Sequence record: NC_047749.1
Reading direction: 5' to 3' (one strand)
DNA from: Escherichia phage DT571/2
DNA length: 64,000 nt
Part shown: piece after piece, positions 1 through 64,000 of the stretch
Layout of the letters: each line of letters starts with the position of its first letter
How positions within the stretch are numbered: position 1 is the stretch's first letter
Translations under genes and position numbers: made by a program
The notes under the pieces: model-generated
Seen by the model: only the letters and a program-made list of their open reading frames with translations
Database searches by the model: none
What the model was told of the DNA's origin: nothing

Positions 1-779
1 TCTTAAACAGACTGAAGAAAGTTAAGGCTAAACAAGCCCCTATTCTTTATATGCACGGTGGTTTTGGTGTACGTTTAGATGGGGAAGAGTATGTATGGCC
101 TATTTTTGAAGGTAGATCCTCTGTATCTCTTGGGTATATTGGGGTCTATGAGATGTGTCAAATAATGTTTAGTTTACCACAGACTCATAGGGACTGTATT
201 GAATTTACAGAGGAGGTTCTCACTCACCTAAAAAATCGTTGCGAAGTTAAAGCTAATGAGACTAATCTTGGGTTTAGCTTGTATGCAACTCCTAGTGAGT
301 CTCTATGTAATCGCTTTAATAAACTACTGGAACGTAGGTTCCCTGAGTATTCTTGGCTAACAGATAAAGGTTATCTCACTAATAGTCATCATTTGGACGT
401 AAGGGAGAAGGTAGCTCCAGATACTAAATTTGAGTATGAAGCTCATTTCACCAAAATAGCTAATGGTGGTAATATATCATTTGTGGAACTACCACAAATG
501 AAAAAGTTCCATAAAGCTCTTGAATACGTAGTAGATAAGGGACTAGAATGTAGCCATTATATTGGTGTTAATATACCGATTGATGAGTGCTTCAACTGTG
601 GGTATATGGGTGAATCTGTTGCCTCTGAACGTGGGTTTGTATGTCCGAGTTGTGGATCTGAAGAAATAGAGGTTACACGTAGGGTTTGCGGGTACCTGGG
701 GTCCCCGGGCAGTAGGCCTTTCAATTCTGGGAAACAAAAAGAAGTGCTTGGTAGAGTAAAACACTTAAATCTTAAGTAA
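1..779 (+). CDS. nrdD: Anaerobic ribonucleoside-triphosphate reductase (class III, NrdD), C-terminal part; 5'-truncated by window edge
   Basis: Frame is open from window start to first ATG at 51. C-terminus has CxxC...CxxC zinc-ribbon (CFNCGYMG...CPSCGS) followed by glycyl-radical motif RVCGYLGSP, as in NrdD. Confidence 0.7.
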   Translation, partial: LNRLKKVKAKQAPILYMHGGFGVRLDGEEYVWPIFEGRSSVSLGYIGVYEMCQIMFSLPQTHRDCIEFTEEVLTHLKNRCEVKANETNLGFSLYATPSESLCNRFNKLLERRFPEYSWLTDKGYLTNSHHLDVREKVAPDTKFEYEAHFTKIANGGNISFVELPQMKKFHKALEYVVDKGLECSHYIGVNIPIDECFNCGYMGESVASERGFVCPSCGSEEIEVTRRVCGYLGSPGSRPFNSGKQKEVLGRVKHLNLK

Positions 780-786
780 GCTAATC

Positions 787-819
787 AGCCAGGTTGCTAG
801 TCGACCTGGCTTTTATTTT
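787..819 (+). terminator. Rho-independent terminator after nrdD
   Basis: 8-bp stem agccaggt/acctggct with 9-nt loop, followed by ttttatttt. Confidence 0.6.
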
Positions 820-821
820 AT

Positions 822-850
822 TTGCTTTCAGCCAAAAATTTATATATAAT
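822..850 (+). promoter_or_regulatory. T5-type sigma70 promoter (-35 TTGCTT, 17-bp spacer, -10 TATAAT)
   Basis: ttgctt 822-827, tataat 845-850, then conserved leader agatttgtaaatttgagaggag containing the RBS for the ORF at 879. Confidence 0.65.
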
Positions 851-878
851 AGATTTGTAAATTTGAGAGGAGAAAGCT

Positions 879-1091
879 ATGAGGATTCATAAGGTAGATA
901 AAGATCGTATCTATTTTGTTATGGACTCCGGAGCATATGGATCTATTCTAAGAGAAGATGTTACTAAATTTTGCTTAATAAATACTTGGATGGATAAGGA
1001 GAAGATTGACCCTAGATCAGGCATATGCTTATCGGAACCAGCTCTTTTAATTGCAAATGCAGAAATTGAATTGTTTGAGGACATAGAATGA
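879..1091 (+). CDS. Hypothetical protein (70 aa)
   Basis: ORF directly downstream of promoter with RBS gagaggag; no recognisable motifs. Confidence 0.45.
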   Translation: MRIHKVDKDRIYFVMDSGAYGSILREDVTKFCLINTWMDKEKIDPRSGICLSEPALLIANAEIELFEDIE

Positions 1092-1318
1092 AAAACGTAA
1101 AACACCTTAAATATCGCTTAATTTATAACGGACGTATGGAAACAGAAGAGCTAGCTCAATTAGCTATTAACTCTAATGAGGTTATGGTGCGTGCGCTAGC
1201 AATTGAAAAGTTGCGTGCTTCTTATGAAAGCCGTATTATGCGGCTGGAGGAAACCCTTTATGGACTTCTTGAATCAGAAGCTAGAAGCAACCCAGAGGAC
1301 AGGCCTACTAAGCAATAG
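1088..1318 (+). CDS. Hypothetical protein (76 aa)
   Basis: ATGA start/stop overlap with the preceding ORF suggests translational coupling. Confidence 0.4.
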   Translation: MKNVKHLKYRLIYNGRMETEELAQLAINSNEVMVRALAIEKLRASYESRIMRLEETLYGLLESEARSNPEDRPTKQ

Positions 1319-1386
1319 AAGGTATGTATATAGGGAGTAATTTTACCTCAAAACATTATCGAAGGATTTAAGTGAGGAATTGTACA

Positions 1387-2211
1387 GTGCGTAGATTAAT
1401 TATTATTAGCGGTGCAGGTTTGAGTGTTGAAAGTGGTGTACGAGCCTTCCGTACTGATACTGCTAGTGGTAAAGCATTGTGGGATGATTATGATCTAGAA
1501 GAAGTATGTAATATTCATGCCTTTCGGGGTAATTTTTACCATAAAACCCACACGTTTTACAACAAACGTCGTGAAGAGTTAGAAACTGTTGAACCCAATC
1601 TTGCACACTTGCGTATTGGTGAATGGTATAAGAAATACCCAGGTCAAGTAGTAAACTTGACTACTAACGTTGATGATCTTATTGAGCGTGCTGGCGTTCC
1701 ACATAGTGACATTCTGCACATTCATGGATACTTAAAGGAGGTTGTTGTAGCTGATAGCTACAACAGTAGTAATAAACGAATTATTGATGTTGGGTATAAC
1801 TCTATTGACCCAGATGATTATAAATGGGTTAAACCTAATGTAGTCTTCTTTGGTGAGCATGCTCCAGCGTACGCAGAAATGTATAATATTTTTGATGGTA
1901 TTACCAGTCAAGATATGATCATTATGGTTGGTTGCTCTAACCAAGTAATTAACTTCTACTGGGAATTATTCCCTGTTCTTAATCTGACTGCTGCAAAACT
2001 TATGGTGGTTAACTACTACGATAGTGCTCTAGCGGTGGGACCAGGCTATCAAGGTATGACTCGTAGTGAGATGTACCAACTGGAAGAACGGGGTATTCCT
2101 TACTGGGGTAAAGGTGCGGTAGATGCTTTCAGTGACCCTGATTTTATTGCTCGTGTGGAAGCCCATCTAGAGGGTAGACCTTATATGCCGGGAAAACAGA
2201 TATGTCCATAG
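1387..2211 (+). CDS. Sir2-like (sirtuin-fold) NAD-binding protein lacking the Zn-ribbon
   Basis: N-terminal GAGLSVESGVRAFR matches the sirtuin GAGIS.ESGIP.FR motif; TTNVDDL resembles TQNIDGLH; IHGYL is the HG catalytic-His motif; no CxxC pairs. Start placed at GTG 1387 (SD gagga, 8-nt spacer); ORF track start is 1372. Confidence 0.6.
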   Translation: MRRLIIISGAGLSVESGVRAFRTDTASGKALWDDYDLEEVCNIHAFRGNFYHKTHTFYNKRREELETVEPNLAHLRIGEWYKKYPGQVVNLTTNVDDLIERAGVPHSDILHIHGYLKEVVVADSYNSSNKRIIDVGYNSIDPDDYKWVKPNVVFFGEHAPAYAEMYNIFDGITSQDMIIMVGCSNQVINFYWELFPVLNLTAAKLMVVNYYDSALAVGPGYQGMTRSEMYQLEERGIPYWGKGAVDAFSDPDFIARVEAHLEGRPYMPGKQICP

Positions 2212-2384
2212 TTAAATCTGTGTATACACATCCCGATGATATATTTGTATGGGCGGATGGTAGTTGGTGTTATCGATGTGAGTTATGGGAAATGGACTAT
2301 AAATCCGATGACTATGGTGTCATATATGTTGATACGGTTGAGTATGATATGTTCTTAGAAAGGAACAAAAATGGAAATAAGTAA
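2202..2384 (+). CDS. Hypothetical protein (60 aa)
   Basis: Small ORF overlapping neighbours at both ends; no motifs. Confidence 0.3.
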   Translation: MSIVKSVYTHPDDIFVWADGSWCYRCELWEMDYKSDDYGVIYVDTVEYDMFLERNKNGNK

Positions 2385-2877
2385 TACTCCAATTATTTTT
2401 CTAGACATTGATGGGGTGCTCAACTCGAGCATCTCCCATCACCATGCACCTGATGATGAAAAGATTTTCTTTGGAAGTGACTGGGTTTTTAAACCGCTTC
2501 TCAAGGCTTTTCAGGACTTTATTCGTCCTTCTCCAATAATGATTGTTGGGGTATCTTCATGGTTCTCTGTCAGGAATGAGGTGGAGAACGTTCAGATTAT
2601 GACCAGATTAGATCTTATCGATCGTTTTCTTGGTATAACGGATTTTACTGGTGGTGGGCTATCTAGGGGTAATTCTGTTCTTCGCTTCGTCGAAAAGCAT
2701 AAGCTCAAACATTGGTGTGTGCTGGATGATGCTGGTGCTATGATGTATCAGTATCCAACAGTTATAGTCAACGGTAGAACTGGAATAAATCTTCAAGACT
2801 TAAGAGCTGTTAGCTATATGTTAGAATTTAGTCCAGATCTTGAAATGTGTAAAGCCCTACAACAATTTAAGGTGTAA
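2371..2877 (+). CDS. HAD-superfamily hydrolase-like protein
   Basis: N-terminal FLDIDGVLN matches HAD motif I (DxDGT/V). Confidence 0.5.
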   Translation: MEISNTPIIFLDIDGVLNSSISHHHAPDDEKIFFGSDWVFKPLLKAFQDFIRPSPIMIVGVSSWFSVRNEVENVQIMTRLDLIDRFLGITDFTGGGLSRGNSVLRFVEKHKLKHWCVLDDAGAMMYQYPTVIVNGRTGINLQDLRAVSYMLEFSPDLEMCKALQQFKV

Positions 2878-2879
2878 AT

Positions 2880-3308
2880 ATGTTCAATAATGTATTCTCT
2901 AAAGAAGCTAACCCAATATTGGTTAATTTTTGGCGTACTCTTCCAGCCAACCTGTACAATGAGGCTATTAATGCTCTGAAAATATGGTGTGAGAATAATG
3001 AAATCTCCTTTGCTTTTAAGGATGAGATTGAAGAAGCTCCCTGTATTGGTTTAATTGTGCAGGTAGAGGATGGCTTTGAAGAGATTATCGGATGGAAAGA
3101 GCTGGATGAAATGGGATTGGTTTTTGCATTAAACTATAAGCTATTTATGCCCAATAAACACCGTATTGTTGTTAATTATAAAACCAGTGAATCTCCGGGC
3201 TTTCAAGTTAATGAACATTACGGTTGGTCTTACTCACCGGAAGAAGTAAATGATGGTATCCAAAGACTTCGTCGTTTTGGTTATCAAATTCCGGGTTTAA
3301 CCGCCTAA
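2880..3308 (+). CDS. Hypothetical protein, paralog A (142 aa)
   Basis: Shares C(I/V)G...(W/D)(K/N)EL(D/S)(E/A)MGL(V/I)(F/V)ALN(Y/F)(K/S)LF(M/H)P...(I/V)PGL with the next ORF. Confidence 0.5.
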   Translation: MFNNVFSKEANPILVNFWRTLPANLYNEAINALKIWCENNEISFAFKDEIEEAPCIGLIVQVEDGFEEIIGWKELDEMGLVFALNYKLFMPNKHRIVVNYKTSESPGFQVNEHYGWSYSPEEVNDGIQRLRRFGYQIPGLTA

Positions 3309-3317
3309 GGGGACACA

Positions 3318-3710
3318 ATGGAACAAGTATATTGGCGTCAGATTGATCCTAGTTTGGTGAAGAGTGCGGAGAAGCTGCTACAACGTTGGTTGGGGGTAAG
3401 ACAAGCCTCCTTCACTTTTCCGGAGCAGCAAATAGACGATCCCTGTGTTGGTGTTTTCCTATCAGGCTACGCTAGGGAAGTGGAATTGGATTGGAATGAA
3501 TTGTCTGCTATGGGTTTAATTGTTGCACTAAATTTCTCTTTGTTCCATCCACGTGGGTTGGCAATATGTCGTGTGCCTGATGACGGTTGTTCGCCCCATC
3601 TTTTACAGGTGGAAGATGATATTTGGGAGTACCCTCCAGATATTCTCAAAGAAGCTAAAGAACAATTAAATCGTGTTGGGATTTATGTTCCAGGCCTGAA
3701 TGATGAATGA
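3318..3710 (+). CDS. Hypothetical protein, paralog B (130 aa)
   Basis: Tandem paralog of 2880-3308 (same motif block and same C-terminal PGL ending). Confidence 0.5.
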   Translation: MEQVYWRQIDPSLVKSAEKLLQRWLGVRQASFTFPEQQIDDPCVGVFLSGYAREVELDWNELSAMGLIVALNFSLFHPRGLAICRVPDDGCSPHLLQVEDDIWEYPPDILKEAKEQLNRVGIYVPGLNDE

Positions 3711-3801
3711 TTTTTATTAGCTGAACTCTGATTACCGAGTCATTTTGGCTCGGTTTTCTCTATGCTCAAAGACACTGGTAGCAGCCCCTGGAAAAATTTA
3801 C

Positions 3802-3830
3802 TTGCTTGATGCTCAAAATCTTGATATAAT
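3802..3830 (+). promoter_or_regulatory. T5-type sigma70 promoter firing into a ~0.6-kb non-coding stretch
   Basis: ttgctt 3802-3807, 17-bp spacer, tataat 3825-3830, leader atttatattgaattgagagac; no ORF of 60 aa or more on + until 4425. Confidence 0.55.
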
Positions 3831-4424
3831 ATTTATATTGAATTGAGAGACATTAGTAAAAATTGATTTTGCTAATTTTTCTTAGTGAAGCTGACAAGGG
3901 ATTTACGGCGAGAGGAATCGATGACCCGTAAATAGCTGCATAAGGTACGTTGCTAGAGCTTTACGAAAAAGTTTTTTCTTGTTTACAATCCGCGATACGG
4001 AACAGTTAGGCTGCCCCATTAAGGGTTGTTTTAACTATTACTAGTGTTTATATTGCATTAGTTAACCTTCAATTAAGTGATCTGTGTACCCTGAATTCGG
4101 AAAGGTAAATCCAAACCGTGCATATTTAGCTCGTTATATAGGCAGAGCTTTATATGGGGGTGCGAACGAAAAGAGCAGCGAATGGCGGCACGTACAGTAG
4201 TCACCTACCAATAGGATAGTGAGGACAAGTAGAATCGGCTTAGCGGCCAATGACCTAGGTTCTATTCTGTATAAGAGCGAAGAGAGCACAGCACTGAGAT
4301 ATGATAACTTATTCATATTGTTTGATGATAATTGATGTTTACGTAAATAGTAGTAATAGTTGTTCTATTCTTTCTGAATAGTCCTAAAGAAAAGATTTCG
4401 ATTAACCAACACAGGAGTATTATT

Positions 4425-7214
4425 GTGTTTTCTATCCTCCAAGGTCACGCCGGGTTTTCTCGTGATTTAGCAACAGGTATTTGGCGAGAAATCAAAGCGG
4501 GAGATTATACCTTTGCCAAGCGATTCTCGAAAGAGCATCCAGAAGGTAAACCAGCTTCTATGCCCTTCAAATTTGATGTAATAGAAGAGCACGACCCACA
4601 AAGCCTTGCAGAAATGTTACCACTTATGAGACGTTTAACGTCTGACCCTCATATCGTTGCGGTACGAGGTCGATGTCTTGCACCTAAAAATAATGTGCGA
4701 CGTAAGAAAGATAACTTTAATGTATCTAATCCTAGTAATATTATTGCTATGGACGTGGATGGTATCCTAGATACCGGTGGGTACGACAAATTTAATCTTG
4801 TTGGTATGGCCCGCCACATTATTAAGATGTTGAATAGTATTAGTGAGGATATGTTTCCTCTTGATGCAGGCTTTATAGCTCATGCATCATCTTCGGCTGG
4901 GCTAAAACCAGGTATCCGAATGCACTTAATACTAGAATCTAACGTCAAGGTAACTCAGGGTCAGCTAAAGTTCTTATTTACATCTATCAATGATAGTAGT
5001 AAGCAAAAATTTGGTTTTGATATTGCCGACCTAGCTTATTACTCATCTGTCCAGCTCCACTATTTTGCCGACCCCTTATTTAGCGATGGTATTGTTGATC
5101 CGTTTAAAGCGGAGAGTAAGCCACGTCTGGTGTATGTTAAAGGCTCAAAAGTAAACTTACCTAATAATCTAGTTGACTATGAAACAACTAGAGGAGAGTT
5201 TAAAGAGGAATTCTACTCTTTACTCGATCAAATTAAAGGCAAAAAGATTGCTTCTGATAAAGTAGAAGAAACCATCAGCGAGTTAGAAGAGGCTGATGAT
5301 GGAGTGTACTTGCGTATTATCCCCAAACTATACCATAGAGCATTAGAGGATGGTGTTGATTTTGAATGGCTAGAACGTGAGATTAAACCAGCTTTATCTG
5401 AATATATTGCAACTAAAGATAACAGTCGTAATATTCAAGATTACTTTAATAACGGTCGCAAGCAGGCTCTCAAAGCGTTTGTTAATAATTCTAAACGTGA
5501 GATTCCACCAAATCTGAAAGGTGTTCCACTTAAGAAATTAGAAGTGGATTCTCCACCAGAAGTTCCGTACCTGAAGATTAACATTGTGCCCCCAAAAGGT
5601 CATATAACATTTGTTAAGGCAAGTCTTGGTACGGGTAAAACTACGGCAGTAACTAAATGGCTGGACGCAGGTGTTCTTCCGGGCAACTTTTTAGCAGTTA
5701 CAAATACTAGAGCACTGGTATCTTCAAATGCCAAGAAATTTAGTGCAGGACAATACGATAAGTCTGTAGATATGCTCAACTTTAAACGTGGGGCTATTGA
5801 TCGTATGTCCACAACTATTCACTCTTTGCATAAGTTCAAAAGTTTTATTGGGCAAATAGACACCATTTTTATTGATGAATGTGACGCTGTAATGAATGAC
5901 CTATTATTCGCCCCTGTTGTTAAACAACGTCGCGAGTGTATTCAAGTTCTACGTGACATCCTCATGACAGCTAAGACTGTAATCTTATCCGATGGTGATA
6001 TTAGTGCGGAAACAATTGAAGCATATGGTTCTTTGATTGAGTTCGATAAACCAGTTGCATTTTACAATCACCACCGTAAAATGTTATCAAAGGCTCATGC
6101 TTATGAATTCCCTGATGAATCCAGTATTTGGGTTGCACTTCAGACTTCTCTAGAGATGGGTGAGAAATCTATTCTAGTATCTGATTGTGGTCCTGATGAG
6201 CTGAATGAGAAGGGTATGGCACTACGTCGTAATACTGGTGCATTAGTTAAAGAAATCCATTCAAACTCCACTTCAGATGTGGATATTCGACGTATTCTGG
6301 ATTATACAACTAATGAGCTAATTGATCAACAAATTGATTGCTTATTATGTAGTCCATCCGTAACGAGTGGAGTTGACTTTAACTATTTTGATAACGTATT
6401 TGTTATTACTAGAACCAGTAATCAGGCGCCAAACATGCGTTTTCAAGCAATCAGGCGCGACCGTGGTGCTCAGAATATCTATTATTTTATTGATAAATCC
6501 ACTAGTGGATTCTCTGCGGGTTCTGAACAATATAATATCGATGAAGGTTGGCTGGAGTTAGCACAGCAATTATATGCACGTCGCAGGGAGCTGGAGTCTA
6601 GGAACTATACTAGTACTTTACGTTATTACTTGCTTGATCAGGGTGCAACTATTGATATTTTCAGTGAAAGCTGGGGAACTATTGAAGGTGCTGGTAAAGA
6701 ATACACAGAAGAGCGAATCAAAGCTATTCTACATTCAACTCCTGATTATTGTGCTCCACGTCATGCGGATGCGTATGAGGCTAAACTACTTATTGTTCGC
6801 TATTATCATCTTGAGTCTATTAAAGATGTAACAGTTGAGCATGTTGAACAATATATCAAAGATAAGCCGAATGATCGAGCTGCATTCTTCCATAAGATGC
6901 ACGAGATGTTCTGGGAAGATATTAAGAAGTGTTCAAATGTGACCATTAAACCATTCATAGAAGCTCTGAAAGGTAAGAAGAAAGATTTCTTCCTTAAAAC
7001 AGGTCAGAGTGCTAACCCAAAATATGCTAGAATGTATCTTGGTATGATGGGTATTGGTAAAGATATGAACACGGAGAATATCGTAGACTGGTATAGAACC
7101 TACTGCAAAATCGAATGTATGCCAATCCCTCTCAAATTCATGACTGAAGAAGAGAAGGCTATGGCAGAAGAAGCAATGTCAGAACTAGGTGCTAGAAATG
7201 ACAGTGAAGAATAA
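4425..7214 (+). CDS. 929-aa Walker A/B ATPase-helicase, putative replication initiator/origin-binding-type protein
   Basis: GTG start with SD acaggag 7 nt upstream; Walker A SLGTGKTT and Walker B FIDECD in the C-terminal half; N-terminal half has DVDG (DxD) and GIRMH motifs compatible with a primase-polymerase-like domain. Confidence 0.6.
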   Translation: MFSILQGHAGFSRDLATGIWREIKAGDYTFAKRFSKEHPEGKPASMPFKFDVIEEHDPQSLAEMLPLMRRLTSDPHIVAVRGRCLAPKNNVRRKKDNFNVSNPSNIIAMDVDGILDTGGYDKFNLVGMARHIIKMLNSISEDMFPLDAGFIAHASSSAGLKPGIRMHLILESNVKVTQGQLKFLFTSINDSSKQKFGFDIADLAYYSSVQLHYFADPLFSDGIVDPFKAESKPRLVYVKGSKVNLPNNLVDYETTRGEFKEEFYSLLDQIKGKKIASDKVEETISELEEADDGVYLRIIPKLYHRALEDGVDFEWLEREIKPALSEYIATKDNSRNIQDYFNNGRKQALKAFVNNSKREIPPNLKGVPLKKLEVDSPPEVPYLKINIVPPKGHITFVKASLGTGKTTAVTKWLDAGVLPGNFLAVTNTRALVSSNAKKFSAGQYDKSVDMLNFKRGAIDRMSTTIHSLHKFKSFIGQIDTIFIDECDAVMNDLLFAPVVKQRRECIQVLRDILMTAKTVILSDGDISAETIEAYGSLIEFDKPVAFYNHHRKMLSKAHAYEFPDESSIWVALQTSLEMGEKSILVSDCGPDELNEKGMALRRNTGALVKEIHSNSTSDVDIRRILDYTTNELIDQQIDCLLCSPSVTSGVDFNYFDNVFVITRTSNQAPNMRFQAIRRDRGAQNIYYFIDKSTSGFSAGSEQYNIDEGWLELAQQLYARRRELESRNYTSTLRYYLLDQGATIDIFSESWGTIEGAGKEYTEERIKAILHSTPDYCAPRHADAYEAKLLIVRYYHLESIKDVTVEHVEQYIKDKPNDRAAFFHKMHEMFWEDIKKCSNVTIKPFIEALKGKKKDFFLKTGQSANPKYARMYLGMMGIGKDMNTENIVDWYRTYCKIECMPIPLKFMTEEEKAMAEEAMSELGARNDSEE

Positions 7215-7431
7215 AAAATGGGAAACAAGGAAGTTTCCAGTAAAAGAACGTAAAGTTCCTGTTTATGATACTTCGGAGAAGCTATGTAGGGTGGTTCCTG
7301 CTAGACTAGCAGGTATCCCTAACATATCCGAGTGGTTACTTAAACAACGGAGGACTAGCGTATCCCTTCGCATAGGGTTTGAGTTGGATAAAGTATATGC
7401 TGAACTTTCTTCTTTGCTCAAGGAATCATAA
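7189..7431 (+). CDS. Hypothetical protein (80 aa)
   Basis: ORF overlaps the end of the 929-aa gene; basic; weak support. Confidence 0.3.
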   Translation: MLEMTVKNKKWETRKFPVKERKVPVYDTSEKLCRVVPARLAGIPNISEWLLKQRRTSVSLRIGFELDKVYAELSSLLKES

Positions 7432-7440
7432 AAAATTTAC

Positions 7441-7469
7441 TTGCATAGTTCAAAAAATTTCTGTATAAT
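7441..7469 (+). promoter_or_regulatory. T5-type strong early promoter (PN25-like)
   Basis: A-rich upstream tcataaaaaatttac, -35 ttgcat 7441-7446, 17-bp spacer, -10 tataat 7464-7469, leader agattcataaatttgagagaggag; near-identical to the T5 PN25 promoter as I recall it. Confidence 0.8.
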
Positions 7470-7500
7470 AGATTCATAAATTTGAGAGAGGAGTTTAAAT

Positions 7501-8205
7501 ATGGCTGGTTCTCGCAGAAAGAAACATATCCATGAAATCCCGGATGAAGTCTTTAAAAAAGTTATAGAGCATCTGGAGAACGGTGGTACTAAGAAAGCAG
7601 CATGTGAGATGCTCGGCGTATCATCCAATCCGACTATGGAAAGGATGATAGAAGAGTGGCAAGATCGCCAAATTCAAGTTGCCGAGATGAAGAAAAAGAA
7701 ACGTGGTACACTCATTGAAGGCATCGAGTTAGCTAACGTTATTGAACAGTATTTATCCGGTGATTCTTTTGAAGAGATTGCCGATCGTAATTATCGCTCT
7801 GTAGCAATGGTTAAATCTGTTCTGGAACGATATGGTGCTCTACTTCGTTTGAACGATATTGTAGACCCGTTGAATCCACCAATTATTCCTGATGATGCTG
7901 TAGCAGAAGAATTTGAAGTAGGTGAGCTAGTTTGGGTTCCTGGATACCAGTGTATCGGTGAAATCAAAAAAGCAATGGATAACCCTGTTGGTTGTTACCG
8001 TGTATGGCTTCTATCAGAAGGCAAACAACAGAATGTTCATTATATGAATTATGAATTAGCTTCTGTAAAGCATTTAGAAAAGCTAGGGGTTGACGTAAAA
8101 TCTCTGGGGTATAAATGGTCCCGGGAAGAAGTTATCACACTGATTAACGAAGCTGTTAAGGCTGCCTTGAAACTTGATAAAGAAAAAGGAAAACGCCGTG
8201 AGTAA
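7501..8205 (+). CDS. Putative DNA-binding transcription regulator with two HTH motifs
   Basis: HTH-like GTKKAACEMLGVS, and SFEEIADRNYRSVAMVKSVLERYG resembling sigma70 region-4 helices; immediately downstream of a strong promoter. Confidence 0.5.
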   Translation: MAGSRRKKHIHEIPDEVFKKVIEHLENGGTKKAACEMLGVSSNPTMERMIEEWQDRQIQVAEMKKKKRGTLIEGIELANVIEQYLSGDSFEEIADRNYRSVAMVKSVLERYGALLRLNDIVDPLNPPIIPDDAVAEEFEVGELVWVPGYQCIGEIKKAMDNPVGCYRVWLLSEGKQQNVHYMNYELASVKHLEKLGVDVKSLGYKWSREEVITLINEAVKAALKLDKEKGKRRE

Positions 8206-8449
8206 ACTAACTGATTTGCTTAAAGATGGGGAAGTAAAAACACTATATCGTAGAAGCTGGGATAACGATAATAACGGCTTAGTGTTACTAACTTTAGATG
8301 CTGACTCGGATGTAGCTACTCAACATACCTGGGTAGCGGGCAACTATCCATATAGCGAAGTTGTTTCATTAACAGTATGCGAAGCTGTTGCAGACGATTG
8401 GGAGATTGCCAGCATTGATGATATGCTCGCTGTTGGCCTGGTGGAGTAA
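8198..8449 (+). CDS. Hypothetical protein (~84 aa)
   Basis: GTG 8198 with SD aagga 7 nt upstream, in the same frame as track ORF 8174-8449. Confidence 0.4.
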   Translation: MSKLTDLLKDGEVKTLYRRSWDNDNNGLVLLTLDADSDVATQHTWVAGNYPYSEVVSLTVCEAVADDWEIASIDDMLAVGLVE

Positions 8450-8466
8450 CTACTTAAAAATTTCAG

Positions 8467-8495
8467 TTGCTTAATCCTACAATTCTTGATATAAT
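8467..8495 (+). promoter_or_regulatory. T5-type sigma70 promoter
   Basis: ttgctt 8467-8472, 17-bp spacer, tataat 8490-8495. Confidence 0.6.
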
Positions 8496-8552
8496 ATTCT
8501 CATAGTTTGAAAGAACTATTCTGTTTAATTCTTAATTAAGGAAATATAAAAT

Positions 8553-8963
8553 ATGACTACTCCAACTCAGTGGACTGATGAACTGTTCGAAAAAATGTCT
8601 TCCGAATACGTTGCTCGTATGGAGCAATTCCCAGAGGATGAACGTCCGAGTGTTAGCATGGAAATTGTTAGTGAAATTGCCCAGGAAAATGGTGTAACTC
8701 CGAACGGTTTTCGTATGAAGCTGACTAAAGCAGGTTTGTATATTAAGAAAGCTGCTGGCTCTGCTTCTAAATCTAGTGCATCTACTGGAGAAAAAGCTTC
8801 CGGTGGTTCTCGTACCTCCAAAGCCCAGGCTCATGCCGACCTTCGTTCAGCGTTCTCTGATGCTGGCTTAGCACCAGATTTTCTGGATGATGCAATTATC
8901 GACAAACTGACCGGTAAAGCGGCTGCTCATCTGGCAGAAGCAATCCGAGCTATCACTAAGTAA
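8553..8963 (+). CDS. Hypothetical protein (136 aa), Ala/Ser-rich C-terminal half
   Basis: RBS taaggaaatataaaat-ATG; no catalytic motifs. Confidence 0.5.
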   Translation: MTTPTQWTDELFEKMSSEYVARMEQFPEDERPSVSMEIVSEIAQENGVTPNGFRMKLTKAGLYIKKAAGSASKSSASTGEKASGGSRTSKAQAHADLRSAFSDAGLAPDFLDDAIIDKLTGKAAAHLAEAIRAITK

Positions 8964-8977
8964 TAGGGAGATTATAC

Positions 8978-9265
8978 ATGAATAAACAAGAAATTATCTC
9001 CGCATGTGAAGCCCATAATGAGTTCTACCTTCATTATGAGAAACTACGCCAAAAGGGTACTACATACCTTCAGGGTACTATGGATTTTTCTGATAAGTAC
9101 CTAAGTAAACGTTTTGCTCAGGAGCGTATCCGTCAACCAAAAGATGACGAAATTCTAGTGTTTAGTCGCACTAATGACAGCTTCCGATTTATTCCTGTTG
9201 CGAAAGTTCGTCGCATTACGAGCCTTCAGTCAGAGTTAGATCGTGCTTCTCCAGTAGGCCGATAA
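8978..9265 (+). CDS. Hypothetical protein (95 aa)
   Basis: RBS gggagattatac-ATG; followed by terminator. Confidence 0.45.
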   Translation: MNKQEIISACEAHNEFYLHYEKLRQKGTTYLQGTMDFSDKYLSKRFAQERIRQPKDDEILVFSRTNDSFRFIPVAKVRRITSLQSELDRASPVGR

Positions 9266-9275
9266 GAAACCAATT

Positions 9276-9300
9276 AGCCCCTATATGGGGCTTTTTGTGT
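9276..9300 (+). terminator. Rho-independent terminator
   Basis: Stem agcccc/ggggct, loop tatat, followed by ttttt. Confidence 0.6.
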
Positions 9301-9315
9301 ATTTGAGAAACGTAA

Positions 9316-9624
9316 ATGAGCGATCAGGTAAACCAAAACTATGAAGGACACGTTGATGATCAGTCAATCCTTCTATGGGAAAGAGAAGGGGAACAAATAA
9401 GATTGACAGTATCTGAATTTCGTGGGAATCTATACATGGGAATTAGGTATTGGCTCCAGGATATTACTGGAGAATGGTTTCCAACGAAATCCGGCTTCTC
9501 TTTTCCGTACACTCTAGAAACTACTTCACAGCTATTCTATGCTTTTACGCAAATCCTTAGTGAATCTGAGGTTTTACATGAAGTACAGAAACGAGCTGAA
9601 GAACTCAAAGCCAAGAATGCCTAG
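9316..9624 (+). CDS. Hypothetical protein (102 aa)
   Basis: ORF with downstream terminator; no motifs. Confidence 0.45.
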   Translation: MSDQVNQNYEGHVDDQSILLWEREGEQIRLTVSEFRGNLYMGIRYWLQDITGEWFPTKSGFSFPYTLETTSQLFYAFTQILSESEVLHEVQKRAEELKAKNA

Positions 9625-9640
9625 TTCTTGGCTTTTTCTT
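9611..9640 (+). terminator. Rho-independent terminator
   Basis: Stem gccaagaa/ttcttggc followed by tttttcttt. Confidence 0.6.
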
Positions 9641-9651
9641 TATAAATGTAT

Positions 9652-9680
9652 TTGCTTTCAACTCAGTTTTGTTATATAAT
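9652..9680 (+). promoter_or_regulatory. T5-type sigma70 promoter
   Basis: ttgctt 9652-9657, 17-bp spacer, tataat 9675-9680, leader atttatataaattaatgagagg. Confidence 0.65.
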
Positions 9681-9694
9681 ATTTATATAAATTA

Positions 9695-9910
9695 ATGAGA
9701 GGATCAATCATGGCAATGACAATAACACTTCCCAAGATTCAAGCAAAACTTAATCTACTTTCCACAGCACGCATTAATTATCAAGATAACATAGGCACAG
9801 TAAATCAAAAGGCGTACAAAGATGCGTTTCTGAAAGAATCTGCTGATTTGATGGATATGGTTACACAATATAATAAAGAACTCAAGATGGAAATCGCCGA
9901 TGATGACTAA
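9695..9910 (+). CDS. Hypothetical protein (71 aa)
   Basis: RBS gagagga; ATGA overlap with ligase subunit A start. Confidence 0.45.
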   Translation: MRGSIMAMTITLPKIQAKLNLLSTARINYQDNIGTVNQKAYKDAFLKESADLMDMVTQYNKELKMEIADDD

Positions 9911-10874
9911 TGTAAAAGAATTTATTAAACGCTGTCAAGAAGCATATTATCAAGGCATGTCTTTAATCTCTGATGAAGAATATGATCGCCTGGTAAAACG
10001 CTTCCCGTTAGAGGAAGAGATCGGGCCTAAGGGTGATATTCCACATCTATACCGTATGTATTCTTTACAGAAAGTTTATTATAATCGTGGAGATAAACCC
10101 CCATTTAACCCGTTAGGTCAAGTAGAAACTGATAAGTTAGATGGTTGTGCAATTTCCCTGCTATATATTAATGGCGAATTTGTTCAAGCACTAACTCGTG
10201 GTAATGGTATTCTGGGAAATGATGTCACAAGCAACGTAAGATTGCTGAACATCCCTAAAAAGATTTCTCAAAAAGTACCTACTCAAATCACTGGTGAAGT
10301 TCTAATTACAAAAGAAGTAGAAAATAAACGTAACTTTGCCTCTGGTGCTATTAACCTCAAAGATAGTGATGATTTCGTACAGCGTATCGGGGAAGGTGGT
10401 TTAATCTTCGTTGCATACGGTATCCAGTGTTCTGCTGAATCTGTAGGTATTACAGAAGCGTATTTAAAAGATATGCTTTGGCTAGAGAATGAGAACTTCT
10501 TAACAGTTGTTAATGTACGTTCCTTCTTTAAATGGATTCCAACGGACGGTAAAGTTGTTCGTATTAATGATAACAACAAATTCTTCCGTGAAGGCTGGAC
10601 TAATAAATTTCCTCGCGGTGCATTTGCTATTAAAGAGGATGAAGAAGGTGAGACTACAACTCTTACTAAAGTTGAATGGAATGTAGGGGCTTCTGGTAAA
10701 GTAACTCCAGTCGGTTATTTTGAACCAGTAATTATTGATGATGCTACAATTGTTAAAGCGACTCTTAATAACGTTGATTATATTAACTCTCTCGATCTAG
10801 AGATCGGTTGCCAGATTCGAGTGATTCGTGCTGGTGGTGTAATCCCGTGCATAGTAGAACGAGTATACGATTAA
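9900..10874 (+). CDS. NAD-dependent DNA ligase, N-terminal subunit (adenylation + OB domains)
   Basis: LigA-like N-terminus (ISDEEYDRL), adenylation lysine motif KLDGCA, OB-fold-like C-terminus; no Zn-finger, HhH or BRCT. Confidence 0.75.
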   Translation: MMTNVKEFIKRCQEAYYQGMSLISDEEYDRLVKRFPLEEEIGPKGDIPHLYRMYSLQKVYYNRGDKPPFNPLGQVETDKLDGCAISLLYINGEFVQALTRGNGILGNDVTSNVRLLNIPKKISQKVPTQITGEVLITKEVENKRNFASGAINLKDSDDFVQRIGEGGLIFVAYGIQCSAESVGITEAYLKDMLWLENENFLTVVNVRSFFKWIPTDGKVVRINDNNKFFREGWTNKFPRGAFAIKEDEEGETTTLTKVEWNVGASGKVTPVGYFEPVIIDDATIVKATLNNVDYINSLDLEIGCQIRVIRAGGVIPCIVERVYD

Positions 10875-10924
10875 TACATAACCCTTTGCTACCCATTTAC
10901 CATATCGGAATTATAAAGTGGTTA

Positions 10925-10953
10925 TTGACATTTTCGCCGCTTAGGTATATACT
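10925..10953 (+). promoter_or_regulatory. Consensus-like sigma70 promoter inside the ligase A/B spacer
   Basis: -35 ttgaca 10925-10930, 17-bp spacer, -10 tatact 10948-10953. Confidence 0.5.
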
Positions 10954-11017
10954 ATTATCATTCAGTTGAGGGATAGAAAGTTATGGCGAGGGTAAGCAAA
11001 GTTAGTTAAAATTGTAG

Positions 11018-11046
11018 TTGCTAAATGCTTAAATACTTGCTATAAT
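11018..11046 (+). promoter_or_regulatory. T5-type sigma70 promoter with extended -10
   Basis: ttgcta 11018-11023, 17-bp spacer, TGc-tataat 11038-11046, leader atttatataaattgataagga. Confidence 0.65.
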
Positions 11047-11073
11047 ATTTATATAAATTGATAAGGAAGAAAT

Positions 11074-11856
11074 TTGATGAAAATCGAAATTCCAACACAA
11101 TGTCCCTCTTGTGGTTCTAAGCTAGATCTTGTCAACGGACAATTATTCTGTCGTAATAAGTCCAACTGTCCAGCGCAATCAAGTAAGTTAATTGAGAACT
11201 TCTGTACAAAAATGAAGTTAAAGGGCTTTGGCCCGAAAACTATTGAGAAGCTGGAGCTGACGAAGATTTCAGAACTATTTTACCTAACCGAAGAAGATTT
11301 GGTTAGAGCCGTGGGTAGCAAGGTTGCCGCTAAGTTAATTAGCGAATTAAATACTAAAGTTCGCGGAGACATTGACTTTGGTTCAGTTCTCGGTTCTTTA
11401 GGAATCCCTCTAATTGGAGAGGTTGCAGCAAAGAAATTATCCCAAAATTGCACTAGCTTCCACGATGTGAAGGCTGACGGCAAGGCTGGAGAAAACTATA
11501 AAGCCTGGCTAAATTCCCCACAAGGCAAGGATGTTATCGAATTACCGTGGAAATTCTCAAATGGTATTAAAGGTGCTAAAGCTGACATCATCATTACAGA
11601 TGAATTAGTTGCCCCGCCAAATGGAATCACGGTGTGTATTACCGGATCTTTGCAAGATTTTGCAAATCGAACGGATGCAACAAACTATCTAGAAGGTCTA
11701 GGGTATACTGTTAAAAAATCAGTTACCAAAGACGTTAAATACCTCATCTGTGAGGATGAATCTAAGCGTTCTTCCTCATCTTATAAGAAAGCCGAAACGA
11801 ATGGGATAGAAATCCTGTCGATTAAAGAACTATTGGAGAAAAATAATAATGTCTAA
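11074..11856 (+). CDS. NAD-dependent DNA ligase, C-terminal subunit (Zn-finger, HhH, BRCT-like)
   Basis: Begins with Cys4 zinc finger CPSCGSKLD...CRNKSNC typical of LigA; Gly-rich helix-hairpin-helix-like segments; BRCT-like C-terminus (ITGSL...). Confidence 0.7.
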   Translation: MMKIEIPTQCPSCGSKLDLVNGQLFCRNKSNCPAQSSKLIENFCTKMKLKGFGPKTIEKLELTKISELFYLTEEDLVRAVGSKVAAKLISELNTKVRGDIDFGSVLGSLGIPLIGEVAAKKLSQNCTSFHDVKADGKAGENYKAWLNSPQGKDVIELPWKFSNGIKGAKADIIITDELVAPPNGITVCITGSLQDFANRTDATNYLEGLGYTVKKSVTKDVKYLICEDESKRSSSSYKKAETNGIEILSIKELLEKNNNV

Positions 11857-12616
11857 ACTGAACTGGAACGTAGAAGGTGTAACCGAGTCTCTGAAAGCAA
11901 AAGCCACTGCTCTGGGTGTTGCTGTAATCTCTCAAGAACAAGTAGCTGCTATCGCTGCTGAACTGGCTGCTGAAACTGGCAAAGACGTTACCGCTCGCTC
12001 TGTTGGCTCTAAGCTGCGTAAAGAAGGTTTCGAAGTACAGAAAGCTAACGAAGTACAGAAATCCCCGTGGACTCCTGAGCAGGAAGCTGAACTGGTTGAT
12101 TTCCTGAACTCTCATGCTGGTCAGTATACTTATGCTGAAATCGCTGCTGCTGTAGCTGGTGGTCAGTTCGGTGCTAAACAGGTACAGGGTAAGATCCTGA
12201 GTCTGGAAATGACCGCTTCTGTTAAACCAACTGAAAAAGCTGCTGCTGTTCGTTCCTTCACTCCGGATGAAGAAACTGATTTTGTTAATCAGGTTGTTGC
12301 TGGTGCTACTATTGAAGCTATCGCTGCCCACTTCGGTCGCAATATTAAGCAGATCCGTGGTAAAGCTCTGAGTCTGCTTCGTGAAGGTCGTATCGCTGCT
12401 ATGCCGGTACAGGAAACTTCAAGTGCTAAAACTCGTGAAGATCTGCTAGAAGGTCTGGATCTGGCTAACATGACTGTTGCTGAGATCGCTGAGAAAACTG
12501 GTAAGTCTGAGCGCGGTGTTAAATCTATGCTGTCTCGTCGTGGTCTGGTTGCTAAGGACTATGATGGTGCCGCTAAGCGTGCTAAACTGGATGCAAAAGC
12601 TGCGGCTGCTGAATAA
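11849..12616 (+). CDS. Abundant early DNA-binding-type protein built from ~4 tandem HTH-like repeats (possibly the T5 D5 equivalent)
   Basis: Four ~30-aa repeats of the form hxxIAxxxGxxxxxVxxKxL (e.g. VAEIAEKTGKSERGVKSMLSRRG); strongly biased GCT/GTT/CGT/CTG codon use typical of highly expressed genes; terminator directly downstream. Confidence 0.55.
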   Translation: MSKLNWNVEGVTESLKAKATALGVAVISQEQVAAIAAELAAETGKDVTARSVGSKLRKEGFEVQKANEVQKSPWTPEQEAELVDFLNSHAGQYTYAEIAAAVAGGQFGAKQVQGKILSLEMTASVKPTEKAAAVRSFTPDEETDFVNQVVAGATIEAIAAHFGRNIKQIRGKALSLLREGRIAAMPVQETSSAKTREDLLEGLDLANMTVAEIAEKTGKSERGVKSMLSRRGLVAKDYDGAAKRAKLDAKAAAAE

Positions 12617-12634
12617 TCTGGTAAATTAAACCTA

Positions 12635-12666
12635 AGGGGAGGGGGCTATGCTCCTTCCCCTTTTTG
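12635..12666 (+). terminator. Rho-independent terminator
   Basis: GC-rich hairpin aggggaggggg...ctccttcccc followed by ttttt. Confidence 0.6.
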
Positions 12667-12698
12667 CATTTAGAAGGCACGAAAGCGTGCAAAGGAGA

Positions 12699-14171
12699 AT
12701 GACCTTGTTTAACGTGCAAGCTGTAGTGTTGAAGATGCTTCTAGCTTCAGAACAGAAGCAAATAGCATTGGAAACATTCTCAAAACTGCATAAAGATCAT
12801 TTTAATGACGCTTTCTCCTCAATTTACCAAGCCGTCCAGAATTATTATAAAAAGTATAACACAATGCCGTCCATTGACGCACTGATGCTTGAGGCTAATA
12901 GGAACGCCCGCCTTTCTCAAGCTCTAGTCGTTTTAGCTAACACTCAAATTCCAGAAGTTAGCATGGAACAGGCACTTGAAGTCCTAGAGGCCGAGTATAC
13001 ACAGGATTTATTCCTGAAGCTTCTAGAAACAGACGTGCTTCAAGATTTAACAATGCTGGATCAGGGAGAAATTCTTAACCGAGTTGCCTCCCTTCACTTA
13101 AAATTAGAAGAGAAAGTAACGAATACTGGAAAAGTATTCAACGCAGATAACATGCGTATTTTCCAGAGAGAAGAAGATACCAAACTGAACTTAATCGCTC
13201 TTGGTATTTGTAATGAGTTCGACGCTCAAATTGGTTTAGCTCGCACAGAAACGTTACTGCTTGGTGGTTGGCGTGGTACTGGTAAATCCATTATCTGTTC
13301 AAACATACAGGTTCAGCAATATTTGAATGGAGATATTGCTCCATACTTCTCAATTGAGATGAAAGAACATGAAGTATTTAGACGTAATCTAGCTATGTTA
13401 GCTGGTGTATCAGCACTAGCAATGCGTAATAATACTCTAGAAGGTGCAGCTCTGTTGAGATTAGCCAGAACTAGAGCTAGGATGTTTAACGGTGGTGAAG
13501 AGCTTTTCGATAACTTCGTTAAACAGTATACAATGGCTAAGATGTGTGATTTCTACGATATGGAAAGTAAGCTAATAGAAGGGTATGAGCTACATACTCC
13601 TATGATTATTGTTTATGATCCTGAGCTGTCTATTACAACAGTTGACGTAGAATTAAATAAATTAGTTGCTAGATACGGGGATAAAGTTACAGTAGCTTTA
13701 CTAGACTATATTAACCAAACCCGACTTCCAGACTCTAAAACCATTGATATGTATGACTGGAAAGAACAGATGGTTGTTAGCTCGTCTTTCAAATCTATCT
13801 GCCAGAAACATAACGTGGCTGGTGTAGCTCCTTACCAGATCGATCAAGATGGTAGAACACGTATGTCGAAGGGGATTCTTGATTCCGCAGACATGGCTGC
13901 TAATCTTAATGCTGCAAAAGCTGATAATGGTCAAGGTGCTATTATGTTTGACTTCGTTAAGACTCGGTCTTCTGATAGCGTGAAGTTTATGCCTAAAATG
14001 AACTGGGAAACCCTGCGGATGGATAACACTACCAACCTAGCAATGGAAGATATATCTCAAATGGAAGCTGAGTTCGTTATCCCTATTGAGAAGGATAAGC
14101 CGGCTCAATCCAAACGTGCTAAGAAAGACAAAGCTGAAAATTCAACAGGTGAACAGGCCAGCGATATATGA
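12699..14171 (+). CDS. DnaB-like replicative helicase
   Basis: Walker A LLLGGWRGTGKS in the C-terminal RecA-like half; precedes the primase with an ATGA overlap. Start uncertain: track ORF begins at 12648 inside the terminator hairpin, so the ATG at 12699 or TTG at 12705 after SD aaggaga is more plausible. Confidence 0.6.
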   Translation: MTLFNVQAVVLKMLLASEQKQIALETFSKLHKDHFNDAFSSIYQAVQNYYKKYNTMPSIDALMLEANRNARLSQALVVLANTQIPEVSMEQALEVLEAEYTQDLFLKLLETDVLQDLTMLDQGEILNRVASLHLKLEEKVTNTGKVFNADNMRIFQREEDTKLNLIALGICNEFDAQIGLARTETLLLGGWRGTGKSIICSNIQVQQYLNGDIAPYFSIEMKEHEVFRRNLAMLAGVSALAMRNNTLEGAALLRLARTRARMFNGGEELFDNFVKQYTMAKMCDFYDMESKLIEGYELHTPMIIVYDPELSITTVDVELNKLVARYGDKVTVALLDYINQTRLPDSKTIDMYDWKEQMVVSSSFKSICQKHNVAGVAPYQIDQDGRTRMSKGILDSADMAANLNAAKADNGQGAIMFDFVKTRSSDSVKFMPKMNWETLRMDNTTNLAMEDISQMEAEFVIPIEKDKPAQSKRAKKDKAENSTGEQASDI

Positions 14172-15058
14172 GTAGAATAACAGAACTACTTGATCTGAAA
14201 GGCATTGAGTATAAAGACACAGGTGGGGACATCCTCATCTGTTGTCTCAACCCAGATCATGATGATAAACACCCAAGTTTGCGTATTGACCCTGAAACAG
14301 GTATTATGCACTGCTTGAGTTGTGGCTTCGGTAAAGGTATACCGAGCATTTACCATTATTTTAATGAGACTCAGTACCGACAGTCCCCAAGACTATCCCA
14401 AGTACGTAAAAAGATTTCAGAGATTAGAAATGGATCTACAAATCTTGCAATCCCAGAATCTGCTTTTCTTTTTGAAGGTGATTTCCGGGGTATCAGTTCT
14501 AAGACCTTAAAGAAATATTTTGCTTTCCAACACCAAGAGGACTGGGAGGGCAGAATTGTATTCCCAATCACAGATGCTGTTGGACGCAATATCCTATTTT
14601 TGGGTCGTTCTATAAACAGTTCTGCCCCTCCTAAATACTTAGTAAAACCAAAACAAGTTTCACCACCAATTTTCCCTGTACGATATAATACTCCAGTTCT
14701 TATTCTAGTTGAAGGCATCTTTGATATGCTGAAGCTAGAGGATAATGGTATAGACTATGCTTCCTGCTGCTTTGGTACACATCAGTTTACTTCTGATAAC
14801 ATTGCAGATAAGTTCAGTCCTTATATTATTGCCGGCGTAAAAGTTGTTGTTATCTTACTAGATAATGATGCTTCTGGTAATAAAGCTGCACAAGCACTGG
14901 CCAAGCTAATTCGTACAAAAACGCGTTTAACACCTGTAGTTGCTAACTTTCTTCTGCCTGAAGGTAAAGACCCTGGTGATTTAAATAAAGAAGAAGTCGA
15001 TACGTTAGCAAAACGTATTGAAATTTTAGTTGCTGAATCACTTAAAGATTTGGTATAA
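14168..15058 (+). CDS. DnaG-type DNA primase (zinc-ribbon + TOPRIM)
   Basis: N-terminal zinc-binding CCLNPDHDDKHPSL...HCLSCGFG; TOPRIM-like LVEGIFDMLKL and LLDNDASGNKAA. Confidence 0.75.
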   Translation: MSRITELLDLKGIEYKDTGGDILICCLNPDHDDKHPSLRIDPETGIMHCLSCGFGKGIPSIYHYFNETQYRQSPRLSQVRKKISEIRNGSTNLAIPESAFLFEGDFRGISSKTLKKYFAFQHQEDWEGRIVFPITDAVGRNILFLGRSINSSAPPKYLVKPKQVSPPIFPVRYNTPVLILVEGIFDMLKLEDNGIDYASCCFGTHQFTSDNIADKFSPYIIAGVKVVVILLDNDASGNKAAQALAKLIRTKTRLTPVVANFLLPEGKDPGDLNKEEVDTLAKRIEILVAESLKDLV

Positions 15059-15059
15059 T
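15030..15059 (+). promoter_or_regulatory. Sigma70-type promoter for the DNA polymerase gene
   Basis: -35 ttgctg 15030-15035, 18-bp spacer, TGg-tataat 15051-15059; overlaps the primase stop codon. Confidence 0.5.
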
Positions 15060-15061
15060 AT

Positions 15062-15106
15062 ATTGGTAAGTTAGAGAAGAAACACTGAAGTTATACTTAC
15101 TTACCA
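15062..15106 (+). promoter_or_regulatory. 5'-leader hairpin next to the polymerase RBS
   Basis: 9-bp inverted repeat ttggtaagt ... acttaccaa with ~27-nt loop; 3' arm abuts SD agaggag of the TTG start at 15121. Confidence 0.4.
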
Positions 15107-15120
15107 AGAGGAGATTAAAT

Positions 15121-17688
15121 TTGAAAATCGCAGTAGTTGATAAAGCTCTAAACAACACTCGTTACGATAAACATTTCCAGCTATACGGCGAGGAAGTTGA
15201 TGTATTCCATATGTGTAACGAGAAGTTGTCCGGTCGTTTGCTCAAAAAGCATATTACTATCGGGACCCCGGAAAACCCATTTGACCCGAATGATTATGAT
15301 TTTGTTATACTGGTAGGTGCCGAACCTTTCCTGTACTTTGCGGGTAAGAAAGGTATTGGTGATTATACTGGTAAACGTGTAGAGTATAATGGATATGCTA
15401 ACTGGATTGCTAGTATCAGCCCAGCCCAGCTACACTTTAAACCTGAAATGAAACCAGTTTTTGATGCAACAGTAGAGAATATCCACGATATTATCAATGG
15501 TCGTGAGAAGATTGCAAAAGCTGGTGATTACCGTCCTATTACTGACCCCGACAAGGCAGAAGAATATATCAAGATGGTGTATAATATGGTTATCGGACCT
15601 GTCGCATTCGACTCCGAAACCTCAGCACTATACTGTCGAGATGGTTATCTGCTTGGTGTTTCTATGTCTCACCAAGAGTATCAGGGTGTATATATCGATT
15701 CTGATTGTCTTACAGAAGTTGCAGTATATTATCTCCAGAAAATTCTGGATAGTGAAAACCATACTATTGTTTTTCACAACTTGAAGTTTGATATGCACTT
15801 TTATAAGTACCATCTGGGACTTACTTTTGATAAAGCACATAAAGAACACAGGCTCCATGATACCATGTTGCAGCATTATGTTCTAGATGAACGTCGTGGT
15901 ACTCATGGCTTGAAATCTCTAGCAATGAAGTATACCGATATGGGTGACTATGACTTCGAACTAGATAAGTTCAAAGATGATTACTGCAAAGCACATAAAA
16001 TCAAGAAAGAAGATTTCACCTATGATTTGATTCCATTTGATATTATGTGGCCTTACGCTGCAAAAGATACAGATGCTACCCTACGTTTACACAACTTCTT
16101 TTTACCAAAAATTGAGAAGAATGAAAAACTTTGCAGTCTGTATTACGATGTTCTAATGCCTGGTTGTGTATTCCTACAGCGTGTCGAAGATCGTGGCGTA
16201 CCTATCTCTATTGATCGTTTGAAAGAAGCTCAGTATCAATTGACTCATAATTTGAATAAAGCCCGTGAGAAACTGTACACTTATCCAGAAGTTAAACAGC
16301 TAGAACAAGATCAGAATGTAGCATTTAACCCGAACTCTGTTAAACAACTTCGTGTTCTTCTATTCGATTATGTTGGTTTGACTCCAACTGGTAAGTTAAC
16401 GGATACTGGTGCAGATTCTACAAACGCAGAAGCTCTGAATGAACTGGCAACCCAGCATCCGATTGCTAAAACTCTTCTAGAGATTCGTAAGCTGACTAAG
16501 CTGATCTCTACTTACGTTGAGAAGATTCTACTGAGTATTGATGCAGATGGTTGCATTCGTACTGGTTTCCATGAACATATGACTACTTCTGGTCGTCTGA
16601 GTTCTTCTGGTAAACTGAACCTGCAACAGCTACCTCGTGATGAATCTATCATTAAGGGTTGTGTAGTTGCACCACCTGGATACCGTGTAATCGCATGGGA
16701 CTTAACAACTGCGGAAGTTTATTATGCTGCTGTTCTATCTGGTGATAGAAATATGCAACAAGTATTTATTAACATGAGAAATGAACCTGATAAATACCCT
16801 GACTTCCACTCTAACATCGCCCACATGGTATTTAAATTGCAATGTGAACCTCGTGATGTTAAAAAGTTATTCCCAGCTCTGCGTCAAGCAGCTAAGGCAA
16901 TTACCTTTGGTATTTTGTACGGTTCTGGCCCGGCTAAAGTAGCACATTCTGTTAACGAAGCATTGCTAGAACAAGCAGCCAAAACTGGGGAACCATTTGT
17001 TGAATGTACTGTTGCAGATGCTAAAGAGTACATTGAGACTTACTTTGGTCAATTCCCACAGCTTAAGCGTTGGATTGATAAGTGCCACGATCAGATCAAG
17101 AATCATGGATTTATCTATAGTCACTTTGGTCGTAAACGTCGTCTGCATAATATCCACTCCGAAGACCGTGGTGTTCAGGGTGAAGAAATCCGTTCTGGAT
17201 TTAACGCAATCATTCAGTCTGCTTCTTCTGATAGTCTCCTTTTAGGTGCTGTAGATGCAGATAATGAGATCATTTCTCTTGGCCTAGAACAAGAGATGAA
17301 GATTGTTATGCTGGTTCATGACTCCGTAGTTGCTATTGTTCGTGAAGACTTGATTGATCAATACAATGAGATCCTGATTCGTAATATTCAGAAAGACCGT
17401 GGTATCAGTATTCCTGGCTGTCCAATTGGTATTGATTCAGATTCTGAAGCTGGAGGTTCTCGTGACTATTCTTGTGGTAAGATGAAGAAACAGCACCCAT
17501 CAATCGCTTGTATTGATGATGACGAATATACTCGTTACGTTAAAGAAATGCTTCTTGATTCTGAATTCGAGTATAAGAAATTAGCTGCAATGGATAAAGA
17601 GCATCCAGACCACAGCAAGTACAAGGATGATAAGTTTATTGCTGTATGTAAAGATCTGGATAACGTGAAAAGGGTTCTCGGTGCTTAA
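15121..17688 (+). CDS. DNA polymerase, family A with 3'-5' exonuclease (T5-type, 855 aa)
   Basis: TTG start after SD agaggag; Exo I motif FDSETSAL; motif B RQAAKAITFGILYGSG; motif C LVHDSV; 855 aa, same length as T5 DNA polymerase as I recall it. Confidence 0.9.
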   Translation: MKIAVVDKALNNTRYDKHFQLYGEEVDVFHMCNEKLSGRLLKKHITIGTPENPFDPNDYDFVILVGAEPFLYFAGKKGIGDYTGKRVEYNGYANWIASISPAQLHFKPEMKPVFDATVENIHDIINGREKIAKAGDYRPITDPDKAEEYIKMVYNMVIGPVAFDSETSALYCRDGYLLGVSMSHQEYQGVYIDSDCLTEVAVYYLQKILDSENHTIVFHNLKFDMHFYKYHLGLTFDKAHKEHRLHDTMLQHYVLDERRGTHGLKSLAMKYTDMGDYDFELDKFKDDYCKAHKIKKEDFTYDLIPFDIMWPYAAKDTDATLRLHNFFLPKIEKNEKLCSLYYDVLMPGCVFLQRVEDRGVPISIDRLKEAQYQLTHNLNKAREKLYTYPEVKQLEQDQNVAFNPNSVKQLRVLLFDYVGLTPTGKLTDTGADSTNAEALNELATQHPIAKTLLEIRKLTKLISTYVEKILLSIDADGCIRTGFHEHMTTSGRLSSSGKLNLQQLPRDESIIKGCVVAPPGYRVIAWDLTTAEVYYAAVLSGDRNMQQVFINMRNEPDKYPDFHSNIAHMVFKLQCEPRDVKKLFPALRQAAKAITFGILYGSGPAKVAHSVNEALLEQAAKTGEPFVECTVADAKEYIETYFGQFPQLKRWIDKCHDQIKNHGFIYSHFGRKRRLHNIHSEDRGVQGEEIRSGFNAIIQSASSDSLLLGAVDADNEIISLGLEQEMKIVMLVHDSVVAIVREDLIDQYNEILIRNIQKDRGISIPGCPIGIDSDSEAGGSRDYSCGKMKKQHPSIACIDDDEYTRYVKEMLLDSEFEYKKLAAMDKEHPDHSKYKDDKFIAVCKDLDNVKRVLGA

Positions 17689-18178
17689 TTTCAAATTGCC
17701 CGTCTATGCGTTACGGGCGTTTGTATCAATTGAGCAAGAAGGTGATTATTCCGTAATTACAACAAGATATAATAAATATGTGCTAGATAACAGGAAGTTG
17801 CCTGGCACGTTTTCTCAACGTAGGCTTATTCTATTTGAGAAACGGAAAGAATTACCATATAAGCTCTATCCTATTAGAGGTAGAATATCAATGTTGTCTC
17901 AATTAGTTGGGTCAAAGCGTAACCAATTTGTAGATTCTGATGGAAATCTTATTAATTGGAAGAAAACTACGTTCTATGATGTTGTCACCTCTAAAGTTTT
18001 GCATTCAGCTAGAATTTACAATGGAAAATACCAATGCTATGTGGCTAAAGTCCCTTATCCATTTGTATTATCCTATGTTCCAGCTTATATAAGCTATATT
18101 CTGGTAAATAATAGCCCTGTTATTTATCAAGTCCATCAAGAGGAGCCTGAAATTCCTAGACTTAGAATAAAATTATGA
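17681..18178 (+). CDS. Hypothetical protein (165 aa)
   Basis: ORF overlapping polymerase stop and helicase start (ATGA). Confidence 0.4.
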   Translation: MLNFKLPVYALRAFVSIEQEGDYSVITTRYNKYVLDNRKLPGTFSQRRLILFEKRKELPYKLYPIRGRISMLSQLVGSKRNQFVDSDGNLINWKKTTFYDVVTSKVLHSARIYNGKYQCYVAKVPYPFVLSYVPAYISYILVNNSPVIYQVHQEEPEIPRLRIKL

Positions 18179-19527
18179 AGGTTGTTATATCTAATAAAGC
18201 CTATTTCAAGCCCGATGATGAACTTTGGGATTATTGTAGTAAGCAAACCACTTACCACATAGAGACAATGACTAGTAAATACCCTATTATGTATAAGAAT
18301 AGTGGTGTTGTTGCCAAAGAGATTAAGTGGATTCCTATTACACGTCTGGATTTACTAGATGCTAAAGGAATAAAATACGAATTAGTTGATAAACGCACGT
18401 TAGCTCCGGTAGATATACCAAAACCGTCGTTTAAACTGCGTGAAGAAGATCAGCTTCCAATATATGAAGAATGCGATGATACCTGCATTATTAATGGTAA
18501 GCCTGGGTTTGGTAAAACTATCCTAGCCCTTGCACTTGCGTATAAATTTGGCCAGAAAACTTTGGTAATCTGTACGAATACATCCATTCGTGAAATGTGG
18601 GCAGCAGAAGTTCGTAAATGGTTTGGGTTTGAACCGGGCATCATAGGTTCTGGGAAATACAATATCGATCCACCAATTGTAGTCAGTAATATTCAAACAG
18701 TGAATAAACATGCGAATAATCTTTCTAAAGTATTCGGTACTGTTATAGTTGATGAAGTTCACCATTGTGTGGCTACAACTTTCACTAACTTCCTAGAAAT
18801 ATCATGTGCTCGCTATAAAATTGGACTATCTGGTACGTTAAAACGTAAGGATGGCTTGCAAGTTATGTTCAAAGATTTCTTTGGATATAAAATATTTAGC
18901 CCGCCGGTTAATAATACTGTTGCACCTACAATCCATAGGTACTCCGTACCAGTTGAATTGTCTGGAAACCAAAACGTACCGTGGGCATTACGTGCTAACG
19001 ATGTGTATAACCACCCTGAATATCGAGGAGCTATTATAAACCTAGCACATTTATATGTGAATATGGGACATAAAGTACTCATTGTAAGTGATAGAACAGA
19101 GTTAATCCAAACAGTACTAGAAGCTCTTACGCAGCGGGGTGTCACAACATATGAAATTATAGGGGCAACCCACTTAGATGACCGATTAAAAATTCAGGAA
19201 GATATAGCAAAAGGTGGGCCTTGTGTACTTGCAGCAGCTCAAAGTATCTTCTCTGAGGGTATTTCCCTTAATGAGCTATCTTGTTTAATAATGGGAAGCC
19301 TCATTAATAATGAATCTCTCATTGAACAGCTTGCAGGCCGTGTTCAACGTATTGTCGATGGTAAACTCGACCCTATTGTTGTAGATCTAATTATGAAGGG
19401 GGGCACTGGACTAAGACAGGCTTCTGGACGTATGGCAGTATATCGTAACAACGGGTGGAAAACTATTACTATGACTCCAGAGAAAGCAGTTCAATTAGCT
19501 AAAATTGCATTTGGCAACAGCTCATAA
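18175..19527 (+). CDS. SF2-type DNA helicase (T5 D10-like position)
   Basis: Walker A NGKPGFGKT, Walker B DEVHH, helicase C-terminal-like region; placement after polymerase as in T5. Confidence 0.7.
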   Translation: MKVVISNKAYFKPDDELWDYCSKQTTYHIETMTSKYPIMYKNSGVVAKEIKWIPITRLDLLDAKGIKYELVDKRTLAPVDIPKPSFKLREEDQLPIYEECDDTCIINGKPGFGKTILALALAYKFGQKTLVICTNTSIREMWAAEVRKWFGFEPGIIGSGKYNIDPPIVVSNIQTVNKHANNLSKVFGTVIVDEVHHCVATTFTNFLEISCARYKIGLSGTLKRKDGLQVMFKDFFGYKIFSPPVNNTVAPTIHRYSVPVELSGNQNVPWALRANDVYNHPEYRGAIINLAHLYVNMGHKVLIVSDRTELIQTVLEALTQRGVTTYEIIGATHLDDRLKIQEDIAKGGPCVLAAAQSIFSEGISLNELSCLIMGSLINNESLIEQLAGRVQRIVDGKLDPIVVDLIMKGGTGLRQASGRMAVYRNNGWKTITMTPEKAVQLAKIAFGNSS

Positions 19528-19539
19528 ATGATGTATAAT
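19511..19539 (+). promoter_or_regulatory. T5-type sigma70 promoter
   Basis: ttggca 19511-19516, 17-bp spacer, tataat 19534-19539, leader atatacataaatttgagagag. Confidence 0.65.
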
Positions 19540-19610
19540 ATATACATAAATTTGAGAGAGAAAGTTTCGGATTGATAAGAAAGTCCGAAGCAGAAAAATA
19601 AAAATTTTAG

Positions 19611-19640
19611 TTGCTAAATTCTCTCGAAATCTAGTATAAT
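19611..19640 (+). promoter_or_regulatory. T5-type sigma70 promoter (second of a tandem pair)
   Basis: ttgcta 19611-19616, 18-bp spacer, tataat 19635-19640, leader atatacataaattcgaggag. Confidence 0.6.
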
Positions 19641-19748
19641 ATATACATAAATTCGAGGAGAAAACAAAAAATTAAATTCTTCGATTATGAAAAGCTATAC
19701 TTACTAGCTAGAGGAAATTCCGACCTAATTATTAAGCTATTCAAAAGA

Positions 19749-20033
19749 ATGCTTACAGAGCCTGATGCTCACCAATTATTGGTCGGTTCCTCGTTCATTT
19801 TGAACGAATCAACGATAGTTGATAATCCAAATAAATTGTCTAATAGACAACTGGCAGAATATCTAGGAATTTTAAGTCTACGAAATTATGCCGAATACAA
19901 GTTTACAAACGATCCTAGTTTGGACATACAATATGTCCCAGTATGGATACCACGTTTAGTAATCGACACTAACCCACTAATCGCAATTAACAAATCGAAA
20001 TTAATCTTTAAAGAGGAAATAAAATATGGCTAA
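19749..20033 (+). CDS. Hypothetical protein (94 aa); weak
   Basis: ORF without a convincing RBS; may be leader sequence for the next gene. Confidence 0.3.
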   Translation: MLTEPDAHQLLVGSSFILNESTIVDNPNKLSNRQLAEYLGILSLRNYAEYKFTNDPSLDIQYVPVWIPRLVIDTNPLIAINKSKLIFKEEIKYG

Positions 20034-20799
20034 GTCTTGGGGCGAAACTACTGGCGGTTCTAACGATAAAATCGAATTCCTGAAGTTCAACAACGGTATC
20101 ACTCGTGTTCGTATCGTTTCTGGTGTTCTTCCACGTTATGTCTATTGGCTGACTAATAAAGAGGGTAGCGTAGCTCCTTTCGAATGTCTCCGTTTTAATC
20201 GTGACAAAGAGAGCTTTGTTCGTGGTAAAGCTGATCCGGTTCATGAGATGGGCTTCTTTGAGAAAGAGCTGGATAAAGATGGTAACCGCGTTCCGCTGAA
20301 ACCGAAGAAAAACTATATCGCTTTTGTTATCGACCGTTCTGATAACAAACTGAAAGTAATGGAAGTCAAAGCTACTATTCTGAAAGGCATCCAGTCTATC
20401 ATGAAGCAGTTGAGTCTGGCAACCCCGTTTGATATTGATATTTCTATCGAGAAAAAAGGCAAAGGTTTCGATACTGAGTATGATGTACAGCAGATTGCTG
20501 CTATGCAGTTCCAGATTAAGCTGCAAGATCCTAACAGTGCAGAATCTAAGCAATATGCTGCGGATGTAGATCTGATTGGTGAAGCTATGTGTGATGAAGA
20601 TGGCGACATCATTAAGTTCGAAAAAGTTCCTTCCCTGGAACAAACCTATCCGGTTCCTACCTATGAAGAGCAGAAAGAAGCAATTCAAGCCTTCATGGAA
20701 GGTCGTGAGAATAAAGATGATGATGCCAAATCTGGTAACAGCAATGCTGGTTCCCAGAAAGGTATTGACCAAGAAGCTGCAAGCGATCTGGACGACTAA
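20026..20799 (+). CDS. Abundant early protein with acidic C-terminal tail; putative ssDNA-binding-type protein
   Basis: Strong RBS aagagga; highly biased codon use; acidic C-terminus ...QEAASDLDD as in phage SSBs; strong terminator downstream. Confidence 0.45.
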   Translation: MAKSWGETTGGSNDKIEFLKFNNGITRVRIVSGVLPRYVYWLTNKEGSVAPFECLRFNRDKESFVRGKADPVHEMGFFEKELDKDGNRVPLKPKKNYIAFVIDRSDNKLKVMEVKATILKGIQSIMKQLSLATPFDIDISIEKKGKGFDTEYDVQQIAAMQFQIKLQDPNSAESKQYAADVDLIGEAMCDEDGDIIKFEKVPSLEQTYPVPTYEEQKEAIQAFMEGRENKDDDAKSGNSNAGSQKGIDQEAASDLDD

Positions 20800-20806
20800 T
20801 AAATAG

Positions 20807-20830
20807 AGGGGCTTCGGCCCCTTTCTTTTT
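20807..20830 (+). terminator. Rho-independent terminator with UUCG tetraloop
   Basis: aggggc-ttcg-gcccct followed by ttctttttaa. Confidence 0.75.
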
Positions 20831-20835
20831 AACTT

Positions 20836-21813
20836 ATGAGAATATTATTTAGTGCTGATCATCATATCAAACTAGGGCAAGATAAAATCCCCAAAGAATG
20901 GCAGAAGCGTCGCTTCCTGATGCTAGGAGAACGGTTAAATGATATATTCCATAATCATAACTGTGATTTGCATATTATTGGTGGTGATTTATTTGATCAT
21001 TCCGACCCGTCGTCAGAAGAAATAGAACTGCTTGAACAGTTTATGTCAAGACTTGACCATCCCGGCAAAATCTTTACTGGAAATCATGAAATGTTAACTA
21101 AAACCATTTCGTGTCTATATCATTATGCGGGAGTTATTAATAAAGTAACTAGTGGGAAGTGGGAAGTAATTACCAAACCATATCGTTCCCATGAATTTGA
21201 TATTGTTCCGTATGATGAGATTCATAAACCAAAGTGGAAACCTGCTGAATCAAAACTATGTTTCACGCATGTTCGTGGTGAAATCCCTCCACATGTAAAA
21301 CCAGAAATTGATCTAACTAAGTACAACTGTTATGATACTGTAATTGCTGGCGATTTACACTCTTATACTAATAGCCAGACTATCGGGTCTACTAGACTCC
21401 TCTACCCAGGGTCTCCATTAACTACATCGTTCCATAGAGAACGCACAAAAGGTACAAACGGTTGCTTTATCATTGATACCGACACATTAAAAGTAGAATG
21501 GATTGAACTAGGTGATTTACCACAACTGATTCGTAAAACAATCGGAGCTGGTGAAGAGATGGAACCTAGTGATTACGATCGTGTAGTCTACGAAGTTACT
21601 GGTGACGTTGTTCAATTAAAGTCTATCAAAGACTCTGATTTATTAGATAAGAAGATTAACCATCGAGTTACTAAAGACGCTAAGTTAAATCTTGTTGATC
21701 TTGATATGTTAGGTGAACTTGAACTTTACTTCCGTGAAGTCGAGAAGCTACCTCAAGGCGACATTGATAGAATCTTGGCTAGAGCTGCGAAATATGTCAA
21801 AGATTACAATTAA
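20836..21813 (+). CDS. SbcD/Mre11-like nuclease subunit (calcineurin-like phosphoesterase)
   Basis: Phosphoesterase motifs SADHH, GGDLFDH, GNHE in order. Confidence 0.75.
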   Translation: MRILFSADHHIKLGQDKIPKEWQKRRFLMLGERLNDIFHNHNCDLHIIGGDLFDHSDPSSEEIELLEQFMSRLDHPGKIFTGNHEMLTKTISCLYHYAGVINKVTSGKWEVITKPYRSHEFDIVPYDEIHKPKWKPAESKLCFTHVRGEIPPHVKPEIDLTKYNCYDTVIAGDLHSYTNSQTIGSTRLLYPGSPLTTSFHRERTKGTNGCFIIDTDTLKVEWIELGDLPQLIRKTIGAGEEMEPSDYDRVVYEVTGDVVQLKSIKDSDLLDKKINHRVTKDAKLNLVDLDMLGELELYFREVEKLPQGDIDRILARAAKYVKDYN

Positions 21814-23632
21814 GACACTAAAATTTAGTAACGTTATGTCTTACGGTAAAGACATCGTAATTCATTTCGATAAGAATCCAGTTACTCAACTAATTGGCGG
21901 CAATGGACTAGGGAAATCCACCATCGCTACGGTTATAGAAGAGCTATTCTATAATAAAAATTCTCGAGGTATCAAGAAGGATGCATTGTTCTCTTGGAAT
22001 GCCCCTAAGAAAGAATACGATATGCACGCTTATTTCTCGAAAGATGATGATGAGTATGAGCTGCATAAAGTAGTTAAGTCAACTGCTAAAGTAACGTTGA
22101 TTAAGAATGGGGAAGATATTAGTGGGCATACGGCAACCCAAACATACAAGATGATCGAAGAGATTATGGGTGGTGACTTTCAAACATTCACCAAACTGAT
22201 TTATCAATCAGTGGGTTCCAACCTAGACTTTCTAAAAGCAACGGATGCAACACGTAAGGCTTTTCTTGTTAATTTGTTCAATCAAGAGCAATACAAAGAA
22301 ATGTCGGAAACTATTAAGGCTGACCGTAAAGAAATAGCAAATACCTTAAATAATTTGCAGGGCCAAATGGCTGTAATTACGAAAATCCTTAATGGAAAAA
22401 ATAATCTAGGAACTTTGCAGGAACCCGTAGAAGTGCCGGAGTTTGATGAAGAGCCATTAGCACAAGAACTTACTGAATCGAAAATTAAGGCGGCATTAGC
22501 CAAGTCACAAGAGGCTAATATTACTAAGTTGCGTAATTTGGACAAAGCTGTACAAGTTGCCGAACAATCTTTCGAACCTTTCAAAAATTTGCCCGCGCCC
22601 ACCGACCAAAATGAAGAGATCTCGAGTGTTACGCGTGACCTAACGATTGTGACCTCACGTGCGAGCGAAGTTAAGAAACGTTATCAGAAGTTCAAGCAAG
22701 AGGCTTCAAATACTGAATGCCCTACTTGCGGTACTCATCTGGATACAACTGCTGCTCAAAAAGCAATGGATATGGCTAGAACAGAATATGATCCTCTGTT
22801 CAAAGAGAAGCAATCTCTTGAAGCTAAGCTAGAACAGTTGAAGAAAGAACAACTTGAGTACGTTGCGTATACTAGAGCAAAGGATGCTTTGGATAAAGCA
22901 GTGGTAGCTAGAGACGAGTTCAAAAATTCAATGAGTGATGCTTCTTTTGAAGAACTCAATGTGCAAATCCTACAGGTGCAAATCCGACAATTAGAACAGG
23001 AAATCGCTGATGGCCGCTCTAAGGTTGCAATTGCCAAAGAGCATAATGCAAATGTCGAATTAGCCAATGCAAAATATAAAGCAAAGCTAGAACAGATTGA
23101 GAAAGCTGAAGCAGAAATGTCTGAGATTACTTCCAAACTTGATGGAGTAGCCGAAGCTGTAGCTGATCTCGATATTCTAATTGCTGCATTGAAAAATCTG
23201 GTGGGATATAAACTAGAACATAGTGTGAAAGTATTTGAAGAACTAATTAATAAATACCTTTCCATTATGACTGGCGGTAAATTCGCACTTGGATTTGAAC
23301 TTGATGAAACAAAATTACAAGTAGTAATCTTCAATGATGGAAACCGTACCAGTATGGAGAACTGCTCTACTGGTCAGCAAAGTCGAATTAATCTAGCAAC
23401 CCTGCTAGCTATTCGGATGCTGTTAACCTCTATTAGTAAAGTTAATATTAATCTTCTATTCCTTGATGAAGTAATTAGCTTTATTGATACGAAAGGACTT
23501 GATACTCTCGTTGAACTATTAAATGAGGAAGAAAGTCTAAATTCTATCATTGTTTCTCACGGGCATACGCATCCATTGGCTCATAAGATTACTGTCAAGA
23601 AAGATGCAGAAGGATTTTCCTACTTAGAATAA
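21794..23632 (+). CDS. SbcC/Rad50-like ATPase subunit
   Basis: Walker A GGNGLGKST, long coiled-coil with central CPTCGT zinc-hook, C-terminal Walker B LLFLDEV and VSHG. Start at ATG 21794 chosen over track start 21713. Confidence 0.75.
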   Translation: MSKITIKTLKFSNVMSYGKDIVIHFDKNPVTQLIGGNGLGKSTIATVIEELFYNKNSRGIKKDALFSWNAPKKEYDMHAYFSKDDDEYELHKVVKSTAKVTLIKNGEDISGHTATQTYKMIEEIMGGDFQTFTKLIYQSVGSNLDFLKATDATRKAFLVNLFNQEQYKEMSETIKADRKEIANTLNNLQGQMAVITKILNGKNNLGTLQEPVEVPEFDEEPLAQELTESKIKAALAKSQEANITKLRNLDKAVQVAEQSFEPFKNLPAPTDQNEEISSVTRDLTIVTSRASEVKKRYQKFKQEASNTECPTCGTHLDTTAAQKAMDMARTEYDPLFKEKQSLEAKLEQLKKEQLEYVAYTRAKDALDKAVVARDEFKNSMSDASFEELNVQILQVQIRQLEQEIADGRSKVAIAKEHNANVELANAKYKAKLEQIEKAEAEMSEITSKLDGVAEAVADLDILIAALKNLVGYKLEHSVKVFEELINKYLSIMTGGKFALGFELDETKLQVVIFNDGNRTSMENCSTGQQSRINLATLLAIRMLLTSISKVNINLLFLDEVISFIDTKGLDTLVELLNEEESLNSIIVSHGHTHPLAHKITVKKDAEGFSYLE

Positions 23633-23635
23633 AAC

Positions 23636-24118
23636 ATGGCCGTAGATAGTAGAGAGAAAGGCAAACGTGGTGAATATCAGGTAAGAGATATTCTACGTGA
23701 GCGTACTGGTCTTGAGTGGGAACGTGTTCCAGGCTCTGGTGCTTTTGGCCAGAGCCACGGACTGAAAGGTGACATTTACCTTCCCCCACAAAGTGGACAT
23801 ATTAGTAAATACTGCTTCGAAGTTAAGTGGTATAAAGACGACGCATTATCAAGTAATTTATTTAATGTTGGTGAATCCACTCTAGAGAAGTGGTGGCAGC
23901 AGTGCTCACGTGAAGGTGAGCAGATGAACTCCAAGCCCGCATTAATATTCAAAAAAGACAGAGGACAGTGGTTAATAGCTTTGGATAGCTCGGACCCGAT
24001 GGTTGACAACTTAATGAGTCGTACCCATATGGTGTTAAATAAGAAAGATATGGAAATTGTAATAGGGTTGTTTGAACCGTGGCTACATCATGCATCTGTT
24101 GAGGACTTAATTAAATAA
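23636..24118 (+). CDS. Hjc-type Holliday-junction resolvase-like nuclease
   Basis: KGKRGEYQVRDILRE...GSG...GDIY...FEVK matches the Hjc pattern (KG..E.....L ... SG ... D ... E.K); sits between the SbcCD-like genes and the flap endonuclease. Confidence 0.55.
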   Translation: MAVDSREKGKRGEYQVRDILRERTGLEWERVPGSGAFGQSHGLKGDIYLPPQSGHISKYCFEVKWYKDDALSSNLFNVGESTLEKWWQQCSREGEQMNSKPALIFKKDRGQWLIALDSSDPMVDNLMSRTHMVLNKKDMEIVIGLFEPWLHHASVEDLIK

Positions 24119-24993
24119 TGAGTAAATCCTGGGGAAAATTTATTGAAGAAGAGGAAGCTGAAATGGCTTCCCGTCGTAACCTAATGATTGTCGATGGAAC
24201 TAACTTAGGCTTTCGCTTCAAACATAATAATAGTAAGAAACCATTTGCCTCAAGTTATGTTTCCACTATTCAGTCTCTGGCAAAGTCTTATTCTGCTAGA
24301 ACTACAATAGTTTTAGGGGATAAGGGGAAATCTGTATTTCGTCTAGAACATCTACCAGAGTATAAAGGTAATCGTGATGAAAAGTACGCACAACGTACAG
24401 AAGAAGAGAAAGCGCTAGATGAGCAGTTCTTTGAATATTTGAAAGATGCTTTCGAGTTGTGTGAAACTACATTCCCAACCTTCACTATTCGTGGTGTAGA
24501 AGCTGATGATATGGCAGCTTATATTGTTAAGCTCATCGGGCATCTTTATGATCACGTTTGGTTGATTTCTACCGATGGTGACTGGGACACTTTATTAACA
24601 GATAAAGTTTCTCGTTTTTCTTTCACAACACGTCGTGAATATCATCTTCGTGATATGTATGAGCATCATAATGTTGACGATGTAGAGCAGTTTATTTCCC
24701 TGAAAGCAATTATGGGAGATCTAGGGGATAATATCCGGGGTGTTGAAGGTATTGGGGCAAAACGCGGGTATAACATTATTCGTGAATTCGGTAATGTTCT
24801 GGATATTATTGATCAGCTTCCACTACCTGGAAAACAGAAATATATACAGAATTTAAATGCTTCGGAAGAATTGCTCTACCGAAACCTAATTCTAGTTGAT
24901 TTACCTACCTACTGTGTGGATGCTATTGCTGCTGTGGGTCAAGACGTATTAGATAAGTTTACAAAAGATATTTTGGAGATTGCAGAACAATGA
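24118..24993 (+). CDS. D15: 5'-3' exonuclease / flap endonuclease (T5 D15-like, 291 aa)
   Basis: N-terminal MIVDGTNLGFR and downstream acidic clusters typical of FEN/5'-nuclease; 291 aa, same length as T5 D15 as I recall it. Confidence 0.85.
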   Translation: MSKSWGKFIEEEEAEMASRRNLMIVDGTNLGFRFKHNNSKKPFASSYVSTIQSLAKSYSARTTIVLGDKGKSVFRLEHLPEYKGNRDEKYAQRTEEEKALDEQFFEYLKDAFELCETTFPTFTIRGVEADDMAAYIVKLIGHLYDHVWLISTDGDWDTLLTDKVSRFSFTTRREYHLRDMYEHHNVDDVEQFISLKAIMGDLGDNIRGVEGIGAKRGYNIIREFGNVLDIIDQLPLPGKQKYIQNLNASEELLYRNLILVDLPTYCVDAIAAVGQDVLDKFTKDILEIAEQ

Positions 24994-25436
24994 TTAAAAT
25001 TAAGTTAACTCATCCAGATTGTATGCCTAAGATTGGCTCTGAAGATGCCGCAGGCATGGATCTGCGAGCATTCTTTGGTACTAACCCTGCTGCAGATTTA
25101 CGTGCTATTGCACCAGGCAAATCCTTAATGATTGACACCGGTGTCGCGGTAGAAATTCCGCGAGGTTGGTTCGGTTTGGTGGTTCCGCGTAGTTCTTTAG
25201 GAAAGCGTCATCTGATGATTGCAAATACCGCGGGGGTGATTGATTCAGACTATCGTGGTACTATTAAGATGAACCTTTATAACTACGGTTCTGAAATTCA
25301 AACTCTGGAGAATTTTGAAAGACTTTGCCAGTTAGTGGTACTACCGCACTACTCAACCCATAATTTTAAAATCGTTGACAAACTAGAGGAGACTGATCGT
25401 GGAGAAGGTGGATTTGGAAGCTCAGGAAGTAAGTAA
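24990..25436 (+). CDS. dut: dUTP pyrophosphatase
   Basis: dUTPase motifs AAGMDLRA, VPRSSLG, GVIDSDYRG. Confidence 0.85.
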   Translation: MIKIKLTHPDCMPKIGSEDAAGMDLRAFFGTNPAADLRAIAPGKSLMIDTGVAVEIPRGWFGLVVPRSSLGKRHLMIANTAGVIDSDYRGTIKMNLYNYGSEIQTLENFERLCQLVVLPHYSTHNFKIVDKLEETDRGEGGFGSSGSK

Positions 25437-25671
25437 TTTTACTGATCCTAATGGGGTAGACTTAGACTTAGCTGAACCTACTAATTTCTATCATGTGGCT
25501 GTTGCTCAGCCTGATCTTAACAAAATTGTACTTAAAGTCGATATGTTTGGTAATGTGGAACATTGGGATGAGGAAGGATTCTTGAACTTATGTAATGAGT
25601 CTCAAGACCCAACTCTCAAAGCCCTGTTAGCCGTATACAATTTAGGTATTATCAAAGGAAGTAAAGATTAA
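25399..25671 (+). CDS. Hypothetical protein (90 aa)
   Basis: GTG start with SD gaggag 7 nt upstream; overlaps dut 3' end. Confidence 0.45.
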   Translation: MEKVDLEAQEVSNFTDPNGVDLDLAEPTNFYHVAVAQPDLNKIVLKVDMFGNVEHWDEEGFLNLCNESQDPTLKALLAVYNLGIIKGSKD

Positions 25672-25672
25672 T

Positions 25673-25709
25673 AAAAAACCCCCAGTGGACAATCCACTGG
25701 GGGTTTTTT
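25673..25709. terminator. Bidirectional rho-independent terminator between the early (+) and late (-) modules
   Basis: Perfect 11-bp stem cccccagtgga/tccactggggg with 3-nt loop, flanked by aaaaaa on one side and tttttt on the other. Confidence 0.85.
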
Positions 25710-25893
25710 ATTTATTTACCTACCTTTAACTCAGCAATCTCGGCTTACGTTGCCTAGATATTCGGTATCAACGTTTACACAGTGTGCGTCGTATTCCACA
25801 GCATGAGATGTGTATAGAGTTCCTTCTGCTCCAGTAAGTACCACCTGGCTAACACCCGCATACTTACCGGAGCCTTTCAGCGCCTTGAGTGAA

Positions 25894-28197
25894 TTATTTC
25901 GCTGCCTTCAGCGCGGCTATCTCTGCCTTCAAATCCTCGATTTGCTTATTGAGATACTGCACACAACCCATCAAATCCATAACGATCGGGTTTACATCCA
26001 CCGACGGCCTGTCGCGGGTCTTACCACCGATAATAGCGTTAGTCTCTGGGTCCACCTCCACATCGTACGTCTCTTCTCGATGTTTGATGTATTGAGGTGC
26101 AATCGCTTCAGCCTCCTCGGCAATTATGCCGAAGCGGACGCGCTCCTGCACATCGTCCTTATACACGTAGTTCACCATGCGCATTTGTTCAATACGTGCA
26201 ACCGCTTCTGTAACGTCTGCATTGACAATATCTTTCTTAAAGTCCCGCCCCGATGTGCCTTGCAAGGCAAGAACACCACCAGATGAAGGCCAGTTGATTG
26301 TAATGCCAGTGCCGTTTCCCTTCTCAAAATATTTATAGATCTGGTTACTATTGATATTAACCGAATCCCACATCGTGCGGAAATTACCAGCCGGGACTGA
26401 ATCTTTTGCGTTGTGTAGAACGAAAGACTTCACCGGACCGTCGGTAGTCGGGCGAATGGTTATATCACGGGCCCACACTACTCCGCCTGTTCCCGCTCCG
26501 GGGATCTCCACGACGGTATCTCGGTACGCGCCCGACGCGTCATATGATTGCAACTTAAAATTGCCCGAAGCGTCGTTAATCCCCATACGCCAGCGTACTT
26601 TATCGGCGGAATCCGCCCAACATACACCGTCAAAATCGGAGTTCACCGAGTTCACAACTATACTATTCGGTATAGTTAGTTTACCTGTTTCGTCAAAATC
26701 CAGATTCGCGCTTCTTTGTGTGGTACTGTTCGTTACGGAAATACGAGCAGAATAGTTACCGCCGATATCGGCACGGGCACAGAAACTAGCTTCAGCCTCA
26801 TTGGCGCCACTAATCTTGTACAATGAGAATATGTTACCACCTTGAGCAATTGTGCCGTCAGCTGGACGTGTCGCATCACCATTGATCACACTCCAAGACG
26901 TATTCGCCGCCACGAACCCGCCTGACGCTCGAATAACCCACACACCCATGAAGTTATTTGGACGCAACTCCGTTACGGTCCGACCATAGATCGCGCTGAC
27001 CCTCGAGGCGTCCAGGTTAATGATGCCGTAGGAGACCGCGCCGTTACTAACAGTTAGGTTGCTTGGCGTCCGATATTGCGAATCCGCGCCACCAGACCCA
27101 TGGAACGCGCCACTTTCACCGTTGATAATACTTGCGGACCCGCCGCCGTGTAATTCGACGCGGCCTGTGATGTTAGGTGCTCCTGATTCGTAGATATACC
27201 CATCGTTGCCACTTTGCCCGCCGTCCCCCCGGCAGAACAAGCCGAATATTGACCCAGGCTGAACACCATTACGGTCTGGCACTCGGAAGGTCGTTGTGCC
27301 GTCACCAGTAGAATACTTGCCGCGCTGATTTGGGTTAGCCAGCCAGGTAGCGTCACTAATTGGCGATAGCATTTGCGCATACGCCCAGAGTTCGGGCCAG
27401 TCAGCACGATTCAACAACTGACCATCACTCACCACCTCGTACGGCTGAATGTATGCGCGACTATCCCGCAGGTGAAAGTCACCTACCCCATAGTTCATAA
27501 CGCCATTCATGGTAGGTCCAACTGTACCAGTGTTAATCTTATTCTCTACCCAACGTTTGGTTACAGCATCGTAGTCCCCCACAGGGTCCCCAGCAAGAGG
27601 GGTGGACCCTTGTGGTCTTACAACGTCCCATAAAGCTTCTCTATTATTTACCCCGGTACCCCCTTGTTCAACCGGGAGTGCTAACCACTCATTCTCTGTA
27701 TCACTATAAACTCCCCAAGTACCATTATTTTGAATAGTTAATCTAGAATTCTTATCACCACTGTAGATTATGGTTTCTGTTTCGGACTCCTGACTAAATC
27801 TATCGAGTTCCAGTGCGGTTTTAGCCCCCTCTAGTGTAGAAGAACCAGTACCACCTTGAGCAATCGTAATAGCCTTAGTAAGCGCATTTAATTCTGTAAT
27901 ATCATTATTAGCACCTTTAGCAGCTTTACTATCTATGGTGATATTCATACTACCAAGAGCAGTATTGATATTCCCAATAGCCTCTACATTGTTCTGAATG
28001 GAACTATCAATACCAGTTAAACGAGTATTTAATTCTTCTTTATCTATAGTGTAGTTAGAGATTTGTAGGTATTTAGAAGTTAGTGCAACAGCACCAGCTT
28101 CTCCATCAACAGAGAAAACGCCTGCAACCGCAGCATCTCTGTTAACTACAACGTATGGCGCCATTGCGCCGGATTTAGGCATTAAATTACGTGACAT
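25894..28197 (-). CDS. Tail fibre protein with C-terminal intramolecular-chaperone (S74-like) domain; second L-shaped fibre protein (LtfB-like)
   Basis: 767 aa; C-terminus ...DVNPIVMDLMGCVQYLNKQIEDLKAEIAALKAAK resembles the auto-processing chaperone domain of tail fibres; shares an almost identical ~90-aa block with the 1039-aa fibre. Confidence 0.7.
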   Translation of the reverse strand: MSRNLMPKSGAMAPYVVVNRDAAVAGVFSVDGEAGAVALTSKYLQISNYTIDKEELNTRLTGIDSSIQNNVEAIGNINTALGSMNITIDSKAAKGANNDITELNALTKAITIAQGGTGSSTLEGAKTALELDRFSQESETETIIYSGDKNSRLTIQNNGTWGVYSDTENEWLALPVEQGGTGVNNREALWDVVRPQGSTPLAGDPVGDYDAVTKRWVENKINTGTVGPTMNGVMNYGVGDFHLRDSRAYIQPYEVVSDGQLLNRADWPELWAYAQMLSPISDATWLANPNQRGKYSTGDGTTTFRVPDRNGVQPGSIFGLFCRGDGGQSGNDGYIYESGAPNITGRVELHGGGSASIINGESGAFHGSGGADSQYRTPSNLTVSNGAVSYGIINLDASRVSAIYGRTVTELRPNNFMGVWVIRASGGFVAANTSWSVINGDATRPADGTIAQGGNIFSLYKISGANEAEASFCARADIGGNYSARISVTNSTTQRSANLDFDETGKLTIPNSIVVNSVNSDFDGVCWADSADKVRWRMGINDASGNFKLQSYDASGAYRDTVVEIPGAGTGGVVWARDITIRPTTDGPVKSFVLHNAKDSVPAGNFRTMWDSVNINSNQIYKYFEKGNGTGITINWPSSGGVLALQGTSGRDFKKDIVNADVTEAVARIEQMRMVNYVYKDDVQERVRFGIIAEEAEAIAPQYIKHREETYDVEVDPETNAIIGGKTRDRPSVDVNPIVMDLMGCVQYLNKQIEDLKAEIAALKAAK

Positions 28198-28215
28198 AGT
28201 ATTTCCTTAGTAAAT

Positions 28216-28231
28216 AGGGGCCGAAGCCCCT
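28216..28231 (-). promoter_or_regulatory. Intergenic GC hairpin with UUCG tetraloop between the two fibre genes
   Basis: On the - strand transcript: aggggc-uucg-gcccct; same hairpin sequence as the terminator at 20807. Confidence 0.4.
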
Positions 28232-28236
28232 TTGAA

Positions 28237-31200
28237 TTATTTAGCTTCGAGTTCAGTAATCTTGGCTTCCAGAGCCTCAACCTTATCCATCAAAGCGAGG
28301 ATAGCTTCGTGGTGGAGGGCTGCTGCAACACCGTAGGTGTCTACACCTTTAACGTCCGGGACTACCTCACCATCACGTAGATTCATGGAACCTGCATTGA
28401 ATATAGCATCCGGGAAGCGGTTCTCCACATCCTGAGCGATGAACCCGTAGTTCCTCTTAGAGTTATCCTGCTTGACACGCCACGATACACCCTTGATGGT
28501 ACGCATAGCGCCGAGAGGGTCCGGGATGCGTACAACATCTTCCTTGATGCGCTCGTCAGAAGTAGTGCTCCACCCACCCGGACATACCGCATTACCAGCC
28601 TGCATGAACTGGAAATACCTCGGAGTACTACCACTCACACTGGTCATTATGGTCATATCGCCATTACGTTCGGAGTATACTCGCCCGTACATGGCACCAC
28701 TTGGTGATACGAAGTCCAAAAATCCGGAGGTGTAACTACCACTACCTGTGATACGCACAATATTGCCTTTGGCAATCATATTGCCCGGTGTGACTAAGTC
28801 CCCGCTACTATTAAAGTCAAAGCTCCGAGTAACACCCAGAGTAGAGTTGTACACGGATATACGGGCAGCATACGTACCACCTATCGTGCCTACCATACGG
28901 AAATCTGCGGAACCTTCCAGCTGACCACCAACACGGTACTCACTAGTAACACGACCGCCAGTAACAGACGTTGTTGCAGGTGGCAGTGTGGCATCACCGT
29001 TAATCACAGACCACGACGTATTCGCAGCAACAAATCCGCCCGATGCACGAATCACCCAAACGCCTACGAATGAGTTAGGTCTTACCTCGGAAGCACGCCC
29101 ATAAGCCGCATTGACTCTAGATGCCCTGAATGTGTATGTGTTATATCTTGCGTTACTCCCCTCTGCGTTGCTAAGACTAATTGCAGAAGTTCCGTTATTA
29201 GAAGATGCAAATGCACCTGACGGAGCTCCTGCGAGATAACTATAAGAAGTAAAATCCCCTGAGATATCAGGGAGGCCGTTTTCAAGAATACCGCCATAAT
29301 TGCCGCCCGCATCACCACGCCCGAACAACCCCTTGATTGAACCTGTTTGAGTACCGTTACGGTCTGGCACGCGGAAAGTAGTAGAGCCATCACCTGTTGA
29401 ATACTGGTGTCTGTTCCAAGGGTCAGCAAGCCAATCAGCATCAGAAATAGGGGAAAGCATTTGAGCATAAGCCCACAACTCGGGCCAGTCAGCCCTATTA
29501 AGAAGTTGTCCATCAGAAACGACTTCATATGGTTGAATATACGCACGACTATCACGAAGGTGGAAATCACCTACACCATAGTTCATGACACCATTCATTG
29601 TTGGCCCTACTGTACCGGTGTTAATCTTATTCTCTACCCAACGCTTAGTAACAGCATCGTAGTCGCCAACAGGATCACCAGCCAGCGGCGTTGAACCAAC
29701 GGGTCGCACGTTAAGCCATGCGGCAGCACGGTCTGCCAAATCCGAAAGGTTATTAGCTTTTAATAAGTAATCAGTATCTGACTGAGTTTTAGCGTCTGCT
29801 AAAGCAGAATCAACCTCCATCTTAGTATACGTGGTAGCAATATCAGCCTTATCTGCTAAAGCAGAATCAACCTCCATCTTAGTATACGTGGTAGCAATAT
29901 CAGCCTTATCTGCTAAAGCAGAATCAACCTCCGTAGTACTATATAACTCGAGGGCTATACGGGCGTCTTCTTTAGTTGTTGCACCAGTACCGCCTTGATT
30001 AATACTAACAGTACCTTGTAGTGAGGTATCAATTTCAACGTTACCAGTTATATCATCTGGAGAGATACCATTAACTGTCACAACATAAGGAATCTGATCT
30101 TTAATAACGCCAGCATCTTCTTCGCCTTTAGTTGGTGCACGGAATGCCTGTCCTTGCATCATATCTGGTAGACGGAAGGTTGTAGAGCCATCACCCGTAG
30201 AGAAGTAAAGAGACGCACCGGCTTGCCATTCAGCTTCTGGTACAGAAGGAATTAAGCCAGCCTCAATAGCCTCCCAAGTATCTGGATAGTCTGCACGAAG
30301 AACTTCACGACCATCAGCAGGAAGAACACCAGGGTAGCCAACACCTGAATCTTTATCATAAGGGAACCAAGTAACTTCACCCAGCCATAAAGAGGGGTTA
30401 CCACCAGGAAGGGTGATCTGTACGTTACCCCCATCATCTGCACGAACGTTATTAACAGAAACTAACTTTTGCTCTGTTTCTACTAACTCTAATACTGGAG
30501 TCTCAGCAGTTCCAGCTACTTTGTACCACCCATATTTTGAGTTAGTTTGGTTCCAGACTAGAACCTTTTCGTCTAGCACACGGTTTACAACATCGGCATC
30601 AGCTTCTGCTTTAGTCTTATAAACTTTGATAAAACCAGAAATATCTACTTTATCAAGTTTACTATCAACAATCTGAGTTGCACGATCTGCCTCAGCTTTA
30701 GCACGATCTGCCTCAGTAGTAGCATCGATAGCTTTATCACCGGCTTCAGTAGCAGAACCAGCAGCATTAGTTTCAGAAATCTTAGCGTTTAGTTCTGATT
30801 GCCTTGCAGCAGCAGCATGTTCGCCAGCAGTGGTAGCAGCAGCATCAGCTCCATCTTTAGCTGTTTCAGCACCAGTCTTAGCAGCTTCTGCGGCTATTTG
30901 AGCTTGTTGCGCAGCTGTTTTAGCTTGTTCAGCTAGTAAACGACTTTGTTCAGCATTCTGCGCTGCCAATTCTGCAGAGTCTCTAAATCCCTCTGATTCT
31001 TGCGCAGAAGCTGCAGAATTATCTGCACTGCTTTGGGCTAAACCCGCCTGTCTTTCTGACTCAGTAGCAGAGGCAGCAGATTGAGTTGCTGAAGCTTCGG
31101 AAGCACCAGCATGAATACCCGCCTGAATCTCTGAATCTTTAGCGTTATTTTCAGAGTCCTTAGCTGCTATTTCAGAACCTCTAGCAGCAGCAGCGGATCC

Positions 31201-31356
31201 TGCAGAGGCCTCTACAGCAGCAGTTAATTCACCAGCAGTAATAGAACTAATAGAATTACCTAAAACTACTGTATATTTAGGATACTTACTAGCAGTAGTT
31301 GTAGTGTCATCTATGTTCAGAATCTGCTGTACAATAATTTTAGTTTTAAGTGCCAT
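28237..31356 (-). CDS. L-shaped tail fibre protein (pb1/LtfA-like) with C-terminal chaperone domain
   Basis: 1039 aa; Ala-rich coiled-coil N-terminal region; 19-aa tandem repeats; C-terminus ...ILALMDKVEALEAKITELEAK chaperone-like; adjacent to the collar gene. Confidence 0.75.
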   Translation of the reverse strand: MALKTKIIVQQILNIDDTTTTASKYPKYTVVLGNSISSITAGELTAAVEASAGSAAAARGSEIAAKDSENNAKDSEIQAGIHAGASEASATQSAASATESERQAGLAQSSADNSAASAQESEGFRDSAELAAQNAEQSRLLAEQAKTAAQQAQIAAEAAKTGAETAKDGADAAATTAGEHAAAARQSELNAKISETNAAGSATEAGDKAIDATTEADRAKAEADRATQIVDSKLDKVDISGFIKVYKTKAEADADVVNRVLDEKVLVWNQTNSKYGWYKVAGTAETPVLELVETEQKLVSVNNVRADDGGNVQITLPGGNPSLWLGEVTWFPYDKDSGVGYPGVLPADGREVLRADYPDTWEAIEAGLIPSVPEAEWQAGASLYFSTGDGSTTFRLPDMMQGQAFRAPTKGEEDAGVIKDQIPYVVTVNGISPDDITGNVEIDTSLQGTVSINQGGTGATTKEDARIALELYSTTEVDSALADKADIATTYTKMEVDSALADKADIATTYTKMEVDSALADAKTQSDTDYLLKANNLSDLADRAAAWLNVRPVGSTPLAGDPVGDYDAVTKRWVENKINTGTVGPTMNGVMNYGVGDFHLRDSRAYIQPYEVVSDGQLLNRADWPELWAYAQMLSPISDADWLADPWNRHQYSTGDGSTTFRVPDRNGTQTGSIKGLFGRGDAGGNYGGILENGLPDISGDFTSYSYLAGAPSGAFASSNNGTSAISLSNAEGSNARYNTYTFRASRVNAAYGRASEVRPNSFVGVWVIRASGGFVAANTSWSVINGDATLPPATTSVTGGRVTSEYRVGGQLEGSADFRMVGTIGGTYAARISVYNSTLGVTRSFDFNSSGDLVTPGNMIAKGNIVRITGSGSYTSGFLDFVSPSGAMYGRVYSERNGDMTIMTSVSGSTPRYFQFMQAGNAVCPGGWSTTSDERIKEDVVRIPDPLGAMRTIKGVSWRVKQDNSKRNYGFIAQDVENRFPDAIFNAGSMNLRDGEVVPDVKGVDTYGVAAALHHEAILALMDKVEALEAKITELEAK
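29795..29941. repeat. 57-bp tandem repeat (about 2.6 copies) inside the tail-fibre gene
   Basis: Unit tctgctaaagcagaatcaacctccatcttagtatacgtggtagcaatatcagccttatc starts at 29795, 29852 and 29909; encodes repeated TTYTKMEVDSALADKADIA. Confidence 0.85.
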
Positions 31357-31778
31357 TATTGAGTTACTCCATCGCTGATGTATACTTTACCTTCCATAAT
31401 ACGGAAAGAACTGACTTCAGAGCCAATTACATCACGAGTCATTAGGATATCATAATAACCCGCAAAGCGTTGTCTAGGGTTATACTTATCACGTTCTTTA
31501 GATGCTTTTTCACCAATATTAGTAACGTCTGCAACGGAAAGACTAATTGCAGCAGCACCTTGAGCAGCATCAATAATACTAGTAGTAAAAGATGCCAAAG
31601 TTTCCGCGTTCTCGTCTAAGCTAGACTTAATAGTTCCACGAAGTGAATAACCTGCTAGATTAACAGGTGTTTCAGAAGGAGGGTATACACTATCATCAAC
31701 ATCCATAAATTGCATGATAAGACCATAAGGCACTTTCTCATCAACAACAATATCAATTACTCTATTTTCAGTACTCAT
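31356..31778 (-). CDS. Tail collar/fibre-attachment protein (T5 p132-like, 140 aa)
   Basis: Position between pb4-like and tail-fibre genes; 140 aa as for T5 p132 (from memory). Confidence 0.5.
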
Positions 31779-31782
31779 TATT

Positions 31783-33855
31783 TTACCTTATATGAATATA
31801 TCCGTTTACTAGATCTATTTTCATCTTATATTGAGCTTCAGGATTTCCTGATAGTGCGGCAGCCCTATCATATATAGTATTAACACCTATTTGTGATAGA
31901 AAAGCATTCCCAGCTACTATTTTATCCGCTGTAATAGTACCATTAACTATCATATTACCATGAAGTACCATAGCTGGGTTAACCCAACCAGAACCGTTCC
32001 ATTGTCTAGTAAATGCAGTTTGAGGTGAATTACTATTAAATTCAGTTAATACATCATATTTAACTGGGGGAGAACCGAAGTTACTTTGAAAGAAAGAATT
32101 AGCTTGTCCATCGTCCCAACCACTTAAACCTGCTATACCTACAGAATACATCCCAGGACCACGTTGTCCATCATGCCCTATAGTACCTTCAGTACCGCTC
32201 CACTGAACTACATCCGACCAACTAGTACCCTCTAATAACCTATTAGTAACTGGATCAAGTGTACCCGTAGTCGCATAGATATTTTGTGTCATATCTGTGC
32301 GGTTAGGTGGAGTTTTTGACCAACCCGGAGGCGGATAATCCTGCTCTAGTGGTTTAGCAGGTAGAGATGTTGCTAACTTATAAACAAATACTGTTTGCTT
32401 ACCTTGCATACCAGTACCCAGATCTACATCGCCATTAGGAGTTCCAATAACTACTCCACTAGAAATACGTAGCACATCACCATCATAACGAATCCACTGT
32501 GTGGCATTACCAATGTCTAATTTAGCTTTGGCAGAGGTATTATCCATACCCATCCAAATACCTGAGTTATTATCCCCCCAAGATTTACCCTGAGTGTAAA
32601 TTGCCGGATTATCCTCACCAGATAAGTTAGTCATGATAAAGTTCGCAGCATTAATATCTCTAGTAATTACTTTACCATCAACGTTAACAACACGGTTTAT
32701 AGGGTCAAAAGAAATGGGTGCTTTTCCTTCTTCATCTAGCAGACCAATGTTAATAGCACCAGTAGCTGCGTCGATTAAGAATGTCTGTTTCCAGATTTCT
32801 CCCTCTTTCATGCTGCCCTTAATAAAGGCATAATTAACATCAATACCCGTCTCATTGACAAAACTGTTGTCTAGAGGAGTATCTTCATTCAATATAAATG
32901 TTGCAGGAGCTGATTCTGTTATATCTTGCCTATTTGGTCCCCAGGCAATTGATGATACCTTAAAAGTATGCTCAACTTTCCATGGGAATGATATAATCGT
33001 TGCAGCCCTAGCAGCCCCAACGTTTATCTTTTGAGCTTTAGCCCAACCAGTCCTAGCATATTCTTCAGAGTTTATATAAGTAACCAGAAATTCACGGACG
33101 TTAGCACCCGCCCCACGTTCCCAGTCCCATTCTATTCTAACATCATAACGTTCCTTACCATCTGCAATTCGTGCAGCTTTAAAGGCAATGTTAGTAGGTG
33201 CAGTAGGCGGTACGAAATTATAAGCTACAGTGAAAACGCTAGGATATTCATAATAACCAGATGAGTCAACTGTAACACCATCTGGCATCGTAACTTGGCC
33301 AGATATTCTGATCTTATAGTCACCAACAGGAACACCACCAAATTTGATAGTAGGTCCCAGTGCGCCTATATAATATTTAACCCATTCACTATCTTCTGAT
33401 GCAGTACTTTTTAATTCAATAGTGCAGTAACTAGCTTCACCAGTTGTCTCTACAACAACTATGGGAGCACCAACACCAACGTCAACGGGTTCTGATTCAG
33501 ATCTTGCTGCAACAATTATTGGCTTTTCCTTTGTTCTAAAGTTAGTTTCATTAGAGAGGTTGATACCAATCTTAGCTTCCAGTAACTCTGAGTCAATAAT
33601 TGAGTCATAGAAAGCCCCCTGAATCTCATAGGAGGTAGAGGGGGTTAGATTATTAATCATTACGAAGAAAGTATCTACACCGGTGTAATCACGTCTATCT
33701 ATACTTTCTTCTACTTTTAACCAAAAAGATCTACCAATAACATCATAATCAGTATAAATGGAGTGCTGGACATAAGCCAAAGTATATCCAGTCATTATAC
33801 TATTTAAGACCATTTTGGCTGGTGCATTATTTGAAATCATTAAATGGATGCCCAC
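31783..33855 (-). CDS. Tail tip/baseplate protein (T5 pb4-like, 690 aa)
   Basis: Size and synteny (downstream of the pb3-like gene). Confidence 0.55.
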
Positions 33856-36689
33856 TCCACAGACTGTTCTCCATCATCCCCTTCAGCTCTAATACGAAAA
33901 TACAATTTTCTATTTATACCTAGAGCATCACTGTTCTGGAGAGCAAAGTCTGCCTTATTATATGTTAATAAATAGTCATAAGTATACTGATTTTCAATAC
34001 GTACACTTCTTAACATCCTATTTTGTGGATCGTGTATTTCAAGGGTATAAAATATACTCTCTATTATATCTTCTTCAGGTATTCTATCCCAGGCTAGTTT
34101 CACATCTGGGCCAACAAACTCAGTTACATCTCCAGAGGCAGTATTAGTTACCCTAAAATTAGATACTACACTAAGGTTTTTAGCGGAGTTAAGTTCTATG
34201 GACAGAGTCACCGGAGAACTTCTTCTACCGTTAATATCTACTGCCCTTATCTCAAATATAGCCAGACCTGCTGGTTCCCCAATTATTTCTTGGATCATAC
34301 GTTCGTTAGGGTTGGTCTCTAACTGTTGTACTATGTAAGGTTCGGCATGGCCTGAGTGCACAATAGAGTAGTAAACTACATTATTGGTTAGACTCGGAAG
34401 CCAGGATAACTCACCATTTTTACCTATAGAGCCTACTAAACCGCCAGGAGTAGGAGTATATTTAAAGTCTCTAGGAGGAAGGACATTATTACTAATATCG
34501 GGGATATCATTACCGCTATTATCAACCTGCCCAGAGTTGATGAATACATCTTCTCCATACTCCTGTAAGGTAACATTTATCTTACCTTCTCTAGAGTTTT
34601 CCACTTCGTCTACTAGGAAGTACTTCCTATCCCACCCATAACGGTCATATGTGAATGCAATAGCATCGTTAGGTTCAATACCAATGAATTGATACGGCAA
34701 TGAGAAAGAAAGTGTTCTTGAGTATCTGGATTTCTTAAGTTCTCTATCAGCAAAACTTCTTGCAGTATAGTAATTAGTAATATTAGCAAAAGATAGTTGT
34801 AATTTTTTATCTAGGTTCTTGTCCTGTTCCTTATAATTGGAGTTATAGAATGTAATGGAATTAGTTTTCCAGCTAAGGGCTGGATCTACTATAGATGCTT
34901 GAACTGAGTTGAATTTATTTCTACCAGTAGTATCTGATAGCTCCAAATCGCCATAAGTATCTAGAAAATTAATCTCTAACGGAGTATTAGAGTATTTTTC
35001 TACAGTAACCCTATACTGGCCAGATAAGTTGTTAATAGCCCCACCATAGGACTCTAATAAACCTTGCACATTTTTAAATACTGATTCAGATGTATCCAGA
35101 ATAGTATTCATTTGTACTATTTGTCTATTTTCCGCTAATGGATTAGTCCACCCAACGTATCTCCAATATGGCTGCCAAGATACCTGATAGGATTCATCTA
35201 TAATATCTAAAATAGCTGCTTCCTGTATTAATTGCTGAAGGGGGAACTGATCAATGGTAATATTAGCGCCGTATCTATCAGAGGTTAAGTAATCAAGTGT
35301 TTGCCAAATACCATTTAAACTAGTACTATTAGCAGTTACTCTACCATCAGAATGATAGACTTTTACTTTTTTACCTTGAATTTCAGCACTAACTTCTGGA
35401 ATCTCAGTTCTGTTTTCATTAATAGTAAAACGCACTACGGCATAAGCAGTATCTAGTAGCTTATATCTAGCATCCCAGTATTCAGGCCCATTGCCATTCA
35501 TATTTTGAAGATAGAACCCGCGGTTTCTAGCGATGTTCACTAGCACATCAGAGGCTGTTTGATTAGACTTTCCGTGGTAAGTCCAGATCCTTATATCACC
35601 ATTTCCATCATTATACCTATACTCTTGACCATGAACGGATGGACTACTAGAGGAAATTCCAGATGCTATCCGCTGCATGGTATCTCCTACTATTTTTTTA
35701 GTACCGAAGCAGGTTCTAGCGGAGCTATCATTAGCGTCTACACAGATCATAGGATTATCACCGAAGGAGAAATCAAGAAAACCATCAATCTCCCCCTCAG
35801 CAAAGGCGTATACGACATAAACTATGTTGGGATTGTGTAGTTCTGTATCAGCAAAAATAGGTATCCCCGGTATTTTCTGTACACCATAAACTACTGGTAT
35901 ATATTTAGCAGCAAGGTTAAAATCTATATCTACTTCCTTAGTAACAGTTTCATAGTATTTTTTAAGGCTGTAGCTTCTAGATAAACCAAATAATTTTTTC
36001 TTTGATTTTAGCTTGTATCTTTCTTCCTGTACTTGGTACTTTGCCAGTATAGATATACTTTTATTAGCATGAAAGAACCCATAGTCTTCTTGGTACTCAG
36101 GTCTTTTAGCACCGTTAGATGGTACTAGCTGTCCAGCTACAACTTCAAGCCCCCTATGAGAAGCATCATCAGTATATCTGCCATTAACCCTATCAAAGTC
36201 ATAGAATTGGTTAGAACAATTCCAGGTAATTGTAGAAGTTCCTACTCCAGAGGTACTAATGTTATCTTTAATGCCTCCTCCAGTAATCCTTCCCCTAAAG
36301 TACAGTAAAGGACCATTTGTATCTGGGTCTACTGGCAGAATAGAACCATCTTCAGTAATAATTGCTTGATGAATTGATACGGTTCTATCTAAGAAGGACA
36401 CGCCATTTTGTACTAGTTTTAGCACTTCATCCTGTGCTGTGCCAGTAATGGTAAAAGATAGACTGCCAATAGATAAATCTCTGTTTTGTTTGTGTGAGCT
36501 AATAGACTTAACTTTACCTGCCTGGTATAGGATGCCATTATATATTACATCCCTAAAATAATCAGTTAAATAAATAAAAGCAGTACTAGTACCAGTAGAG
36601 CCAGGTAACTCTAGGGAAATTAGACTAGCAGTTTTTATTCTGCTATTATTTTTTAAGTAGTTTCTAGCACTATCTAGTATTTGTTTCAT
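33840..36689 (-). CDS. Baseplate hub protein (T5 pb3-like, 949 aa)
   Basis: 949 aa, same as T5 pb3 as I recall; between the distal tail protein and pb4-like genes. Confidence 0.6.
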   Translation of the reverse strand: MKQILDSARNYLKNNSRIKTASLISLELPGSTGTSTAFIYLTDYFRDVIYNGILYQAGKVKSISSHKQNRDLSIGSLSFTITGTAQDEVLKLVQNGVSFLDRTVSIHQAIITEDGSILPVDPDTNGPLLYFRGRITGGGIKDNISTSGVGTSTITWNCSNQFYDFDRVNGRYTDDASHRGLEVVAGQLVPSNGAKRPEYQEDYGFFHANKSISILAKYQVQEERYKLKSKKKLFGLSRSYSLKKYYETVTKEVDIDFNLAAKYIPVVYGVQKIPGIPIFADTELHNPNIVYVVYAFAEGEIDGFLDFSFGDNPMICVDANDSSARTCFGTKKIVGDTMQRIASGISSSSPSVHGQEYRYNDGNGDIRIWTYHGKSNQTASDVLVNIARNRGFYLQNMNGNGPEYWDARYKLLDTAYAVVRFTINENRTEIPEVSAEIQGKKVKVYHSDGRVTANSTSLNGIWQTLDYLTSDRYGANITIDQFPLQQLIQEAAILDIIDESYQVSWQPYWRYVGWTNPLAENRQIVQMNTILDTSESVFKNVQGLLESYGGAINNLSGQYRVTVEKYSNTPLEINFLDTYGDLELSDTTGRNKFNSVQASIVDPALSWKTNSITFYNSNYKEQDKNLDKKLQLSFANITNYYTARSFADRELKKSRYSRTLSFSLPYQFIGIEPNDAIAFTYDRYGWDRKYFLVDEVENSREGKINVTLQEYGEDVFINSGQVDNSGNDIPDISNNVLPPRDFKYTPTPGGLVGSIGKNGELSWLPSLTNNVVYYSIVHSGHAEPYIVQQLETNPNERMIQEIIGEPAGLAIFEIRAVDINGRRSSPVTLSIELNSAKNLSVVSNFRVTNTASGDVTEFVGPDVKLAWDRIPEEDIIESIFYTLEIHDPQNRMLRSVRIENQYTYDYLLTYNKADFALQNSDALGINRKLYFRIRAEGDDGEQSVEWASI

Positions 36690-37300
36690 AAACTTTCCCG
36701 TAAATTTAATGAGATGCCGGAATATGTTCCGTTATTATTTAATGTAGATCCGAAAGCATCACCATTCATGAGTTTTGTTCTAAATAGTATCCCATTAAAT
36801 ACTGGTTTTTCAGCTCCAGTGGTGGTTATAAATAGGTCAGGGTATATGTTAATAGACCATGAATTGCCAGATCTATTAAATGATGTTATTTTATAAACTT
36901 TTGGGTGATTGGATAATTTAAATAAATCACCTGGTTTAGGAATACCGGTAAGAACACCTCCTGTATCCATAGTAATATTGGAACCTCTTTGTCCTGCTGG
37001 TATATTTACTAAGTTAGTATTGCCCCTAACCCTAAAAGCCTCGTACTGGGGTAATATAACATCTATATAACCACCGGTCCTTTTGTACTCTAGAATAAAA
37101 GCATCTAGAACACTATATTCATCTGGAAATAGCTCTGGGTAGGAAATATTTATACCCCAGTATTGAGCAGATACCTTAACTTCGTTAACTTTACCATTAG
37201 GTAACTCATCACGAATTACTGGGTCATTATCAATCAGGTTAACACTTTCGAATCCTAATCCTGAAAGTTCTGGATTCGTGTATGGGTCTGGTAATCTCAT
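36686..37300 (-). CDS. Distal tail protein (T5 pb9-like, 204 aa)
   Basis: Immediately downstream of the tape-measure gene; 204 aa. Confidence 0.55.
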   Translation of the reverse strand: MRLPDPYTNPELSGLGFESVNLIDNDPVIRDELPNGKVNEVKVSAQYWGINISYPELFPDEYSVLDAFILEYKRTGGYIDVILPQYEAFRVRGNTNLVNIPAGQRGSNITMDTGGVLTGIPKPGDLFKLSNHPKVYKITSFNRSGNSWSINIYPDLFITTTGAEKPVFNGILFRTKLMNGDAFGSTLNNNGTYSGISLNLRESL

Positions 37301-37327
37301 AGTTAATTTCTCCTCTTAGATACAATT

Positions 37328-37356
37328 ATTATAATAGTATTAGAAAATTTTATCAA
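37328..37356 (-). promoter_or_regulatory. Sigma70-like promoter on - strand upstream of the pb9-like gene
   Basis: On the - strand: ttgata, 17-bp spacer, tataat; -35 at 37351-37356 and -10 at 37328-37333 in + coordinates. Confidence 0.4.
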
Positions 37357-37365
37357 GAAATTTTT

Positions 37366-37402
37366 ATTTTTCCATAAAGAAAAGGAGGACTCAAAGTCCT
37401 CC
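37366..37402 (-). terminator. Rho-independent terminator after the tape-measure gene
   Basis: On the - strand: ggaggac-uuuga-gtcctcc followed by ttttctttatgg. Confidence 0.6.
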
Positions 37403-37409
37403 TCCAGTT

Positions 37410-40400
37410 TTAAGAATTTCCTAGTGTTTTTAGGCTAGCACCATTCTCATTCAGAGCTAATTCTACTGCATCCCTCAGAGCACCGCTATTACTAGAGGCG
37501 AACTCTCTAAAACTAGCAGCATCCATAGCACTAATATTCAGGATGATAGGTCTTCCTGAAGTTGAATTAGAGGAATTTTTTAACTCATCATTAGGTGTAG
37601 CTTTCATAGGAACCATAGGAGTAATTACCTCGGTACCATGTTCTCCCATCTGATAGCTAACCCCTGGGTACATATTACCACCTTCGGCACGCGGTACAAA
37701 TGAGTTGGCATTACCAATACCCTTCTCACCACGTACATAAGATAGTTCTCCAGCATTAGCAGACATAGATACATCAATGCTCTTCTGACGCTCTCCAAGA
37801 GTTAAATAACTAGTGGTATTTGCTCCAGAATCCACAGAGGGCATAGAGGATGCATTAGAAGCAGCGGCTAAGGATAGTGCGCCTGCAGCAGCCGCAGTGG
37901 CCATCATCGTTAACCCTAATGGTAAGAACGGTTGGGTAGCTGCAGCGTTCATCATAGCTACGGCTGTAGATATGATTATTTGCTTTTTAGCTTCTCGCTG
38001 CTGTATCTTAGTCTTTTCTGCCTCCAACTTCTTGATTTTAGCTTTAGATTCCTCAGATTTACCATCACGCTTCTGTTCTGCTGCAATAGCCTGGTCTATT
38101 GCACTTATTTGCTGGTTAGCAGAATACGCCATCATCTGTCCCACCATCTGCATACCTGCAGATATGGTTGTTATACTATCCAAGCTATCTTGTGCATTAG
38201 CCACCACTGCTAAGGAGAAATTACCTATGCTGTTAGCCAATGCTGTAGAAGCAGAATCCACTTCTGACATCTTAGCTATAGCCTGATCATACATAGACAT
38301 TCTATTCTCAAAATCAGCAAACTCTTTATCAGCACCAGATAATCCATTGGTAGGAGTGAATGTACCCCCTAGTGAGGATACGACTGATTTGTACGTTTGA
38401 TCCTCTCTTTGCTTTTTAAGCTGTTCTAGGGCCGCTGAAGTTTTATAAATCTCATTACGATATTTGATTTCTTCCTCAGTATTACCCTTAGATAGTTCCA
38501 GCTGTTGCTGCAGAATGGATAGTCTTTCCGTAAGAATTTGGGATTGGCCAGTAACATTTCTTTGTGTTTGACTGACTTCTAGTGCATCCATGAGGGCTGA
38601 CACATGTGAGGCAGTTGCCTGATTTTCTGCTTCCCATAGCTCTCTATTTATCTGTGCTTGAGCACGCCTTGACTGTTCTACCTTAGCTTGACCATCCGCT
38701 TGTTTAGAGTATAATTCCGTTTTTTCCTGCTCTAACTGCAGCTCTAGTCTTAACTGCTCCAAACGATACTGAGTACTCGTCATAGTGCGGTCATTAAGAA
38801 GAGCTATTTCTCTATCAATACCAAGAATCTTATCTGTGTAATCCTTGACCTTCTTCTGAGCTTCCATTCCCTGGTTAGTGAGTTTAATTTTCTCCAGCTG
38901 AATTTTTTCAATTTCCCTCTCAACAGCTTTATTTCCCTGGTTTGTTTGAAGAACACGGCGTAAAGCAGCTTCTTGCTCTTCTAACTGTTGGAGTTCTAAA
39001 CGCCTACCAGCTTCCTGTGCCTTTTCTTTATCCTTAGTTTGATTATATACATCAGCTATCTTCTGTTGAACTGCTAACTGATTTTTAGTTTCATTACCAG
39101 TTAGTTTAACATACTCAGATAGAGCCTGAGATGCAGTTTTCATTTCAGACAGGGTGTTATAACCCAGGTTAAGGTTTTTAACATACTCATCGGCACTCTT
39201 ACCAGTGCCTAAGGATAGAGATTCTATATTTTTTATAGCATCTGCTAGTGTAGCACTAGTTTTAGCAGCGGTATCTGTATTCTGAGCAACGTTCTGTATA
39301 TCATTAGCTAGGTCACTAGCAGTTTTCTTAGTCTGATTATATGCTTTTTGTTGTTCAGTTAGTCCTTTTAATACAGTAGAGTTAAAATCGTATACAGCAC
39401 CAGGATCAGTAGCATCCCTCTGTAGATTAATCTGTTTTTGGAATTCTGGATTAGCTTTTGCAGCAGCAGCACCTGCAGCTTGATAAGCTGACTTCCAAGC
39501 ATTAAGGTTCTCGGTAGAATCAGTAACTTCTTTATCCAAGCGTGCTACTTGTAGTCCCATAGCGGCAGTTTCTTCTACAAACTTTTTATTGGCTTCAGAA
39601 GCACCCGCGGTTGCAAGACCAGCAGGAATACCCTCACCAACTTGACGTATAGCTAGTTTTGTATAGAAATCTGCTTGCTCCATTCGTTTATCAAATTCGG
39701 ATTTTAGCTTATTACGCTTATCAAGAGATTCCTTATACATATCTAAGGCTTTATTGTACCCCTCTTCAGAGGCAGATAGACTTAAAGCAACAGCACCAAC
39801 GTTGGTGGGATCTATCTGTTTATTAGTTTGTTCTTGCGCCCTAGCTGCTTCAGCAGATATAGAAGCCTGAGAAGTATAAAATACTGTGTTGATAGCATCA
39901 ATTACTGGCCCTAAGTACTTAGCAGCAGCTTGTTGTATTGTTCTTAGTGCAGCATCTGCGTTAGCAGCAAACTGCTCCCACGGAGTAGCGCGCAGAACTT
40001 CATCTAGATACCCAAAACGTTTAGTAGACTCTGCTATAACAGCATTAGCATACGCTTGCTGTTTCTGGAAGGTAGTAAGGCTATTAATATTATATGTTAT
40101 ACCTGTGTTTGCAGCATTTAACTGTTTAACGTAATCAGCATAAGCATCATTAAGACGGATAGTAACACCAAGTTCATCCAGAAGTTCGATTTCCTGTTTA
40201 GATACACCCTTAATTACACGGTTAAGTGCATCAGTCATATCAACGCCAAGAACAGCAGCAGCACGACGAGCTACTAGACCAAACTTATTAAGTTGTTCAG
40301 CATCAAAACCGTATGCAGAAGCAGAGGATGCTTGTCTCATAGCTTCTTCAAAGGAAATAGCGTACCCGGCTGCTTCTTGTAGTGATCTAGCAAGGGACTG

Positions 40401-41090
40401 AACAGGAGTACCTGTCTGAGTACCTACTATAACACCAAATTCTTCTAGACGATTTAGCTGGTCACCTAGTTTAAGTTGTTCGAATGCAGATTGCAAAACG
40501 AAGATGTTAGAAGCAATAGCAGCGTACAGAAGAGGTAAACCACCACCAACTTTAGCCATTGCAGCAAAATCACGAGTTGCACCGCGTGCGGAACCAGAAG
40601 TATTACCAATGGCTCTAGAAGCCCTGCCAGCAGCACCAGCAGTGTCATTAAAACCTCTAGTTGTACCACCTAAAACTCTATTGGTGTCATACAATCTATC
40701 TTGAACTTTCTCTGTTGCAGCTGCAACATCATTACCCATTACTTTAACAGACCTAGATACTCCATCAAATCCAGCCTCTAGTTTGTCTGCTACTTCAATC
40801 ATTGCAATAGATAGATCATCCAGCTTAGCACCTATACTATCAATAGATTTAGTGATACCAGCCATACCCCTACTAGCCTGCATTTTAGTAAGACTTTTTG
40901 CTGCTCTATCTGCCGCCCTCTCAATGGAGTATAGAGTTTTGGGCATTTTACCTAACTGTTCATTTGTCAGTTCGGAAGCAGCAGCAGCATTTTCTAATGC
41001 ATCAGATACGTTTTCAATAGACTTTGCAGTACGGGTTGCCCCCTTCTGTTTAACGTCTATTAGTAATTCTCGTATTAGCTTATCAGTCAT
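37410..41090 (-). CDS. Tail tape-measure protein (T5 pb2-like, 1226 aa)
   Basis: Long, Ala/Gln-rich coiled-coil protein with hydrophobic segments; located between tail tube/chaperone genes and the distal tail protein. Confidence 0.75.
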   Translation of the reverse strand: MTDKLIRELLIDVKQKGATRTAKSIENVSDALENAAAASELTNEQLGKMPKTLYSIERAADRAAKSLTKMQASRGMAGITKSIDSIGAKLDDLSIAMIEVADKLEAGFDGVSRSVKVMGNDVAAATEKVQDRLYDTNRVLGGTTRGFNDTAGAAGRASRAIGNTSGSARGATRDFAAMAKVGGGLPLLYAAIASNIFVLQSAFEQLKLGDQLNRLEEFGVIVGTQTGTPVQSLARSLQEAAGYAISFEEAMRQASSASAYGFDAEQLNKFGLVARRAAAVLGVDMTDALNRVIKGVSKQEIELLDELGVTIRLNDAYADYVKQLNAANTGITYNINSLTTFQKQQAYANAVIAESTKRFGYLDEVLRATPWEQFAANADAALRTIQQAAAKYLGPVIDAINTVFYTSQASISAEAARAQEQTNKQIDPTNVGAVALSLSASEEGYNKALDMYKESLDKRNKLKSEFDKRMEQADFYTKLAIRQVGEGIPAGLATAGASEANKKFVEETAAMGLQVARLDKEVTDSTENLNAWKSAYQAAGAAAAKANPEFQKQINLQRDATDPGAVYDFNSTVLKGLTEQQKAYNQTKKTASDLANDIQNVAQNTDTAAKTSATLADAIKNIESLSLGTGKSADEYVKNLNLGYNTLSEMKTASQALSEYVKLTGNETKNQLAVQQKIADVYNQTKDKEKAQEAGRRLELQQLEEQEAALRRVLQTNQGNKAVEREIEKIQLEKIKLTNQGMEAQKKVKDYTDKILGIDREIALLNDRTMTSTQYRLEQLRLELQLEQEKTELYSKQADGQAKVEQSRRAQAQINRELWEAENQATASHVSALMDALEVSQTQRNVTGQSQILTERLSILQQQLELSKGNTEEEIKYRNEIYKTSAALEQLKKQREDQTYKSVVSSLGGTFTPTNGLSGADKEFADFENRMSMYDQAIAKMSEVDSASTALANSIGNFSLAVVANAQDSLDSITTISAGMQMVGQMMAYSANQQISAIDQAIAAEQKRDGKSEESKAKIKKLEAEKTKIQQREAKKQIIISTAVAMMNAAATQPFLPLGLTMMATAAAAGALSLAAASNASSMPSVDSGANTTSYLTLGERQKSIDVSMSANAGELSYVRGEKGIGNANSFVPRAEGGNMYPGVSYQMGEHGTEVITPMVPMKATPNDELKNSSNSTSGRPIILNISAMDAASFREFASSNSGALRDAVELALNENGASLKTLGNS

Positions 41091-41102
41091 AATTTATTTT
41101 TC

Positions 41103-41138
41103 CCAATAAAAAAGGCTCTGGGCATATCACCCAGAGCC
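41103..41138 (-). terminator. Intrinsic terminator/attenuator hairpin just upstream of the tape-measure gene
   Basis: On the - strand: 9-bp stem ggctctggg/cccagagcc followed by ttttttatt; lies between the ORF ending at 41175 and the pb2-like start at 41090. Confidence 0.5.
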
Positions 41139-41174
41139 AAGCCTCATCGTGGAACGCCCCATTGGAGGAAACTT

Positions 41175-41666
41175 TTACCGTGCTCGAGATTTGGCATGTG
41201 GCTTAACGTTAGGTATTCTACCGTTTTGCGGTTTATGCTTCTCAGCACGTTTACGTGCAGCGTCTACAGCTTTAGCATCAAATATATTGATAATGTGTAG
41301 AACAAATTCTTTTTCTATAGGATCGGTAATCCCATAAATATCGAATAAAACACCTAAAGCAGCTTTGTCTTTGCCTATAAATATAGGAAAGTCACCCGGT
41401 ATGAAACAGTCAACTAGACTGTTATAGATATTCATGCTAATAGCTACAATAGGTGGAAAGTCTTCAAGTTCAACAGGCATAGCCTTAGGATCAGGTTCTA
41501 TACCCATTGACTCACAAAGTATTAAATATTGTTGTTTAGTCATTTTAGATGCTGAGCTTTTAATACACTTATCTGCAAAATCAGCAACAGCATCTAGTAG
41601 TTCTTTACGCTTTTGAGCTACGAAAAGTGTCGAGGTGGAACACTGTCTGGTTGATCCAAGAATCAA
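41175..41666 (-). CDS. Hypothetical tail-assembly-region protein
   Basis: Between tail tube and tape measure. Track ORF overlaps the upstream ORF by 62 nt; true start may be the internal ATG near 41543. Confidence 0.4.
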   Translation of the reverse strand: MILGSTRQCSTSTLFVAQKRKELLDAVADFADKCIKSSASKMTKQQYLILCESMGIEPDPKAMPVELEDFPPIVAISMNIYNSLVDCFIPGDFPIFIGKDKAALGVLFDIYGITDPIEKEFVLHIINIFDAKAVDAARKRAEKHKPQNGRIPNVKPHAKSRAR

Positions 41667-42024
41667 ACGCAGCAGAGTTCTGCATAAGCATTACAGCATT
41701 ATCACGACTAAAGGGAACTTCAGTAGTAGGATCAGCATCTGTTTCAATCAGCATCAGCTTTTCAACGTCGCCTACAGTCAAACCAGTCCAACCTTTAATT
41801 GCAGCATCAACGAAAGCTTCAATAAACTTATCGTCATCCTGTACTTGAATTAGGGTACCATTAACCCATTCATCACGTTTGGCAGAAGAGATAACACGCT
41901 TAGAAGTAGCACGAGACATATAGTTAAGCTCTAGCTTAAAGTTTGGCATACCTGGGTATGAAAGAGTAACAGTACGGGTATCAAGAGTAATATCTTTTAA
42001 GTTAATCATTTTTAATTTCTCCAA
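41605..42024 (-). CDS. Hypothetical tail-assembly-region protein (139 aa)
   Basis: Position typical of tail assembly chaperones. Confidence 0.45.
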   Translation of the reverse strand: MEKLKMINLKDITLDTRTVTLSYPGMPNFKLELNYMSRATSKRVISSAKRDEWVNGTLIQVQDDDKFIEAFVDAAIKGWTGLTVGDVEKLMLIETDADPTTEVPFSRDNAVMLMQNSAAFDSWINQTVFHLDTFRSSKA

Positions 42025-42904
42025 AGAAATCTATTCTCACAGGGTCTGAAGAAGCAGTAGGTATAATATCCCACTCAACTTTATACACATCTGAGAAATT
42101 TAGGCGTTTTGAAATACGTGCTAAAGGAAAATCTATAGAAATATTATTATTTCTTATATTTAAAGGTACATCGGTTTCTGGTTCAATATTGTAAACCATA
42201 TCTCCAGCAAAACGTTTTAAGTAGTATAGGGAAATGGTTGCTGAAGCATTCATTTCATTTACATAGGCTCTTTTATTATTATAGATTTTATTTATATCAA
42301 AAACACTCTTATCTTCTCTCCAGGAGCATTGCTGTTGAAAAGATAAAGAAGCGGAAATAAGACCAGGTAAAATGTTACCATTAGTAGAAACTATTACCGG
42401 GCTATAGGACATTGCTTCACCCTGTATAATAGAAGCTGCTTCTCTATATGTAGATACTTCGGAAAATTTCCCTGATTCGATACCAACGTTAAGAATTGGT
42501 ATATTCTTATCCAAAGAAAAATCTACAGTAGATACATAGCAGTTCTCAAAATATACACAGTTATTATCTTTATTTACTATATAGATATTAAACATAATAG
42601 GTTCAATATTGTTACTATATAGTGGTAGTAAGAAAGTATTACCTTTTCTATCAAAACCTAGCCATTCAAAAAAGTTAGCTTCAGTAAGTGTATTACTAAA
42701 ATTTATTGCTAGAGAGATAGAAGAAGGAGTTTGAGCATTTATAACAGAGTCTGCATAGTTAGTTCTACGATGAATAGTCCTACGAAGAGTCTTAAATTCT
42801 TCGTAGGAGGTTTGTACATCGTAGTTTGATAGGGCATCAAAATGAAATGCCCTACCATCATACTCAACTATAACCTTTGACTCTCGCATTAGAGAGTAGT
42901 ACAT
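42002..42904 (-). CDS. Minor tail protein (300 aa)
   Basis: Immediately downstream of the tail tube gene; no motifs recognised. Confidence 0.45.
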   Translation of the reverse strand: MYYSLMRESKVIVEYDGRAFHFDALSNYDVQTSYEEFKTLRRTIHRRTNYADSVINAQTPSSISLAINFSNTLTEANFFEWLGFDRKGNTFLLPLYSNNIEPIMFNIYIVNKDNNCVYFENCYVSTVDFSLDKNIPILNVGIESGKFSEVSTYREAASIIQGEAMSYSPVIVSTNGNILPGLISASLSFQQQCSWREDKSVFDINKIYNNKRAYVNEMNASATISLYYLKRFAGDMVYNIEPETDVPLNIRNNNISIDFPLARISKRLNFSDVYKVEWDIIPTASSDPVRIDFFGEIKND

Positions 42905-42908
42905 TTAT

Positions 42909-44315
42909 TTATTCACCAGCACTAACTGTGATAGTTTTAGTACCTTCTACACCAGAACCGTCTTTAGCTACAGCCTTCACAATAACTTCGCCCGTTTTAG
43001 AAACATCAGCAGTTAATAGTCCAGATTCGGCATCAATCGTAGCGGCATCACCACTAGAAATAGACCAAGTCACAGCCGTATTAGTAGCTTCTGGAGGGGT
43101 TACCTCAACAGACATCTGCAAAGTATCACTATTTGTTACAGAAGTAGCATCAGCAGCAGATTTAACTGTGATTGATTCGACCAGTATTGGTGGAGTTTCA
43201 GCACCATCCCCCGTAGCAATCAGATTAGCCACAGTAGTTTTTGTATACTTGTTAGAAAATCCAAGATAACCTTCGTCACCAGTATCCAAATCTGTAGGAA
43301 TAGCCTTAAACTCTACTGAAGTACCAAGTACATCATCAGTCTCAATAGTAGGAATGTTAACGTGCGCCTGTTTAGCAACTAACACAGCTGCCGGACGTTC
43401 ATCATCATATTCACCACCAAGGATAAGTGCAATCTCAAAACGGTTAACTACCTTAAGGGTTCTGACAAGATCTTTGTACAGTTCCATGGAACCAAGAGAC
43501 TTATCATTAAGGTATGCTGTCAAAGAACCCGTTAACTCAAACGCACCCGTAAATGAGCCGATTGGAATATTTACACGTGACATAATATTCGGGGTTAGGT
43601 ACGTGATGTTGTTATTAATGGTAAAAGTACCACCAGTAATAGGAATATCATATTCCTTATCAGAATCCATATCCTTAATTTTTAGGATAGTTAACTTGTT
43701 CTTAATGTAAGAACTCTGAATAGTCATATAGGTTTCATCATCAATACCTAGTGCATCTGGATCAAATGGTTGCTCATCCAGTGGGATTAGCTGATTACCA
43801 TTACCAGACCAAGTTACACGACCAATATCTTCAATATCAACGTTAACTTCTGCCTGGTTGATCTGGCAAGAGTCGATGTAACTCCACGCATTGTCAGTTA
43901 GAATGTAAATATGCAGCATAGCCAGTTCGTGATATGCGTTATCTTTGAAGTTAACCATGAAGTTAGTAGCATTATTATGTGCTCCAGTATCTCCATCAAG
44001 GTCAATAGCTTTACCACTAGAAAGTGCATGCCATAACATATAGTCAGGAACAATTTGTTTGCCAGTAGTTGTATCCTCGTATGGTAGGATATAGGTGGAA
44101 AAGCTCCACTCAGCCGCGTTCAAGGAATCGTTAAAACGTTTAGAACCACGAGTAGGACGCGGACCAGCTTCGTTAACAGTAATATCTGTTGAGTTACTGT
44201 CCTGACCCCAAGAAATATCATCCTGAACTAGAATCTCTTGCGTGTTGGTCGTATCGTGACCAGTCTTAACCGTAGACACGAAGATTCGAGTATTACGTAA
44301 TAGTTGTAAAGACAT
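42909..44315 (-). CDS. Tail tube protein (T5 pb6-like) with C-terminal Ig-like domain
   Basis: 468 aa; C-terminal ~90 aa Ig-like (BIG2-type) segment ...AVTWSISSGDAATID...KTITVSA. Confidence 0.65.
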   Translation of the reverse strand: MSLQLLRNTRIFVSTVKTGHDTTNTQEILVQDDISWGQDSNSTDITVNEAGPRPTRGSKRFNDSLNAAEWSFSTYILPYEDTTTGKQIVPDYMLWHALSSGKAIDLDGDTGAHNNATNFMVNFKDNAYHELAMLHIYILTDNAWSYIDSCQINQAEVNVDIEDIGRVTWSGNGNQLIPLDEQPFDPDALGIDDETYMTIQSSYIKNKLTILKIKDMDSDKEYDIPITGGTFTINNNITYLTPNIMSRVNIPIGSFTGAFELTGSLTAYLNDKSLGSMELYKDLVRTLKVVNRFEIALILGGEYDDERPAAVLVAKQAHVNIPTIETDDVLGTSVEFKAIPTDLDTGDEGYLGFSNKYTKTTVANLIATGDGAETPPILVESITVKSAADATSVTNSDTLQMSVEVTPPEATNTAVTWSISSGDAATIDAESGLLTADVSKTGEVIVKAVAKDGSGVEGTKTITVSAGE

Positions 44316-44341
44316 TTAATTATTTTCTCCTAATCTGTAAC

Positions 44342-44827
44342 TTATCTGCGAAGTGACCTACGTGGAGGCTGATACCTCACTGTTACATTTATTTCTGCTA
44401 AACCATATGGGGCCAGTAGACCCTCATCTGTACTAACTGATGTAATGCTCATATCAGTCGCCTCACATGGGAAGGTCGATCCATTAGGTTTACTAACAGT
44501 ATATTCTAAATTTCCACCTGTGTCAATAACGGTTTTTATATCCGCTACGAGTTTTTCAAGCTGCTCTTGAATGTCTGTTTTCTCTTTATCATAGACCAGA
44601 ATTGGAAGTTCTAAAAACATCCACTGTTGACCTGAAGGAAGATACTGCCCAGTTTCAGTTCCGATATGAACTGCAACATAAGGAAACTCTCGTATCTCCT
44701 CAAACTTATAAGTTTGACGTGAGACGTTTCCATACAAGTTATTAAAATATTCATCTGGTTGAGAGCCATCCATTTGTTGGGCTATTCGGTCAACCAGAGC
44801 TTGCGCTATACTTGTTCTGTGATCCAT
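44342..44827 (-). CDS. Neck/tail-terminator-region protein (161 aa)
   Basis: Synteny between capsid and tail tube genes. Confidence 0.4.
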   Translation of the reverse strand: MDHRTSIAQALVDRIAQQMDGSQPDEYFNNLYGNVSRQTYKFEEIREFPYVAVHIGTETGQYLPSGQQWMFLELPILVYDKEKTDIQEQLEKLVADIKTVIDTGGNLEYTVSKPNGSTFPCEATDMSITSVSTDEGLLAPYGLAEINVTVRYQPPRRSLRR

Positions 44828-44830
44828 TTA

Positions 44831-45598
44831 TTAGGTCCCTTGATTAACCTTAATTTTGTATCTGGAGTGAATTAAGTCTCTTGCAGCTTTAGCTATCGCC
44901 TCTCCAATTAGTCTTTGAGGGTTTCTAGCACCTGGGTAGGGTCGTAATGACAATCTTCGATATGTAGATACAGCAGGATTAAATACTGAATATGGACGTA
45001 CCATATAATTATATGTAACATTTAATTCAGGAGCACCTTTGCTAGTTCCAGCATCTCTAAGCATAACATCTTTAACTTTTAGAGAATTTGCAAAACGACC
45101 TGTTCTAAATTTAAGTGGAGCTCCTGCTTTTTTCATATCCTTTATTAAGTATTCTTTGGCAACCAACTCCAGAATAACCTTCATATTACTATTTGATACA
45201 AAACGACCAGAAGCCCCTGATACTGCACCTGAGTATCCATCCTCAACATCACTAGGATCACCAAAGTTTACCTGCACTCTACCAGTAGAGCGTTTTTTAC
45301 CTACAGAAGATTTCTTGCCTGCGGTTGATTGAATAAGGCTTTCTAAAGCCCCTAGATCTCCTGTCAGGTCTAAGCTAGAAGAAACTGCTTTTAGAATAGA
45401 GGCTGTCCTAACACTAAGGAGATCCTGTGATACCGGTTTTGAGAATTTAAAAGATACTTGAGCAACAGTACCATCTCTAGTAGGATCCTTTAATCCTGTT
45501 TCAACAGAATATACAACAGTATTCTTATTGTTCTCGGAACGCCCAACATTATCTAGCTGCTCTTTAATAATTCGTGTAGCTAAATCAGAAAGAGACAT
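44831..45598 (-). CDS. Neck-region protein (255 aa)
   Basis: Synteny only. Confidence 0.4.
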   Translation of the reverse strand: MSLSDLATRIIKEQLDNVGRSENNKNTVVYSVETGLKDPTRDGTVAQVSFKFSKPVSQDLLSVRTASILKAVSSSLDLTGDLGALESLIQSTAGKKSSVGKKRSTGRVQVNFGDPSDVEDGYSGAVSGASGRFVSNSNMKVILELVAKEYLIKDMKKAGAPLKFRTGRFANSLKVKDVMLRDAGTSKGAPELNVTYNYMVRPYSVFNPAVSTYRRLSLRPYPGARNPQRLIGEAIAKAARDLIHSRYKIKVNQGT

Positions 45599-46110
45599 TA
45601 TACTCTCCTGTAAACTTCAATAATAGTACGAATATGCTCTGGAATACCAGACTTAGTATTATTAAAAGTAACTGTTTCTCCGCCAATTGTTTTAGCTTGA
45701 CGGTAATCCTGTTTATGCCAGTGATCTACTAACATACATGCTGCAAGTTTGAGATCTTCAGGAATTGGGTTAAATCCACCTTGTGTGTACTCTACATCCA
45801 TATAACCTTCTGGGGGACTAAATTTAAGAAGTATAACCCCATCAGAGTATAACTTATACTGTTCGGGATCTATCTCCTTATCATTAATAGTCATTTTAGT
45901 TACTGAAGTAGCTGAGGGAGAACTTAAAAAGTATTTTTTACGAGTAGGTTTTGTATTGATTAACTGGTCTACCGCATCAGCATCATCCATACCTAAAAGG
46001 CTAGTAATCAGCGCATTGGCAGCAGTAATCATCATCTCTACTCCAGATTCTAGTTCAGGTCGTTTTAAACCACCGTATAATCTATAGTCTTCAGCTGTGA
46101 TGATTTGCAT
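45598..46110 (-). CDS. Head-completion/neck-region protein (170 aa)
   Basis: Immediately downstream of the major capsid gene and terminator. Confidence 0.4.
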   Translation of the reverse strand: MQIITAEDYRLYGGLKRPELESGVEMMITAANALITSLLGMDDADAVDQLINTKPTRKKYFLSSPSATSVTKMTINDKEIDPEQYKLYSDGVILLKFSPPEGYMDVEYTQGGFNPIPEDLKLAACMLVDHWHKQDYRQAKTIGGETVTFNNTKSGIPEHIRTIIEVYRRV

Positions 46111-46120
46111 TTATTTTTCC

Positions 46121-46152
46121 TAATAATAAAAAAAGGAGAGCCGAAGCTCTCC
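46121..46152 (-). terminator. Rho-independent terminator after the major capsid gene
   Basis: On the - strand: ggagagc-uucg-gctctcc followed by tttttttattatt. Confidence 0.75.
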
Positions 46153-46173
46153 TTATCGGCTGAAAAGCCTGTA

Positions 46174-47550
46174 TTAAGATGCAGCGTAAGCACCGGATAC
46201 AACGCCGTTCTCGAAGTAACGTTGCAGGTTAACACGCTGAGTAACGTAGTATGCGTCACGCTGTTTGCCAGCTTGGCGCTCACGTTCAACAGTAACAGCA
46301 CGCTGACGTGGCATCACGAAGTTATCTTTATAAACAATAACTGCGAACTCTTTACCAGCTGCTTTAGCTGGGAAGTACTCAGAAACTACAACCGGCAGAC
46401 CATAAATACGACCAACCTGACCCTGCAGTTTAACAGCATCATTACCAACCTGAGCAACATCCTGCCATTCTTCATCTTCCAGCAGATCGTAGTAAGCATC
46501 CATAGATACAATCAGTACCAGTTTGGACAGTTTCAGACCATGACGGCCCAGCTTACGACGCAGTTTAGAGATAGTTTTAGCAGTTACCAGAACAGAACCA
46601 TCAGCTTTAGCTTCGGTAGTAACTTTAGCACTATCTTCACTAGCAAGAGTCAGCAGACCTTTCGGCTTACCAGAACCATCACCAGTCATGAAGGCTTCTT
46701 CAATAGAAACAGCGTGTGCTTCAATTAGACGCTTACGAAGCAGTGGCAGCAGGGAGAAGATTGCATCTTCTTCAGTTTCATCAGTAATGAAGGATTTAGC
46801 AGCCAGTTTGTAAGTACTGAAGTGGATTTCTGTAAGAGCGCCTGTAACTTCGCTACCAGTAGTATTGTCACTACCATAAGCAGAAGCAGCAACCCAAGTA
46901 GCTCTACCAGCATCCGGTTCAACCAACATAGTAAGAATCTTACTGGACATCGGCAGTTCTTCGAACAGTGCGCCAACTACTAGCTCTTTCTGCAGGTCAC
47001 GGATAATACGCTGAGAGAAAATAGTTTCATAGCTTTCACTAGAAACTTCTACAGAAGAGGACTGATTCACTGCTTTCAGGTGTTTTTGACCGTGTTCGGT
47101 TTCGAATACGCCTTTTTCCATTACATAGGACAACAGAACCAGTTTTTCTACTTCGTCTTCAAAGGTTTCCTGAGTACCGTACAGTGCTTTAGCAACACTA
47201 TCACCAACGAAGGAACGACCTTCACGAGCTGTTAGCAGAGACTTAATTTCGTCCTGAAGACCAACAATAGTTTCCTGTTGTTTTTCTACAGTTTGTGCAA
47301 ACAGTTCTGCACTCTTCTTAGATTTCTCATCCAGAGACTTAACCAGTTCCAGAGCTTGTTCCAGTTTCTGACGATCTTCGCCAACTGCTTTAGAAACCAG
47401 GGCATTCATACGAGCCAGTTCTTTTTCTTCCTGCTCTTTACGCATACGTTCAGCTTCCTGAGCTTTCTGAGCAGCGGTCAGACCTTCCAGAGATTTAGCC
47501 AGATCACCCAGACCAAGTTCTTCTTTCAGCTTATTAATATCAATAGTCAT
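46174..47550 (-). CDS. Major capsid protein precursor (T5 pb8-like, 458 aa) with N-terminal scaffold domain
   Basis: 458 aa; N-terminal ~160 aa charged coiled-coil (scaffolding-like) followed by a capsid-fold-sized domain; highly expressed codon bias. Confidence 0.8.
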   Translation of the reverse strand: MTIDINKLKEELGLGDLAKSLEGLTAAQKAQEAERMRKEQEEKELARMNALVSKAVGEDRQKLEQALELVKSLDEKSKKSAELFAQTVEKQQETIVGLQDEIKSLLTAREGRSFVGDSVAKALYGTQETFEDEVEKLVLLSYVMEKGVFETEHGQKHLKAVNQSSSVEVSSESYETIFSQRIIRDLQKELVVGALFEELPMSSKILTMLVEPDAGRATWVAASAYGSDNTTGSEVTGALTEIHFSTYKLAAKSFITDETEEDAIFSLLPLLRKRLIEAHAVSIEEAFMTGDGSGKPKGLLTLASEDSAKVTTEAKADGSVLVTAKTISKLRRKLGRHGLKLSKLVLIVSMDAYYDLLEDEEWQDVAQVGNDAVKLQGQVGRIYGLPVVVSEYFPAKAAGKEFAVIVYKDNFVMPRQRAVTVERERQAGKQRDAYYVTQRVNLQRYFENGVVSGAYAAS

Positions 47551-47567
47551 TTTTAAATAATTCTCCG

Positions 47568-48200
47568 TTATTCTTTAACGTAGCCTAAAGCTATCGCAAG
47601 TTTTTCTAGTTCAGAAAGATTACGTTCTTGAGCTGGGACAGCTTTAGAACTTATTGCAGTAAAAGATTTACGCCATTCAGTATAATCATGACCATTCATG
47701 CTCTTAGCGAGATTGAATGTTGAGTCCTGATTACAAGGTACAGAAACTACCGAAACTTCGTATAGTTCTAAATCTTTAATAATAAATATATCAGTAGCTT
47801 CATCCCACTCTGCATCTAGGCAGCGGAATCCGATACTAAAAGTTTTCAGTACACCGTTTTTAATTAGTGAAAAGATAGCTGGGTCAGAACTTTCATAGAT
47901 CTCACATTCAATTTCGAGACCCATTTCAGTAGGGTTAAGATCAATACACTTACCGATTGGACGACGATGATCGTGTCCGAAAAGAATAATCGGGTTTTTC
48001 ATGTAGTTAGTAAGTGCATTAGACGTTTTCCATGCAGAAGCAGGAATTACATCGCCAGCGCGATCTTTACTAATTGTATTAGCGAATCCACGGATTTTTA
48101 CAACGCCCTCTTTGGATTCGCTATCAATAGATTTAATATAAGCATCTAAATGAACGGGTGCTGATTTTAACTTGTTATAGTCAATAGCAGCTTGTGTCAT
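47568..48200 (-). CDS. Prohead protease (T5 pb11-like, 210 aa)
   Basis: 210 aa; between decoration/portal and capsid genes. Confidence 0.65.
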   Translation of the reverse strand: MTQAAIDYNKLKSAPVHLDAYIKSIDSESKEGVVKIRGFANTISKDRAGDVIPASAWKTSNALTNYMKNPIILFGHDHRRPIGKCIDLNPTEMGLEIECEIYESSDPAIFSLIKNGVLKTFSIGFRCLDAEWDEATDIFIIKDLELYEVSVVSVPCNQDSTFNLAKSMNGHDYTEWRKSFTAISSKAVPAQERNLSELEKLAIALGYVKE

Positions 48201-48203
48201 TTA

Positions 48204-48941
48204 TTATTCTCCAGGAACAGTAGGATTAACTGTCACAGCACATGTAGTAGAGTCCTTGCTTACTTGCTTACTATCTGTTACAGTTACTTTATAAGAGCCG
48301 GCATCCTCAGCTGCTGCTGCAGGCTTAGTATAGGTAGCTTCTGAAGCATCCGGAATAGGAGAACCATCTTTAGTCCATGCATAAGTATATGGACCAGTAC
48401 CACCAGTTGCAGTAACAGAAAGTGTTAATGCTGCTCCCTCTTCGACTGACATGCTAGCAGCTAAATCTGTAGAAAGAGTTAATGGTGGAATAACCGTAGT
48501 CACACACTCAACAGACGTTATACTAGCTTGTTTACTATCAGTAACTACTACTTTATAAGTACCAGCGTCTTCCGCAGCTGCTGTAGCTTTAGTAAAGTTA
48601 GGTCCTGATGCTTCTAGAGGAGAACCATCCTTAGTCCAAGCATACGTATATGGAGCTGTACCGCCACTAACTGTTACGCTTAGATTAATTGCCGCTCCAG
48701 TATCAACTGCCAGAGTGCTATCTAGATCCTTAGTAAAAGCCAGAGGAGGAAATGCTTTATCATAAGCCTCTACAAATTTCTTCCATACTTTACGGTTAGT
48801 ATGCGCAGATGAAAGTCCTAGTTCTCTACGCAGAAAAGCATAGCTAGGAACATATTCATGCGCAGCGACCGTAGCAAAGAAGATATGAGATTCTGGCAGT
48901 TTTTCACCAAAAATGGTCTTTAGACCATTATAATCAATCAT
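48204..48941 (-). CDS. Capsid decoration protein (pb10-like) with two tandem Ig-like domains
   Basis: Two ~70-aa repeats (LSVTVSGGTAPYTYAWTKDGSP...YKVVVTDSKQ and LSVTATGGTGPYTYAWTKDGSP...YKVTVTDSKQ) after an N-terminal domain. Confidence 0.6.
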   Translation of the reverse strand: MIDYNGLKTIFGEKLPESHIFFATVAAHEYVPSYAFLRRELGLSSAHTNRKVWKKFVEAYDKAFPPLAFTKDLDSTLAVDTGAAINLSVTVSGGTAPYTYAWTKDGSPLEASGPNFTKATAAAEDAGTYKVVVTDSKQASITSVECVTTVIPPLTLSTDLAASMSVEEGAALTLSVTATGGTGPYTYAWTKDGSPIPDASEATYTKPAAAAEDAGSYKVTVTDSKQVSKDSTTCAVTVNPTVPGE

Positions 48942-50155
48942 TCTTTATCTCCCTCGGTGGAACCTTGAGGTCTACCACCTTCTTGACCAGATACACCTGT
49001 TGCAGAACCAGCAACGTTAGCAGGAATACGAATCCTATTCATCTGCTCATCATCTAAAGGTTCAAGGTTCAGCTCTAAACGAGCTTCGTTACCAGTCATA
49101 ATACCATTATTAACCAATGAGGTTAAATGTTTAGCCTCAGCTTCTTTATCTGGTGTTAATGCAGCTACCTCCTTAGTATTAGGGGTAATCTTATAACCAA
49201 AAAAGAAAGTAAGAGAACTAGTCAGTTTGTTCAGCATAGGAATGATAGTCATATAGTAGAACAATTCGATGTTTGGTCGAATATTCGCATTATTACCACC
49301 ATCAATCAGTACTTGCGGAACACCAAAGGCTAGACAGATAGATTTATTAAATCCTGCGATGTCTTCCTTAAAGTCTAGATCTTTAAAAGAGGATATTTGG
49401 GAGTACGGTTTAGCTTTCATACCACCATCTAGAATCAGGACAGAAGACTGACCCGTACTAGGATTATAATCGAGTTGTAATTCTTCTTGTTTACGCTCAC
49501 GCAATTTCTTGTTCAGGATTTCATCCGTTTCAAGAATAAGACCAATCACGGTTCCGTTATCTAGGAACTTCTCTTTAAAGTTAAGCATTTTAGAACGCTT
49601 CTCAAGAGAGTCAATAACAGTAGCAACACGAGATTGTCCAGAAATTTGAGAATTTGTGCCACACACGTAACTGTTATCCTTTATAAAGATAATCTCATCT
49701 ACGCGATAGTTTATCTGATTATTAAATATAAATTTTTTGATAAACTTATTGGCATCTGCCTCGACCTGCATGAGAGCGGCCGGGACATGGTAAAGCGATG
49801 TGCCATCCCAATAGATGTATGCACAACCCTCAAAAAGTAGGTCAGTGACTACAAGTCTACGGAATGTGCTTATATCCATGAATGGATTAGGTCGTACATT
49901 TAAGAGAGTGTCTAGAGTCTTTGTTTTGACGCCATTAGCGTACGTAACAATATTATATTTATCTCCGACAGTATAAGAACACTCCGCCGCACTATCTATA
50001 ACCATATTGGCAGTTCGATTGAGAATCTCAATCTTGCTATAGGCTTGTCCAGTGGTAAAAGGCTTACGGTTAGTGCGATGACTAACTGGTTCCATGTCTC
50101 TTATAATACGTTGACCCGGATTTAGCTTTTCAGTAATCCAGCTTTTAAAACCCAT
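48938..50155 (-). CDS. Portal protein (T5 pb7-like, 405 aa)
   Basis: Size and position between terminase and protease. Confidence 0.7.
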   Translation of the reverse strand: MGFKSWITEKLNPGQRIIRDMEPVSHRTNRKPFTTGQAYSKIEILNRTANMVIDSAAECSYTVGDKYNIVTYANGVKTKTLDTLLNVRPNPFMDISTFRRLVVTDLLFEGCAYIYWDGTSLYHVPAALMQVEADANKFIKKFIFNNQINYRVDEIIFIKDNSYVCGTNSQISGQSRVATVIDSLEKRSKMLNFKEKFLDNGTVIGLILETDEILNKKLRERKQEELQLDYNPSTGQSSVLILDGGMKAKPYSQISSFKDLDFKEDIAGFNKSICLAFGVPQVLIDGGNNANIRPNIELFYYMTIIPMLNKLTSSLTFFFGYKITPNTKEVAALTPDKEAEAKHLTSLVNNGIMTGNEARLELNLEPLDDEQMNRIRIPANVAGSATGVSGQEGGRPQGSTEGDKE

Positions 50156-50607
50156 TATAAGAACCTTGCGAATCCTGATTTTGTTTCAGTCTTGACTTGT
50201 GTCTTTTCTTGAGGATTCTGTAATTTGTCTTTCTGCTTTTGAACCCATGCTTTCTGTTTATCAGCAGAAAATAATGGAGGTTCTTTCGTGTAAACCTTAT
50301 GTAATAGTTGGTGATGGTGCTGGCACAATGTTACCACGTCCCTAACTAACTCATGCTCATATTTCTTGTAGAATGCTTCCCTATTTGAAAGGACGATATT
50401 CTCATCAGTGAAATCCAGCTGGAGTTCTTTAGCAAATTTTTTTATTAGCTGAGATATAGTATGATAATGGTGAAGTTCTAGGTCTTCACTACTACCACAT
50501 ATAGCACAGCAACCATCCTTACTATACCTAGATTTTATACCATCCCTCATTATAGAGATGGCATCACGTTTGTACTTAGTATTAGTGGCCATAATCCCCC
50601 AATCCAA
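50155..50607 (-). CDS. HNH endonuclease
   Basis: CAICGSSEDLELHHYH ... CQHHHQLLHK (HNH/zinc motif). Confidence 0.7.
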   Translation of the reverse strand: MDWGIMATNTKYKRDAISIMRDGIKSRYSKDGCCAICGSSEDLELHHYHTISQLIKKFAKELQLDFTDENIVLSNREAFYKKYEHELVRDVVTLCQHHHQLLHKVYTKEPPLFSADKQKAWVQKQKDKLQNPQEKTQVKTETKSGFARFL

Positions 50608-51110
50608 AGCTACTTAGAAAGATTACTATATCCTCTAGGGCAACATTGAGATTCCATCTAATGTGGTATAGCATATATGACCCTTATTGTGTTATAGATG
50701 TAGTTTTTATTATTATAGTTATTTAATAGCACATACTCTATTCTGGGTATTTTGGCTTTAATAGCTACATCTAGTGATATAGTGTAGAGGTGTAATGTGG
50801 TGTTGCTTCCCAAACGTGTGCTCTCTGGCATTTAAATACTGTTTTTGTACGTTGGTTTACATATTCACCGACAATTTGGATTCCACGATCAGCTAATCTA
50901 ATATTTATATCTTTTATTGTTAGCTTTTGTCGACCCGTAGAATCTCCTACACCTCATGTAGAGCATTAATTTTTTCTTGTTTACGTTCTATTATGGGAGA
51001 AGTTCTCCCGATCAATGAATATAGTATACATAATCGTATCGAATTTGTAAAGGGGATTTTAAAATACAGGAATGGGATACCAACTGAGTAGTATCCCATC
51101 CTATACTTAT

Positions 51111-52427
51111 TTATTTACCACGGGAAATAGAGTAAATTCCATAGCGGAGCGCATCACAAAGGTGAGAGTTAGCATCATGACGTGGTCTTTCACGTGATAA
51201 TTTCTCTTCGCCTTCTTGGAAATCCCACTTATAGTTCTGCAATGCATGAATTAAGGAGGAACATGAGGCATCCACAATAATTTTCCCTTGCTGGAATAAC
51301 GCTTGCAAACATGCTAGACCATCTAGGACAGATTTTTTAGCCGGAGCCGACGCGATTTCATGCTCATACGCTAAGTCCTGGCGGAACTGAGCTGCTGCAG
51401 AGTCAACAAAAATACGATCAACTTTATAACGATCTATACAGTGCTGAATATAAGCAGCATGCTGAGCTGTAGTTTTCTCCGCCTGCTGGTACTCTTCTAA
51501 CACATAGTAAGTATCCGTATCGTAATGATATTTAATAGTAAGAACTGCTGTAGGATCACGATAACCAACGTCAATACCAAGCAACGTTTCGAATGCTTCA
51601 TCATCTTTAAAGAAGTGGCGCATACCTTTGAGGTCTTTAACATGATCGATAGCATTGAAAGTATCAAATATCTGGCCTTCGAATACAGAGAAGTCAGCCT
51701 CGTATTCCTGACGGAAGTAGTTTTTACTAACTGTACGACGTGCTTCCTCAATGTCATGCAAGTCAGCACGTGGGTTATCACGATATGTACCATGAATGGA
51801 TACCCAGTTAGGCAACGTATCATCAAATCCGTAGGCGTAAAACTCTTTAAACCAGTTACCTCCACGAGGGGTGGAAATAAATAGAGCCTTAGAATTAGGT
51901 TTATCTAGAGTAGGACGCAGCTGAACCCTGAAGGCATCACCACCCACGTCGGAAATTGCCGCCTCGTCAAAGATGATAAAATCGTATGAACGTCCAACTG
52001 CGGAGTCAGCCTGAGCCGCGGAAGCTAGTTTAAATAGAGAACCATTAGCTAACTCAATCTCTTTATCTTTAGCGTTTTCACGTTCGGTTTGTAGGCCGTA
52101 CTTCTTAATAAGACCACGAATCTGAGACCATCCGATATTAGCCAGTGAATAGTTAGGGGCAACTACTAGCACCTTCACATTAGGTTCCAGCAACTTTAGG
52201 AACCCAAGTGTATATGCTATAAAGGACTTACCTACACGGCGTGATACACACGCCGTTACAAAACGATGTCTAGGGTCTTCTAGCGCATTGATAATAGCTA
52301 TTTGAGGGCCATTAGGTGTAATACCCTCTTGTGCTAGTATTCCGGAAACAGGTAGACGAAAGAAACGTTTATCTACCCCGAAATCAATAACATCTACTGT
52401 ATTAACATAGGGTCTTGATACTTCCAT
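51111..52427 (-). CDS. Terminase large subunit (438 aa)
   Basis: Walker A-like VSRRVGKS; 438 aa; start overlaps stop of the small-subunit gene. Confidence 0.8.
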   Translation of the reverse strand: MEVSRPYVNTVDVIDFGVDKRFFRLPVSGILAQEGITPNGPQIAIINALEDPRHRFVTACVSRRVGKSFIAYTLGFLKLLEPNVKVLVVAPNYSLANIGWSQIRGLIKKYGLQTERENAKDKEIELANGSLFKLASAAQADSAVGRSYDFIIFDEAAISDVGGDAFRVQLRPTLDKPNSKALFISTPRGGNWFKEFYAYGFDDTLPNWVSIHGTYRDNPRADLHDIEEARRTVSKNYFRQEYEADFSVFEGQIFDTFNAIDHVKDLKGMRHFFKDDEAFETLLGIDVGYRDPTAVLTIKYHYDTDTYYVLEEYQQAEKTTAQHAAYIQHCIDRYKVDRIFVDSAAAQFRQDLAYEHEIASAPAKKSVLDGLACLQALFQQGKIIVDASCSSLIHALQNYKWDFQEGEEKLSRERPRHDANSHLCDALRYGIYSISRGK

Positions 52428-52909
52428 TACTTCTTACCTCCAGTAGCTAGGGAAGTAATTAAGTCCATGTAGTTTTGGTCCCCAGCTCCAGCAATAATGT
52501 TATTCTGGATATTGGTCTGGTTAGCAGGAGCACGGACAGCAGCTTTAGCTTTTTCTAACTCTACCATCATCTTCATTTCTTCCATCTTCATCTTGTGTGC
52601 CTTCCAGAGAATATCCATAATATCCTGGTCAGAACCCATGCCAGTTTCTTCTAGCTCCTCTAGTTTACGTTTAATAACTTCGTCTAGAACACCAAACAAA
52701 CGATCCCTATTACGGAATCCACTCTCCATAAAAATATCGTTTAAGTAGTTCTTAACTTCACTACGATTCATAATATCTCGAAAAGCAATTTCAGACATTC
52801 CAAGACTACGTGCGGCAGAAGGCACATCGCTGCCGCACTGTAAATAAGCTTCAATCACATCCATCCCTTCAGGGGACATAAGATCTGGTACTAATACATC
52901 ATTTGCCAT
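52427..52909 (-). CDS. Terminase small subunit
   Basis: HTH-like [17 protein letters not shown]; immediately upstream of and overlapping the large subunit. Confidence 0.55.
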
Positions 52910-52919
52910 ATTTCCTCCT

Positions 52920-54680
52920 TTAGGTAAGGCGTTGAACTGTTACTCGTAGTCTCGGTAAGAAAACTGCTGAACCTAAACTAACGTGTAGTATAACACCTAA
53001 TTCTGCATTACCATTACCAAGATTTTTTATTGTATATATAAAACTATTTCTACTAAAAGCTCCGCTGTCTGGAGTATATTTATAAGCAGAGGTAGTATGG
53101 AAAGGTACTAACTTTCCAGGAGGAAGAACTAAAATTTGGTGAAATATAGCATCTCCTCCTGTATAACTTTGTGATTTTCTTCCTTGCACCTGAAAAACAC
53201 TACCATTCCACGTATTTACTGGTAACCCAGCAACATTAAGGTTACCAGATAGTATTTCACTAGTTAATATAACAGTAGAGTTATTATTTGGCAGACCTAA
53301 TCCAACTGTTGCTAGGGATTTATAAACATTACCAGTGCCTGGGTATGTCGGAGTAATATCGTTACCAATATAGGCGCTAGCCACGTTACCAGATAATAGG
53401 CGTAAAGGTACTGATGAAGGCCCCCAGACAACACCATTCTCATTACCAATAGTATTATTATTAGAGTTTACGTACCAAGTCTTACCAGCAGAGAACTTAT
53501 AAATACTAAGTTGTGCTCTTGTACCACTATAGTTGACTGGTGCCCATATAGATCCTTTATTGGAACATACAAATTCACATCTTCCAGTAGTATCCCCAAA
53601 CACTCCATCATGAGCAGCGTTTACTCCAATATACTCCATATCAGCACGAGAAGTTAGGTTTCCTAAAGCATTCTGATTAATAAACTTCCAACTAGTAGTA
53701 GATAACTTAACTCCCTTAATAGTAAAGTTGGACGGAGAAATTATTATGTCAGAACCCGTGAAAGGGTTACTAGAAACAGACATACCACCGTTAGAATACC
53801 TTAGGTTCAGTACATACCATATAACTTTTGTAGGAGTTACTCCGTAGCCATCTTGAACTATTTTTGTATTAGCTGATTGACTTGCTAACTTAGTAGCAGA
53901 ACCTCTACAAACATACCTATTTCCACCATCACTAAAGTGCTGTACTATATTGCTAGGAATTGTTTGTTTGTACCCAACATACCCCCTAATGTTAGAATTA
54001 CATACATAAAACCATTCATGGCCACGTTTACCAGCCCCCATTGGAGCCATCCAGTTAGGATTCCAATAGTACGTATCACCTGAAGATATAGGAACGGAAG
54101 AACTTCCTATAGGATACCCTAGTTGTTTGAAGGTTTCAGCTACAGTAGCACCCACAGGTGCACCACCCCCCGGTCTTACAACACCATGGTAAGTACTATG
54201 TAGTACAGTACCACCTGTACCACTTCTAGCTATAGATTCTTCATGCCCCAGAGAACTATTATAAGAATAAGTACCTGAAGCTAGACTATTCCCAAAAGCA
54301 AATCCAGCAGTTTGACTTAAACTAGCAAACGATCTATAGGGGTCAGCCTGAGTAGAAGAAAGAAATTGTCCAACTTGGGATTGAGTACCATTCAAGAAAC
54401 CACGATGAGTACCATTAACTTCTATAGCTGTTAGTATAACCCTACCAGGATCATTGCTCTTTAGGTTAACTATATCAGAAGGCATTTGGCATACATAGAA
54501 ACCATTCCCAGCACTACTTAATGCACTCTCATAAGTGCTTTCTACTAATACGAAGGGCATATCAGAATGAAAAATAGTATTAGTACTAGGGTTTTTATGA
54601 GCATTAATATCTCCACCACTAGCAGTATTTAGTGACAATACAGTTTTACCATCACTATATTTTCCAGCGAAAAAACCCAT
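52920..54680 (-). CDS. Receptor-binding tail protein (pb5-like, 586 aa)
   Basis: Last late gene, divergent from the lipoprotein gene as for oad/llp in T5; Gly/Ser/Asn-rich. Receptor cannot be told from sequence. Confidence 0.6.
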
Positions 54681-54705
54681 ATAATCTCCTATTATAAAAA
54701 TGTAT

Positions 54706-54734
54706 TTGCTTTTATCTCTCTATTTTGCTATAAT
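54706..54734 (+). promoter_or_regulatory. T5-type sigma70 promoter for the lipoprotein gene
   Basis: ttgctt 54706-54711, 17-bp spacer, TGc-tataat 54726-54734, leader agattcataaattagaaatggagag. Confidence 0.7.
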
Positions 54735-54765
54735 AGATTCATAAATTAGAAATGGAGAGATAAAT

Positions 54766-55032
54766 ATGAAAAAGTTTGTAATTGCACTAGTTGCCACAGT
54801 TATGTTATCTGGTTGTGCACCTGCTCCCAAACCATTTTGTACGGGATTTGTAAAATCTTTTGGTGGTGCGGGAGAGGAACATTACGGTCTCAAGGTTCAA
54901 AAAGTTCGTATTAAGGGAGATCGCTTTCCAGTAGTACAGCTCCGTACTAAGTTTGGGTGGTGGGATCTCAGTCAGTTTGACCTTAAATATGGTGATTGTA
55001 AATTTAAACTAGAGCAATCTAATTACCTGTAA
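54766..55032 (+). CDS. llp: Lipoprotein, receptor-blocking superinfection-exclusion type (Llp-like)
   Basis: Signal peptide plus lipobox MKKFVIALVATVMLSGC; small; divergent from the receptor-binding gene; early-type promoter. Confidence 0.7.
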   Translation: MKKFVIALVATVMLSGCAPAPKPFCTGFVKSFGGAGEEHYGLKVQKVRIKGDRFPVVQLRTKFGWWDLSQFDLKYGDCKFKLEQSNYL

Positions 55033-55208
55033 TTAGTATAAAACAAAAAGACATCCAAGTAAACTAAATTTTTTATTTCTTGGATGGTATATTGGCATAA
55101 ACCACTATGTAAGAAAAGTAGAAGTCCTTCTAGGAGTCCATAAGCACGGTTGGTTATGCACAAATTGTAGAATACTTTAAATATCACATTTATAGGAGCA
55201 TGAAAGAT

Positions 55209-55337
55209 ATGTCAAACAAGAGAAAAAGTAGACGCGGAGAAGTGTATGAGAGTTGGGTTAATAGTTTTGGACTTGGGACTATCCTATTTTTTATTTTCGT
55301 AGGTTTTTGGTTGGCAGCTATGGCGGGGTGGATTTAA
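55209..55337 (+). CDS. Small membrane protein (42 aa)
   Basis: SD aggag; C-terminal TM helix LGTILFFIFVGFWLAAMAGWI; stop overlaps the next start. Confidence 0.4.
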   Translation: MSNKRKSRRGEVYESWVNSFGLGTILFFIFVGFWLAAMAGWI

Positions 55338-55444
55338 TGGAATGGGTAATTGTTACATTGCTAGGGATTGTGATTATTGGGCAATGTATTTTAGATAATC
55401 ACTTAGCTAGAATTGAAACTTTACTAACGGAGAAACGTAAATGA
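55337..55444 (+). CDS. Small membrane protein (35 aa)
   Basis: N-terminal TM helix WVIVTLLGIVIIG; TAATG and ATGA overlaps with neighbours. Confidence 0.4.
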   Translation: MEWVIVTLLGIVIIGQCILDNHLARIETLLTEKRK

Positions 55445-55635
55445 TGGAAGTAGTAGCTACACTAATAGTAATACAAGTCTGGGCAACTTTCATTGTTTCT
55501 TATAACGCGTATGTTCGCCTAAAAACTCTAGAGGCTCAAGTAAAACAGCAACAAGTTACTCTAGAAAAGCTAGTACTACTGCAACGTTGTGATAGTACCC
55601 GCATTTTGCAAATTGAGAGGGAATTAGATGTTTAG
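55441..55635 (+). CDS. Small membrane protein with coiled-coil tail (64 aa)
   Basis: TM helix VVATLIVIQVWATFIV followed by a helical charged segment. Confidence 0.45.
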   Translation: MMEVVATLIVIQVWATFIVSYNAYVRLKTLEAQVKQQQVTLEKLVLLQRCDSTRILQIERELDV

Positions 55636-55873
55636 TATTATACTTGCTTTTATTATCGGGGTGCTTGCGGGAATTTTCGGAATGACTGCGGCTATTAACA
55701 AGCATCGCAAATATATCGCGGAAGTATCGCGGGAGATTGCGGAAAGGGAGCGGAAGTTTGACGAGAAACGTGCGGAGTTCGAACGGGAGTGGAGTGATGG
55801 TTCTCGGGCGTCGCGGAAGAGATTTCGTGAGTTTAGACCTGAACATCGGTTTGATGACCATTCTATGCGCTAA
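55628..55873 (+). CDS. Small membrane protein with highly charged C-terminal domain (81 aa)
   Basis: N-terminal TM helix FSIILAFIIGVLAGIFGM followed by an Arg/Glu-rich tail. Confidence 0.45.
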   Translation: MFSIILAFIIGVLAGIFGMTAAINKHRKYIAEVSREIAERERKFDEKRAEFEREWSDGSRASRKRFREFRPEHRFDDHSMR

Positions 55874-56038
55874 TTGGGAAATCTCGAAATTTCATAAGAT
55901 TACACATGGAGGTGTGCTCACCGCCGGAGGCGAAAATACTTAGTCTGCTAACCGCCACCCCCCGTTACTATTACTCTGCTAACTATTTCACCTTGCAACC
56001 ATTTTAATTGCAAGGTGAAACAAATTCAACTGTAATTA

Positions 56039-56773
56039 TTACGCTACTTTTAATTTCTCAATATATTGTTGTGGGCTGCAACTATATTCTGCGCGCTCCT
56101 CCTCGGTCATACCTTCCCAACATAATTGCAAGCGGTCGGCTAGGAACTGATAATCATTATCATCTTCAAGAGATTCATCAATAAAGGTTTCGCCGATCAA
56201 TGTGACGCCTATTGATAGAATATCGTTAACGGCTTGCGCGTCCAGCGTTTTAAATCCATATGCCGCCGCCGCTGATAATACGCCTTTATGATCATCAATC
56301 ATCGTGAAATCAGCGTTCGGATATAGCTGTTTGAATAGCTCAAAATAATGGCTTTTATATATAGCGTCTTTACTGTGGTATATTTCGCTAACCTTATCAG
56401 CCGTAAAATATTTGTGAAGTGTATCGCGGGAAAATACGCGGATATTGCTATTCCCACGCCCTCGCAGACCTTGTTTGCGCAAATAATAATAATCCGACTT
56501 ACTCATCAGGCGAGCGGTGCAAATAATGTTTAACGTGTTGGCGTCATTCATGCATTGGCGCATATAGGTAACGAGCGGCAAAAGCGTATCCTGCATTATT
56601 AACTCATGTTTGCACGCTTCATTTTTATACTTATTTAAATCTAAATCGCCTTCAATATCAAAGCAAGGCGCTACACGGTGGGCGGAGTTAATGATCGTGC
56701 CGTCCAGATCCCAAATCATTACGCGGGAAATATGCGGGTAATTGCGGGAAATATTCTTTTTATCTTGATTCAT
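56039..56773 (-). CDS. dmp: 5'-deoxyribonucleotidase (HAD family; T5 dmp-like, 244 aa)
   Basis: HAD motif I IWDLDGTI near the N-terminus; 244 aa; pre-early-region context. Confidence 0.7.
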   Translation of the reverse strand: MNQDKKNISRNYPHISRVMIWDLDGTIINSAHRVAPCFDIEGDLDLNKYKNEACKHELIMQDTLLPLVTYMRQCMNDANTLNIICTARLMSKSDYYYLRKQGLRGRGNSNIRVFSRDTLHKYFTADKVSEIYHSKDAIYKSHYFELFKQLYPNADFTMIDDHKGVLSAAAAYGFKTLDAQAVNDILSIGVTLIGETFIDESLEDDNDYQFLADRLQLCWEGMTEEERAEYSCSPQQYIEKLKVA

Positions 56774-56847
56774 TTTGTTACGTTCTCCATTAAAGGGATT
56801 AAGTTAATTTAATCCAGCCCATACAGTGGGCTGGAGTATTTCAGTCA

Positions 56848-57249
56848 TTAAAATACCAGACCATAAGCCAAAGCATCAGCGATAACAGTAATATCCTCGC
56901 CAGATACACCGGAACGAATACCGGCGCATGTAAATACCTTCGCGCTCATTAACTGATCATCAAGACAAGCGGGGCAAGGCGCGACAACTGCGAAAGCTAA
57001 ACCAGCTTTTGCGGCGTCAATAATAGTCGTTTCTTGTTTCATCGTATCAATGTAAACGCCTTTCGCCTTGATGCGGCTAGATAGCTTGCCCGTGGTGTAG
57101 GCGAAAGTAGTGATCTGTAGCGCCTCATTAAATTCGATTAAGTCATCAACAACGTGCCCCGCCTCGACGTGATAGCGCTCACCGGTAGAATAAACTAGGA
57201 CGATTGCAGACTGCGCGCGATCGAATGGGATACGGTTGTAAGTAGTCAT
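56848..57249 (-). CDS. Hypothetical pre-early protein (133 aa)
   Basis: ORF with the conserved ggagtt-ATG initiation region shared by neighbours. Confidence 0.45.
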   Translation of the reverse strand: MTTYNRIPFDRAQSAIVLVYSTGERYHVEAGHVVDDLIEFNEALQITTFAYTTGKLSSRIKAKGVYIDTMKQETTIIDAAKAGLAFAVVAPCPACLDDQLMSAKVFTCAGIRSGVSGEDITVIADALAYGLVF

Positions 57250-57318
57250 GCGTATAACTCCAATTAATTTAATAAACTTTTATGGCGGCGGTATATTTCG
57301 CCCGCCCGCCTGATTTAT

Positions 57319-58983
57319 TTACGCGAAAAATTTGCCGTTTTTAAAGTCGATTAACGTGCGCTGCCCGTTTGCATATGTAATTACATGCGTTTGCGTCCAG
57401 CTTGATGCGCCGACGTTGTAGCCCATATCGAGGCTGCCCGATACGCCAGCAGTATATACGCCGCCGTAAATGCTGGCGGTATGGGTGTGCCCCGTGTTTA
57501 ATTTGCCCAACTTTTTAAATTGCTTCGGATTGCCGCGGCTCCCGTTGATGCCGTTGTGACCGTGTACGCCGCACTCAATGCCTGCAATCTTGAATGATTG
57601 ATCAGTCGTTAGGAATATGGCGTTAAACTCACAGCCTGCAACCTTGCGCAGCGCATAATCCAGCACGTTGAAAGTATCGTCATTTTCTGCAATAGCTCCA
57701 TAGATCGCGGCGTTGAGGCGGTGATATAGCTCTGCGTTTGCTGGATCGTCTTTAATGTTAGCGTTGCGATCATCCAGCCAACGGGATAACGCCAGATCGT
57801 GGTTTGACTCAACAATGATTGTTTGCGAGAAATCGCGCTCCATTGATTCCAATACACGCCCCGTGTCGATAAGATCATCTAAAACCTTATCACGTCCGGC
57901 GGCGTACTGTTTTGCTAGGAATACGCCAGATGCGCGATTGTGGTGGTTGCGTGATGTAAAGTCATGCACATCATGCACGAACTGATATTTAGGTTTAAGA
58001 ATATCAAGCAAACTATTTTCGCCCGCCCATGACGCTTCAGCACACGCCTTATCTAATTTTTCAGCGTGCACGTCGCCATACTGTAAACCTAAAACATGCC
58101 CCGATGTTTCATAACATCCGGCGGGAGTGGCGCAAATATTCAAATCATAAAAAACGCCGGTTTCATCCATCGTCTCAAGCTGGCGAACAAAAAATGCCCC
58201 GTCCTCGTCAAACTCGACAATCAGCGCGCCAAAGTTATGTAACGCTTCGGCCTTTTGCCCTGCTTTCTGCTGAATGTAGTTTTTTAGCGTTGCCGCTCCC
58301 GTTGAGTACATACGGCGCACTACTTCACCTTTGAGCGCTGGAACGCTTTCTGCGGTGATTTTAGCTGCTCCAATTGCCAAACCTTCAAGATCAAGCGCTG
58401 TTGCAGTCTCAGCGAATCCAGAAAGCGGGTAGTCTGCCGTTGGCAAAACATTAATCTCAGCCATGAAAGCAAAGCGGCGACTATTTAAAAACACGTTTTT
58501 ATTACAGATATATTTATCAAAAGCGGAATCATATTTGATCCCGTCCGCACCTTCTCCATTCTGGAATCCTTTTTTGTTATAAATGAACTTGCTAACCAGC
58601 AAATCAGCGCCGATAAATTGGGCGTAATGTTCAAGTGAGGCTAAAAAGTTTTTATGCGGGAACGTGTTGTTCTGGATTGATGTTATAATGAAGCGTTTGC
58701 CCTGCTTTACTTCCCACTGTTCAACCGTGCTAGAAATAATTCCCGCCGCCTCTGGGCGCTCGTCGTTTTTAACGGCTTTTGATGCTTTCGCCTCTTTTGG
58801 TTTCGCTGGTTTGTTTGCTTCCAGCCAATCACAAATTGCGGTCGAATGTTTTGCCGTATCGTACACCGCTTTTGATATATCGTCGCAGACTTCCAATCTA
58901 GTAGCGCGCAGACGTTTACCGTAAAAATTAAAATCAGCGGCCAGCTTCAGGATAACGGTTTGTTTTTCTGCGGAAATAACCAT
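57319..58983 (-). CDS. A1: Pre-early protein A1-like, metallophosphoesterase fold (554 aa)
   Basis: Calcineurin-like motifs in order: GDVH, ESNHD, HGHNG, GHTH; size close to T5 A1 (556 aa as I recall). Confidence 0.6.
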   Translation of the reverse strand: MVISAEKQTVILKLAADFNFYGKRLRATRLEVCDDISKAVYDTAKHSTAICDWLEANKPAKPKEAKASKAVKNDERPEAAGIISSTVEQWEVKQGKRFIITSIQNNTFPHKNFLASLEHYAQFIGADLLVSKFIYNKKGFQNGEGADGIKYDSAFDKYICNKNVFLNSRRFAFMAEINVLPTADYPLSGFAETATALDLEGLAIGAAKITAESVPALKGEVVRRMYSTGAATLKNYIQQKAGQKAEALHNFGALIVEFDEDGAFFVRQLETMDETGVFYDLNICATPAGCYETSGHVLGLQYGDVHAEKLDKACAEASWAGENSLLDILKPKYQFVHDVHDFTSRNHHNRASGVFLAKQYAAGRDKVLDDLIDTGRVLESMERDFSQTIIVESNHDLALSRWLDDRNANIKDDPANAELYHRLNAAIYGAIAENDDTFNVLDYALRKVAGCEFNAIFLTTDQSFKIAGIECGVHGHNGINGSRGNPKQFKKLGKLNTGHTHTASIYGGVYTAGVSGSLDMGYNVGASSWTQTHVITYANGQRTLIDFKNGKFFA

Positions 58984-59080
58984 AATATTAAAACTCCATT
59001 AAAGGGATTAAGAACGTTTGTTATTGGCAAATATTGCCAAATATAACGCTGCTTATTAACAGCGTTATAATTTGCAATAC

Positions 59081-59326
59081 TTAACTGATCGGCATCAGGC
59101 TAGAACTAACACCACAAACAACGGCGGTAATAAAACAAAATAAGCCTAAACGCTTTGCTAACTTTGATTTGCGTTTAAAGTAATATGAATCCAGATCATT
59201 CTGGAAATAAGCGAACAATAATGAGGCCGCTACAATAAATAAACCTAGAATTAACGATTCAGTGGGATAAAAGATCATTTTAATAATTCCAGTTAAAGGG
59301 AAATTATAGTGGGGAATATTCCCCAC
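59081..59326 (-). CDS. Small membrane protein (81 aa)
   Basis: Two predicted TM helices. Confidence 0.4.
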   Translation of the reverse strand: MGNIPHYNFPLTGIIKMIFYPTESLILGLFIVAASLLFAYFQNDLDSYYFKRKSKLAKRLGLFCFITAVVCGVSSSLMPIS

Positions 59327-59335
59327 TAATTAAAT

Positions 59336-59752
59336 TTATTCACCTGCGGATTGTTTTACTTCATCTGCTACGCCTAGTAATTGCGCTACGGCGTCCAGCG
59401 TTTCTAATTTTGCGCTTTCCAGACTTGCCAGATCGTCGGCGTCTTTGATAATGCCGGAATCAATGGCATGTTTAGCAATAACGCGCACATAATGCGCCTT
59501 GCGGATTGAACTACCGCCGCCAACTTTGCGCGGTTTATCGCTTTTCTGATACGCTTTTGCGCTGGTCAATTTTGAGCGAACAGACACAGGGGAAGTAGCG
59601 CCCACTGTTTTGGCGATCTCTTTCAGGCCGTCGCTGTTTGCGAACTCTAAACCGTTTTCATTGATTAATTGCTGATACATAGAAACGGCTTTTTGGGTAT
59701 TTTCTTCATTCCATGCAAATTTTGCGGATTTTTCGGTTTTAACGTTAGTCAT
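59336..59752 (-). CDS. Pre-early protein, A2-like by size and position (138 aa)
   Basis: Directly upstream (in transcription order) of the A1-like gene. Confidence 0.45.
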   Translation of the reverse strand: MTNVKTEKSAKFAWNEENTQKAVSMYQQLINENGLEFANSDGLKEIAKTVGATSPVSVRSKLTSAKAYQKSDKPRKVGGGSSIRKAHYVRVIAKHAIDSGIIKDADDLASLESAKLETLDAVAQLLGVADEVKQSAGE

Positions 59753-59852
59753 GGTATAAACTCCAATTAATTTAATTTAAGGGATAAGATTAACATAATG
59801 TTAATCGTTATATTTCCCCAATAGTTCGGGGAAATATAAAGTTAACACTAAA

Positions 59853-60104
59853 CTATGCTACAGCTTCCAATTTTTCGTTACGTTGAACAACTTTTACAAC
59901 GTCGCCAGATTTAACGCGAACACTAAAAACGGTTTTTCCGTTGTTGCTACGTTCCGTTTCTGCATATACTGCATCAATTACATCGAACGGCATGAGCGCC
60001 GCGCCTTTGATGCGTTCGGCCTTTCCGGTTGCCTCGTCTGTTTTAGTAACGAAAGGGATGAAAACGGATTGACCAATTTTTGGCGCGGTGATAGCGTTTT
60101 TCAT
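59853..60104 (-). CDS. Hypothetical pre-early protein (83 aa)
   Basis: Shares the ggagtttatacc-ATG initiation region with the A2-like gene. Confidence 0.45.
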   Translation of the reverse strand: MKNAITAPKIGQSVFIPFVTKTDEATGKAERIKGAALMPFDVIDAVYAETERSNNGKTVFSVRVKSGDVVKVVQRNEKLEAVA

Positions 60105-60338
60105 GGTATAAACTCCAGTTATTTGATGGATTGTTCCGCATTACCTGCTAAAAAATAATAACAGGTAATAAGAAAAAATCCGCTCACCGTTAAAATCAAT
60201 TTAAGGAACTCCACACAGGCCGCTATATCCCGTTAGGGGGCGGGGCACATTATGGCAAGTACCGGCCGTCAAATTTTACCAAGTTATCGCTCTTGTTGAA
60301 TCGGGTACATTTTAAAGCCTATCGGCTAGGGCGTCAAA

Positions 60339-60509
60339 TTATTTTTCGTTTTCTTTTAAATTAGAATTCTCCCAACTGAATTGCATCTCGCAAAATATTT
60401 TCCCATCTTTATGATGGTAAGCGATCTCGCTCCCGTGGTTAGCACAGAAAGCGATCACTGCCTCAGCTTGTTCTACCGTGATATTGTTGGCCGTTTCTTT
60501 GATTTTCAT
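60339..60509 (-). CDS. Small hypothetical protein (56 aa, not in the ORF track)
   Basis: Strong SD aaggaga 7 nt upstream of ATG at 60509; translates to MKIKETANNITVEQAEAVIAF... Confidence 0.4.
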   Translation of the reverse strand: MKIKETANNITVEQAEAVIAFCANHGSEIAYHHKDGKIFCEMQFSWENSNLKENEK

Positions 60510-61132
60510 ATCGTCGTCTCCTTATAAGGTTAATAAGTTTGCCGCCGATGGGCTTTAAAATGCACCTGATTTTTAAAGAGCGCGGCGGTAAACTTTCCGC
60601 CGTGTAGTTCGTCATTGCCGCCCTACGAGATAAATAATAGGGAATACCCAAAAAAGGTGCAACCTTAATTTTGTAAAGAAATGTAAAGAAAGCAAATACC
60701 CGCACCGCGTCCGGCGATCGCCCAAGTTTAAAGGAAACAGGCGCGCGGATACCATAAAACCGAGCTGATTGGCAAGTAATTTTTTCATTTTTATTTGCCT
60801 TGCCCTACTTGACAAAACTTAAAAAGCTCGTGGTGACGATAAACGGGCTATCCCTTTATGATGGGATACCTGAAAAATTTACCGCGTTGTAGGACGTTTT
60901 AGGCCGCTTATCTTCGATTTAACAAATATTTAACAAAAGCAAAATTGAAAAATAGTTTGAGAAGGTATTGACTTTTTAAAATCAAGACTAAACGAGTTAT
61001 TTTAAAAAATTAATTAATTGACTTTTATTTGTTGTTGTGTAGTAGAAAGATAGCAGACTAATAATTGCTAGAATGATAATCATGCTGGTGATTGTAACAG
61101 ACTGAACTATTAGCAGACTACTGATCCCGGAA

Positions 61133-61176
61133 AATCTCATTAGCCAACTAACTATCTCATTAGCCAACTAACTATT
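61133..61176. repeat. Direct repeat 2 x ~21 bp (ctcattagccaactaactat)
   Basis: Two adjacent copies. Confidence 0.8.
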
Positions 61177-61185
61177 TCATAAGTT

Positions 61186-61365
61186 ATAATAACTATAAAA
61201 ATAATCACCGTTAAAATAATCACTATAAAAATAATCACCATTAAAATAATAACTATAGAAATAATCACCATTATAATAATCACCATTAAAATAATCACTA
61301 TAAAAATAATCACCATTAAAATAATCACTATAAAAATAATCACCATTATTATAATCACTATAAGA
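61186..61365. repeat. Tandem array, ~12 copies of a 15-bp AT-rich unit (ATAATCAC[C/T][A/G]TTAAA / ATAATCACTATAAAA)
   Basis: Contiguous 15-bp periodicity read directly from the sequence. Confidence 0.9.
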
Positions 61366-61401
61366 AACTATCGGCTTAAGTGAGAACCACTATCATTTAA
61401 G

Positions 61402-61510
61402 TTATCCACAACGTTATCCACAGCACAAAATGATTTGACACGATAGGCGGCGATATAAAGATTTATCCACAGACTTATCCACAGGTTATCCTACTGTATA
61501 TTTATCCAGG
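61402..61510. promoter_or_regulatory. DnaA-box cluster (4 perfect TTATCCACA plus 2 variants)
   Basis: TTATCCACA at 61402, 61414, 61463, 61475; variants ttatcctac 61486 and ttatccagg 61502. Confidence 0.8.
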
Positions 61511-61880
61511 GTAAAAAGATAGTGTTTACAACTGCAATCAATTTTGAGCGGCCTAAAACGCTTTCTAACGAGCTGATCGCTGTAGGGTAATATTAAAGTA
61601 AAGCCTTTACCCGTCGGCCTAGAGGCTTCGCCGTGTTTTGCTCTTTACTGCACCGCTGCGCGGTTAGCATAAAACTAGGTGTTAGGCAAGAAAAATAAAA
61701 AGTAAAGTAAACGTTGCCCCTAGAAAGAAAATAATTTTACCGGTAACATCGAAAGCGGGTAATAATTAACCTAATGTAAAGTTTTGTAAGGCCCGCCATA
61801 ATCAGCGGCCTTTTTTGTTATACTGCCCTTACACCGTTTAAGGACGGTTAAAAATTTCCCGAAAAATTTGGAGGCTTAAA

Positions 61881-62060
61881 ATGGTTATTTTTCGATCTAT
61901 TCTGGCGGGTATCTTGGGCGCTATTTTAACTCTATTTGCTACCGCTTACGGTATTCAAGATTCTTATTGCGGTTTAGTAAATACTAAACCTATGGTTATT
62001 ATTGGCGCGGGTATCGCTGTTTTTTCTTATTTGCTGGGCTGCATGAATAAAGGAGAATAA
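61881..62060 (+). CDS. Small membrane protein (59 aa)
   Basis: SD ggagg 6 nt upstream of ATG; two hydrophobic helices. Confidence 0.45.
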   Translation: MVIFRSILAGILGAILTLFATAYGIQDSYCGLVNTKPMVIIGAGIAVFSYLLGCMNKGE

Positions 62061-62062
62061 AA

Positions 62063-62275
62063 ATGATCCGCAACGTTTCTCTTGCTCGTTCCAAAGGTTT
62101 TAAGCTGGTGGATGTAAACACGTTCGAGCGTCCTGGTTGTAAAATCGAATATATAGCGCGGAATAAAAACGCTTTCCGCGTTACAGAAAAGAGATTCGAT
62201 AAACGCGGCAACGTGATAGCTGAAACGGTTAAATATTTTGCCACCTTTTACGCGGCCTTTCGTGGGGTATTATGA
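62063..62275 (+). CDS. Hypothetical protein (70 aa)
   Basis: SD aaggaga; part of a tightly packed small-gene operon. Confidence 0.45.
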   Translation: MIRNVSLARSKGFKLVDVNTFERPGCKIEYIARNKNAFRVTEKRFDKRGNVIAETVKYFATFYAAFRGVL

Positions 62276-62397
62276 AGAGCGTTGTTATTGTTATCCTTGC
62301 AATGGTTGGCGGTTTTACCACCACCTTGTTTAGAAATGATCCTCTTTTGCTAGGGATCTTTATGCTTTTATCTGGTTATCTGATCGGGAGGTTATAA
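62272..62397 (+). CDS. Small membrane protein (41 aa)
   Basis: ATGA overlap with the previous ORF; hydrophobic. Confidence 0.35.
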   Translation: MKSVVIVILAMVGGFTTTLFRNDPLLLGIFMLLSGYLIGRL

Positions 62398-62398
62398 A

Positions 62399-62743
62399 AT
62401 GGTGATTTATGAAGGTGATCGCCTTGTTGCTGATTGCCGTCCGGCATTGTTAGCAAACTACTTAAACCAGCTTTCGCCAGTATATAAAGGCGTTATAAAT
62501 ATTTATGAAGGCGGGGCGCATTATAAGATTAATGCGGTCGTTGCCCGTGAACTAGCGTTTCAATTTTTAACCTTTTCATCTTGCAATATTCAGGTCATGG
62601 GTGAGGCGTTAATTGCAGAAAATGAAGATGATTTTATTAATATCTTTCGCAAGATATGCACCGAGCGCCTGATAATGAAAGGGGCATATATTCAATCCAC
62701 TGCGGATAGTATTGAAACGGCTTTTCGAAAGGTGGCACAATGA
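62399..62743 (+). CDS. Hypothetical protein (114 aa)
   Basis: SD gggagg 7 nt upstream. Confidence 0.45.
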   Translation: MVIYEGDRLVADCRPALLANYLNQLSPVYKGVINIYEGGAHYKINAVVARELAFQFLTFSSCNIQVMGEALIAENEDDFINIFRKICTERLIMKGAYIQSTADSIETAFRKVAQ

Positions 62744-62848
62744 AGCTATATATTTTCGCGGGTAATGTTGAGGCTGCAAATGATTCCGCTGGTGGCGATA
62801 GCGTTCGCCATTATTGGCAAAATTATATTTACTAGGCGTAATGATCAC

Positions 62849-62903
62849 GGGGCACAACTATCAGGGAGTGCCCCTGATTCTCAAATGAGAATCATTCTCA
62901 TTT
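62849..62903. repeat. Hairpin (ggggcac/gtgcccc) followed by a perfect 21-bp palindrome aaatgagaatcattctcattt
   Basis: Palindrome at 62883-62903 is related to the 23-bp array units downstream. Confidence 0.8.
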
Positions 62904-63136
62904 GACCGCGCCCGCGATGGTTAGCACACTAATGATTAGGGTGTTACGTGTCGCCTTGTGTGATCGTTAGCGGGCTAACTAATTTTCAAGCCTCCTCCAG
63001 ATTTGCCCTTGTTTTAGTATCCCCATCAAAATAAAACGCGTTAGAAAGCGATTCAGGGCGTTTTAGGCCTATATTAGAATTATTCACTGCGTAGGAATAC
63101 TGTATATTTATACAGTAGAATAACCTGGGGATAAGT

Positions 63137-63208
63137 CGGTGGATAACGCTTCAAAATGGCTAGAATTTTGTCAAGGCAAATCGTGCTGTTGATAAGTCTG
63201 TGGATAAC
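63137..63208. promoter_or_regulatory. Second DnaA-box group, opposite orientation (tgtggataa)
   Basis: gtggataac 63139-63147 (8/9) and perfect tgtggataa 63200-63208. Confidence 0.65.
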
Positions 63209-63240
63209 TTAAATAACAGTGTTTCTCACTTCCGTTTTTA

Positions 63241-63505
63241 AATGCGAATCATTATCATTTGCATTCCACTTCTTAAATGAGAATCATTTCACTTCTTGAA
63301 TAGTTCTCATTCCCTTTCTTAAATGAGAATCATTTCACTTCTTGAATAGTTCTCATTTCACTTCTTGAATAGTTCTCATTCCACTTCTTAAATGAGAATC
63401 ATTCCACTTCTTAAATGAGAATCATTCCACCTCTTAAATGAGAATGATTATCATTCGCATTCCACTTCTTAAATGCGAATGATAATCATTCTCATTCGCA
63501 TTCCG
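63241..63505. repeat. Tandem array of ~9 copies of a 23-bp unit in two variants, flanked by palindromic aatg(c/a)gaat..attcgcatt elements
   Basis: Variants CCACTTCTTAAATGAGAATCATT and TCACTTCTTGAATAGTTCTCATT. Confidence 0.9.
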
Positions 63506-63509
63506 GCGA

Positions 63510-63755
63510 GCAGGGCAATTGCCCTGCGCTTATGTGCAAATCCGACAATTGCTCCAAGGGTTACGCGAGGGCATGTATGTGCAAATCCGACCCATTTTTT
63601 GGTAGTGTGCAAATCCGACCCCAAAAATTTATAAATTCGTGAGAGTGACAAATCTGTCTCCCAAAAACTCCAGCAATCACGAACTGCGTTCGAATCCTGT
63701 GGGGTATGTGCAAATCCGACACGGTTTTTCTAGGATTAAGATGTGCGAATCCGAT
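63510..63755. repeat. 18-bp palindrome gcagggcaattgccctgc plus 5 dispersed copies of the 14-mer TGTGCAAATCCGAC
   Basis: 14-mer at 63533, 63578, 63606, 63707 and variant tgtgcgaatccgat at 63742. Confidence 0.85.
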
Positions 63756-64000
63756 GAAATTTTTGTGACTTCGATGAGAGGGTGTGTGATTGTATAGGTT
63801 TGAGGAGAAGATGAGAGAGCGAGAAAAATTTTGGGGCTAGAAGTGTATGGGCGCAGGATTGGTGCGGAGCACCTGATTTGCGGGGGTTTTGGGGGATAGT
63901 GGAGATAATTTGGGGAAATTTGAGATAGGTGCAGAAAAAGTAAAATTTTATTAGCTAAAGGGGGCAATATAGCTTGACAATTGAAAATTCTTGTGGCTCT

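Follow-up and report, generated by a model that had tools for sequence, protein, structure and literature searches.

The ORF-poor stretch immediately upstream of the D2 helicase gene in this phage genome very probably specifies a member of an undescribed family of large structured RNAs, which is transcribed rightward from the promoter at positions 3802–3830, starts at about position 3837 and runs unterminated into D2 (positions are those of the window, i.e., the whole 64-kb stretch of DNA that was analysed, unless another locus is named). The leader is ~590 nt long and, in the modelled fold, has a core of ~420 nt (3973–4394) with a multibranched interior and the invariant loops AUACGGAACAGUUAGGCUGCCCCAU and CUUAGCGG. 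Compensatory and wobble pairs occur in it above the level of controls and on one strand, the generic mark of a conserved structured RNA. The first-pass annotation of this DNA had proposed either a structured sRNA or a long regulated 5′-UTR of the downstream 929-amino-acid (aa) gene, and that proposal is supported by the conserved plus strand structure with its compensatory substitutions that is described below. In deposited records the region is unannotated or carries just a promoter, a terminator or small hypothetical ORFs, and our searches of the literature and databases found no description of the leader RNA and no origin mapped at the locus.

The locus, its promoter and its coding capacity

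Window positions 3700–4450 match 522 phage records at 80–99% identity, nearly all of them T5-like (Demerecviridae) and with Salmonella phage Kenya-K44 as the top match, and by this similarity the window is from a T5-like phage. The spacer is flanked on its left by a T5.107 homologue (3318–3710) and on its right by the 929-aa D2 gene (plus strand, 4425–7214), which is annotated in the records as “replication origin binding protein” or, in some of them, as “DNA primase C”. The product of this gene is D2, a bipolar SF2 helicase that Wong et al. have characterised (PMC3632103); the primer for the cloned D2 ORF begins GTGTTTTCTATCCTCC, the same as the D2 start in the window, in agreement with the GTG at 4425 that had been taken in the first-pass annotation as the downstream start. 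That D2 is a replication initiator is a proposal of the same authors, and multiple origins are reported for T5 (PMC3632103).

The match of D2 to UL9-type proteins, seen with the Pfam Herpes_ori_bp family and in a PDB search, is confined to its helicase region (residues 389–533). No Pfam domain was found in the N-terminal domain, for which a homologue search returned two fragments and a single-sequence AlphaFold model had a pLDDT of 39; residues 272–364 have a weak PDB match to RNase H3 (4py5, E = 0.005). Residues 1–390 (window 4425–5594) also contain an IIAMDVDG / HASS / HYFAD pattern, which we take to recall the motifs of archaeo-eukaryotic primases. The operon 5′ of the spacer (2371–3710) has genes for a “Swiss Army Knife RNA repair”-type HAD domain (2371–2877) and for two paralogous DUF7415 proteins (2880–3308 and 3318–3710).

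That upstream operon ends at an intrinsic terminator with a 9-bp stem and a T run (plus strand, 3734–3754), which is annotated in T5 and BF23 and isolates the transcription unit of the RNA; an equivalent terminator lies ahead of the RNA unit in the Klebsiella phage locus L068. Next comes the sigma-70 early promoter (plus strand, 3792–3830), made up of an A-rich tract 5′ of the −35 element, TTGCTT at 3802–3807, a 17-nt spacer and TATAAT at 3825–3830. A consensus promoter scan missed this site because its −35 element matches at just three of six positions; the T5 record AY543070 annotates the same site, in accord with the strong promoter that the first-pass annotation had placed there. The transcription start near 3837 would be the one predicted from the promoter sequence.

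The claim that the plus strand of 3831–4424 contains no ORF of 60 aa or more also held, the plus strand ORFs inside it being 38, 38 and 26 aa long; there is in addition one 60-aa ORF on the minus strand (4134–4316), which had gone unmentioned. The 714-nt stretch 3711–4424, with no ORF of at least 80 aa in six frames, is the third longest such stretch in the window. Stop codons in the Epseptimavirus lineage disrupt the 60-aa ORF and both 38-aa ORFs, and the type B sequence (below) is unrelated there. Four of the five small ORFs checked have stop codons or a lost start codon in sister lineages; a 43-aa minus strand ORF (4073–4204) is open throughout type A (below), but its changes are non-synonymous. 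Other long stretches without ORFs of at least 80–100 aa lie at 59753–63676, 780–1371, 50608–51110 and 55033–55555, the largest cluster of them near the right end of the window, where no Rfam family or tRNA was found.

The first-pass annotation had seen no tRNA signature and had suggested tRNA and covariance-model scans as a check, and these scans gave no tRNA and no Rfam family: ARAGORN finds no tRNA or tmRNA in the whole window, the Rfam matches in 3831–4424 are at chance level (E ≥ 0.5) and on the minus strand, and with Rfam 15 nothing reached the gathering threshold in the window and nothing was found in 10 related loci at permissive E-values. The models without a match include those of ROOL, GOLLD, OLE, RNase P, 6S RNA, group I and II introns and riboswitches. 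A likeness to conserved regions of RNase P (GGCUUA and UAGGCUGC), noticed by eye, was discarded, as the Rfam models give it no support.

A conserved fold on the plus strand

An alignment of eight phages runs from the promoter through an invariant start (ATTGAATTGAGAGAC...) and a 97-nt optional segment to the invariant block TTTTTCTTGTTTACAATCCGCGATACGGAACAGTTAGGCTGCCCCATTAAGGGTTG, 3′ of which ~300 nt exist in two very different versions, type A (the window, T5, BF23 and Epseptimavirus) and type B (Gostya9, chee24 and others). Both versions contain GGCTTAGCGGCC, and the invariant 3′ block of the leader contains CTATTCTTTCTGAATAG and AAAGAAAA. Single-sequence folds of type A and type B leaders give one architecture despite their differing sequences. 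RNAalifold, run on 20 distinct type A leaders, yields a predicted fold of 17 helices and 145 pairs, with standard pairs in 99.9% of the cells as against 36–52% in slid controls. Counted on the same alignments from which the structures were predicted, seven type A pairs are changed on both sides (0–1 in slid controls) and ~20 on one side, always via G·U, and an independent set of 12 type B leaders has five two-sided changes, 13 one-sided changes and three broken pairs (0–1 in slid controls); independent events among these are few, since within each type a single branch or a handful of branches accounts for most of the compensatory changes.

The pairing is preserved on one strand: 24 of the 28 variable pairs stay standard in every sequence when read on the plus strand, versus seven of 28 on the complement, and such plus strand-only pairing through G·U argues for an RNA and not a DNA cruciform. 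Minimum free energy z-scores relative to dinucleotide shuffles range from −1.5 to −4.2 across all lineages, and in the Aeromonas phage the value is −4.2 on the plus strand versus −1.8 on the minus strand.

Helix P13, which surrounds the GGCU[UAGC]GGCC hairpin P14, re-forms with unrelated sequences in nine lineages that include Klebsiella, Pectobacterium, Providencia, Proteus and Aeromonas phages (UAGAAUC/GGUUCUA, CAAAUCU/GGAUUUG, GUGCGGG/CCUGCAC, AUACGGG/CUCGUAU, CCCGAAA/UUUCGGG and others). In a hand-registered P13/P14 alignment of these nine lineages, which was fitted to the helix by picking loop lengths that maximise pairing, 87.9% is paired (33–49% when slid) and the covariation score is 0.77 (0.06–0.21 when slid). 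A duplex-versus-shuffle test of P13 gave a combined Fisher p of about 5 × 10⁻⁷.

The predicted structure begins with the 5′ hairpin P0 (plus strand, 3844–3884), in which AUUAGUAAAA (3852–3861) pairs with UUUUGCUAAU (3867–3876) and the helix is extended by GAGAGA/UUUUCUU; equivalent 5′ hairpins of other sequences were recognised by eye in the leader folds of Klebsiella, Pectobacterium, Providencia and Proteus phages. It is followed by the optional 97-nt accessory stem-loop (plus strand, 3884–3980; closing helix 3885–3892 / 3957–3964), which is flanked by the 8-nt direct repeat TTTTTCTT (3876–3883 and 3973–3980). T5 and BF23 are without this insert, and 49 records carry it, in one copy each and always at this locus; given this single copy at one locus, a multi-copy mobile mini-element was rejected in spite of the flanking repeat. 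The insert folds as its own hairpin, and its closing pair is G-C in the window, G·U in phiR2-01 and A-U in bastian. The inverted repeat that the first-pass annotation had offered as its example of structure is present (3901–3908 / 3926–3933), but it belongs to this optional insert and not to the conserved core.

Where the insert is missing, there is one UUUUUCUU with two alternative partners, the 5′ GAGAGA (a longer P0) and the 3′ AAAGAAAA (P1), and the duplicated UUUUUCUU of the window allows the P0 extension and P1 to form simultaneously (3844–3850, 3876–3883, 3973–3980 and 4387–4394). In Salmonella phage oselot (locus L007, 1536–1566) the P0 3′ arm TTTTGCTAA is tandemly triplicated, and the record calls it a repeat_region; since GCUAA in the TTTTGCTAA repeats is complementary to UUAGC of the P14 loop, a loop-to-linker contact is possible.

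The core domain (plus strand, 3973–4394), as predicted by RNAalifold from the 20 type A and 12 type B leaders, is closed by P1 (3973–3980 / 4387–4394). All of its elements are on the plus strand. In the alignment the P2 hairpin (3985–4029) carries the block AUACGGAACAGUUAGGCUGCCCCAU, which is invariant among the aligned T5-like leaders including type B and nearly identical in loci L068 and L069; in locus L033 the P2 pair GG/CC is replaced by AG/CU. P3 and P4 together make a long stem of ~35 bp, whose 5′ arm (4032–4072) and 3′ arm (4322–4362) are found both by RNAalifold and as the inverted repeats I1 and I2. In type B the arms differ in sequence and still pair, and one pair of this stem is A-U in the window, G·U in T5 and G-C in Gostya9. 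Between the arms are predicted the 5′ strands of P5–P7 and the P8 hairpin (4076–4161, with P8 at 4115–4135 / 4141–4161), where P5 has two compensatory pairs; then, in the segment 4192–4272, P11, P12, the helix P13 that re-forms across lineages (4228–4236 / 4258–4266) and P14 (4237–4248); and then the 3′ strands of P6 and P5 and the P15 hairpin (4275–4319, with P15 at 4298–4304 / 4313–4319).

The invariant CUUAGCGG occupies 4239–4246 within P14, and the P13/P14 motif occurs once in the 64-kb window. P15 has AU to GC covariation, and at its position type B, Klebsiella and Pectobacterium leaders have a hairpin with the loop RGUUGCCA. The P16 hairpin (4365–4381, CUAUUC-UUUCU-GAAUAG) is invariant in type A, with some loops one base shorter, and at its position hairpins of other sequence were seen by eye in loci L033, L068 and L037. 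Beyond the core, a linker leads to the Shine-Dalgarno sequence AGGAG (4413–4417) and the D2 GTG start at 4425 (4395–4427, plus strand). A search for intrinsic terminators ahead of D2 gave none in the window, in Stubb or in L068; with no terminator before D2 and no second promoter in T5-like phages, the RNA is physically the 5′ leader of D2. As a unit it thus has a promoter but no terminator of its own, and a discrete RNA might still arise from it by processing.

Distribution among phages and inheritance with D2

Matches to the spacer itself occur in 440 phage records, and the loci of other lineages were fetched through D2 homology. Klebsiella, Pectobacterium (My1), Providencia (PR1) and Proteus (Stubb) phages, whose D2 proteins are 55–74% identical, have the same layout, and in every locus where D2 identity is 55% or more a consensus sigma-70 promoter lies 470–800 nt 5′ of D2 and is followed by ORF-free sequence. 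Some T5-like phages have a different promoter sequence at the identical position; judged by sequence, the promoter is conserved or replaced by another in every lineage. Conservation is higher in the leader than in the genes on either side: T5 and oselot are 92.8% identical in the leader, 71.5% in the upstream gene and 86% in D2. Proteus phage Stubb (locus L035) has two perfect (12/12) sigma-70 promoters on the same strand, at 1705–1733 and 2435–2464, with no terminator between them; the first is at the start of the structured RNA and the second is 66 nt 5′ of D2, so that the RNA is kept even where transcription of D2 needs none of it.

The Vibrio and Aeromonas members (D2 25–34% identical) have D2-upstream gaps of 0.6–1.6 kb that are unannotated or dubiously annotated. 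The 1.6-kb unannotated gap of Aeromonas phage TS3 (locus L079, 719–2308) contains two CUUAGCGG hairpins (1198 and 1442) and three CGGAACC motifs and, from its sequence, could represent the RNA in a duplicated or expanded form; this phage probably belongs in the family. The gap of Vibrio phage PG07 has no CUUAGCGG motif, a z-score of about −3.6 on both strands and two 64-nt direct repeats that are 95% identical and have a small hairpin in each (locus L078, 1928–1991 and 2041–2104), and it may be a different, origin-like element. A covariance model of the T5-like P13/P14 (R1) proved too narrow and was dropped. A second model (R2, nine lineages) recovers just its training lineages, with nothing further in the window, and did not find the P13/P14 motif in the D2-upstream regions of four Vibrio phage loci, so the RNA family as defined here covers the lineages with enterobacterial hosts. 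A two-motif pattern scan of public genomes and metagenomes gave T5-like or Klebsiella phage (Demerecviridae-like) contigs and otherwise chance-level matches without similarity.

The RNA element is always immediately 5′ of D2. When T5 is compared with the type B phage chee24, identity is mostly 87–99% in the upstream flank, 46–53% in the RNA interior and mostly 79–90% (one comparison window 65%) over the first ~1670 nt of D2, beyond which it is 94–98%; this profile indicates that the RNA core and the N-terminal half of D2 were exchanged as one block. The lambda ori and the N-terminal part of the O protein vary together, and the T5-like locus is like that ori/O module in that a cis element and the N-terminal part of a (here putative) initiator vary as one exchangeable block; it differs in that the lambda ori is built of DNA iterons that lie within O, whereas the T5-like locus is without iterons and its constraint is on RNA pairing. 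The T5 locus (L042, ~5220–5820) also has ~600 bp directly 3′ of D2 that are missing in chee24 and in the compared Epseptimavirus-type locus, and from the sequence this looks like a lineage-specific insertion.

Possible roles of the leader RNA

Among the roles weighed here, we tentatively favour one in which the leader is the RNA component of D2-dependent replication initiation, as a pre-primer, an R-loop former or a loading ligand. Strong transcription of this mid-genome locus would yield a folded RNA and thereby set the site apart as an origin; the transcript might act as a pre-primer or R-loop former, as do ColE1 RNA II or the T4 oriF/oriG origins, or it might alternatively be a ligand for recognition and loading by the N-terminal half of D2. 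On this view, cores of types A and B would be matched RNA–D2 specificity alleles, and the long stem could also be an RNase III-type processing stalk. In this proposal we infer the ends of the transcript, its processing, its binding by D2 and its role in replication. The locus lies at 48.5% of the T5 genome, and electron microscopy by Bourguignon et al. in 1976 reportedly placed an early origin near the genome centre. The promoter is retained at the start of the RNA even in Stubb, where D2 has its own, and a terminator precedes the unit, both of which favour a role in initiation. Primase annotations in T5-like phages and the multiple origins reported for T5 speak against it, and the co-inheritance with D2 could be plain linkage.

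The region has no iterons or tandem repeats, just two-copy short repeats of 9–18 nt, and no obvious DNA-unwinding element, and an iteron-type origin with at least three direct repeats and an AT-rich unwinding element was rejected. No conserved antisense promoter of the RNA I type was found; the promoter-like sites on the minus strand in the window, Stubb and L068 are weak, and their positions are not conserved. There is also no GC-skew switch at the locus. The switch is at ~26 kb and follows gene orientation; phage GC skew mostly tracks the direction of transcription. A GC-rich block at 26001–30000 (0.48–0.50 versus 0.39 elsewhere) coincides with the change of skew sign and presumably marks the switch from rightward early to leftward late genes. 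We consider rather unlikely, as it stands, a more specific version in which the folded transcript, and not DNA iterons, is recognised by the N-terminal half of D2 to start T5 replication, giving an RNA-defined origin whose type A and type B cores are replication-specificity alleles that bar cross-use of the initiator by co-infecting phages.

It is possible, if doubtful, that the RNA is instead a cis-regulatory 5′ leader that sets the amount of D2, with D2 or another factor binding the conserved loops (autogenous control) and/or RNase III cutting the long stem, thereby altering mRNA stability or translation. Such a role would suit an RNA that is physically the D2 5′-UTR, with no terminator between them and no second promoter in T5-like phages, and that has a core inherited with the N-terminal half of D2; the D2 start is the weak codon GTG, and the ~35-bp stem has the length needed in an RNase III substrate. 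However, in none of the lineages does a conserved helix cover the Shine-Dalgarno sequence or the start codon (p 0.1–0.9 versus shuffles), the core is a closed domain that already ends at 4394, up to 30 nt 5′ of the Shine-Dalgarno sequence, the perfect promoter between RNA and D2 in Stubb bypasses the leader, and at ~420–700 nt with invariant loops the RNA is far above known translational operators in size. A riboswitch or translational operator was rejected because no expression platform was found (no terminator and no conserved duplex with the initiation region).

A stand-alone, trans-acting stable RNA is unlikely. The long stem would in this case be a processing stalk, freeing either the ~270-nt interior or the core in its entirety to act elsewhere, for example as a scaffold, decoy, ribozyme or anti-defence RNA, as other large ornate phage-associated RNAs may do. 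Few natural RNAs longer than 400 nt have complex conserved folds, and those that do have often proved to be ribozymes, RNP scaffolds or self-assembling particles. The size, multibranch complexity, invariant loops and closing long stem of the leader fit a large ornate RNA, and in favour of a trans-acting RNA are also its very strong promoter, kept in every lineage, the separate D2 promoter in Stubb and the Aeromonas phage with its 1.6 kb of structured RNA and two CUUAGCGG hairpins. Yet the RNA always adjoins D2 and is inherited with it, it is without a terminator of its own, and the pattern scan finds its motif solely in Demerecviridae-like contigs.

We think it very unlikely that the region is a purely DNA-level element, that is, an origin or protein-binding region with hairpins in the DNA and incidental transcription. 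The annotation of the downstream gene as an origin-binding protein and the two 64-nt direct repeats of PG07 at the same position would agree with this, as would a single 9-mer resembling UL9 box I, GTGCGAACG, which is at 4160–4168 and unique in the window. The core of HSV UL9 Box I is CGTTCGCAC, and GTGCGAACG is its reverse complement; it is kept in all type A leaders, and by our own arithmetic the chance of its occurrence in 600 bp is ~0.005. It is missing, however, from type B and the other lineages and is therefore probably a coincidence. An origin of the HSV UL9 kind, with paired CGTTCGCAC boxes around an AT-rich spacer, was rejected, as there is one copy, in type A only, and D2 matches UL9 in the helicase region only. 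Moreover, the G·U route keeps pairing on the plus strand alone (24/28 versus 7/28 on the complement), there are no iterons, and every lineage keeps a promoter at the 5′ edge. Some automated annotations place small ORFs here, but a spacer without function, the remains of a decayed gene or overlooked genes for small proteins are hardly credible for a leader that is conserved above its flanking genes, has substitutions that are compensatory and not codon-periodic, has four of five small ORFs broken in sister lineages and matches no tRNA or Rfam family.

Several known systems bear comparison with the leader. ColE1 RNA II is like the predicted leader RNA in being a ~0.5-kb transcript of a replication control region with a strong promoter and a conserved multi-stem fold, in its case one needed in the start of replication; the leader has no sequence or Rfam relation to it, is without a conserved RNA I-type promoter and, unlike it, enters the initiator-helicase gene of a lytic phage. 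The T4 oriF/oriG R-loop origins and the T7 primary origin are similar in that a promoter is positioned to supply a transcript from which replication could start, the phage being virulent and using host RNA polymerase, but these transcription-dependent origins need a promoter and a short unwinding element, whereas the T5-like leader has ~420 nt of selected RNA structure and no evident unwinding element. The R1 repA/CopT leader, the IncI-alpha repZ pseudoknot and the T4 gene 32 and 43 operators are likewise structured leaders before replication genes, where autogenous control is possible; they are much smaller and work by occlusion of the ribosome binding site or by antisense RNA, and no such pairing is conserved in the T5-like leader.

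Large RNAs such as ROOL, GOLLD and OLE, whose functions are unknown or only recently approached, share with the leader a length of more than 400 nt, many helices and invariant loops, but there is no Rfam match, the architecture is different and the T5-like RNA is fixed upstream of D2. The stem of ~35 bp, which is long, imperfect and AU-rich and pairs the sequences on either side of a structured domain, resembles the RNase III stalks of rRNA operons and the sites in T7 early mRNA; the T7 sites are hairpins of ~60 nt, whereas the putative T5-like stalk encloses a core of ~270 nt.

We regard the leader RNA as representing a new family of large structured RNAs that occurs in a classic model phage and in a familiar setting, that of a replication-gene leader or an origin-proximal transcript. 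It is unannotated in several hundred deposited genomes, including those of therapeutic-candidate Salmonella, E. coli and Klebsiella phages. To our knowledge, where and how T5 replication starts has never been defined molecularly, and the role of D2 in it is just a proposal; an RNA of ~0.5 kb that lies before D2 and is inherited with its N-terminal half would be a mutable handle on the start of T5 replication, for which the two core types and the optional hairpin are natural swap variants.

Follow-up and report, generated by a model that had tools for sequence, protein, structure and literature searches.

The window analysed here is the whole stretch of 64,000 nucleotides of Escherichia phage DT571/2 (NC_047749.1), laid out as an early replication region on the + strand (to about 25.4 kb), followed by late structural genes on the - strand and then by a pre-early, terminal-repeat-like end. 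At the DNA level, the 1.3 kb around the locus of interest share 96.9% identity with Escherichia phage DT57C and 94.4% with T5, and this region has matches in 481 Demerecviridae records. The phage is T5-like, a Tequintavirus whose closest relative is DT57C. At the locus, all on the + strand, lie an early promoter (7422..7496), a gene encoding a protein of 234 aa (7501..8205), an overlapping gene encoding 83 aa (8198..8449), and the next early promoter (8447..8521). On the same strand, the gene of a UL9-like origin-binding helicase lies upstream (4425..7214) and that of the multi-HTH protein D5 lies downstream (11849..12616). A structured RNA search found no Rfam family anywhere in the window.

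Alignment to the annotated T5 feature identifies the first promoter as the orthologue of P-N25: 65 of the 75 bases at 7422-7496 are those of the 'promoter P-N 25' of T5 (AY543070, 63043-63117), and the match is complete (30/30) over the part that extends from the -10 hexamer through the Shine-Dalgarno sequence. Read from the sequence, the promoter comprises an A/T-rich upstream tract (7427-7439), a -35 hexamer TTGCAT (7441-7446), a -10 hexamer TATAAT (7464-7469) after a 17-nt spacer, and a conserved transcribed leader that contains an AGGAG Shine-Dalgarno (7489-7493) ahead of the ATG at 7501. The -10, the 17-nt spacing, the A/T-rich tract, the leader, and the genomic position are common to both phages. 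The mismatches are confined to the -35 hexamer (TTGCAT in the window versus TTGCTT in T5), the adjacent spacer (its first ~10 bases are AGTTCAAAAAA in the window versus TCAGGAAAATT in T5 P-N25), and the far upstream edge. A preliminary description of this DNA had called the promoter almost base-for-base the T5 PN25 core, which is in essence accurate, save at the -35 hexamer and the early spacer. The window contains a single copy of the 30-mer that runs from TATAAT to the Shine-Dalgarno, with 0.00 occurrences expected by chance. At the equivalent position 5' of the T5.111 gene, two T5 records carry the annotation 'promoter P-N 25', and a third (AY587007) has 'putative early promoter T5P33'.

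The T5 version of P-N25 is nearly unchanged in five other Tequintavirus and Epseptimavirus genomes among those aligned, and the distant Hongcheonvirus DU_PP_V retains the hexamers and the spacing (TTGCAA-17-TATAAT). Six other Demerecviridae genomes keep the layout as such, with TATAAT, a 17-nt spacer, a TTGC-type -35 and an A/T-rich tract. Farther out among the relatives, the gene directly adjoins its upstream neighbour, so the pairing of promoter and gene is specific to the subfamily. By orthology, we expect strong sigma70-dependent initiation at the window promoter, with the proviso that its -35 and spacer differ from those of T5; transcription would presumably start near A7476. A generic sigma70 consensus scan of the window flagged neither PN25 nor PN26, the former because TTGCAT matches TTGACA at only 3/6 positions. 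Such a scan under-calls promoters of the T5 type, whose -35 is TTGCWW. P-N25 is the source of the 'T5 promoter' in pQE-type expression vectors. The promoter itself is already textbook material, and the only addition made here is a natural variant of its -35 and spacer.

The 83-aa gene (8198..8449) is the orthologue of T5.112 according to its sequence, the T5 annotation and phrog_643. It starts with a GTG at 8198, so that its first 8 nt are shared with the end of the 234-aa gene, and PN25 probably drives both genes as one transcript with coupled translation. The scan detected nothing resembling a terminator between 8205 and the promoter that follows. The latter (8447..8521), aligned to the T5 annotation as the orthologue of P-N26, drives the T5.113 orthologue (8553-8963) and closes the two-gene unit of PN25. 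The T5.112 orthologue gives a weak Pfam match to Tad2-like proteins (E 0.012) that lies below threshold. We considered and rejected its assignment as a Tad2 protein, given that this sub-threshold match is the only one and that a sequence search of the PDB returned none.

The 234-aa protein (26.7 kDa, pI 6.1) is, from its open reading frame and comparison with T5, the orthologue of T5.111: 233 of its 234 residues equal those of the T5 protein (AAS77157), the gene neighbours are the same as in T5, and the phrog_3611 profile matches over residues 3-231 (E 9e-129). On this point the preliminary description is borne out: in this T5-like phage, PN25 drives the early gene of an HTH protein. A literature search for 'T5.111' returned no relevant paper. 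The gene goes by several names in the T5 records, 'D2 protein' in AY543070 (AAS77157), 'D3 protein' in AY692264 (AAU05248) and ORF102 in AY587007; in AY692264, the Sheffield T5 record, 'D2' denotes instead the upstream helicase of ~928 aa. The records thus disagree on the classical name of the 234-aa gene.

A helicase is what many GenBank and RefSeq entries call this protein. The 234-aa gene bears this label in RefSeq NC_005859, PHROG 3611 and many genomes of T5-like phages, and a published genome-wide screen of T5 (CRISPRi-ART) repeats it in its annotation table. Such labels are all that speaks for a helicase. The protein lacks a Walker A or DEAD-type motif, it gives no helicase or P-loop match in Pfam or NCBIfam (for Pfam, neither do 28 homologues), and its predicted fold of two HTH units and a small barrel is unlike that of a helicase. 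The T5 'D2' characterised as a bipolar helicase by Wong, Sayers and Sanders (2013) is AAU05245, a protein of ~928 aa with Walker motifs at 396-489 (PMC3632103). It is encoded at 51489-54275 of AY692264, which corresponds to the window ORF 4425-7214 (929 aa, the T5.108 orthologue according to the T5 records and PMC3632103) and not to the 234-aa ORF. This UL9-like ATPase is encoded 290 nt upstream of the 234-aa protein and has no sequence or fold kinship with it; the two have in common only a gene name in some records and a genomic neighbourhood. Since the characterised D2 helicase is another ORF and the 234-aa protein lacks helicase features, the label arose from a collision of gene names. It is an error, and that T5.111 should be a helicase after all is hardly credible.

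What is the protein, then? AlphaFold2 models the full length with a mean pLDDT of 86 (with 28 homologues) and the N-terminal 118 residues alone with 88, and the values reach about 90 over residues 15-110. The latter are predicted to form two tri-helical HTH units in tandem, with helices at 15-26, 31-38 and 43-67 in unit 1 and at 74-85, 90-96 and 101-110 in unit 2. Unit 1 (7543..7701; AlphaFold2, alignments and Pfam) consists of residues 15-42 and of a long connecting helix, 43-67, which terminates in the basic run KKKKR. In the family alignments of this unit, T30, K31 and K32 are invariant, A34, C35, E36, L38 and N43 are near-invariant, and residues 21-42 give sub-threshold Pfam matches to HTH_23 and HTH_8. 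Unit 2 (residues 74-110; 7720..7830) is delimited by AlphaFold2, a profile match to Cbp2 and sub-threshold matches to HTH_28 and HTH_58. Its Y84 and R99 are invariant, as is S100 in a subset of 20 sequences, and R99 and S100 open the third, presumed recognition, helix. Across the two units, the conserved residues T30, K31, K32, N43, R99 and S100 fall at the turns and at the starts of third helices. The two HTH motifs of the preliminary description therefore hold at the structural level, with a pLDDT of 86-88 and a family profile that matches a two-HTH protein.

After the two units, an acidic Pro-rich linker (residues 111-140; 7831..7920) with a net charge of about -6 and invariant P126 and P130 leads into a predicted small beta-barrel of the KOW/Tudor/SH3-like kind (7921..8055), with AlphaFold2 strands at 143-146, 151-158, 165-171 and 178-182 and near-invariant G141, V144, W145 and Y149. 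Searched with Foldseek against the PDB, the barrel finds NusG KOW, Tudor, PWWP and HspQ as its best matches, with E-values of only 0.03-0.3; the target-normalised TM is 0.6-0.7 for these small domains, and four strands are clear versus the five of KOW/Tudor. The C-terminal helical region (8056..8202; helices 190-194, 199-202 and 208-233) ends in a basic tail and is absent or shorter in the relatives that are most distant. The fold search with the whole protein revealed no PDB homologue, and its matches in BFVD were to other 'D2 proteins' only, among them that of Vibrio phage VspSw_1 (TM 0.90 to the T5.111 model). Judging from these models, T5.111 is most likely an HTH protein of DNA-binding type with an unusual combination of domains.

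The closest analogues of its N-terminal module are bipartite tandem-HTH proteins. The family profile matches, in the PDB, the two-HTH protein Cbp2 (E 6e-7), an archaeal CRISPR-repeat-binding protein (PDB 2LVS), with HTH unit 2 aligned to residues 56-104 of 2LVS. The fold search with the module ranks Cbp2 at the top, followed by Pax6, the DNA-binding domains of Mos1/SETMAR, and Pax5; none of these is significant (Foldseek E >= 0.1 for the bipartite HTH neighbours), which is explained by a different relative orientation of the two HTH units. Pfam searches of the 28 homologues gave HTH_23, HTH_58 and HTH_28 in 10-15 members, all below curated thresholds, and NCBIfam gave weak matches to Cbp1 and IS630 transposases only. 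T5.111 resembles Cbp1/Cbp2, the Pax paired domain and Tc1/mariner/IS630 transposases in having two three-helix HTH units and a linker, and it gives weak matches to Cbp1, IS630 and Tc3. It departs from the group in its connector, which is a single long continuous helix, and from the transposases in the absence of a catalytic domain. To the bipartite plan it adds the KOW/Tudor-like barrel and the C-terminal helix.

The preliminary description had seen in one of the HTH motifs a resemblance to sigma70 region 4, and had taken the protein for a candidate factor in the reprogramming of host RNA polymerase (RNAP). Under this reading, a sigma-region-4-like or anti-sigma-like T5.111 would bind host RNAP and redirect it to late promoters. 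The HTHs are indeed present, sigma region 4 and LuxR-type HTHs appear at ranks 10-50 of the N-terminal fold search (E 0.8-2.6), and one of the 28 homologues matches Sigma70_r4/Sigma70_r4_2 in Pfam (E 0.08-0.11, with Sigma70_r4 at 0.11). Yet comparison with the sigma and anti-sigma families by hhalign, Pfam and NCBIfam revealed no specific kinship. When the profile of the N-terminal module was aligned by hhalign to region 4 of E. coli RpoD (residues 528-613, MG1655), the probability was 0.4%, and it was 0.1% for full-length RpoD. The window protein has no Sigma70_r4 or Sigma70_r4_2 match at E<=1, NCBIfam finds no sigma family, above or near threshold, and the first sigma-4 domain of the fold search (3hug) comes at rank 46 with an E-value of 2.6. 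Nothing in T5.111 is like sigma region 2, the other sigma regions are missing too, and the only feature it has in common with sigma70 region 4 is the helix-turn-helix. Furthermore, it is not among the RNAP-associated proteins of T5-infected cells (PMC7472727). The resemblance to region 4 is thus not upheld, and we regard a sigma-like T5.111 as very unlikely.

The Sigma70_r4_2 match that does pass the threshold sits in D5 and not in T5.111. The D5 orthologue (11849..12616) reaches an E-value of 5e-7 and 29.7 bits against a cut-off of 25.7, and gives Myb-like and HTH_23 signals as well. In the T5 record, D5 (T5.118) is annotated as a DNA-binding protein needed for replication and late transcription. 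Like T5.111, it is a multi-HTH protein encoded by an early gene of the replication block. HTH unit 2 of T5.111 aligns weakly with the HTH at 206-236 of D5 (hhalign E 6e-4, probability 29%), and this match may be the source of the impression of a sigma factor, which does not make T5.111 sigma-like. The likeness is limited to about 31 residues, and D5 lacks the beta-barrel. No paralogy of T5.111 with A2 was found. C2 and D15 are also tied to T5 late transcription.

Homologues of T5.111 are numerous and their genes are arranged in a constant manner. A word-indexed search gave 48 clusters, down to 31% identity, and an exhaustive profile search gave 743 representatives at E<1e-3; at E<1e-30 there are 136 clusters (50% identity), with members nearly all 200-240 aa long. 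In five independent distant loci, with homologues at 27-52% identity or recognised by profile only, the T5.111 homologue comes first, then one to three small genes, and then ligA, ligB, a D5-like gene, DnaB and primase; PolA is also visible in one of the five. The small genes are often PC4-like, DUF7022 or A2-like. A UL9-like helicase gene lies upstream in two of these loci (L003 and L010) and is absent within 7-8 kb in the other three (L004, L017 and L018). Given this constant order in distant loci, the gene counts as a fixed part of the replication block.

Published experiments on T5 bear on the function of the protein in several ways. Phages with an amber mutation in the classical D2 gene fail to make net DNA (Hendrickson and McCorquodale 1972, as cited in PMC3632103), and D2 is assigned to the 234-aa ORF in one T5 record and to the 929-aa helicase in another. 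In the CRISPRi-ART knock-down of T5, T5.111 was classed as 'Semi-Fit', with a mean of -2.60 (p 0.083), the background lying near -3.5 to -4 (PMC11879866, supplementary file 16). In the same screen T5.113, T5.114 and D5 were clearly 'Fit', and T5.108 and the DnaB-like D6 were 'Not Fit' (PMC11879866). Since the two latter genes are important, the sensitivity of the screen is limited. The HIDEN-SEQ and transposon-essentiality preprints included no T5-like phage, and 'ORF55', the DRT4 trigger, was rejected as a candidate for T5.111 because it is another T5 gene. In RNAP preparations from T5-infected cells sampled at 3, 15 and 25 min, the only phage proteins accompanying the enzyme were gpA1, a fragment of pb8, and gpT5.026, with no species of ~27 kDa; it is chiefly in the discriminator that early T5 promoters differ from late ones, and no upstream activator site is reported (PMC7472727). 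According to the same study, the mechanism of the early-to-late switch is still open and gpT5.026 merely modulates it. Our own search for a DNA target was negative: a k-mer count over the window revealed only the terminal repeat arrays (61-64 kb) and no repeated candidate operator, no iterons turned up in a repeat search of the 715-nt gap that precedes the helicase gene, and no enriched motifs were found near the T5.111 gene or in the early region.

Our favoured, if tentative, reading is that T5.111 binds phage DNA early in infection and helps to start or organise its replication. The proposal follows from its position at the head of a block of ligase A/B, D5, DnaB-like helicase, primase and polymerase genes across distant relatives, and its grounds are this synteny, the early expression, and the DNA-negative phenotype of the map interval. 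Host sigma70 RNAP would fire from PN25 soon after the second DNA-transfer step, and the short mRNA would be translated into the 234-aa T5.111 and the overlapping 83-aa T5.112. The N-terminal tandem HTH may contact double-stranded DNA over roughly 15-20 bp, and the barrel and the C-terminal helix might act as a protein-protein or oligomerisation module. T5.111 could then mark an origin or recruit replisome components, and would not be a sigma-like subunit that reprograms RNAP. Against this role stand the mildly acidic nature of the protein (pI 6.1), the lack of a candidate target, the ambiguous assignment of D2, and a knock-down effect that is not significant (p 0.083). Synteny with replication genes would fit a regulator of the module equally well, and D5, in the same block, is annotated for both roles.

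The main rival is that T5.111 is a DNA-bound regulator of transcription, which would bind near promoters, as a repressor of early or an activator of late ones, and contact RNAP through the barrel and the C-terminal module; it would be a classical factor and not a sigma-like subunit. We find this possible, if less probable than a role in replication. The tandem HTH and the early expression from one of the strongest promoters are consistent with it, as are the early-to-late switch still in need of an explanation, gpT5.026 being only a modulator (PMC7472727), and the weak likeness between HTH unit 2 and the HTH of D5. The barrel resembles KOW and Tudor folds; certain of these make contact with RNAP elsewhere, and the barrel might likewise provide the link to the polymerase, but these fold matches are weak (E >= 0.03). 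The RNAP preparations at 3, 15 and 25 min contained no phage protein of ~27 kDa, and the differences between promoter classes concentrate in the discriminator, with no upstream activator site reported (PMC7472727). Moreover, late transcription is credited to D5 in the T5 record, and the k-mer and repeat searches gave no repeated candidate operator. A third and unlikely account makes T5.111 a DNA-binding protein of host takeover or counter-defence, which would coat or mark the DNA of phage or host or act with T5.112, and would be dispensable for replication and transcription as such. It agrees with a strongly expressed early gene, with a weak and variable knock-down phenotype, and with a coupled small gene showing a weak match to Tad2-like, anti-Thoeris, proteins (E 0.012 in Pfam). 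This match, however, is below threshold and without support from PDB sequences, and the conservation of T5.111 and its fixed position in the replication block of divergent phages argue for a core rather than an accessory function.

Our analysis has a practical outcome, which is a correction: the wrong 'helicase' label hides the fact that T5.111 has no assigned function. The protein is more interesting than its promoter. It is a strongly expressed early protein that all T5-like phages conserve, its family numbers at least 136 clusters at E<1e-30, and its gene heads the replication block, near D5. For the study of how T5 replication starts and of how RNAP is switched from early to late genes, a defined and testable DNA-binding candidate such as T5.111 is useful. 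A bolder idea, which we deem improbable, is that T5.111 is the missing DNA-bound factor of the early-to-late switch, with its HTH units on DNA and its barrel on RNAP or D5. If this were true, late transcription would be coupled to replication in Demerecviridae.

Within the early replication gene block headed by the 234-aa two-HTH gene (ligase, D5, DnaB, primase), the Pfam family Sigma70_r4_2 is found above its cut-off in the 255-aa D5 orthologue (11849-12616, + strand; residues 204-230, E 5e-7, 29.7 bits vs 25.7). Since it passes this threshold, the D5 orthologue is the sigma-4-like protein of the module. It has further signals for Sigma70_r3, Myb-like and HTH_23 domains, and faint Sigma70_r4_2 matches also occur in the D5-like genes of distant loci. 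The annotation of the T5 record describes D5 as needed for late transcription.

The 234-aa gene itself (7501-8205), the T5.111 orthologue, is labelled "helicase", "putative helicase" or "T5 D2 Helicase-like" across many records (NC_005859.1, NC_048627.1, NC_048865.1, NC_048006.1, NC_047887.1, PP724615.1 and MZ501072.1), and the same mislabelling is found in PHROG 3611 and in the CRISPRi-ART annotation table. We reject this label as an error that arose from a gene-name collision: the name "D2" also stands for the ~928-aa helicase (Wong et al. 2013), whose counterpart in the window lies at 4425-7214.

The 83-aa T5.112 orthologue (8198-8449, +) has a GTG start with an 8-nt overlap onto the stop of the preceding 234-aa gene, a near-full-length but sub-threshold match to the Tad2-like (anti-Thoeris) Pfam family (E 0.012) and the PHROG label "transcriptional regulator"; no PDB sequence match was found for it. 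In distant relatives, a gene encoding the Pfam Phage_T5_A2 domain adjoins the D2-like gene (L004, 6593-6958; L008, 350-703; L010, 7132-7527). T5 itself requires its pre-early A2 protein for the second step of DNA transfer. The A2-sized ORF of the window showed no similarity to the N-terminal module of T5.111. On the upstream side, T5 encodes the HNH homing endonuclease hegI (T5.109) between the helicase gene and T5.110, whereas DT571/2 lacks it (window 7189-7431 vs T5 62318-62836), and there the helicase gene and the T5.110 orthologue overlap directly, at the end of the former. Elsewhere among the relatives (Lindwurm, MSP1 and RN29), an HNH gene is inserted immediately beside the promoter.

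Upstream of the helicase gene (3792-4424, +), an early promoter of the T5 type (TTGCTT-17-TATAAT, 3802-3830) precedes an ORF-free stretch of ~590 nt. As RNA, this stretch folds somewhat more stably than shuffled sequence (z -2.4), and neither Rfam matches nor iterons were found in it; it may represent a structured leader, a small RNA or a region resembling an origin. Near the window's end, 61190-63750 holds non-coding short-repeat arrays: one of ~15-bp period (61192-61350), one of ~23-bp units (CATTCCACTTCTTAAATGAGAATCATT, 63262-63470) and four copies of GTGCAAATCCGAC (63534-63710), of which an extra copy lies within a gene at 22976. Because these arrays lie beyond the A1-sized ORF (57319-58983, - strand), the region is probably the injection-stop/terminal-repeat region.

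A generic sigma70 consensus scan of window 5500-10500 gave fewer matches than shuffled sequence (11 vs 15.5), did not detect the early promoter PN25 and matched PN26 only weakly and off-register (9/12, on TACAAT, not TATAAT at 8490-8495). Promoters of the T5 type, with a TTGCWW -35 and an A/T-rich tract upstream of it, call for a dedicated pattern, a simple version of which gives seven sites in the window. The leader transcribed from a further T5-type promoter (54696-54769, +) opens with a AGATTCATAAATT box identical in PN25, and its presence in both leaders suggests a downstream promoter element common to distant transcription units.

Follow-up and report, generated by a model that had tools for sequence, protein, structure and literature searches.

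The window that we analysed is a 64,000 nt stretch of DNA from Escherichia phage DT571/2 (NC_047749.1), a T5-like phage, and exhibits 99.1% identity to Escherichia phage DT57C. Two plus-strand ORFs of this window, which are annotated as ligA and ligB in DT57C, form a real but ordinary locus, namely the already known and annotated ligA/ligB NAD-dependent DNA ligase of T5-like phages. In a nucleotide comparison, 427 phage records covered at least 80% of the region.

Upstream of the ligase genes, a terminator-like hairpin (9607-9635) precedes a promoter-like site that was recovered by a regular-expression scan (TTGCTT-17-TATAAT; 9652..9680, plus strand). The sequence of this site also lies inside the promoter feature that is annotated directly upstream of ligA in the RefSeq record of T5 (NC_005859). 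It is followed by a 71-aa hypothetical ORF (9695..9910, plus strand), whose 3′ end overlaps the start of ligA and which is probably co-transcribed with ligA; a Pfam search with this ORF returned no match. The ligA gene (9903..10874, plus strand) encodes the 323-aa ligase subunit A, or 324 aa if translation begins at the ATG at 9900. A 202 bp gap (10875..11076, plus strand) separates it from ligB (11077..11856, plus strand), which encodes the 259-aa ligase subunit B. The end of ligB overlaps by 8 nt (ATGTCTAA, including the ligB stop codon) the gene for the D5 DNA-binding protein (11849..12616, plus strand). The ligB-D5 unit is closed by a strong intrinsic-terminator-like hairpin with 13 pairs, eight of them G-C, and a T tract (12634..12662, plus strand).

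The original prediction, made from the sequence alone, had assigned the adenylation and OB domains (with a KLDG motif) to the first ORF and the zinc-finger, HhH and BRCT-type domains to the second, and this division was borne out by Pfam searches and by alignment to E. coli LigA. Specifically, subunit A comprises domain Ia, a nucleotidyltransferase (NTase) domain and an OB domain, with Pfam matches to DNA_ligase_aden (PF01653; 83.5 bits, cut-off 27) and, after the NTase, to DNA_ligase_OB at residues 252-322 (PF03120; 77.7 bits, cut-off 32.9). The protein belongs to PHROG 3359 and also corresponds to positions 9-381 of phrog_3869, a full-length ligase profile of 656 positions. The KLDG motif occupies residues 78-81, of which K78 is the adenylylated lysine of motif I, and residues R99, E132, D215/G216 and K244 align to E. 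coli R136, E173, D285/G286 and K314 (motifs III, IV and V). The aligned motif III-V residues, together with K78, D80 and G81, are invariant among 46 homologues of subunit A. Five residues of domain Ia in the E. coli enzyme (Y22, H23, D32, Y35 and D36) were reportedly identified by Sriskanda and Shuman in 2002 as essential for NMN binding and thus for NAD+ specificity. Four of the five are kept in subunit A, where Y16, D24, Y27 and D28 align to Y22, D32, Y35 and D36, and the position of H23 is occupied by Q17. Across the same 46 homologues Y15 and Y27 never vary, and Y16 and D28 hardly do.

Subunit B contains a Cys4 zinc finger, an HhH region and a BRCT domain, the last of which is preceded by a variable, low-confidence linker (residues 164-179). 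The BRCT domain is recognized by Pfam (PF00533; 35.4 bits, cut-off 21.3), and the HhH matches fall under their curated cut-off (24.4 versus 27). An AF2 model of subunit B superposes on the Zn/HhH part of E. coli LigA (PDB 2OWO) and of other structures. The four zinc-finger cysteines C9, C12, C25 and C31, which align to E. coli C408, C411, C426 and C432, are invariant among 37 homologues, and the protein as a whole corresponds to positions 388-654 of phrog_3869.

Taken together, the two subunits are collinear with E. coli LigA at 33% identity, and alignment to this bacterial enzyme, as the original prediction had proposed, fixes the break point on the E. coli scale. Subunit A aligns to residues 1-393 and subunit B from about 394-403 to 671, such that the break falls in the linker that joins the OB domain to the zinc finger, ahead of the first zinc-finger cysteine at E. 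coli C408. The phage proteins share with the bacterial enzyme the domain order Ia-NTase-OB-Zn-HhH-BRCT, the motif I lysine, motifs III-V and the Cys4 finger. In contrast to the single 671-aa chain of E. coli, however, these domains are distributed over two ORFs of 323 and 259 aa, and the A half is approximately 70 aa shorter than its E. coli counterpart, with deletions after domain Ia and inside the NTase. This two-chain state is the defining feature of the T5-type ligase variant, whose other characteristics are likewise present: a break that separates the OB domain from the zinc finger, and adjacent genes on the same strand in the order A, B and D5.

The ORF boundaries that had been proposed, 9900-10874 and 11074-11856, correspond to ORFs that exist, but both starts require adjustment. 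For ligA, the second ATG, at 9903, is the start in T5 and in most homologues. For ligB, a mechanical ORF call places the start at a TTG codon (11074), but the ATG at 11077 is the likelier start, because a Shine-Dalgarno-like AAGGAAG (11063..11069, plus strand) ends 7 nt before this ATG, the T5 and PR1 records use the same start, and the aligned part of chain 9hu3_B of the PR1 ligase structure begins with MKIQ at its residue 1. The AAGGAAG element is largely conserved in an alignment of relatives.

The gap between the genes carries two putative early promoters in tandem, as had been predicted. P-K28b (TTGACA-17-TATACT; 10925..10953, plus strand) matches the consensus at 11 of 12 positions and would initiate transcription near 10960, and P-K28a (TTGCTA-17-TATAAT with an extended -10 TG; 11018..11046, plus strand) matches at 10 of 12 and would initiate near 11053. 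These are the top two plus-strand promoter-like sites in a scanned region of 4.6 kb. The total number of promoter-like sites in this region is not above chance (10 found, 10.7 expected), and support for the promoters therefore rests on their position, on the invariance of their hexamers and on their naming in T5. Specifically, the two sites are placed in the only sizeable non-coding gap of the scanned region. Their hexamers are unchanged in relatives whose gap identity is just 63-74%, and are kept from Escherichia to Providencia and Vibrio T5-like phages, with equivalents of both sites in the Vibrio phages VCPH, Thalassa and Rocket24. In an eight-phage comparison, the -35 hexamer of P-K28b is invariant, as are positions 1-4 and 6 of its -10 hexamer, and TTG-N-TATAATATT is invariant in P-K28a. 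Furthermore, the promoters are not new, since the T5 RefSeq record NC_005859 already names both of them (P-K 28b and P-K 28a), and its promoter features at 3367-3441 and 3460-3534 (numbering of the compared T5 piece) span the two sites. Initiation at both sites in vivo would be expected from this annotation together with T5 promoter work reportedly carried out in the Bujard laboratory.

The original prediction further held that the C-terminal half of the ligase is transcribed independently, which is too strong. A consensus scan detected no terminator in the gaps of the window, Eos, PR1 and Kpn13-P2. Because no terminator-like site lies between ligA and the gap promoters, ligB is probably reached also by read-through from the promoter upstream of ligA, with the gap promoters adding transcription of ligB-D5, for which D5 is the final gene. 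Transcription of ligB from the gap would thus be additional rather than exclusive. The degree of read-through is uncertain, since the PR1 depositors annotate a terminator after ligA that the consensus scan of PR1 does not detect. A small ORF after P-K28b (MARVSKVS, behind a GAGGGA motif) was considered and rejected, as the peptide is not conserved in the Klebsiella, Eos and PR1 relatives when the alignment is inspected by eye. The conserved TTGAGGGA is better interpreted as initial transcribed sequence of a kind that T5 early promoters typically have.

The division of the ligase into two genes is not confined to DT571/2. It was found in every Demerecviridae record sampled, with A and B co-occurring in each genome, whereas the sampled phages outside this family carry a one-piece LigA. 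The same arrangement recurs across genera at 47-71% protein identity. The best 120 homologues of subunit A are all stand-alone proteins of 240-337 aa (the 240-aa one being a partial sequence), and the best 120 homologues of subunit B are likewise all stand-alone at 190-263 aa (the two shortest being truncated or partial); among these matches to either half there were no fused close relatives. Two phages that matched the A half only, Erwinia pEa_SNUABM_18 and Alcaligenes Afa-NA1, proved not to be split, and carry single genes of approximately 646-648 aa with divergent C-termini. A close known counterpart is T5 itself, where, in line with the original prediction, subunits A and B are annotated (T5.116 and T5.117). 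The genes are 96-97% identical in nucleotide sequence to those of T5, which shares the P-K 28b/P-K 28a promoters, the D5 overlap and the gene order; the window differs in having, after the upstream promoter and ahead of ligA, the additional 71-aa ORF, which is unannotated in T5. Compared with its counterparts in T5, oldekolle and PK8, the gap shows 99.5% identity, more than the flanking coding DNA (86-97%). Synteny of ligB and D5 is retained in T5, PR1 and the Klebsiella and Vibrio relatives. Demerecviridae ranging from Escherichia to Vibrio phages share both the split and the module of tandem promoters, ligB and D5.

The assembly of the two polypeptides had been called not evident from sequence, a statement that is now out of date. 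Two PDB entries (9HU3 and 9I5I, released in January and February 2026) are titled ‘PR1 phage heterodimeric DNA ligase in complex with 21-mer nicked DNA’, and the aligned parts of their chains are identical to the ligA and ligB products of Providencia phage vB_PreS_PR1. A physical complex of A and B on nicked DNA is thus known for PR1 from the entry titles, and NAD+-dependent nick sealing by this homologue is implied solely by the title. Subunits A and B match chains 9hu3_A (E = 5.9e-103) and 9hu3_B (E = 1.7e-79), respectively. The PR1 chains are also the best structural matches of both AF2 models, with approximately 53% Foldseek-aligned identity in each case (subunit A: pLDDT 87, TM 0.85 to 9hu3_A; subunit B: pLDDT 83, top matches 9hu3_B and 9hu3_F). 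PR1 shares with DT571/2 the two-gene layout, the break point, the domain content, a downstream D5-like gene and a gap with tandem promoter-like sites. It differs in genus (Priunavirus versus Tequintavirus), in the length of the gap (192 bp versus 202 bp) and in its proteins, with subunit A approximately 10 aa longer and subunit B approximately 10 aa shorter, and with a shorter variable linker before the BRCT domain. A full-text literature search found no publication describing 9HU3 or 9I5I and mentions of subunits A and B just at the level of genome announcements; a search for ‘K28a’ returned unrelated point mutants only. The two-gene ligase is a long-standing annotation in T5-like genomes, its gap promoters have names in the T5 record and the homologous heterodimer is in the PDB, so our analysis adds little. 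For the engineering of split or inducible ligases, naturally split ones nevertheless hold some practical interest.

We are highly confident that the locus encodes a natural two-subunit NAD+-dependent ligase of the Demerecviridae, acting as a non-covalent heterodimer, with tandem early promoters in the gap between its genes. None of the observations speaks against this reading. A LigA-type gene would have been cut in two where the OB domain is linked to the zinc finger. On the basis of homology to the PR1 proteins, the DT571/2 subunits are likewise predicted to form a heterodimer. By analogy with LigA biochemistry, from which the catalytic steps are taken, subunit A (Ia-NTase-OB) should be adenylylated by NAD+ on its catalytic lysine, and subunit B (Zn-HhH-BRCT) would contribute the remaining half of the clamp with which LigA encircles a nick. 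A first early unit would run from the promoter near 9652 through the 71-aa ORF and have ligA at its end. Subsequently, ligB and D5 would be served by read-through plus extra transcription from both gap promoters as far as the terminator at 12634, and B may be made in excess over A.

Two other explanations would have the halves belong to a single polypeptide. The two ORFs lie next to each other on one strand, are read in different frames and are collinear with LigA, as would be seen if a sequencing frameshift or a recent pseudogenizing insertion had broken one ligA gene, but conservation already refutes such an artefact or decay, to which we assign virtually no probability. The arrangement recurs in the 427 records, which were sequenced independently, and in different genera, both halves retain their invariant catalytic and zinc residues, ligB has its own Shine-Dalgarno element and ATG, the homologue was solved as two chains, and the 202 bp gap contains at least five stop codons in each frame. 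Rejoining into one polypeptide at the RNA or protein level, whether by a self-splicing intron, by an intein or by a translational bypass of the T4 gene 60 kind, has an equally negligible chance. Introns and homing endonucleases do occur in T-even and T5-like phages, and in T5, though not in DT57C, an HNH endonuclease gene separates D6 from the primase gene some 2.3 kb downstream of ligB. However, a search of 10700-11250 against Rfam at E values up to 1 found neither an intron nor any other family, and the gap folds no better than shuffled sequences (z-score -0.62). These results and the stop codons in all frames argue against both a frameshift artefact and an intron, two of the findings that the original prediction had named as evidence against a split ligase. 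There is also no intein-like sequence, because the two halves together make up all of LigA and the aligned halves hold no protein beyond it. Moreover, the gap is filled by two conserved promoters, Vibrio relatives carry up to three whole genes between the halves, and the aligned part of the PR1 chain B starts at its residue 1 with the ATG-encoded MKIQ.

It is also conceivable, if very improbable, that A alone is the working ligase and that B, produced alongside D5, serves chiefly as a DNA-binding protein or BRCT scaffold in its own right, its likeness to the LigA C-terminus being incidental. The gene for B overlaps, and would be co-transcribed with, D5 rather than A, and lies behind two strong predicted promoters. 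Minimal ligases without such domains exist, among them the Chlorella virus ligase and Lig E. In opposition to this uncoupling, the PDB titles describe a heterodimeric ligase on nicked DNA with both chains present, and every Demerecviridae genome sampled has both A and B. Furthermore, in LigA deletion work reportedly described by Timson and Wigley in 1999 and by Wang, Nair and Shuman in 2008, fragments consisting of NTase and OB still adenylylate themselves but seal nicks efficiently only with the Zn/HhH module.

In addition to the heterodimer and its promoters, the comparison flagged a variable insertion site between the ligA stop codon and P-K28b. In Salmonella phage SP3 this slot is occupied by a GIY-YIG ORF and in VCPH by a single ORF; Thalassa and Rocket24 have three ORFs there, one of them DprA-like. 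The pattern of occupancy hints that a homing-endonuclease-type insertion may have created the split, as in the nrdA gene of Aeromonas phage Aeh1. ‘Genes in pieces’ are familiar in T4-like phages, where nrdA of Aeh1 is split by mobE and the T4 topoisomerase genes 39/60 provide another case. The resemblance to those systems, drawn as an analogy only, is that an essential enzyme is broken at a domain boundary, with neighbouring genes encoding pieces that come together again, and that the slot between the pieces can hold a free-standing homing endonuclease, such as the SP3 GIY-YIG ORF. In contrast, the split is a fixed trait of the whole T5 family, most members of which have promoters in the gap rather than an endonuclease. 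Only tentatively, and with the odds against it, we suggest that the split is an ancient regulatory rearrangement that was retained because it set tandem strong early promoters before ligB-D5. Subunit B, made in excess, might then have a second job, for instance in binding nicks of the phage itself or in acting together with D5, and the slot might be a family-wide landing pad for mobile or accessory genes. An extra 274 bp of DNA in oldekolle, phC11 and phA11 had at first been suspected to lie in the gap, but in oldekolle it corresponds to an additional ORF upstream of ligA.

The ligase region of the window is 99.1% identical to that of Escherichia phage DT57C (Tequintavirus), whose annotation lists ligA ("D4; NAD-dependent DNA ligase subunit A"), ligB and then D5, dnaB, the primase gene and pol. 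ORF listing and sequence agree on a + strand ORF at 9900-10874 (ligA) that encodes 324 amino acids, or 323 if the second ATG (9903) is used. Pfam places an NAD-dependent ligase adenylation domain (83.5 bits) and an OB domain (77.7 bits) in this ORF, and a BRCT domain (35.4 bits) together with helix-hairpin-helix (HhH) matches under the cut-off in a second ORF on the same strand (ligB; 11074-11856 by ORF listing). Furthermore, the two ORFs tile a single 656-position PHROGs profile of a full-length NAD-dependent ligase (positions 9-381 and 388-654, respectively), and thus amount to one complete ligase. These results confirm the original observation of a ligase whose domains are divided between two ORFs, and support its interpretation after the small corrections described below.

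To place the break, subunits A and B were joined and aligned with the E. coli K-12 LigA encoded in NC_000913. The proteins are collinear (33% identity), with A terminating opposite E. coli residue 393, the end of the OB domain, and B starting opposite about residues 394-403. The first Cys of B pairs with C408, and all four zinc-finger Cys residues are retained. Subunit A carries the predicted KLDG sequence (motif I, K78), the TRGNG arginine, the motif III glutamate, motif IV (DG) and the motif V lysine; none of these varies among 46 homologues (47-98% identity). Five residues of the N-terminal Ia domain of LigA are required for reaction with NAD+, and four of the five are present in A. The first 52 residues of B contain 20 of its 44 invariant columns, which is consistent with a functionally critical module comprising the zinc finger and first HhH; this module may contact A.

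A sequencing artefact such as a frameshift, an intron or a bypass element could each make two ORFs of a single gene. However, the 202 bp between the genes (10875-11076) contain at least five stops in every frame, and ligB lies in a different frame from ligA. No Rfam match was obtained for 10700-11250 at E values up to 1, and the gap folds no better than its shuffles (z = -0.62). Moreover, ligB has its own initiation signals, with AAGGAAG seven bases ahead of ATG 11077. These findings rule out all three explanations, and the split into two ORFs stands. The same ATG is the ligB start in the T5 and Providencia phage vB_PreS_PR1 records, and the aligned part of the homologous PDB chain B opens with MKIQ at residue 1. 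Because of this evidence and the AAGGAAG spacing, the mechanically called TTG at 11074, which the original prediction adopted, is probably not the true start.

Assembly of the two polypeptides, thought not to be evident from sequence, has been answered experimentally for a family member. A PDB sequence search matched A (E = 5.9e-103) and B (E = 1.7e-79) to 9HU3 and 9I5I, whose chains are named "DNA ligase (NAD(+))" and "DNA ligase subunit B". The aligned parts of these chains match PR1 ligA and ligB exactly, PR1 being the source of this heterodimeric ligase, and are 53% identical to A and B of the window. They are also the best PDB matches of the AF2 models (pLDDT 87.3 for A and 82.8 for B). 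The entries, whose titles describe the PR1 heterodimeric ligase with a 21-mer nicked DNA, were released on 2026-01-14 and 2026-02-18, the later under a title ending "... (random sequence)"; a literature search did not find an associated paper.

The split is conserved in the family, as had been supposed. When the concatenated A and B protein was used in tblastn and rows were sampled across the ranking, every sampled Demerecviridae row gave two pieces: Tequintavirus, Epseptimavirus-like Salmonella phages, Klebsiella phages (~71%), Eos, PR1 (53%) and Vibrio phages (47-50%), with the Rocket24 matches in two separate places. Clostridium phage c-st and jumbo phages gave one piece. Two records matching the A half only were considered as further split ligases, and each proved to be a single gene of about 646-648 amino acids. 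In a phage collection, 427 records span 80% or more of the region, and the majority annotate two ligase genes, in agreement with the expectation that T5 annotations list both subunits. In a search of 5.8 billion proteins, the best 120 matches of A (240-337 amino acids) and of B (190-263 amino acids) included no fused close relative; partial or truncated entries account for the three shortest. NCBI lists near-identical T5-type ligase halves under the species names Enterococcus faecalis (99%, partial) and Brucella melitensis (97%), probably through phage contamination of assemblies. The T5-type two-gene ligase, with its fixed split, is already known; B might be made in excess, and the split might stem from a mobile element.

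Both promoters predicted in the spacer have matching sites, at 10925-10953 (TTGACA-17-TATACT) and 11018-11046 (TTGCTA-17-TATAAT with an extended -10 TG). These are the top two + strand sigma-70-like sites of 8400-13000, but such sites occur there at chance level, so a consensus match by itself proves nothing. Support for the candidate promoters comes instead from the T5 reference record, which annotates "promoter P-K 28b" and "promoter P-K 28a" in exactly this gap, and from conservation. The gap is 99.5% identical to that of T5, whereas the flanking coding DNA is 86-97% identical. Eight aligned phages, among them Klebsiella, Eos and PR1 relatives with gap identities of 63-74%, show no variation in the -35 TTGAC, the -10 positions or TTG-N-TATAATATT. 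An equivalent pair, about 95-100 bp apart, lies directly 5′ of ligB in the Vibrio Demerecviridae VCPH, Thalassa and Rocket24. P-K28a and P-K28b are among the classical strong T5 early promoters that the Bujard laboratory characterised. A 19 nt segment comprising the -10 and initially transcribed region, TATAATATTTATATAAATT, has exact copies at 9675-9693 (5′ of ligA) and 11041-11059 (P-K28a) and near copies at 19534-19552, 19635-19653, 3825 and 42130 (six matches versus 0.23 expected). The copies at 19534 and 19635, 101 bp apart, suggest a second tandem promoter pair.

The transcription unit would run from a terminator-like hairpin (9607-9635) through a promoter-like site matching the promoter feature 5′ of T5 ligA (9652-9680), a 71-amino-acid ORF overlapping the ligA start (9695-9910), ligA, the two gap promoters, ligB and D5 to a 13-pair hairpin with a T tract (12634-12662). 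Given this layout, and because the gap yielded no terminator-like site in a consensus scan, its promoters would serve ligB additionally rather than exclusively. The proposal that the C-terminal half is independently transcribed is therefore retained for the two promoters but not for exclusivity, and expression of ligB-D5 should exceed that of ligA. The 71-amino-acid ORF has no Pfam match. DT57C annotates it (similar to SPC35_0106) and T5 does not, its promoter running straight into ligA; phage oldekolle has an additional 90-amino-acid ORF in this position. The ligB stop and D5 start overlap by 8 nt (11849-11856, ATGTCTAA), which suggests translational coupling. T5 shares this overlap, whereas 4-6 nt separate the two genes in PR1 and the Vibrio phages. 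The DT57C dnaB/D6 start (ATG 12648) falls in the loop of the strong terminator-like hairpin after D5, and the D6 annotation of T5 is shorter by 15 nt. Translation may in fact begin further downstream, for example at ATG 12699 or TTG 12705 after AAAGGAGA. T5 carries an HNH endonuclease gene (hegJ, P-TflX; 6615-7148 of the T5 locus) between D6 and the primase gene, whereas in DT57C (locus position 7669), and hence in the window, dnaB runs straight into the primase gene.

The slot from the ligA stop to the first promoter, about 50 bp in the window and T5, is a variable insertion site across Demerecviridae, since the Vibrio phages hold one to three extra ORFs there: one in VCPH (L005 2466-2708) and three, including one DprA-like, in Thalassa (L004 2469-3672) and Rocket24 (L007 5969-7187). 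Their products match phrog_7775 (unknown function) and the DprA-like phrog_768, and one ORF has no match. Salmonella phage SP3 (MG387042) and one other phage carry a 213-amino-acid GIY-YIG ORF (Pfam E = 1.1e-5; L003 1965-2606 in SP3). In SP3 it lies directly 3′ of ligA, with its start overlapping the ligA stop, and takes the place of the first ~42 bp of the spacer, ahead of P-K28b. By tblastn it occurs in only these two phages (three records); the SP3 copy is at the ligase locus, and that of vB_Sen_SG_WM_RUS_R2 falls under a ligase annotation. The ORF resembles a free-standing homing endonuclease. GenBank's SP3 record misnames it 'ligase subunit A' and calls D5 'portal vertex protein', and the phage STWB21 record names ligB 'tail completion protein'.

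Follow-up and report, generated by a model that had tools for sequence, protein, structure and literature searches.

The reading frame at positions 11849-12616 (+) of the analysed DNA was assigned by sequence comparison to the T5-like (Tequintavirus) gene D5 (T5.118), and its product is very probably an early, abundant DNA-binding protein made of four HTH modules, which would coat the phage DNA and thereby permit the switch from early to late gene expression. The window analysed comprises 64,000 nt of Escherichia phage DT571/2 (NC_047749.1; one strand, 5' to 3'), and its closest relative is phage DT57C. Gene identity, synteny, domain anatomy and expression signals were obtained in the present analysis; DNA binding and the genetic roles of D5 were taken from the literature.

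Identity and Genomic Context of D5

The reading frame has an ATG start and codes for 255 aa (ORF list; coordinates including the stop codon), exactly as given in a preliminary description of this DNA, which had also named the T5 D5-type DNA-binding protein as a candidate. This candidate proved to be correct. The nucleotide sequence is 99.7% identical to a DT57C gene labelled 'D5 protein/DNA-binding protein', and the alignment to T5 D5 that had been proposed as a check revealed 252 of 255 identical residues (YP_006946, T5.118) over equal protein length, with the three substitutions A25D, S88A and A206V relative to T5. Moreover, PHROG 323 ('transcriptional regulator, D5-like') was matched over residues 1-253 (E 1.7e-71), and a tblastn search detected the D5 gene in 901 phage records. 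A scan of NCBIfam yielded no dedicated D5 model, the sole match being a sub-threshold sigma-ECF region 4.

D5 is located between ligB and the D6 helicase-primase-polymerase genes, as in Demerecviridae genomes, and the order ligB-D5-helicase-primase-polymerase is common to Tequintavirus, Sugarlandvirus, Novosibvirus and Thalassavirus. Gene neighbours and upstream promoters are identical to those of T5 D5: the region 10875-11080 differs from T5 in one base, which lies outside both promoters, and P-K 28b and 28a are annotated there in T5. The start of D5 is overlapped for 8 nt by the ligB stop (ATGTCTAA). All features are listed in Table 1.

The preliminary description had further ascribed to the gene a terminator of its own, which was recovered as a 13-bp stem with eight G-C pairs (12634-12662) followed by TTTTT, with a fold energy of -25.6 kcal/mol (z = -2.5). 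A comparable hairpin with T-run is found 3' of D5 in Sugarland (where it is annotated), PM135 and River4, which represent three other genera. No RNA family match was obtained in an Rfam scan of positions 10800-12800. With this arrangement early transcription of ligB and D5 would start at P28b and P28a, both strong sigma-70 promoters, with a strong intrinsic terminator after D5.

Table 1. Features of the D5 region (positions in the window).
Feature	Position	Strand	Basis and remarks
Early promoter P28b, TTGACA-17-TATACT, upstream promoter of the ligB-D5 unit	10925..10953	+	Promoter scan, 11/12 matches
Early promoter P28a, TTGCTA-17-TATAAT, extended -10 TG	11018..11046	+	Promoter scan; T5 annotation
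ligB, NAD-dependent DNA ligase subunit B	11074..11856	+	ORF list; DT57C and T5 annotation
Shine-Dalgarno-like GGAGA, 9-10 nt 5' of the D5 ATG	11835..11839	+	Direct reading of sequence
D5 CDS, orthologue of T5.118	11849..12616	+	255 aa, 27.0 kDa, pI 6.8
HTH module 1, aa 6-58	11864..12022	+	AF2 helices; hhalign to modules 4 and 2
HTH module 2, aa 74-118, Myb/SANT-like (WTPEQEAEL...YAEIA...KQVQGKILS)	12068..12202	+	AF2; hhalign; weak Myb matches
HTH module 3, aa 137-178, nearest copy of module 2	12257..12382	+	hhalign; shuffles; HTH_23 at aa 151-184
HTH module 4, aa 199-231, like sigma-70 region 4 or LuxR-type HTH	12443..12541	+	Pfam Sigma70_r4_2
Conserved C-terminal segment and helix (GLVAKDYDGAAKRAKLDAKAAAAE)	12542..12613	+	Alignment; AF2 helix 240-254
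Intrinsic terminator, 13-bp hairpin and T-run, 18 nt past the D5 stop	12634..12667	+	Hairpin scan; fold energy
169-aa antisense ORF, GTG start; by-product of D5 codon choice, no gene	11822..12331	-	ORF list; codon counts

Modular Architecture of the D5 Protein

D5 is predicted by structural modelling and sequence comparison to hold four HTH units. The AlphaFold2 (AF2) model (mean pLDDT 91.9, pTM 0.48) consists of four three-helix units and a C-terminal helix. The helices span residues 11-22, 29-43 and 49-58 in unit 1, 76-88, 95-101 and 109-118 in unit 2, and 139-150, 155-162 and 166-178 in unit 3; in unit 4 a short helix (205-207) is followed by 210-217 and 221-231, and the C-terminal helix covers 240-254. 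With a pTM of 0.48, how the modules are placed relative to one another is uncertain. The structure prediction, likewise proposed in the preliminary description, thus displays all-helical three-helix modules, and the number of four HTH repeats claimed there stands; they are not abutting 30-aa units, however, but HTH cores of about 25-30 aa within modules spaced 62-68 aa apart (W6, W74, F137, about L199). The consensus hxxIAxxxGxxxxxVxxKxL put forward for the repeats is exact in the third unit (R3) and present with an insertion in R2, whereas R1 and R4 fit it loosely.

Conservation (0.71-0.87) and basic charge are both highest in the third helix of each unit, with net charges of +4, +2, +4 and +3 in modules 1 to 4, and the first helices are acidic. 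The third helix of module 1, ARSVGSKLRK, has a mean conservation of 0.87. Within the C-terminal segment D237 and G240 are invariant and K246 is nearly invariant in the alignment of homologues.

Profile-profile comparison related R2 to R3 (E 1.1e-8, probability 95.6%), followed by R3-R4 (6.1e-5), R1-R4 (4e-4), R1-R2 (3e-3), R1-R3 (6.5e-3) and R2-R4 (0.014, over 15 columns only). When single sequences were shuffled, a clear signal resulted for R2-R3 alone (z = 8.0, 0/500), and R1-R4 and R3-R4 were marginal (z about 2.4). Since the sequence similarity of R1 and R4 to the remaining units is weak, a common origin of all four is unproven. The repeats of the protein have diverged too far to be visible as DNA repeats: Tandem Repeats Finder detected solely a near-duplication of the 12-nt GCTGCTGAAACTG. 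A D5 variant of 309 aa contains a fifth, R2-like unit.

Matches to HTH families were found in most D5 homologues. The Pfam model Sigma70_r4_2 (PF08281) scored 29.7 bits on aa 204-230 (cut-off 25.7) and was matched by 28 of 33 homologues. Unit 3 matched HTH_23, and homeodomain-like and Myb matches on units 2 and 3 were weaker than that of Sigma70_r4_2; the Myb model (PF00249) reached 18.0 bits on aa 71-100 of this D5, below its threshold of 24.4, and was matched by nine of the 33 homologues (best E 4.2e-6). Viral proteins with multiple HTH units matched D5 with E values down to 1.7e-6. A sequence search of the PDB gave nothing significant (best MYB21, E 0.45; c-Myb also weakly matched), and a Foldseek search of the PDB with the full model and a fragment model of modules 2-3 returned no E value of 0.001 or below (best 0.057 and 0.097). 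Its top matches were nevertheless almost all HTH DNA-binding domains, among them the CDC5L Myb repeats (probability 0.90 at E 0.097), TraR/NarL, Cbp1, Tc3/Mos1 and POU, which is an enrichment in qualitative terms only. Taken with the all-helical modules, the Sigma70_r4_2 match above cut-off and the homeodomain-like and Myb matches support the HTH nature that had been ascribed to the repeats.

Two database labels can be judged from these results. D5 is annotated as an RNA polymerase sigma factor in Salmonella phage Shivani, and the Sigma70_r4_2 match together with a weak Sigma70_r3 match speaks for this label. An alternative sigma factor is nonetheless effectively refuted by the lack of sigma region 2, for which no Pfam match (Sigma70_r2) appeared even at E up to 10: NCBIfam TIGR02937 (sigma70-ECF) gave 15.2 bits (cut-off 42.9) and covered model positions 126-156 only, i.e., region 4, and the remainder of D5 is composed of further HTH modules. 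In T5, moreover, all gene classes are transcribed by sigma-70 holoenzyme. In Klebsiella phage vB_Kpn_3 the protein is labelled as a single-stranded DNA-binding protein, with which its high abundance and its location amid replication genes would agree. Such a function is highly improbable, as the D5 model contains helices only, with neither an OB fold nor a strand of at least three residues, no SSB family was matched in Pfam and NCBIfam, and the annotated single-strand DNA-binding protein of T5 is D11. The transposase-like label found on D5 records was rejected.

Codon Usage and the Antisense Reading Frame

The extreme codon bias mentioned in the preliminary description was confirmed as the strongest in the window. 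D5 has the lowest Nc (30.2) among window ORFs of at least 100 aa and the highest E. coli CAI (0.715) of the 30 long ORFs scored; ligB and D6 reach 0.25-0.26 and the major capsid protein 0.63 (CAI weights after Sharp and Li 1987). In three other genera, too, D5 has a lower Nc than any of its neighbouring genes (Sugarland 35.0 vs 53-56, River4 30.7 vs 47-56, PM135 36.8 vs 42-50). D5 would thus be translated very efficiently, because its codons resemble those of highly expressed host genes, and in virion preparations of phiR2-01 it is among the most abundant proteins.

The same codon choice accounts for the long antisense ORF, which had been regarded as a probable compositional artefact. This ORF is codon-aligned with D5, so that stops in it arise only from the sense codons TTA, CTA and TCA; D5 contains two of these, vs about 11.5 expected from neighbouring genes, and the antisense frame is open because D5 avoids them. 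That the frame encodes a real protein overlapping D5 might be argued from its length and from the equivalent frame in Klebsiella phage Sugarland, which is open for 248 codons, but Sugarland D5 shows a codon bias of the same type, and the orthologues of PM135 and River4 carry 19-21 stops in this frame, with a longest open run of 34 codons. Furthermore, the antisense ORF has a CAI of 0.31, and the promoter scan of the minus strand detected no promoter-like site just upstream of 12331, the nearest one (12873-12844) being about 500 nt away. A genuine antisense gene is therefore extremely unlikely.

Proposed Role of D5 in the Early-to-Late Switch

The T5 RefSeq note describes D5 as 'DNA-binding protein; required for DNA replication and late transcription; also is involved in shutoff of expression of ...', and McCorquodale 1979, which is cited in PMC12630848, likewise puts D5 on record in its title as a DNA-binding protein. 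According to Klimuk 2020, the mechanisms of early-to-late switching in T5 remain unknown, all T5 gene classes are transcribed by the sigma-70 holoenzyme, and late genes need phage factors in addition. A 2026 preprint describes D5 as the HTH-containing trigger of retron-Kva2: the purified protein is a 26-kDa monomer (mass photometry), its HTH is predicted to bind retron msDNA, D5 expressed alone is toxic, and a T5 retron escaper carries D5 W74*. This escaper sits oddly with D5 as an essential protein. In a paper on DRT4 the T5 DNA-binding trigger is ORF55, not D5, and papers on the T5 helicase, BF23 and pre-early genes do not mention D5.

The D5 product is an overall neutral protein of 27 kDa, predicted to be all-helical, in which four HTH modules are joined by conserved linkers and followed by a C-terminal helix that is conserved as well; modules 2 and 3 are apparently Myb/homeodomain-like and module 4 is sigma-region-4-like. 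In the proposed mechanism each module may insert its basic, conserved third helix into the major groove, so that one monomer would contact several successive turns of the duplex and the phage DNA would be covered by many monomers in stoichiometric amounts. With its pI of 6.8, D5 carries no net positive charge, an uncommon property in a protein that coats DNA non-specifically. On the recorded genetics, D5 is required in replication, in late-gene activation and in early-gene shutoff, with the host sigma-70 RNA polymerase staying in use. D5-coated DNA would then be the likely template state that permits the switch; we infer both the binding of several grooves by all four modules and coating as its cause.

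Alternatively, D5 could act as a sequence-specific activator of late genes or an appropriator of RNA polymerase, in which module 4 contacts the polymerase or -35-like elements and the other modules read sites near late promoters, no general coat being formed. Unit 4 lies above the Sigma70_r4_2 cut-off, as in most homologues, some records carry the labels 'late gene transcription factor' or 'D5-like transcriptional regulator', and T5 late genes, although transcribed by sigma-70 holoenzyme, need phage factors yet to be identified (Klimuk 2020). We consider this unlikely. The codon bias is comparable to that of the major capsid protein, which argues for stoichiometric rather than regulatory amounts of D5. 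Moreover, gpD5 reportedly shows cooperative binding to duplex DNA with little sequence preference, which counts against a specific activator; cooperative coating goes back to biochemistry of 1979-1983. D5 is also required for DNA replication (T5 RefSeq note), and the available part of Klimuk 2020 reports gpT5.026 in polymerase preparations and makes no mention of D5.

The coat may, more tentatively, be extended to a phage 'chromatin' of distinct architecture. Four-module monomers could polymerise on successive turns, the coat could mark replicated DNA as late template and be sensed by defences such as retron-Kva2, and the number of modules, as in the five-module variant, could tune the footprint; this picture is possible, if rather doubtful. 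To our knowledge, neither a structure nor a mode of binding of such a type has been described for D5.

As D5 is a classical, long-studied T5 gene, no new entity is added here, and its four-module Myb-like and sigma-region-4-like anatomy is a modest refinement. The analysis clearly sets out the domain anatomy of D5, i.e., four HTH modules with a conserved basic third helix and a conserved C-terminal helix, corrects the stray database labels sigma factor, SSB and transposase-like, and explains a long antisense ORF by codon choice. In a switch that keeps the host sigma-70 polymerase, D5 is the obvious candidate on the DNA side; since it is a switch candidate as well as a known retron trigger, a module-wise mutational map would be useful to the field.

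Comparison with Known DNA-Binding Proteins

Among known systems, the Myb/SANT R2R3 proteins (c-Myb, MYB21, CDC5L) share several traits with modules 2 and 3 of D5, which are likewise tandem and start with W/F-T-P-[ED]-[EQ]-E, contain an aromatic residue followed by xxIA in helix 2, and have a third helix that is basic; the CDC5L Myb repeats are top fold matches of D5. Unlike in Myb, the three regularly spaced tryptophans are largely substituted (W74, Y95, L117), and D5 is viral, contains four modules of mixed type and scores below the family threshold. Module 4 resembles the HTH of sigma-70 region 4 and of LuxR-NarL proteins, the DNA-binding domains of TraR and NarL being among the top fold matches; unlike those proteins, D5 lacks sigma region 2 as well as any receiver or ligand-binding domain, and module 4 is only one of its four modules.

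Cbp1 of Sulfolobus (PDB 2lvs), which binds CRISPR repeats, is small like D5 and consists solely of imperfect HTH repeats and linkers, and its fold match to D5 is non-significant (E 0.27-0.75, probability 0.51-0.54). It differs from D5 in being archaeal, with no sequence similarity, and in being sequence-specific. A functional analogue is the histone-like protein p6 of phi29. It is abundant early, its binding to duplex DNA is cooperative, and both replication and the early-to-late transcription switch require it; p6 is unrelated to D5 in sequence and fold, is much smaller and belongs to a protein-primed replication system.

Identification of the D5 Gene

The ORF was assigned by three sequence matches. 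In a megablast search against phage genomes the D5 stretch was present in 515 records, with Escherichia phage DT57C as top match (99.7% identity, annotation "D5 protein/DNA-binding protein"). The encoded protein is identical to T5 D5 (T5.118, YP_006946) in 252 of 255 residues and matches PHROG 323 ("transcriptional regulator, D5-like") over its whole length (E 1.7e-71). These matches place the window in a Tequintavirus genome and identify the ORF as the classical gene D5. The preliminary description had noticed an HTH-repeat protein and named T5 D5 as a candidate; the observation holds, and its reading as an abundant DNA-binding protein of this type is supported. The D5 start precedes the stop of the preceding ORF by 8 nt (ATGTCTAA).

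By tblastn the gene was found in 901 phage records, comprising phages of Escherichia, Salmonella, Klebsiella, Proteus, Vibrio, Aeromonas and Pectobacterium. Among 1.84 billion representative proteins, a profile search detected 525 clusters with E ≤ 0.001, 76 of them with E ≤ 1e-30, and most of the top-scoring matches were 233-262 aa long. The order ligB (NAD-dependent DNA ligase subunit B), D5, D6 helicase, primase and DNA polymerase is common to Tequintavirus, Sugarlandvirus, Novosibvirus and Thalassavirus. D5 DNA or protein with 98-99% identity also occurs in the short records OR848168.1 and OR847187.1, labelled "Listeria phage LM 4-14-1" and "LM 4-11-1," as well as in partial proteins assigned to Enterococcus faecalis (P0020, P0038). 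Such records look more like mislabelling or contamination by a T5-like phage than like true Gram-positive hosts.

Features of the D5 gene, its surroundings and its protein (window positions for DNA, residues for the protein)
Feature	Position	Strand	Remarks
D5 ORF	11849-12616	+	ATG start, 255 codons
GGAGA upstream of D5	9-10 nt before ATG	+	read from sequence
Antisense ORF	11822-12331	-	codon-aligned antisense frame of D5
Promoter-like site upstream of ligB	10925-10953		promoter scan; T5 P-K 28b annotated in corresponding stretch
Promoter-like site upstream of ligB	11018-11046		promoter scan; T5 P-K 28a annotated in corresponding stretch
ligA	9900-10874
ligB	11074-11856
D5 terminator hairpin	12634-12662		13 bp, G+C-rich, T-run; 18 nt past stop
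Genes next after D5 in codon bias (major capsid protein, D11, D3; genes ordered by CAI, positions by coordinate)	8553-8963, 20026-20799, 46174-47550	+, +, -
Module 1	helices 11-22, 29-43, 49-58		AlphaFold2
Module 2	helices 76-88, 95-101, 109-118		AlphaFold2
Module 3	helices 139-150, 155-162, 166-178		AlphaFold2
Module 4	205-207 (short turn as helix 1), helices 210-217, 221-231		AlphaFold2
C-terminal helix	240-254		AlphaFold2

Four HTH Modules

Structure prediction, suggested as a check in the preliminary description, yielded four HTH modules. The AlphaFold2 model, built on 33 homologues, is all-helical with a mean pLDDT of 91.9 and a pTM of 0.48, so that the modules are predicted with confidence but not the way they are placed relative to each other. 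The four ~30-aa units described earlier are thus the HTH cores of modules that follow one another at a spacing of 62-68 residues. The repeat pattern proposed at that time fits module 3 exactly and module 2 with an insertion, modules 1 and 4 only loosely.

Profile-profile comparison of the four repeat segments (R1 to R4, corresponding to modules 1-4) related R2 to R3 (E 1.1e-8), R3 to R4 (6.1e-5), R1 to R4 (4e-4), R1 to R2 (3e-3), R1 to R3 (6.5e-3) and, over 15 columns only, R2 to R4 (0.014). The R1-R2, R2-R3 and R1-R4 alignments share a consistent register, with W6 opposite W74 and the IA-containing helices matched. Comparing single sequences, R2-R3 alone was clearly above shuffles (z = 8.0). 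The third helix is the best-conserved segment of every module (mean column identity 0.87, 0.85, 0.71, and 0.79 for modules 1-4) and carries net charges of +4, +2, +4, and +3. In modules 2 and 3 the first helix has a charge of -4. Such conserved basic third helices are what one would expect of HTH recognition helices.

Module make-up varies within the D5 family. A relative of 309 aa (P0121) has an additional module-2-like unit, giving five modules, and so supports the modularity; together with a 289-aa relative (P0192) containing two module-3-like units, it indicates that HTH modules duplicate as units. Inside module 1, a 12-nt near-tandem duplication (GCTGCTGAAACTG, 2.2 copies, 11954-11980) encodes AAELAAET, where homologue lengths vary in the alignment.

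In Pfam, module 4 exceeded the Sigma70_r4_2 cut-off (29.7 vs. 25.7 bits), and modules 2 and 3 gave sub-threshold matches to HTH_23 (homeodomain-like) and Myb. Among the 33 homologues, Sigma70_r4_2 was matched by 28, HTH_23 by 20 and Myb_DNA-binding by nine (best E 4.2e-6). No significant sequence relative was detected among solved structures (best MYB21 and c-Myb, E 0.45-1.4). Foldseek against the PDB returned nothing at E ≤ 0.001 for the whole model or for a model of the modules 2-3 fragment (pLDDT 89.5). Below this significance level, HTH DNA-binding domains fill nearly all top ranks of both lists, including CDC5L Myb repeats, TraR/NarL, Tc3/Mos1 transposase DNA-binding domains, POU, the multi-HTH protein Cbp1 and sigma factors. 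Among predicted viral structures a Vibrio phage D5 matched best (E 1.8e-27, TM 0.79), followed by multi-HTH phage proteins (E 1.7e-6 and weaker).

Database labels naming other functions were rejected. A sigma factor (phage Shivani) would need region 2, which is absent, and the sigma-ECF model scored 15.2 bits (cut-off 42.9), in region 4 only. An OB-fold SSB (vB_Kpn_3) disagrees with the all-helical model, and a transposase (some JGI records) with a protein of HTH modules only.

Expression Signals

The extreme codon bias noted earlier holds: D5 has the lowest Nc (effective number of codons, 30.2) among window ORFs of at least 100 aa and the highest E. coli CAI (0.715) of 30 long ORFs scored with the weights of Sharp and Li 1987. 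Preferred codons are GCT (39/45 Ala), CTG (17/19 Leu), and GGT (17/19 Gly). The major capsid protein (CAI 0.63), D11 (0.56), and D3 (0.53) follow, all needed in stoichiometric amounts; ligB and D6 reach 0.25-0.26. T5 annotations describe D11 as ssDNA-binding and D3 as DNA-binding protein, with terminators after D11 and one gene beyond D3 (following T5.114). Low Nc values of D5 recur relative to neighboring genes in Klebsiella phage Sugarland (35.0 vs. 53-56), Vibrio phage River4 (30.7 vs. 47-56), and Proteus phage PM135 (36.8 vs. 42-50), so that high expression looks like a conserved property.

The same codon choice accounts for the antisense ORF, previously regarded as a probable compositional artefact. 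Stops in this frame arise only from sense TTA, CTA and TCA codons, of which two were observed (TCA at 12419, CTA at 12446) vs. 11.5 expected from neighbor codon usage. In Sugarland D5, whose bias is of the same type, this frame is open as well; in PM135 and River4, 19-21 stops interrupt it. The antisense ORF is a by-product of D5 codon choice.

The stretch with both promoter-like sites differs from T5 by one base, outside both promoters. The DNA ligase is split, and the ~200-bp spacer between ligA and ligB holds the strong early promoters P28b and P28a; ligB and D5 therefore use other promoters than ligA. The terminator noted earlier is present as a hairpin (fold of -25.6 kcal/mol, z = -2.5), and a similar hairpin with T-run follows D5 in Sugarland (annotated), PM135 and River4. 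As the promoter scan gave no plus-strand site between D5 and D6, we infer that helicase and primase expression needs read-through of this terminator, which would keep D5 high and helicase low. In the region 12634-12710, the annotated D6 start (ATG 12648, as in T5 (T5.119) and DT57C) falls within the hairpin loop. D6 orthologues in Sugarland, PM135 and River4 begin with M[Y/I]NVQAVV, which aligns with TTG 12705 (AAGGAG 12692-12697, 7-nt spacer) or ATG 12699. D6 as annotated thus probably begins about 17-19 codons too early.

Function of D5

Rice et al. 1979 (J Biol Chem) and Fujimura and Roop 1983 (J Virol) reportedly found gpD5 to be abundant, of ~29 kDa and cooperative in binding duplex DNA, and T5 DNA polymerase is said to be inhibited on gpD5-saturated nicked duplexes. 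The entry for D5 in the T5 RefSeq record is [quoted passage not shown]. The original publication is McCorquodale et al. 1979 (J Virol 29:322), cited by title in PMC12630848. In phiR2-01 virion preparations D5 was among the most abundant proteins.

According to a 2026 preprint (10.64898/2026.07.11.737809), the type IX retron-Kva2 is triggered by T5 D5, a protein that is mildly toxic on its own and behaves in mass photometry as a monomer of 26 kDa; AlphaFold3 predicted binding of its HTH to the retron msDNA stem-loop. The escaper mutations reported for T5 are three missense changes (G53D, V149I, G232D) and the premature stop W74*. G53 and G232 are nearly invariant and lie in or just past helix 3 of modules 1 and 4. 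The stop needs explaining, because D5 is classically essential, and could reflect for example a mixed population, suppression or read-through.

Most likely, D5 acts as a coat. Made early in infection in stoichiometric amounts, each monomer would engage duplex DNA in several consecutive major grooves via its four basic recognition helices and thereby cover the phage DNA. The coated template may then support replication and late-promoter use and silence early promoters. Identity, anatomy and expression signals are results of the present analysis, DNA binding and the genetic roles are taken from published work, and the use of all four modules and the coat as cause of the switch are inferred. In PMC7472727, sigma-70 holoenzyme is stated to transcribe all T5 gene classes and the switching mechanism is described as unknown. 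Compared with the known T5 protein, the object itself is not new, and its four-module anatomy is a modest refinement beyond what has been published.
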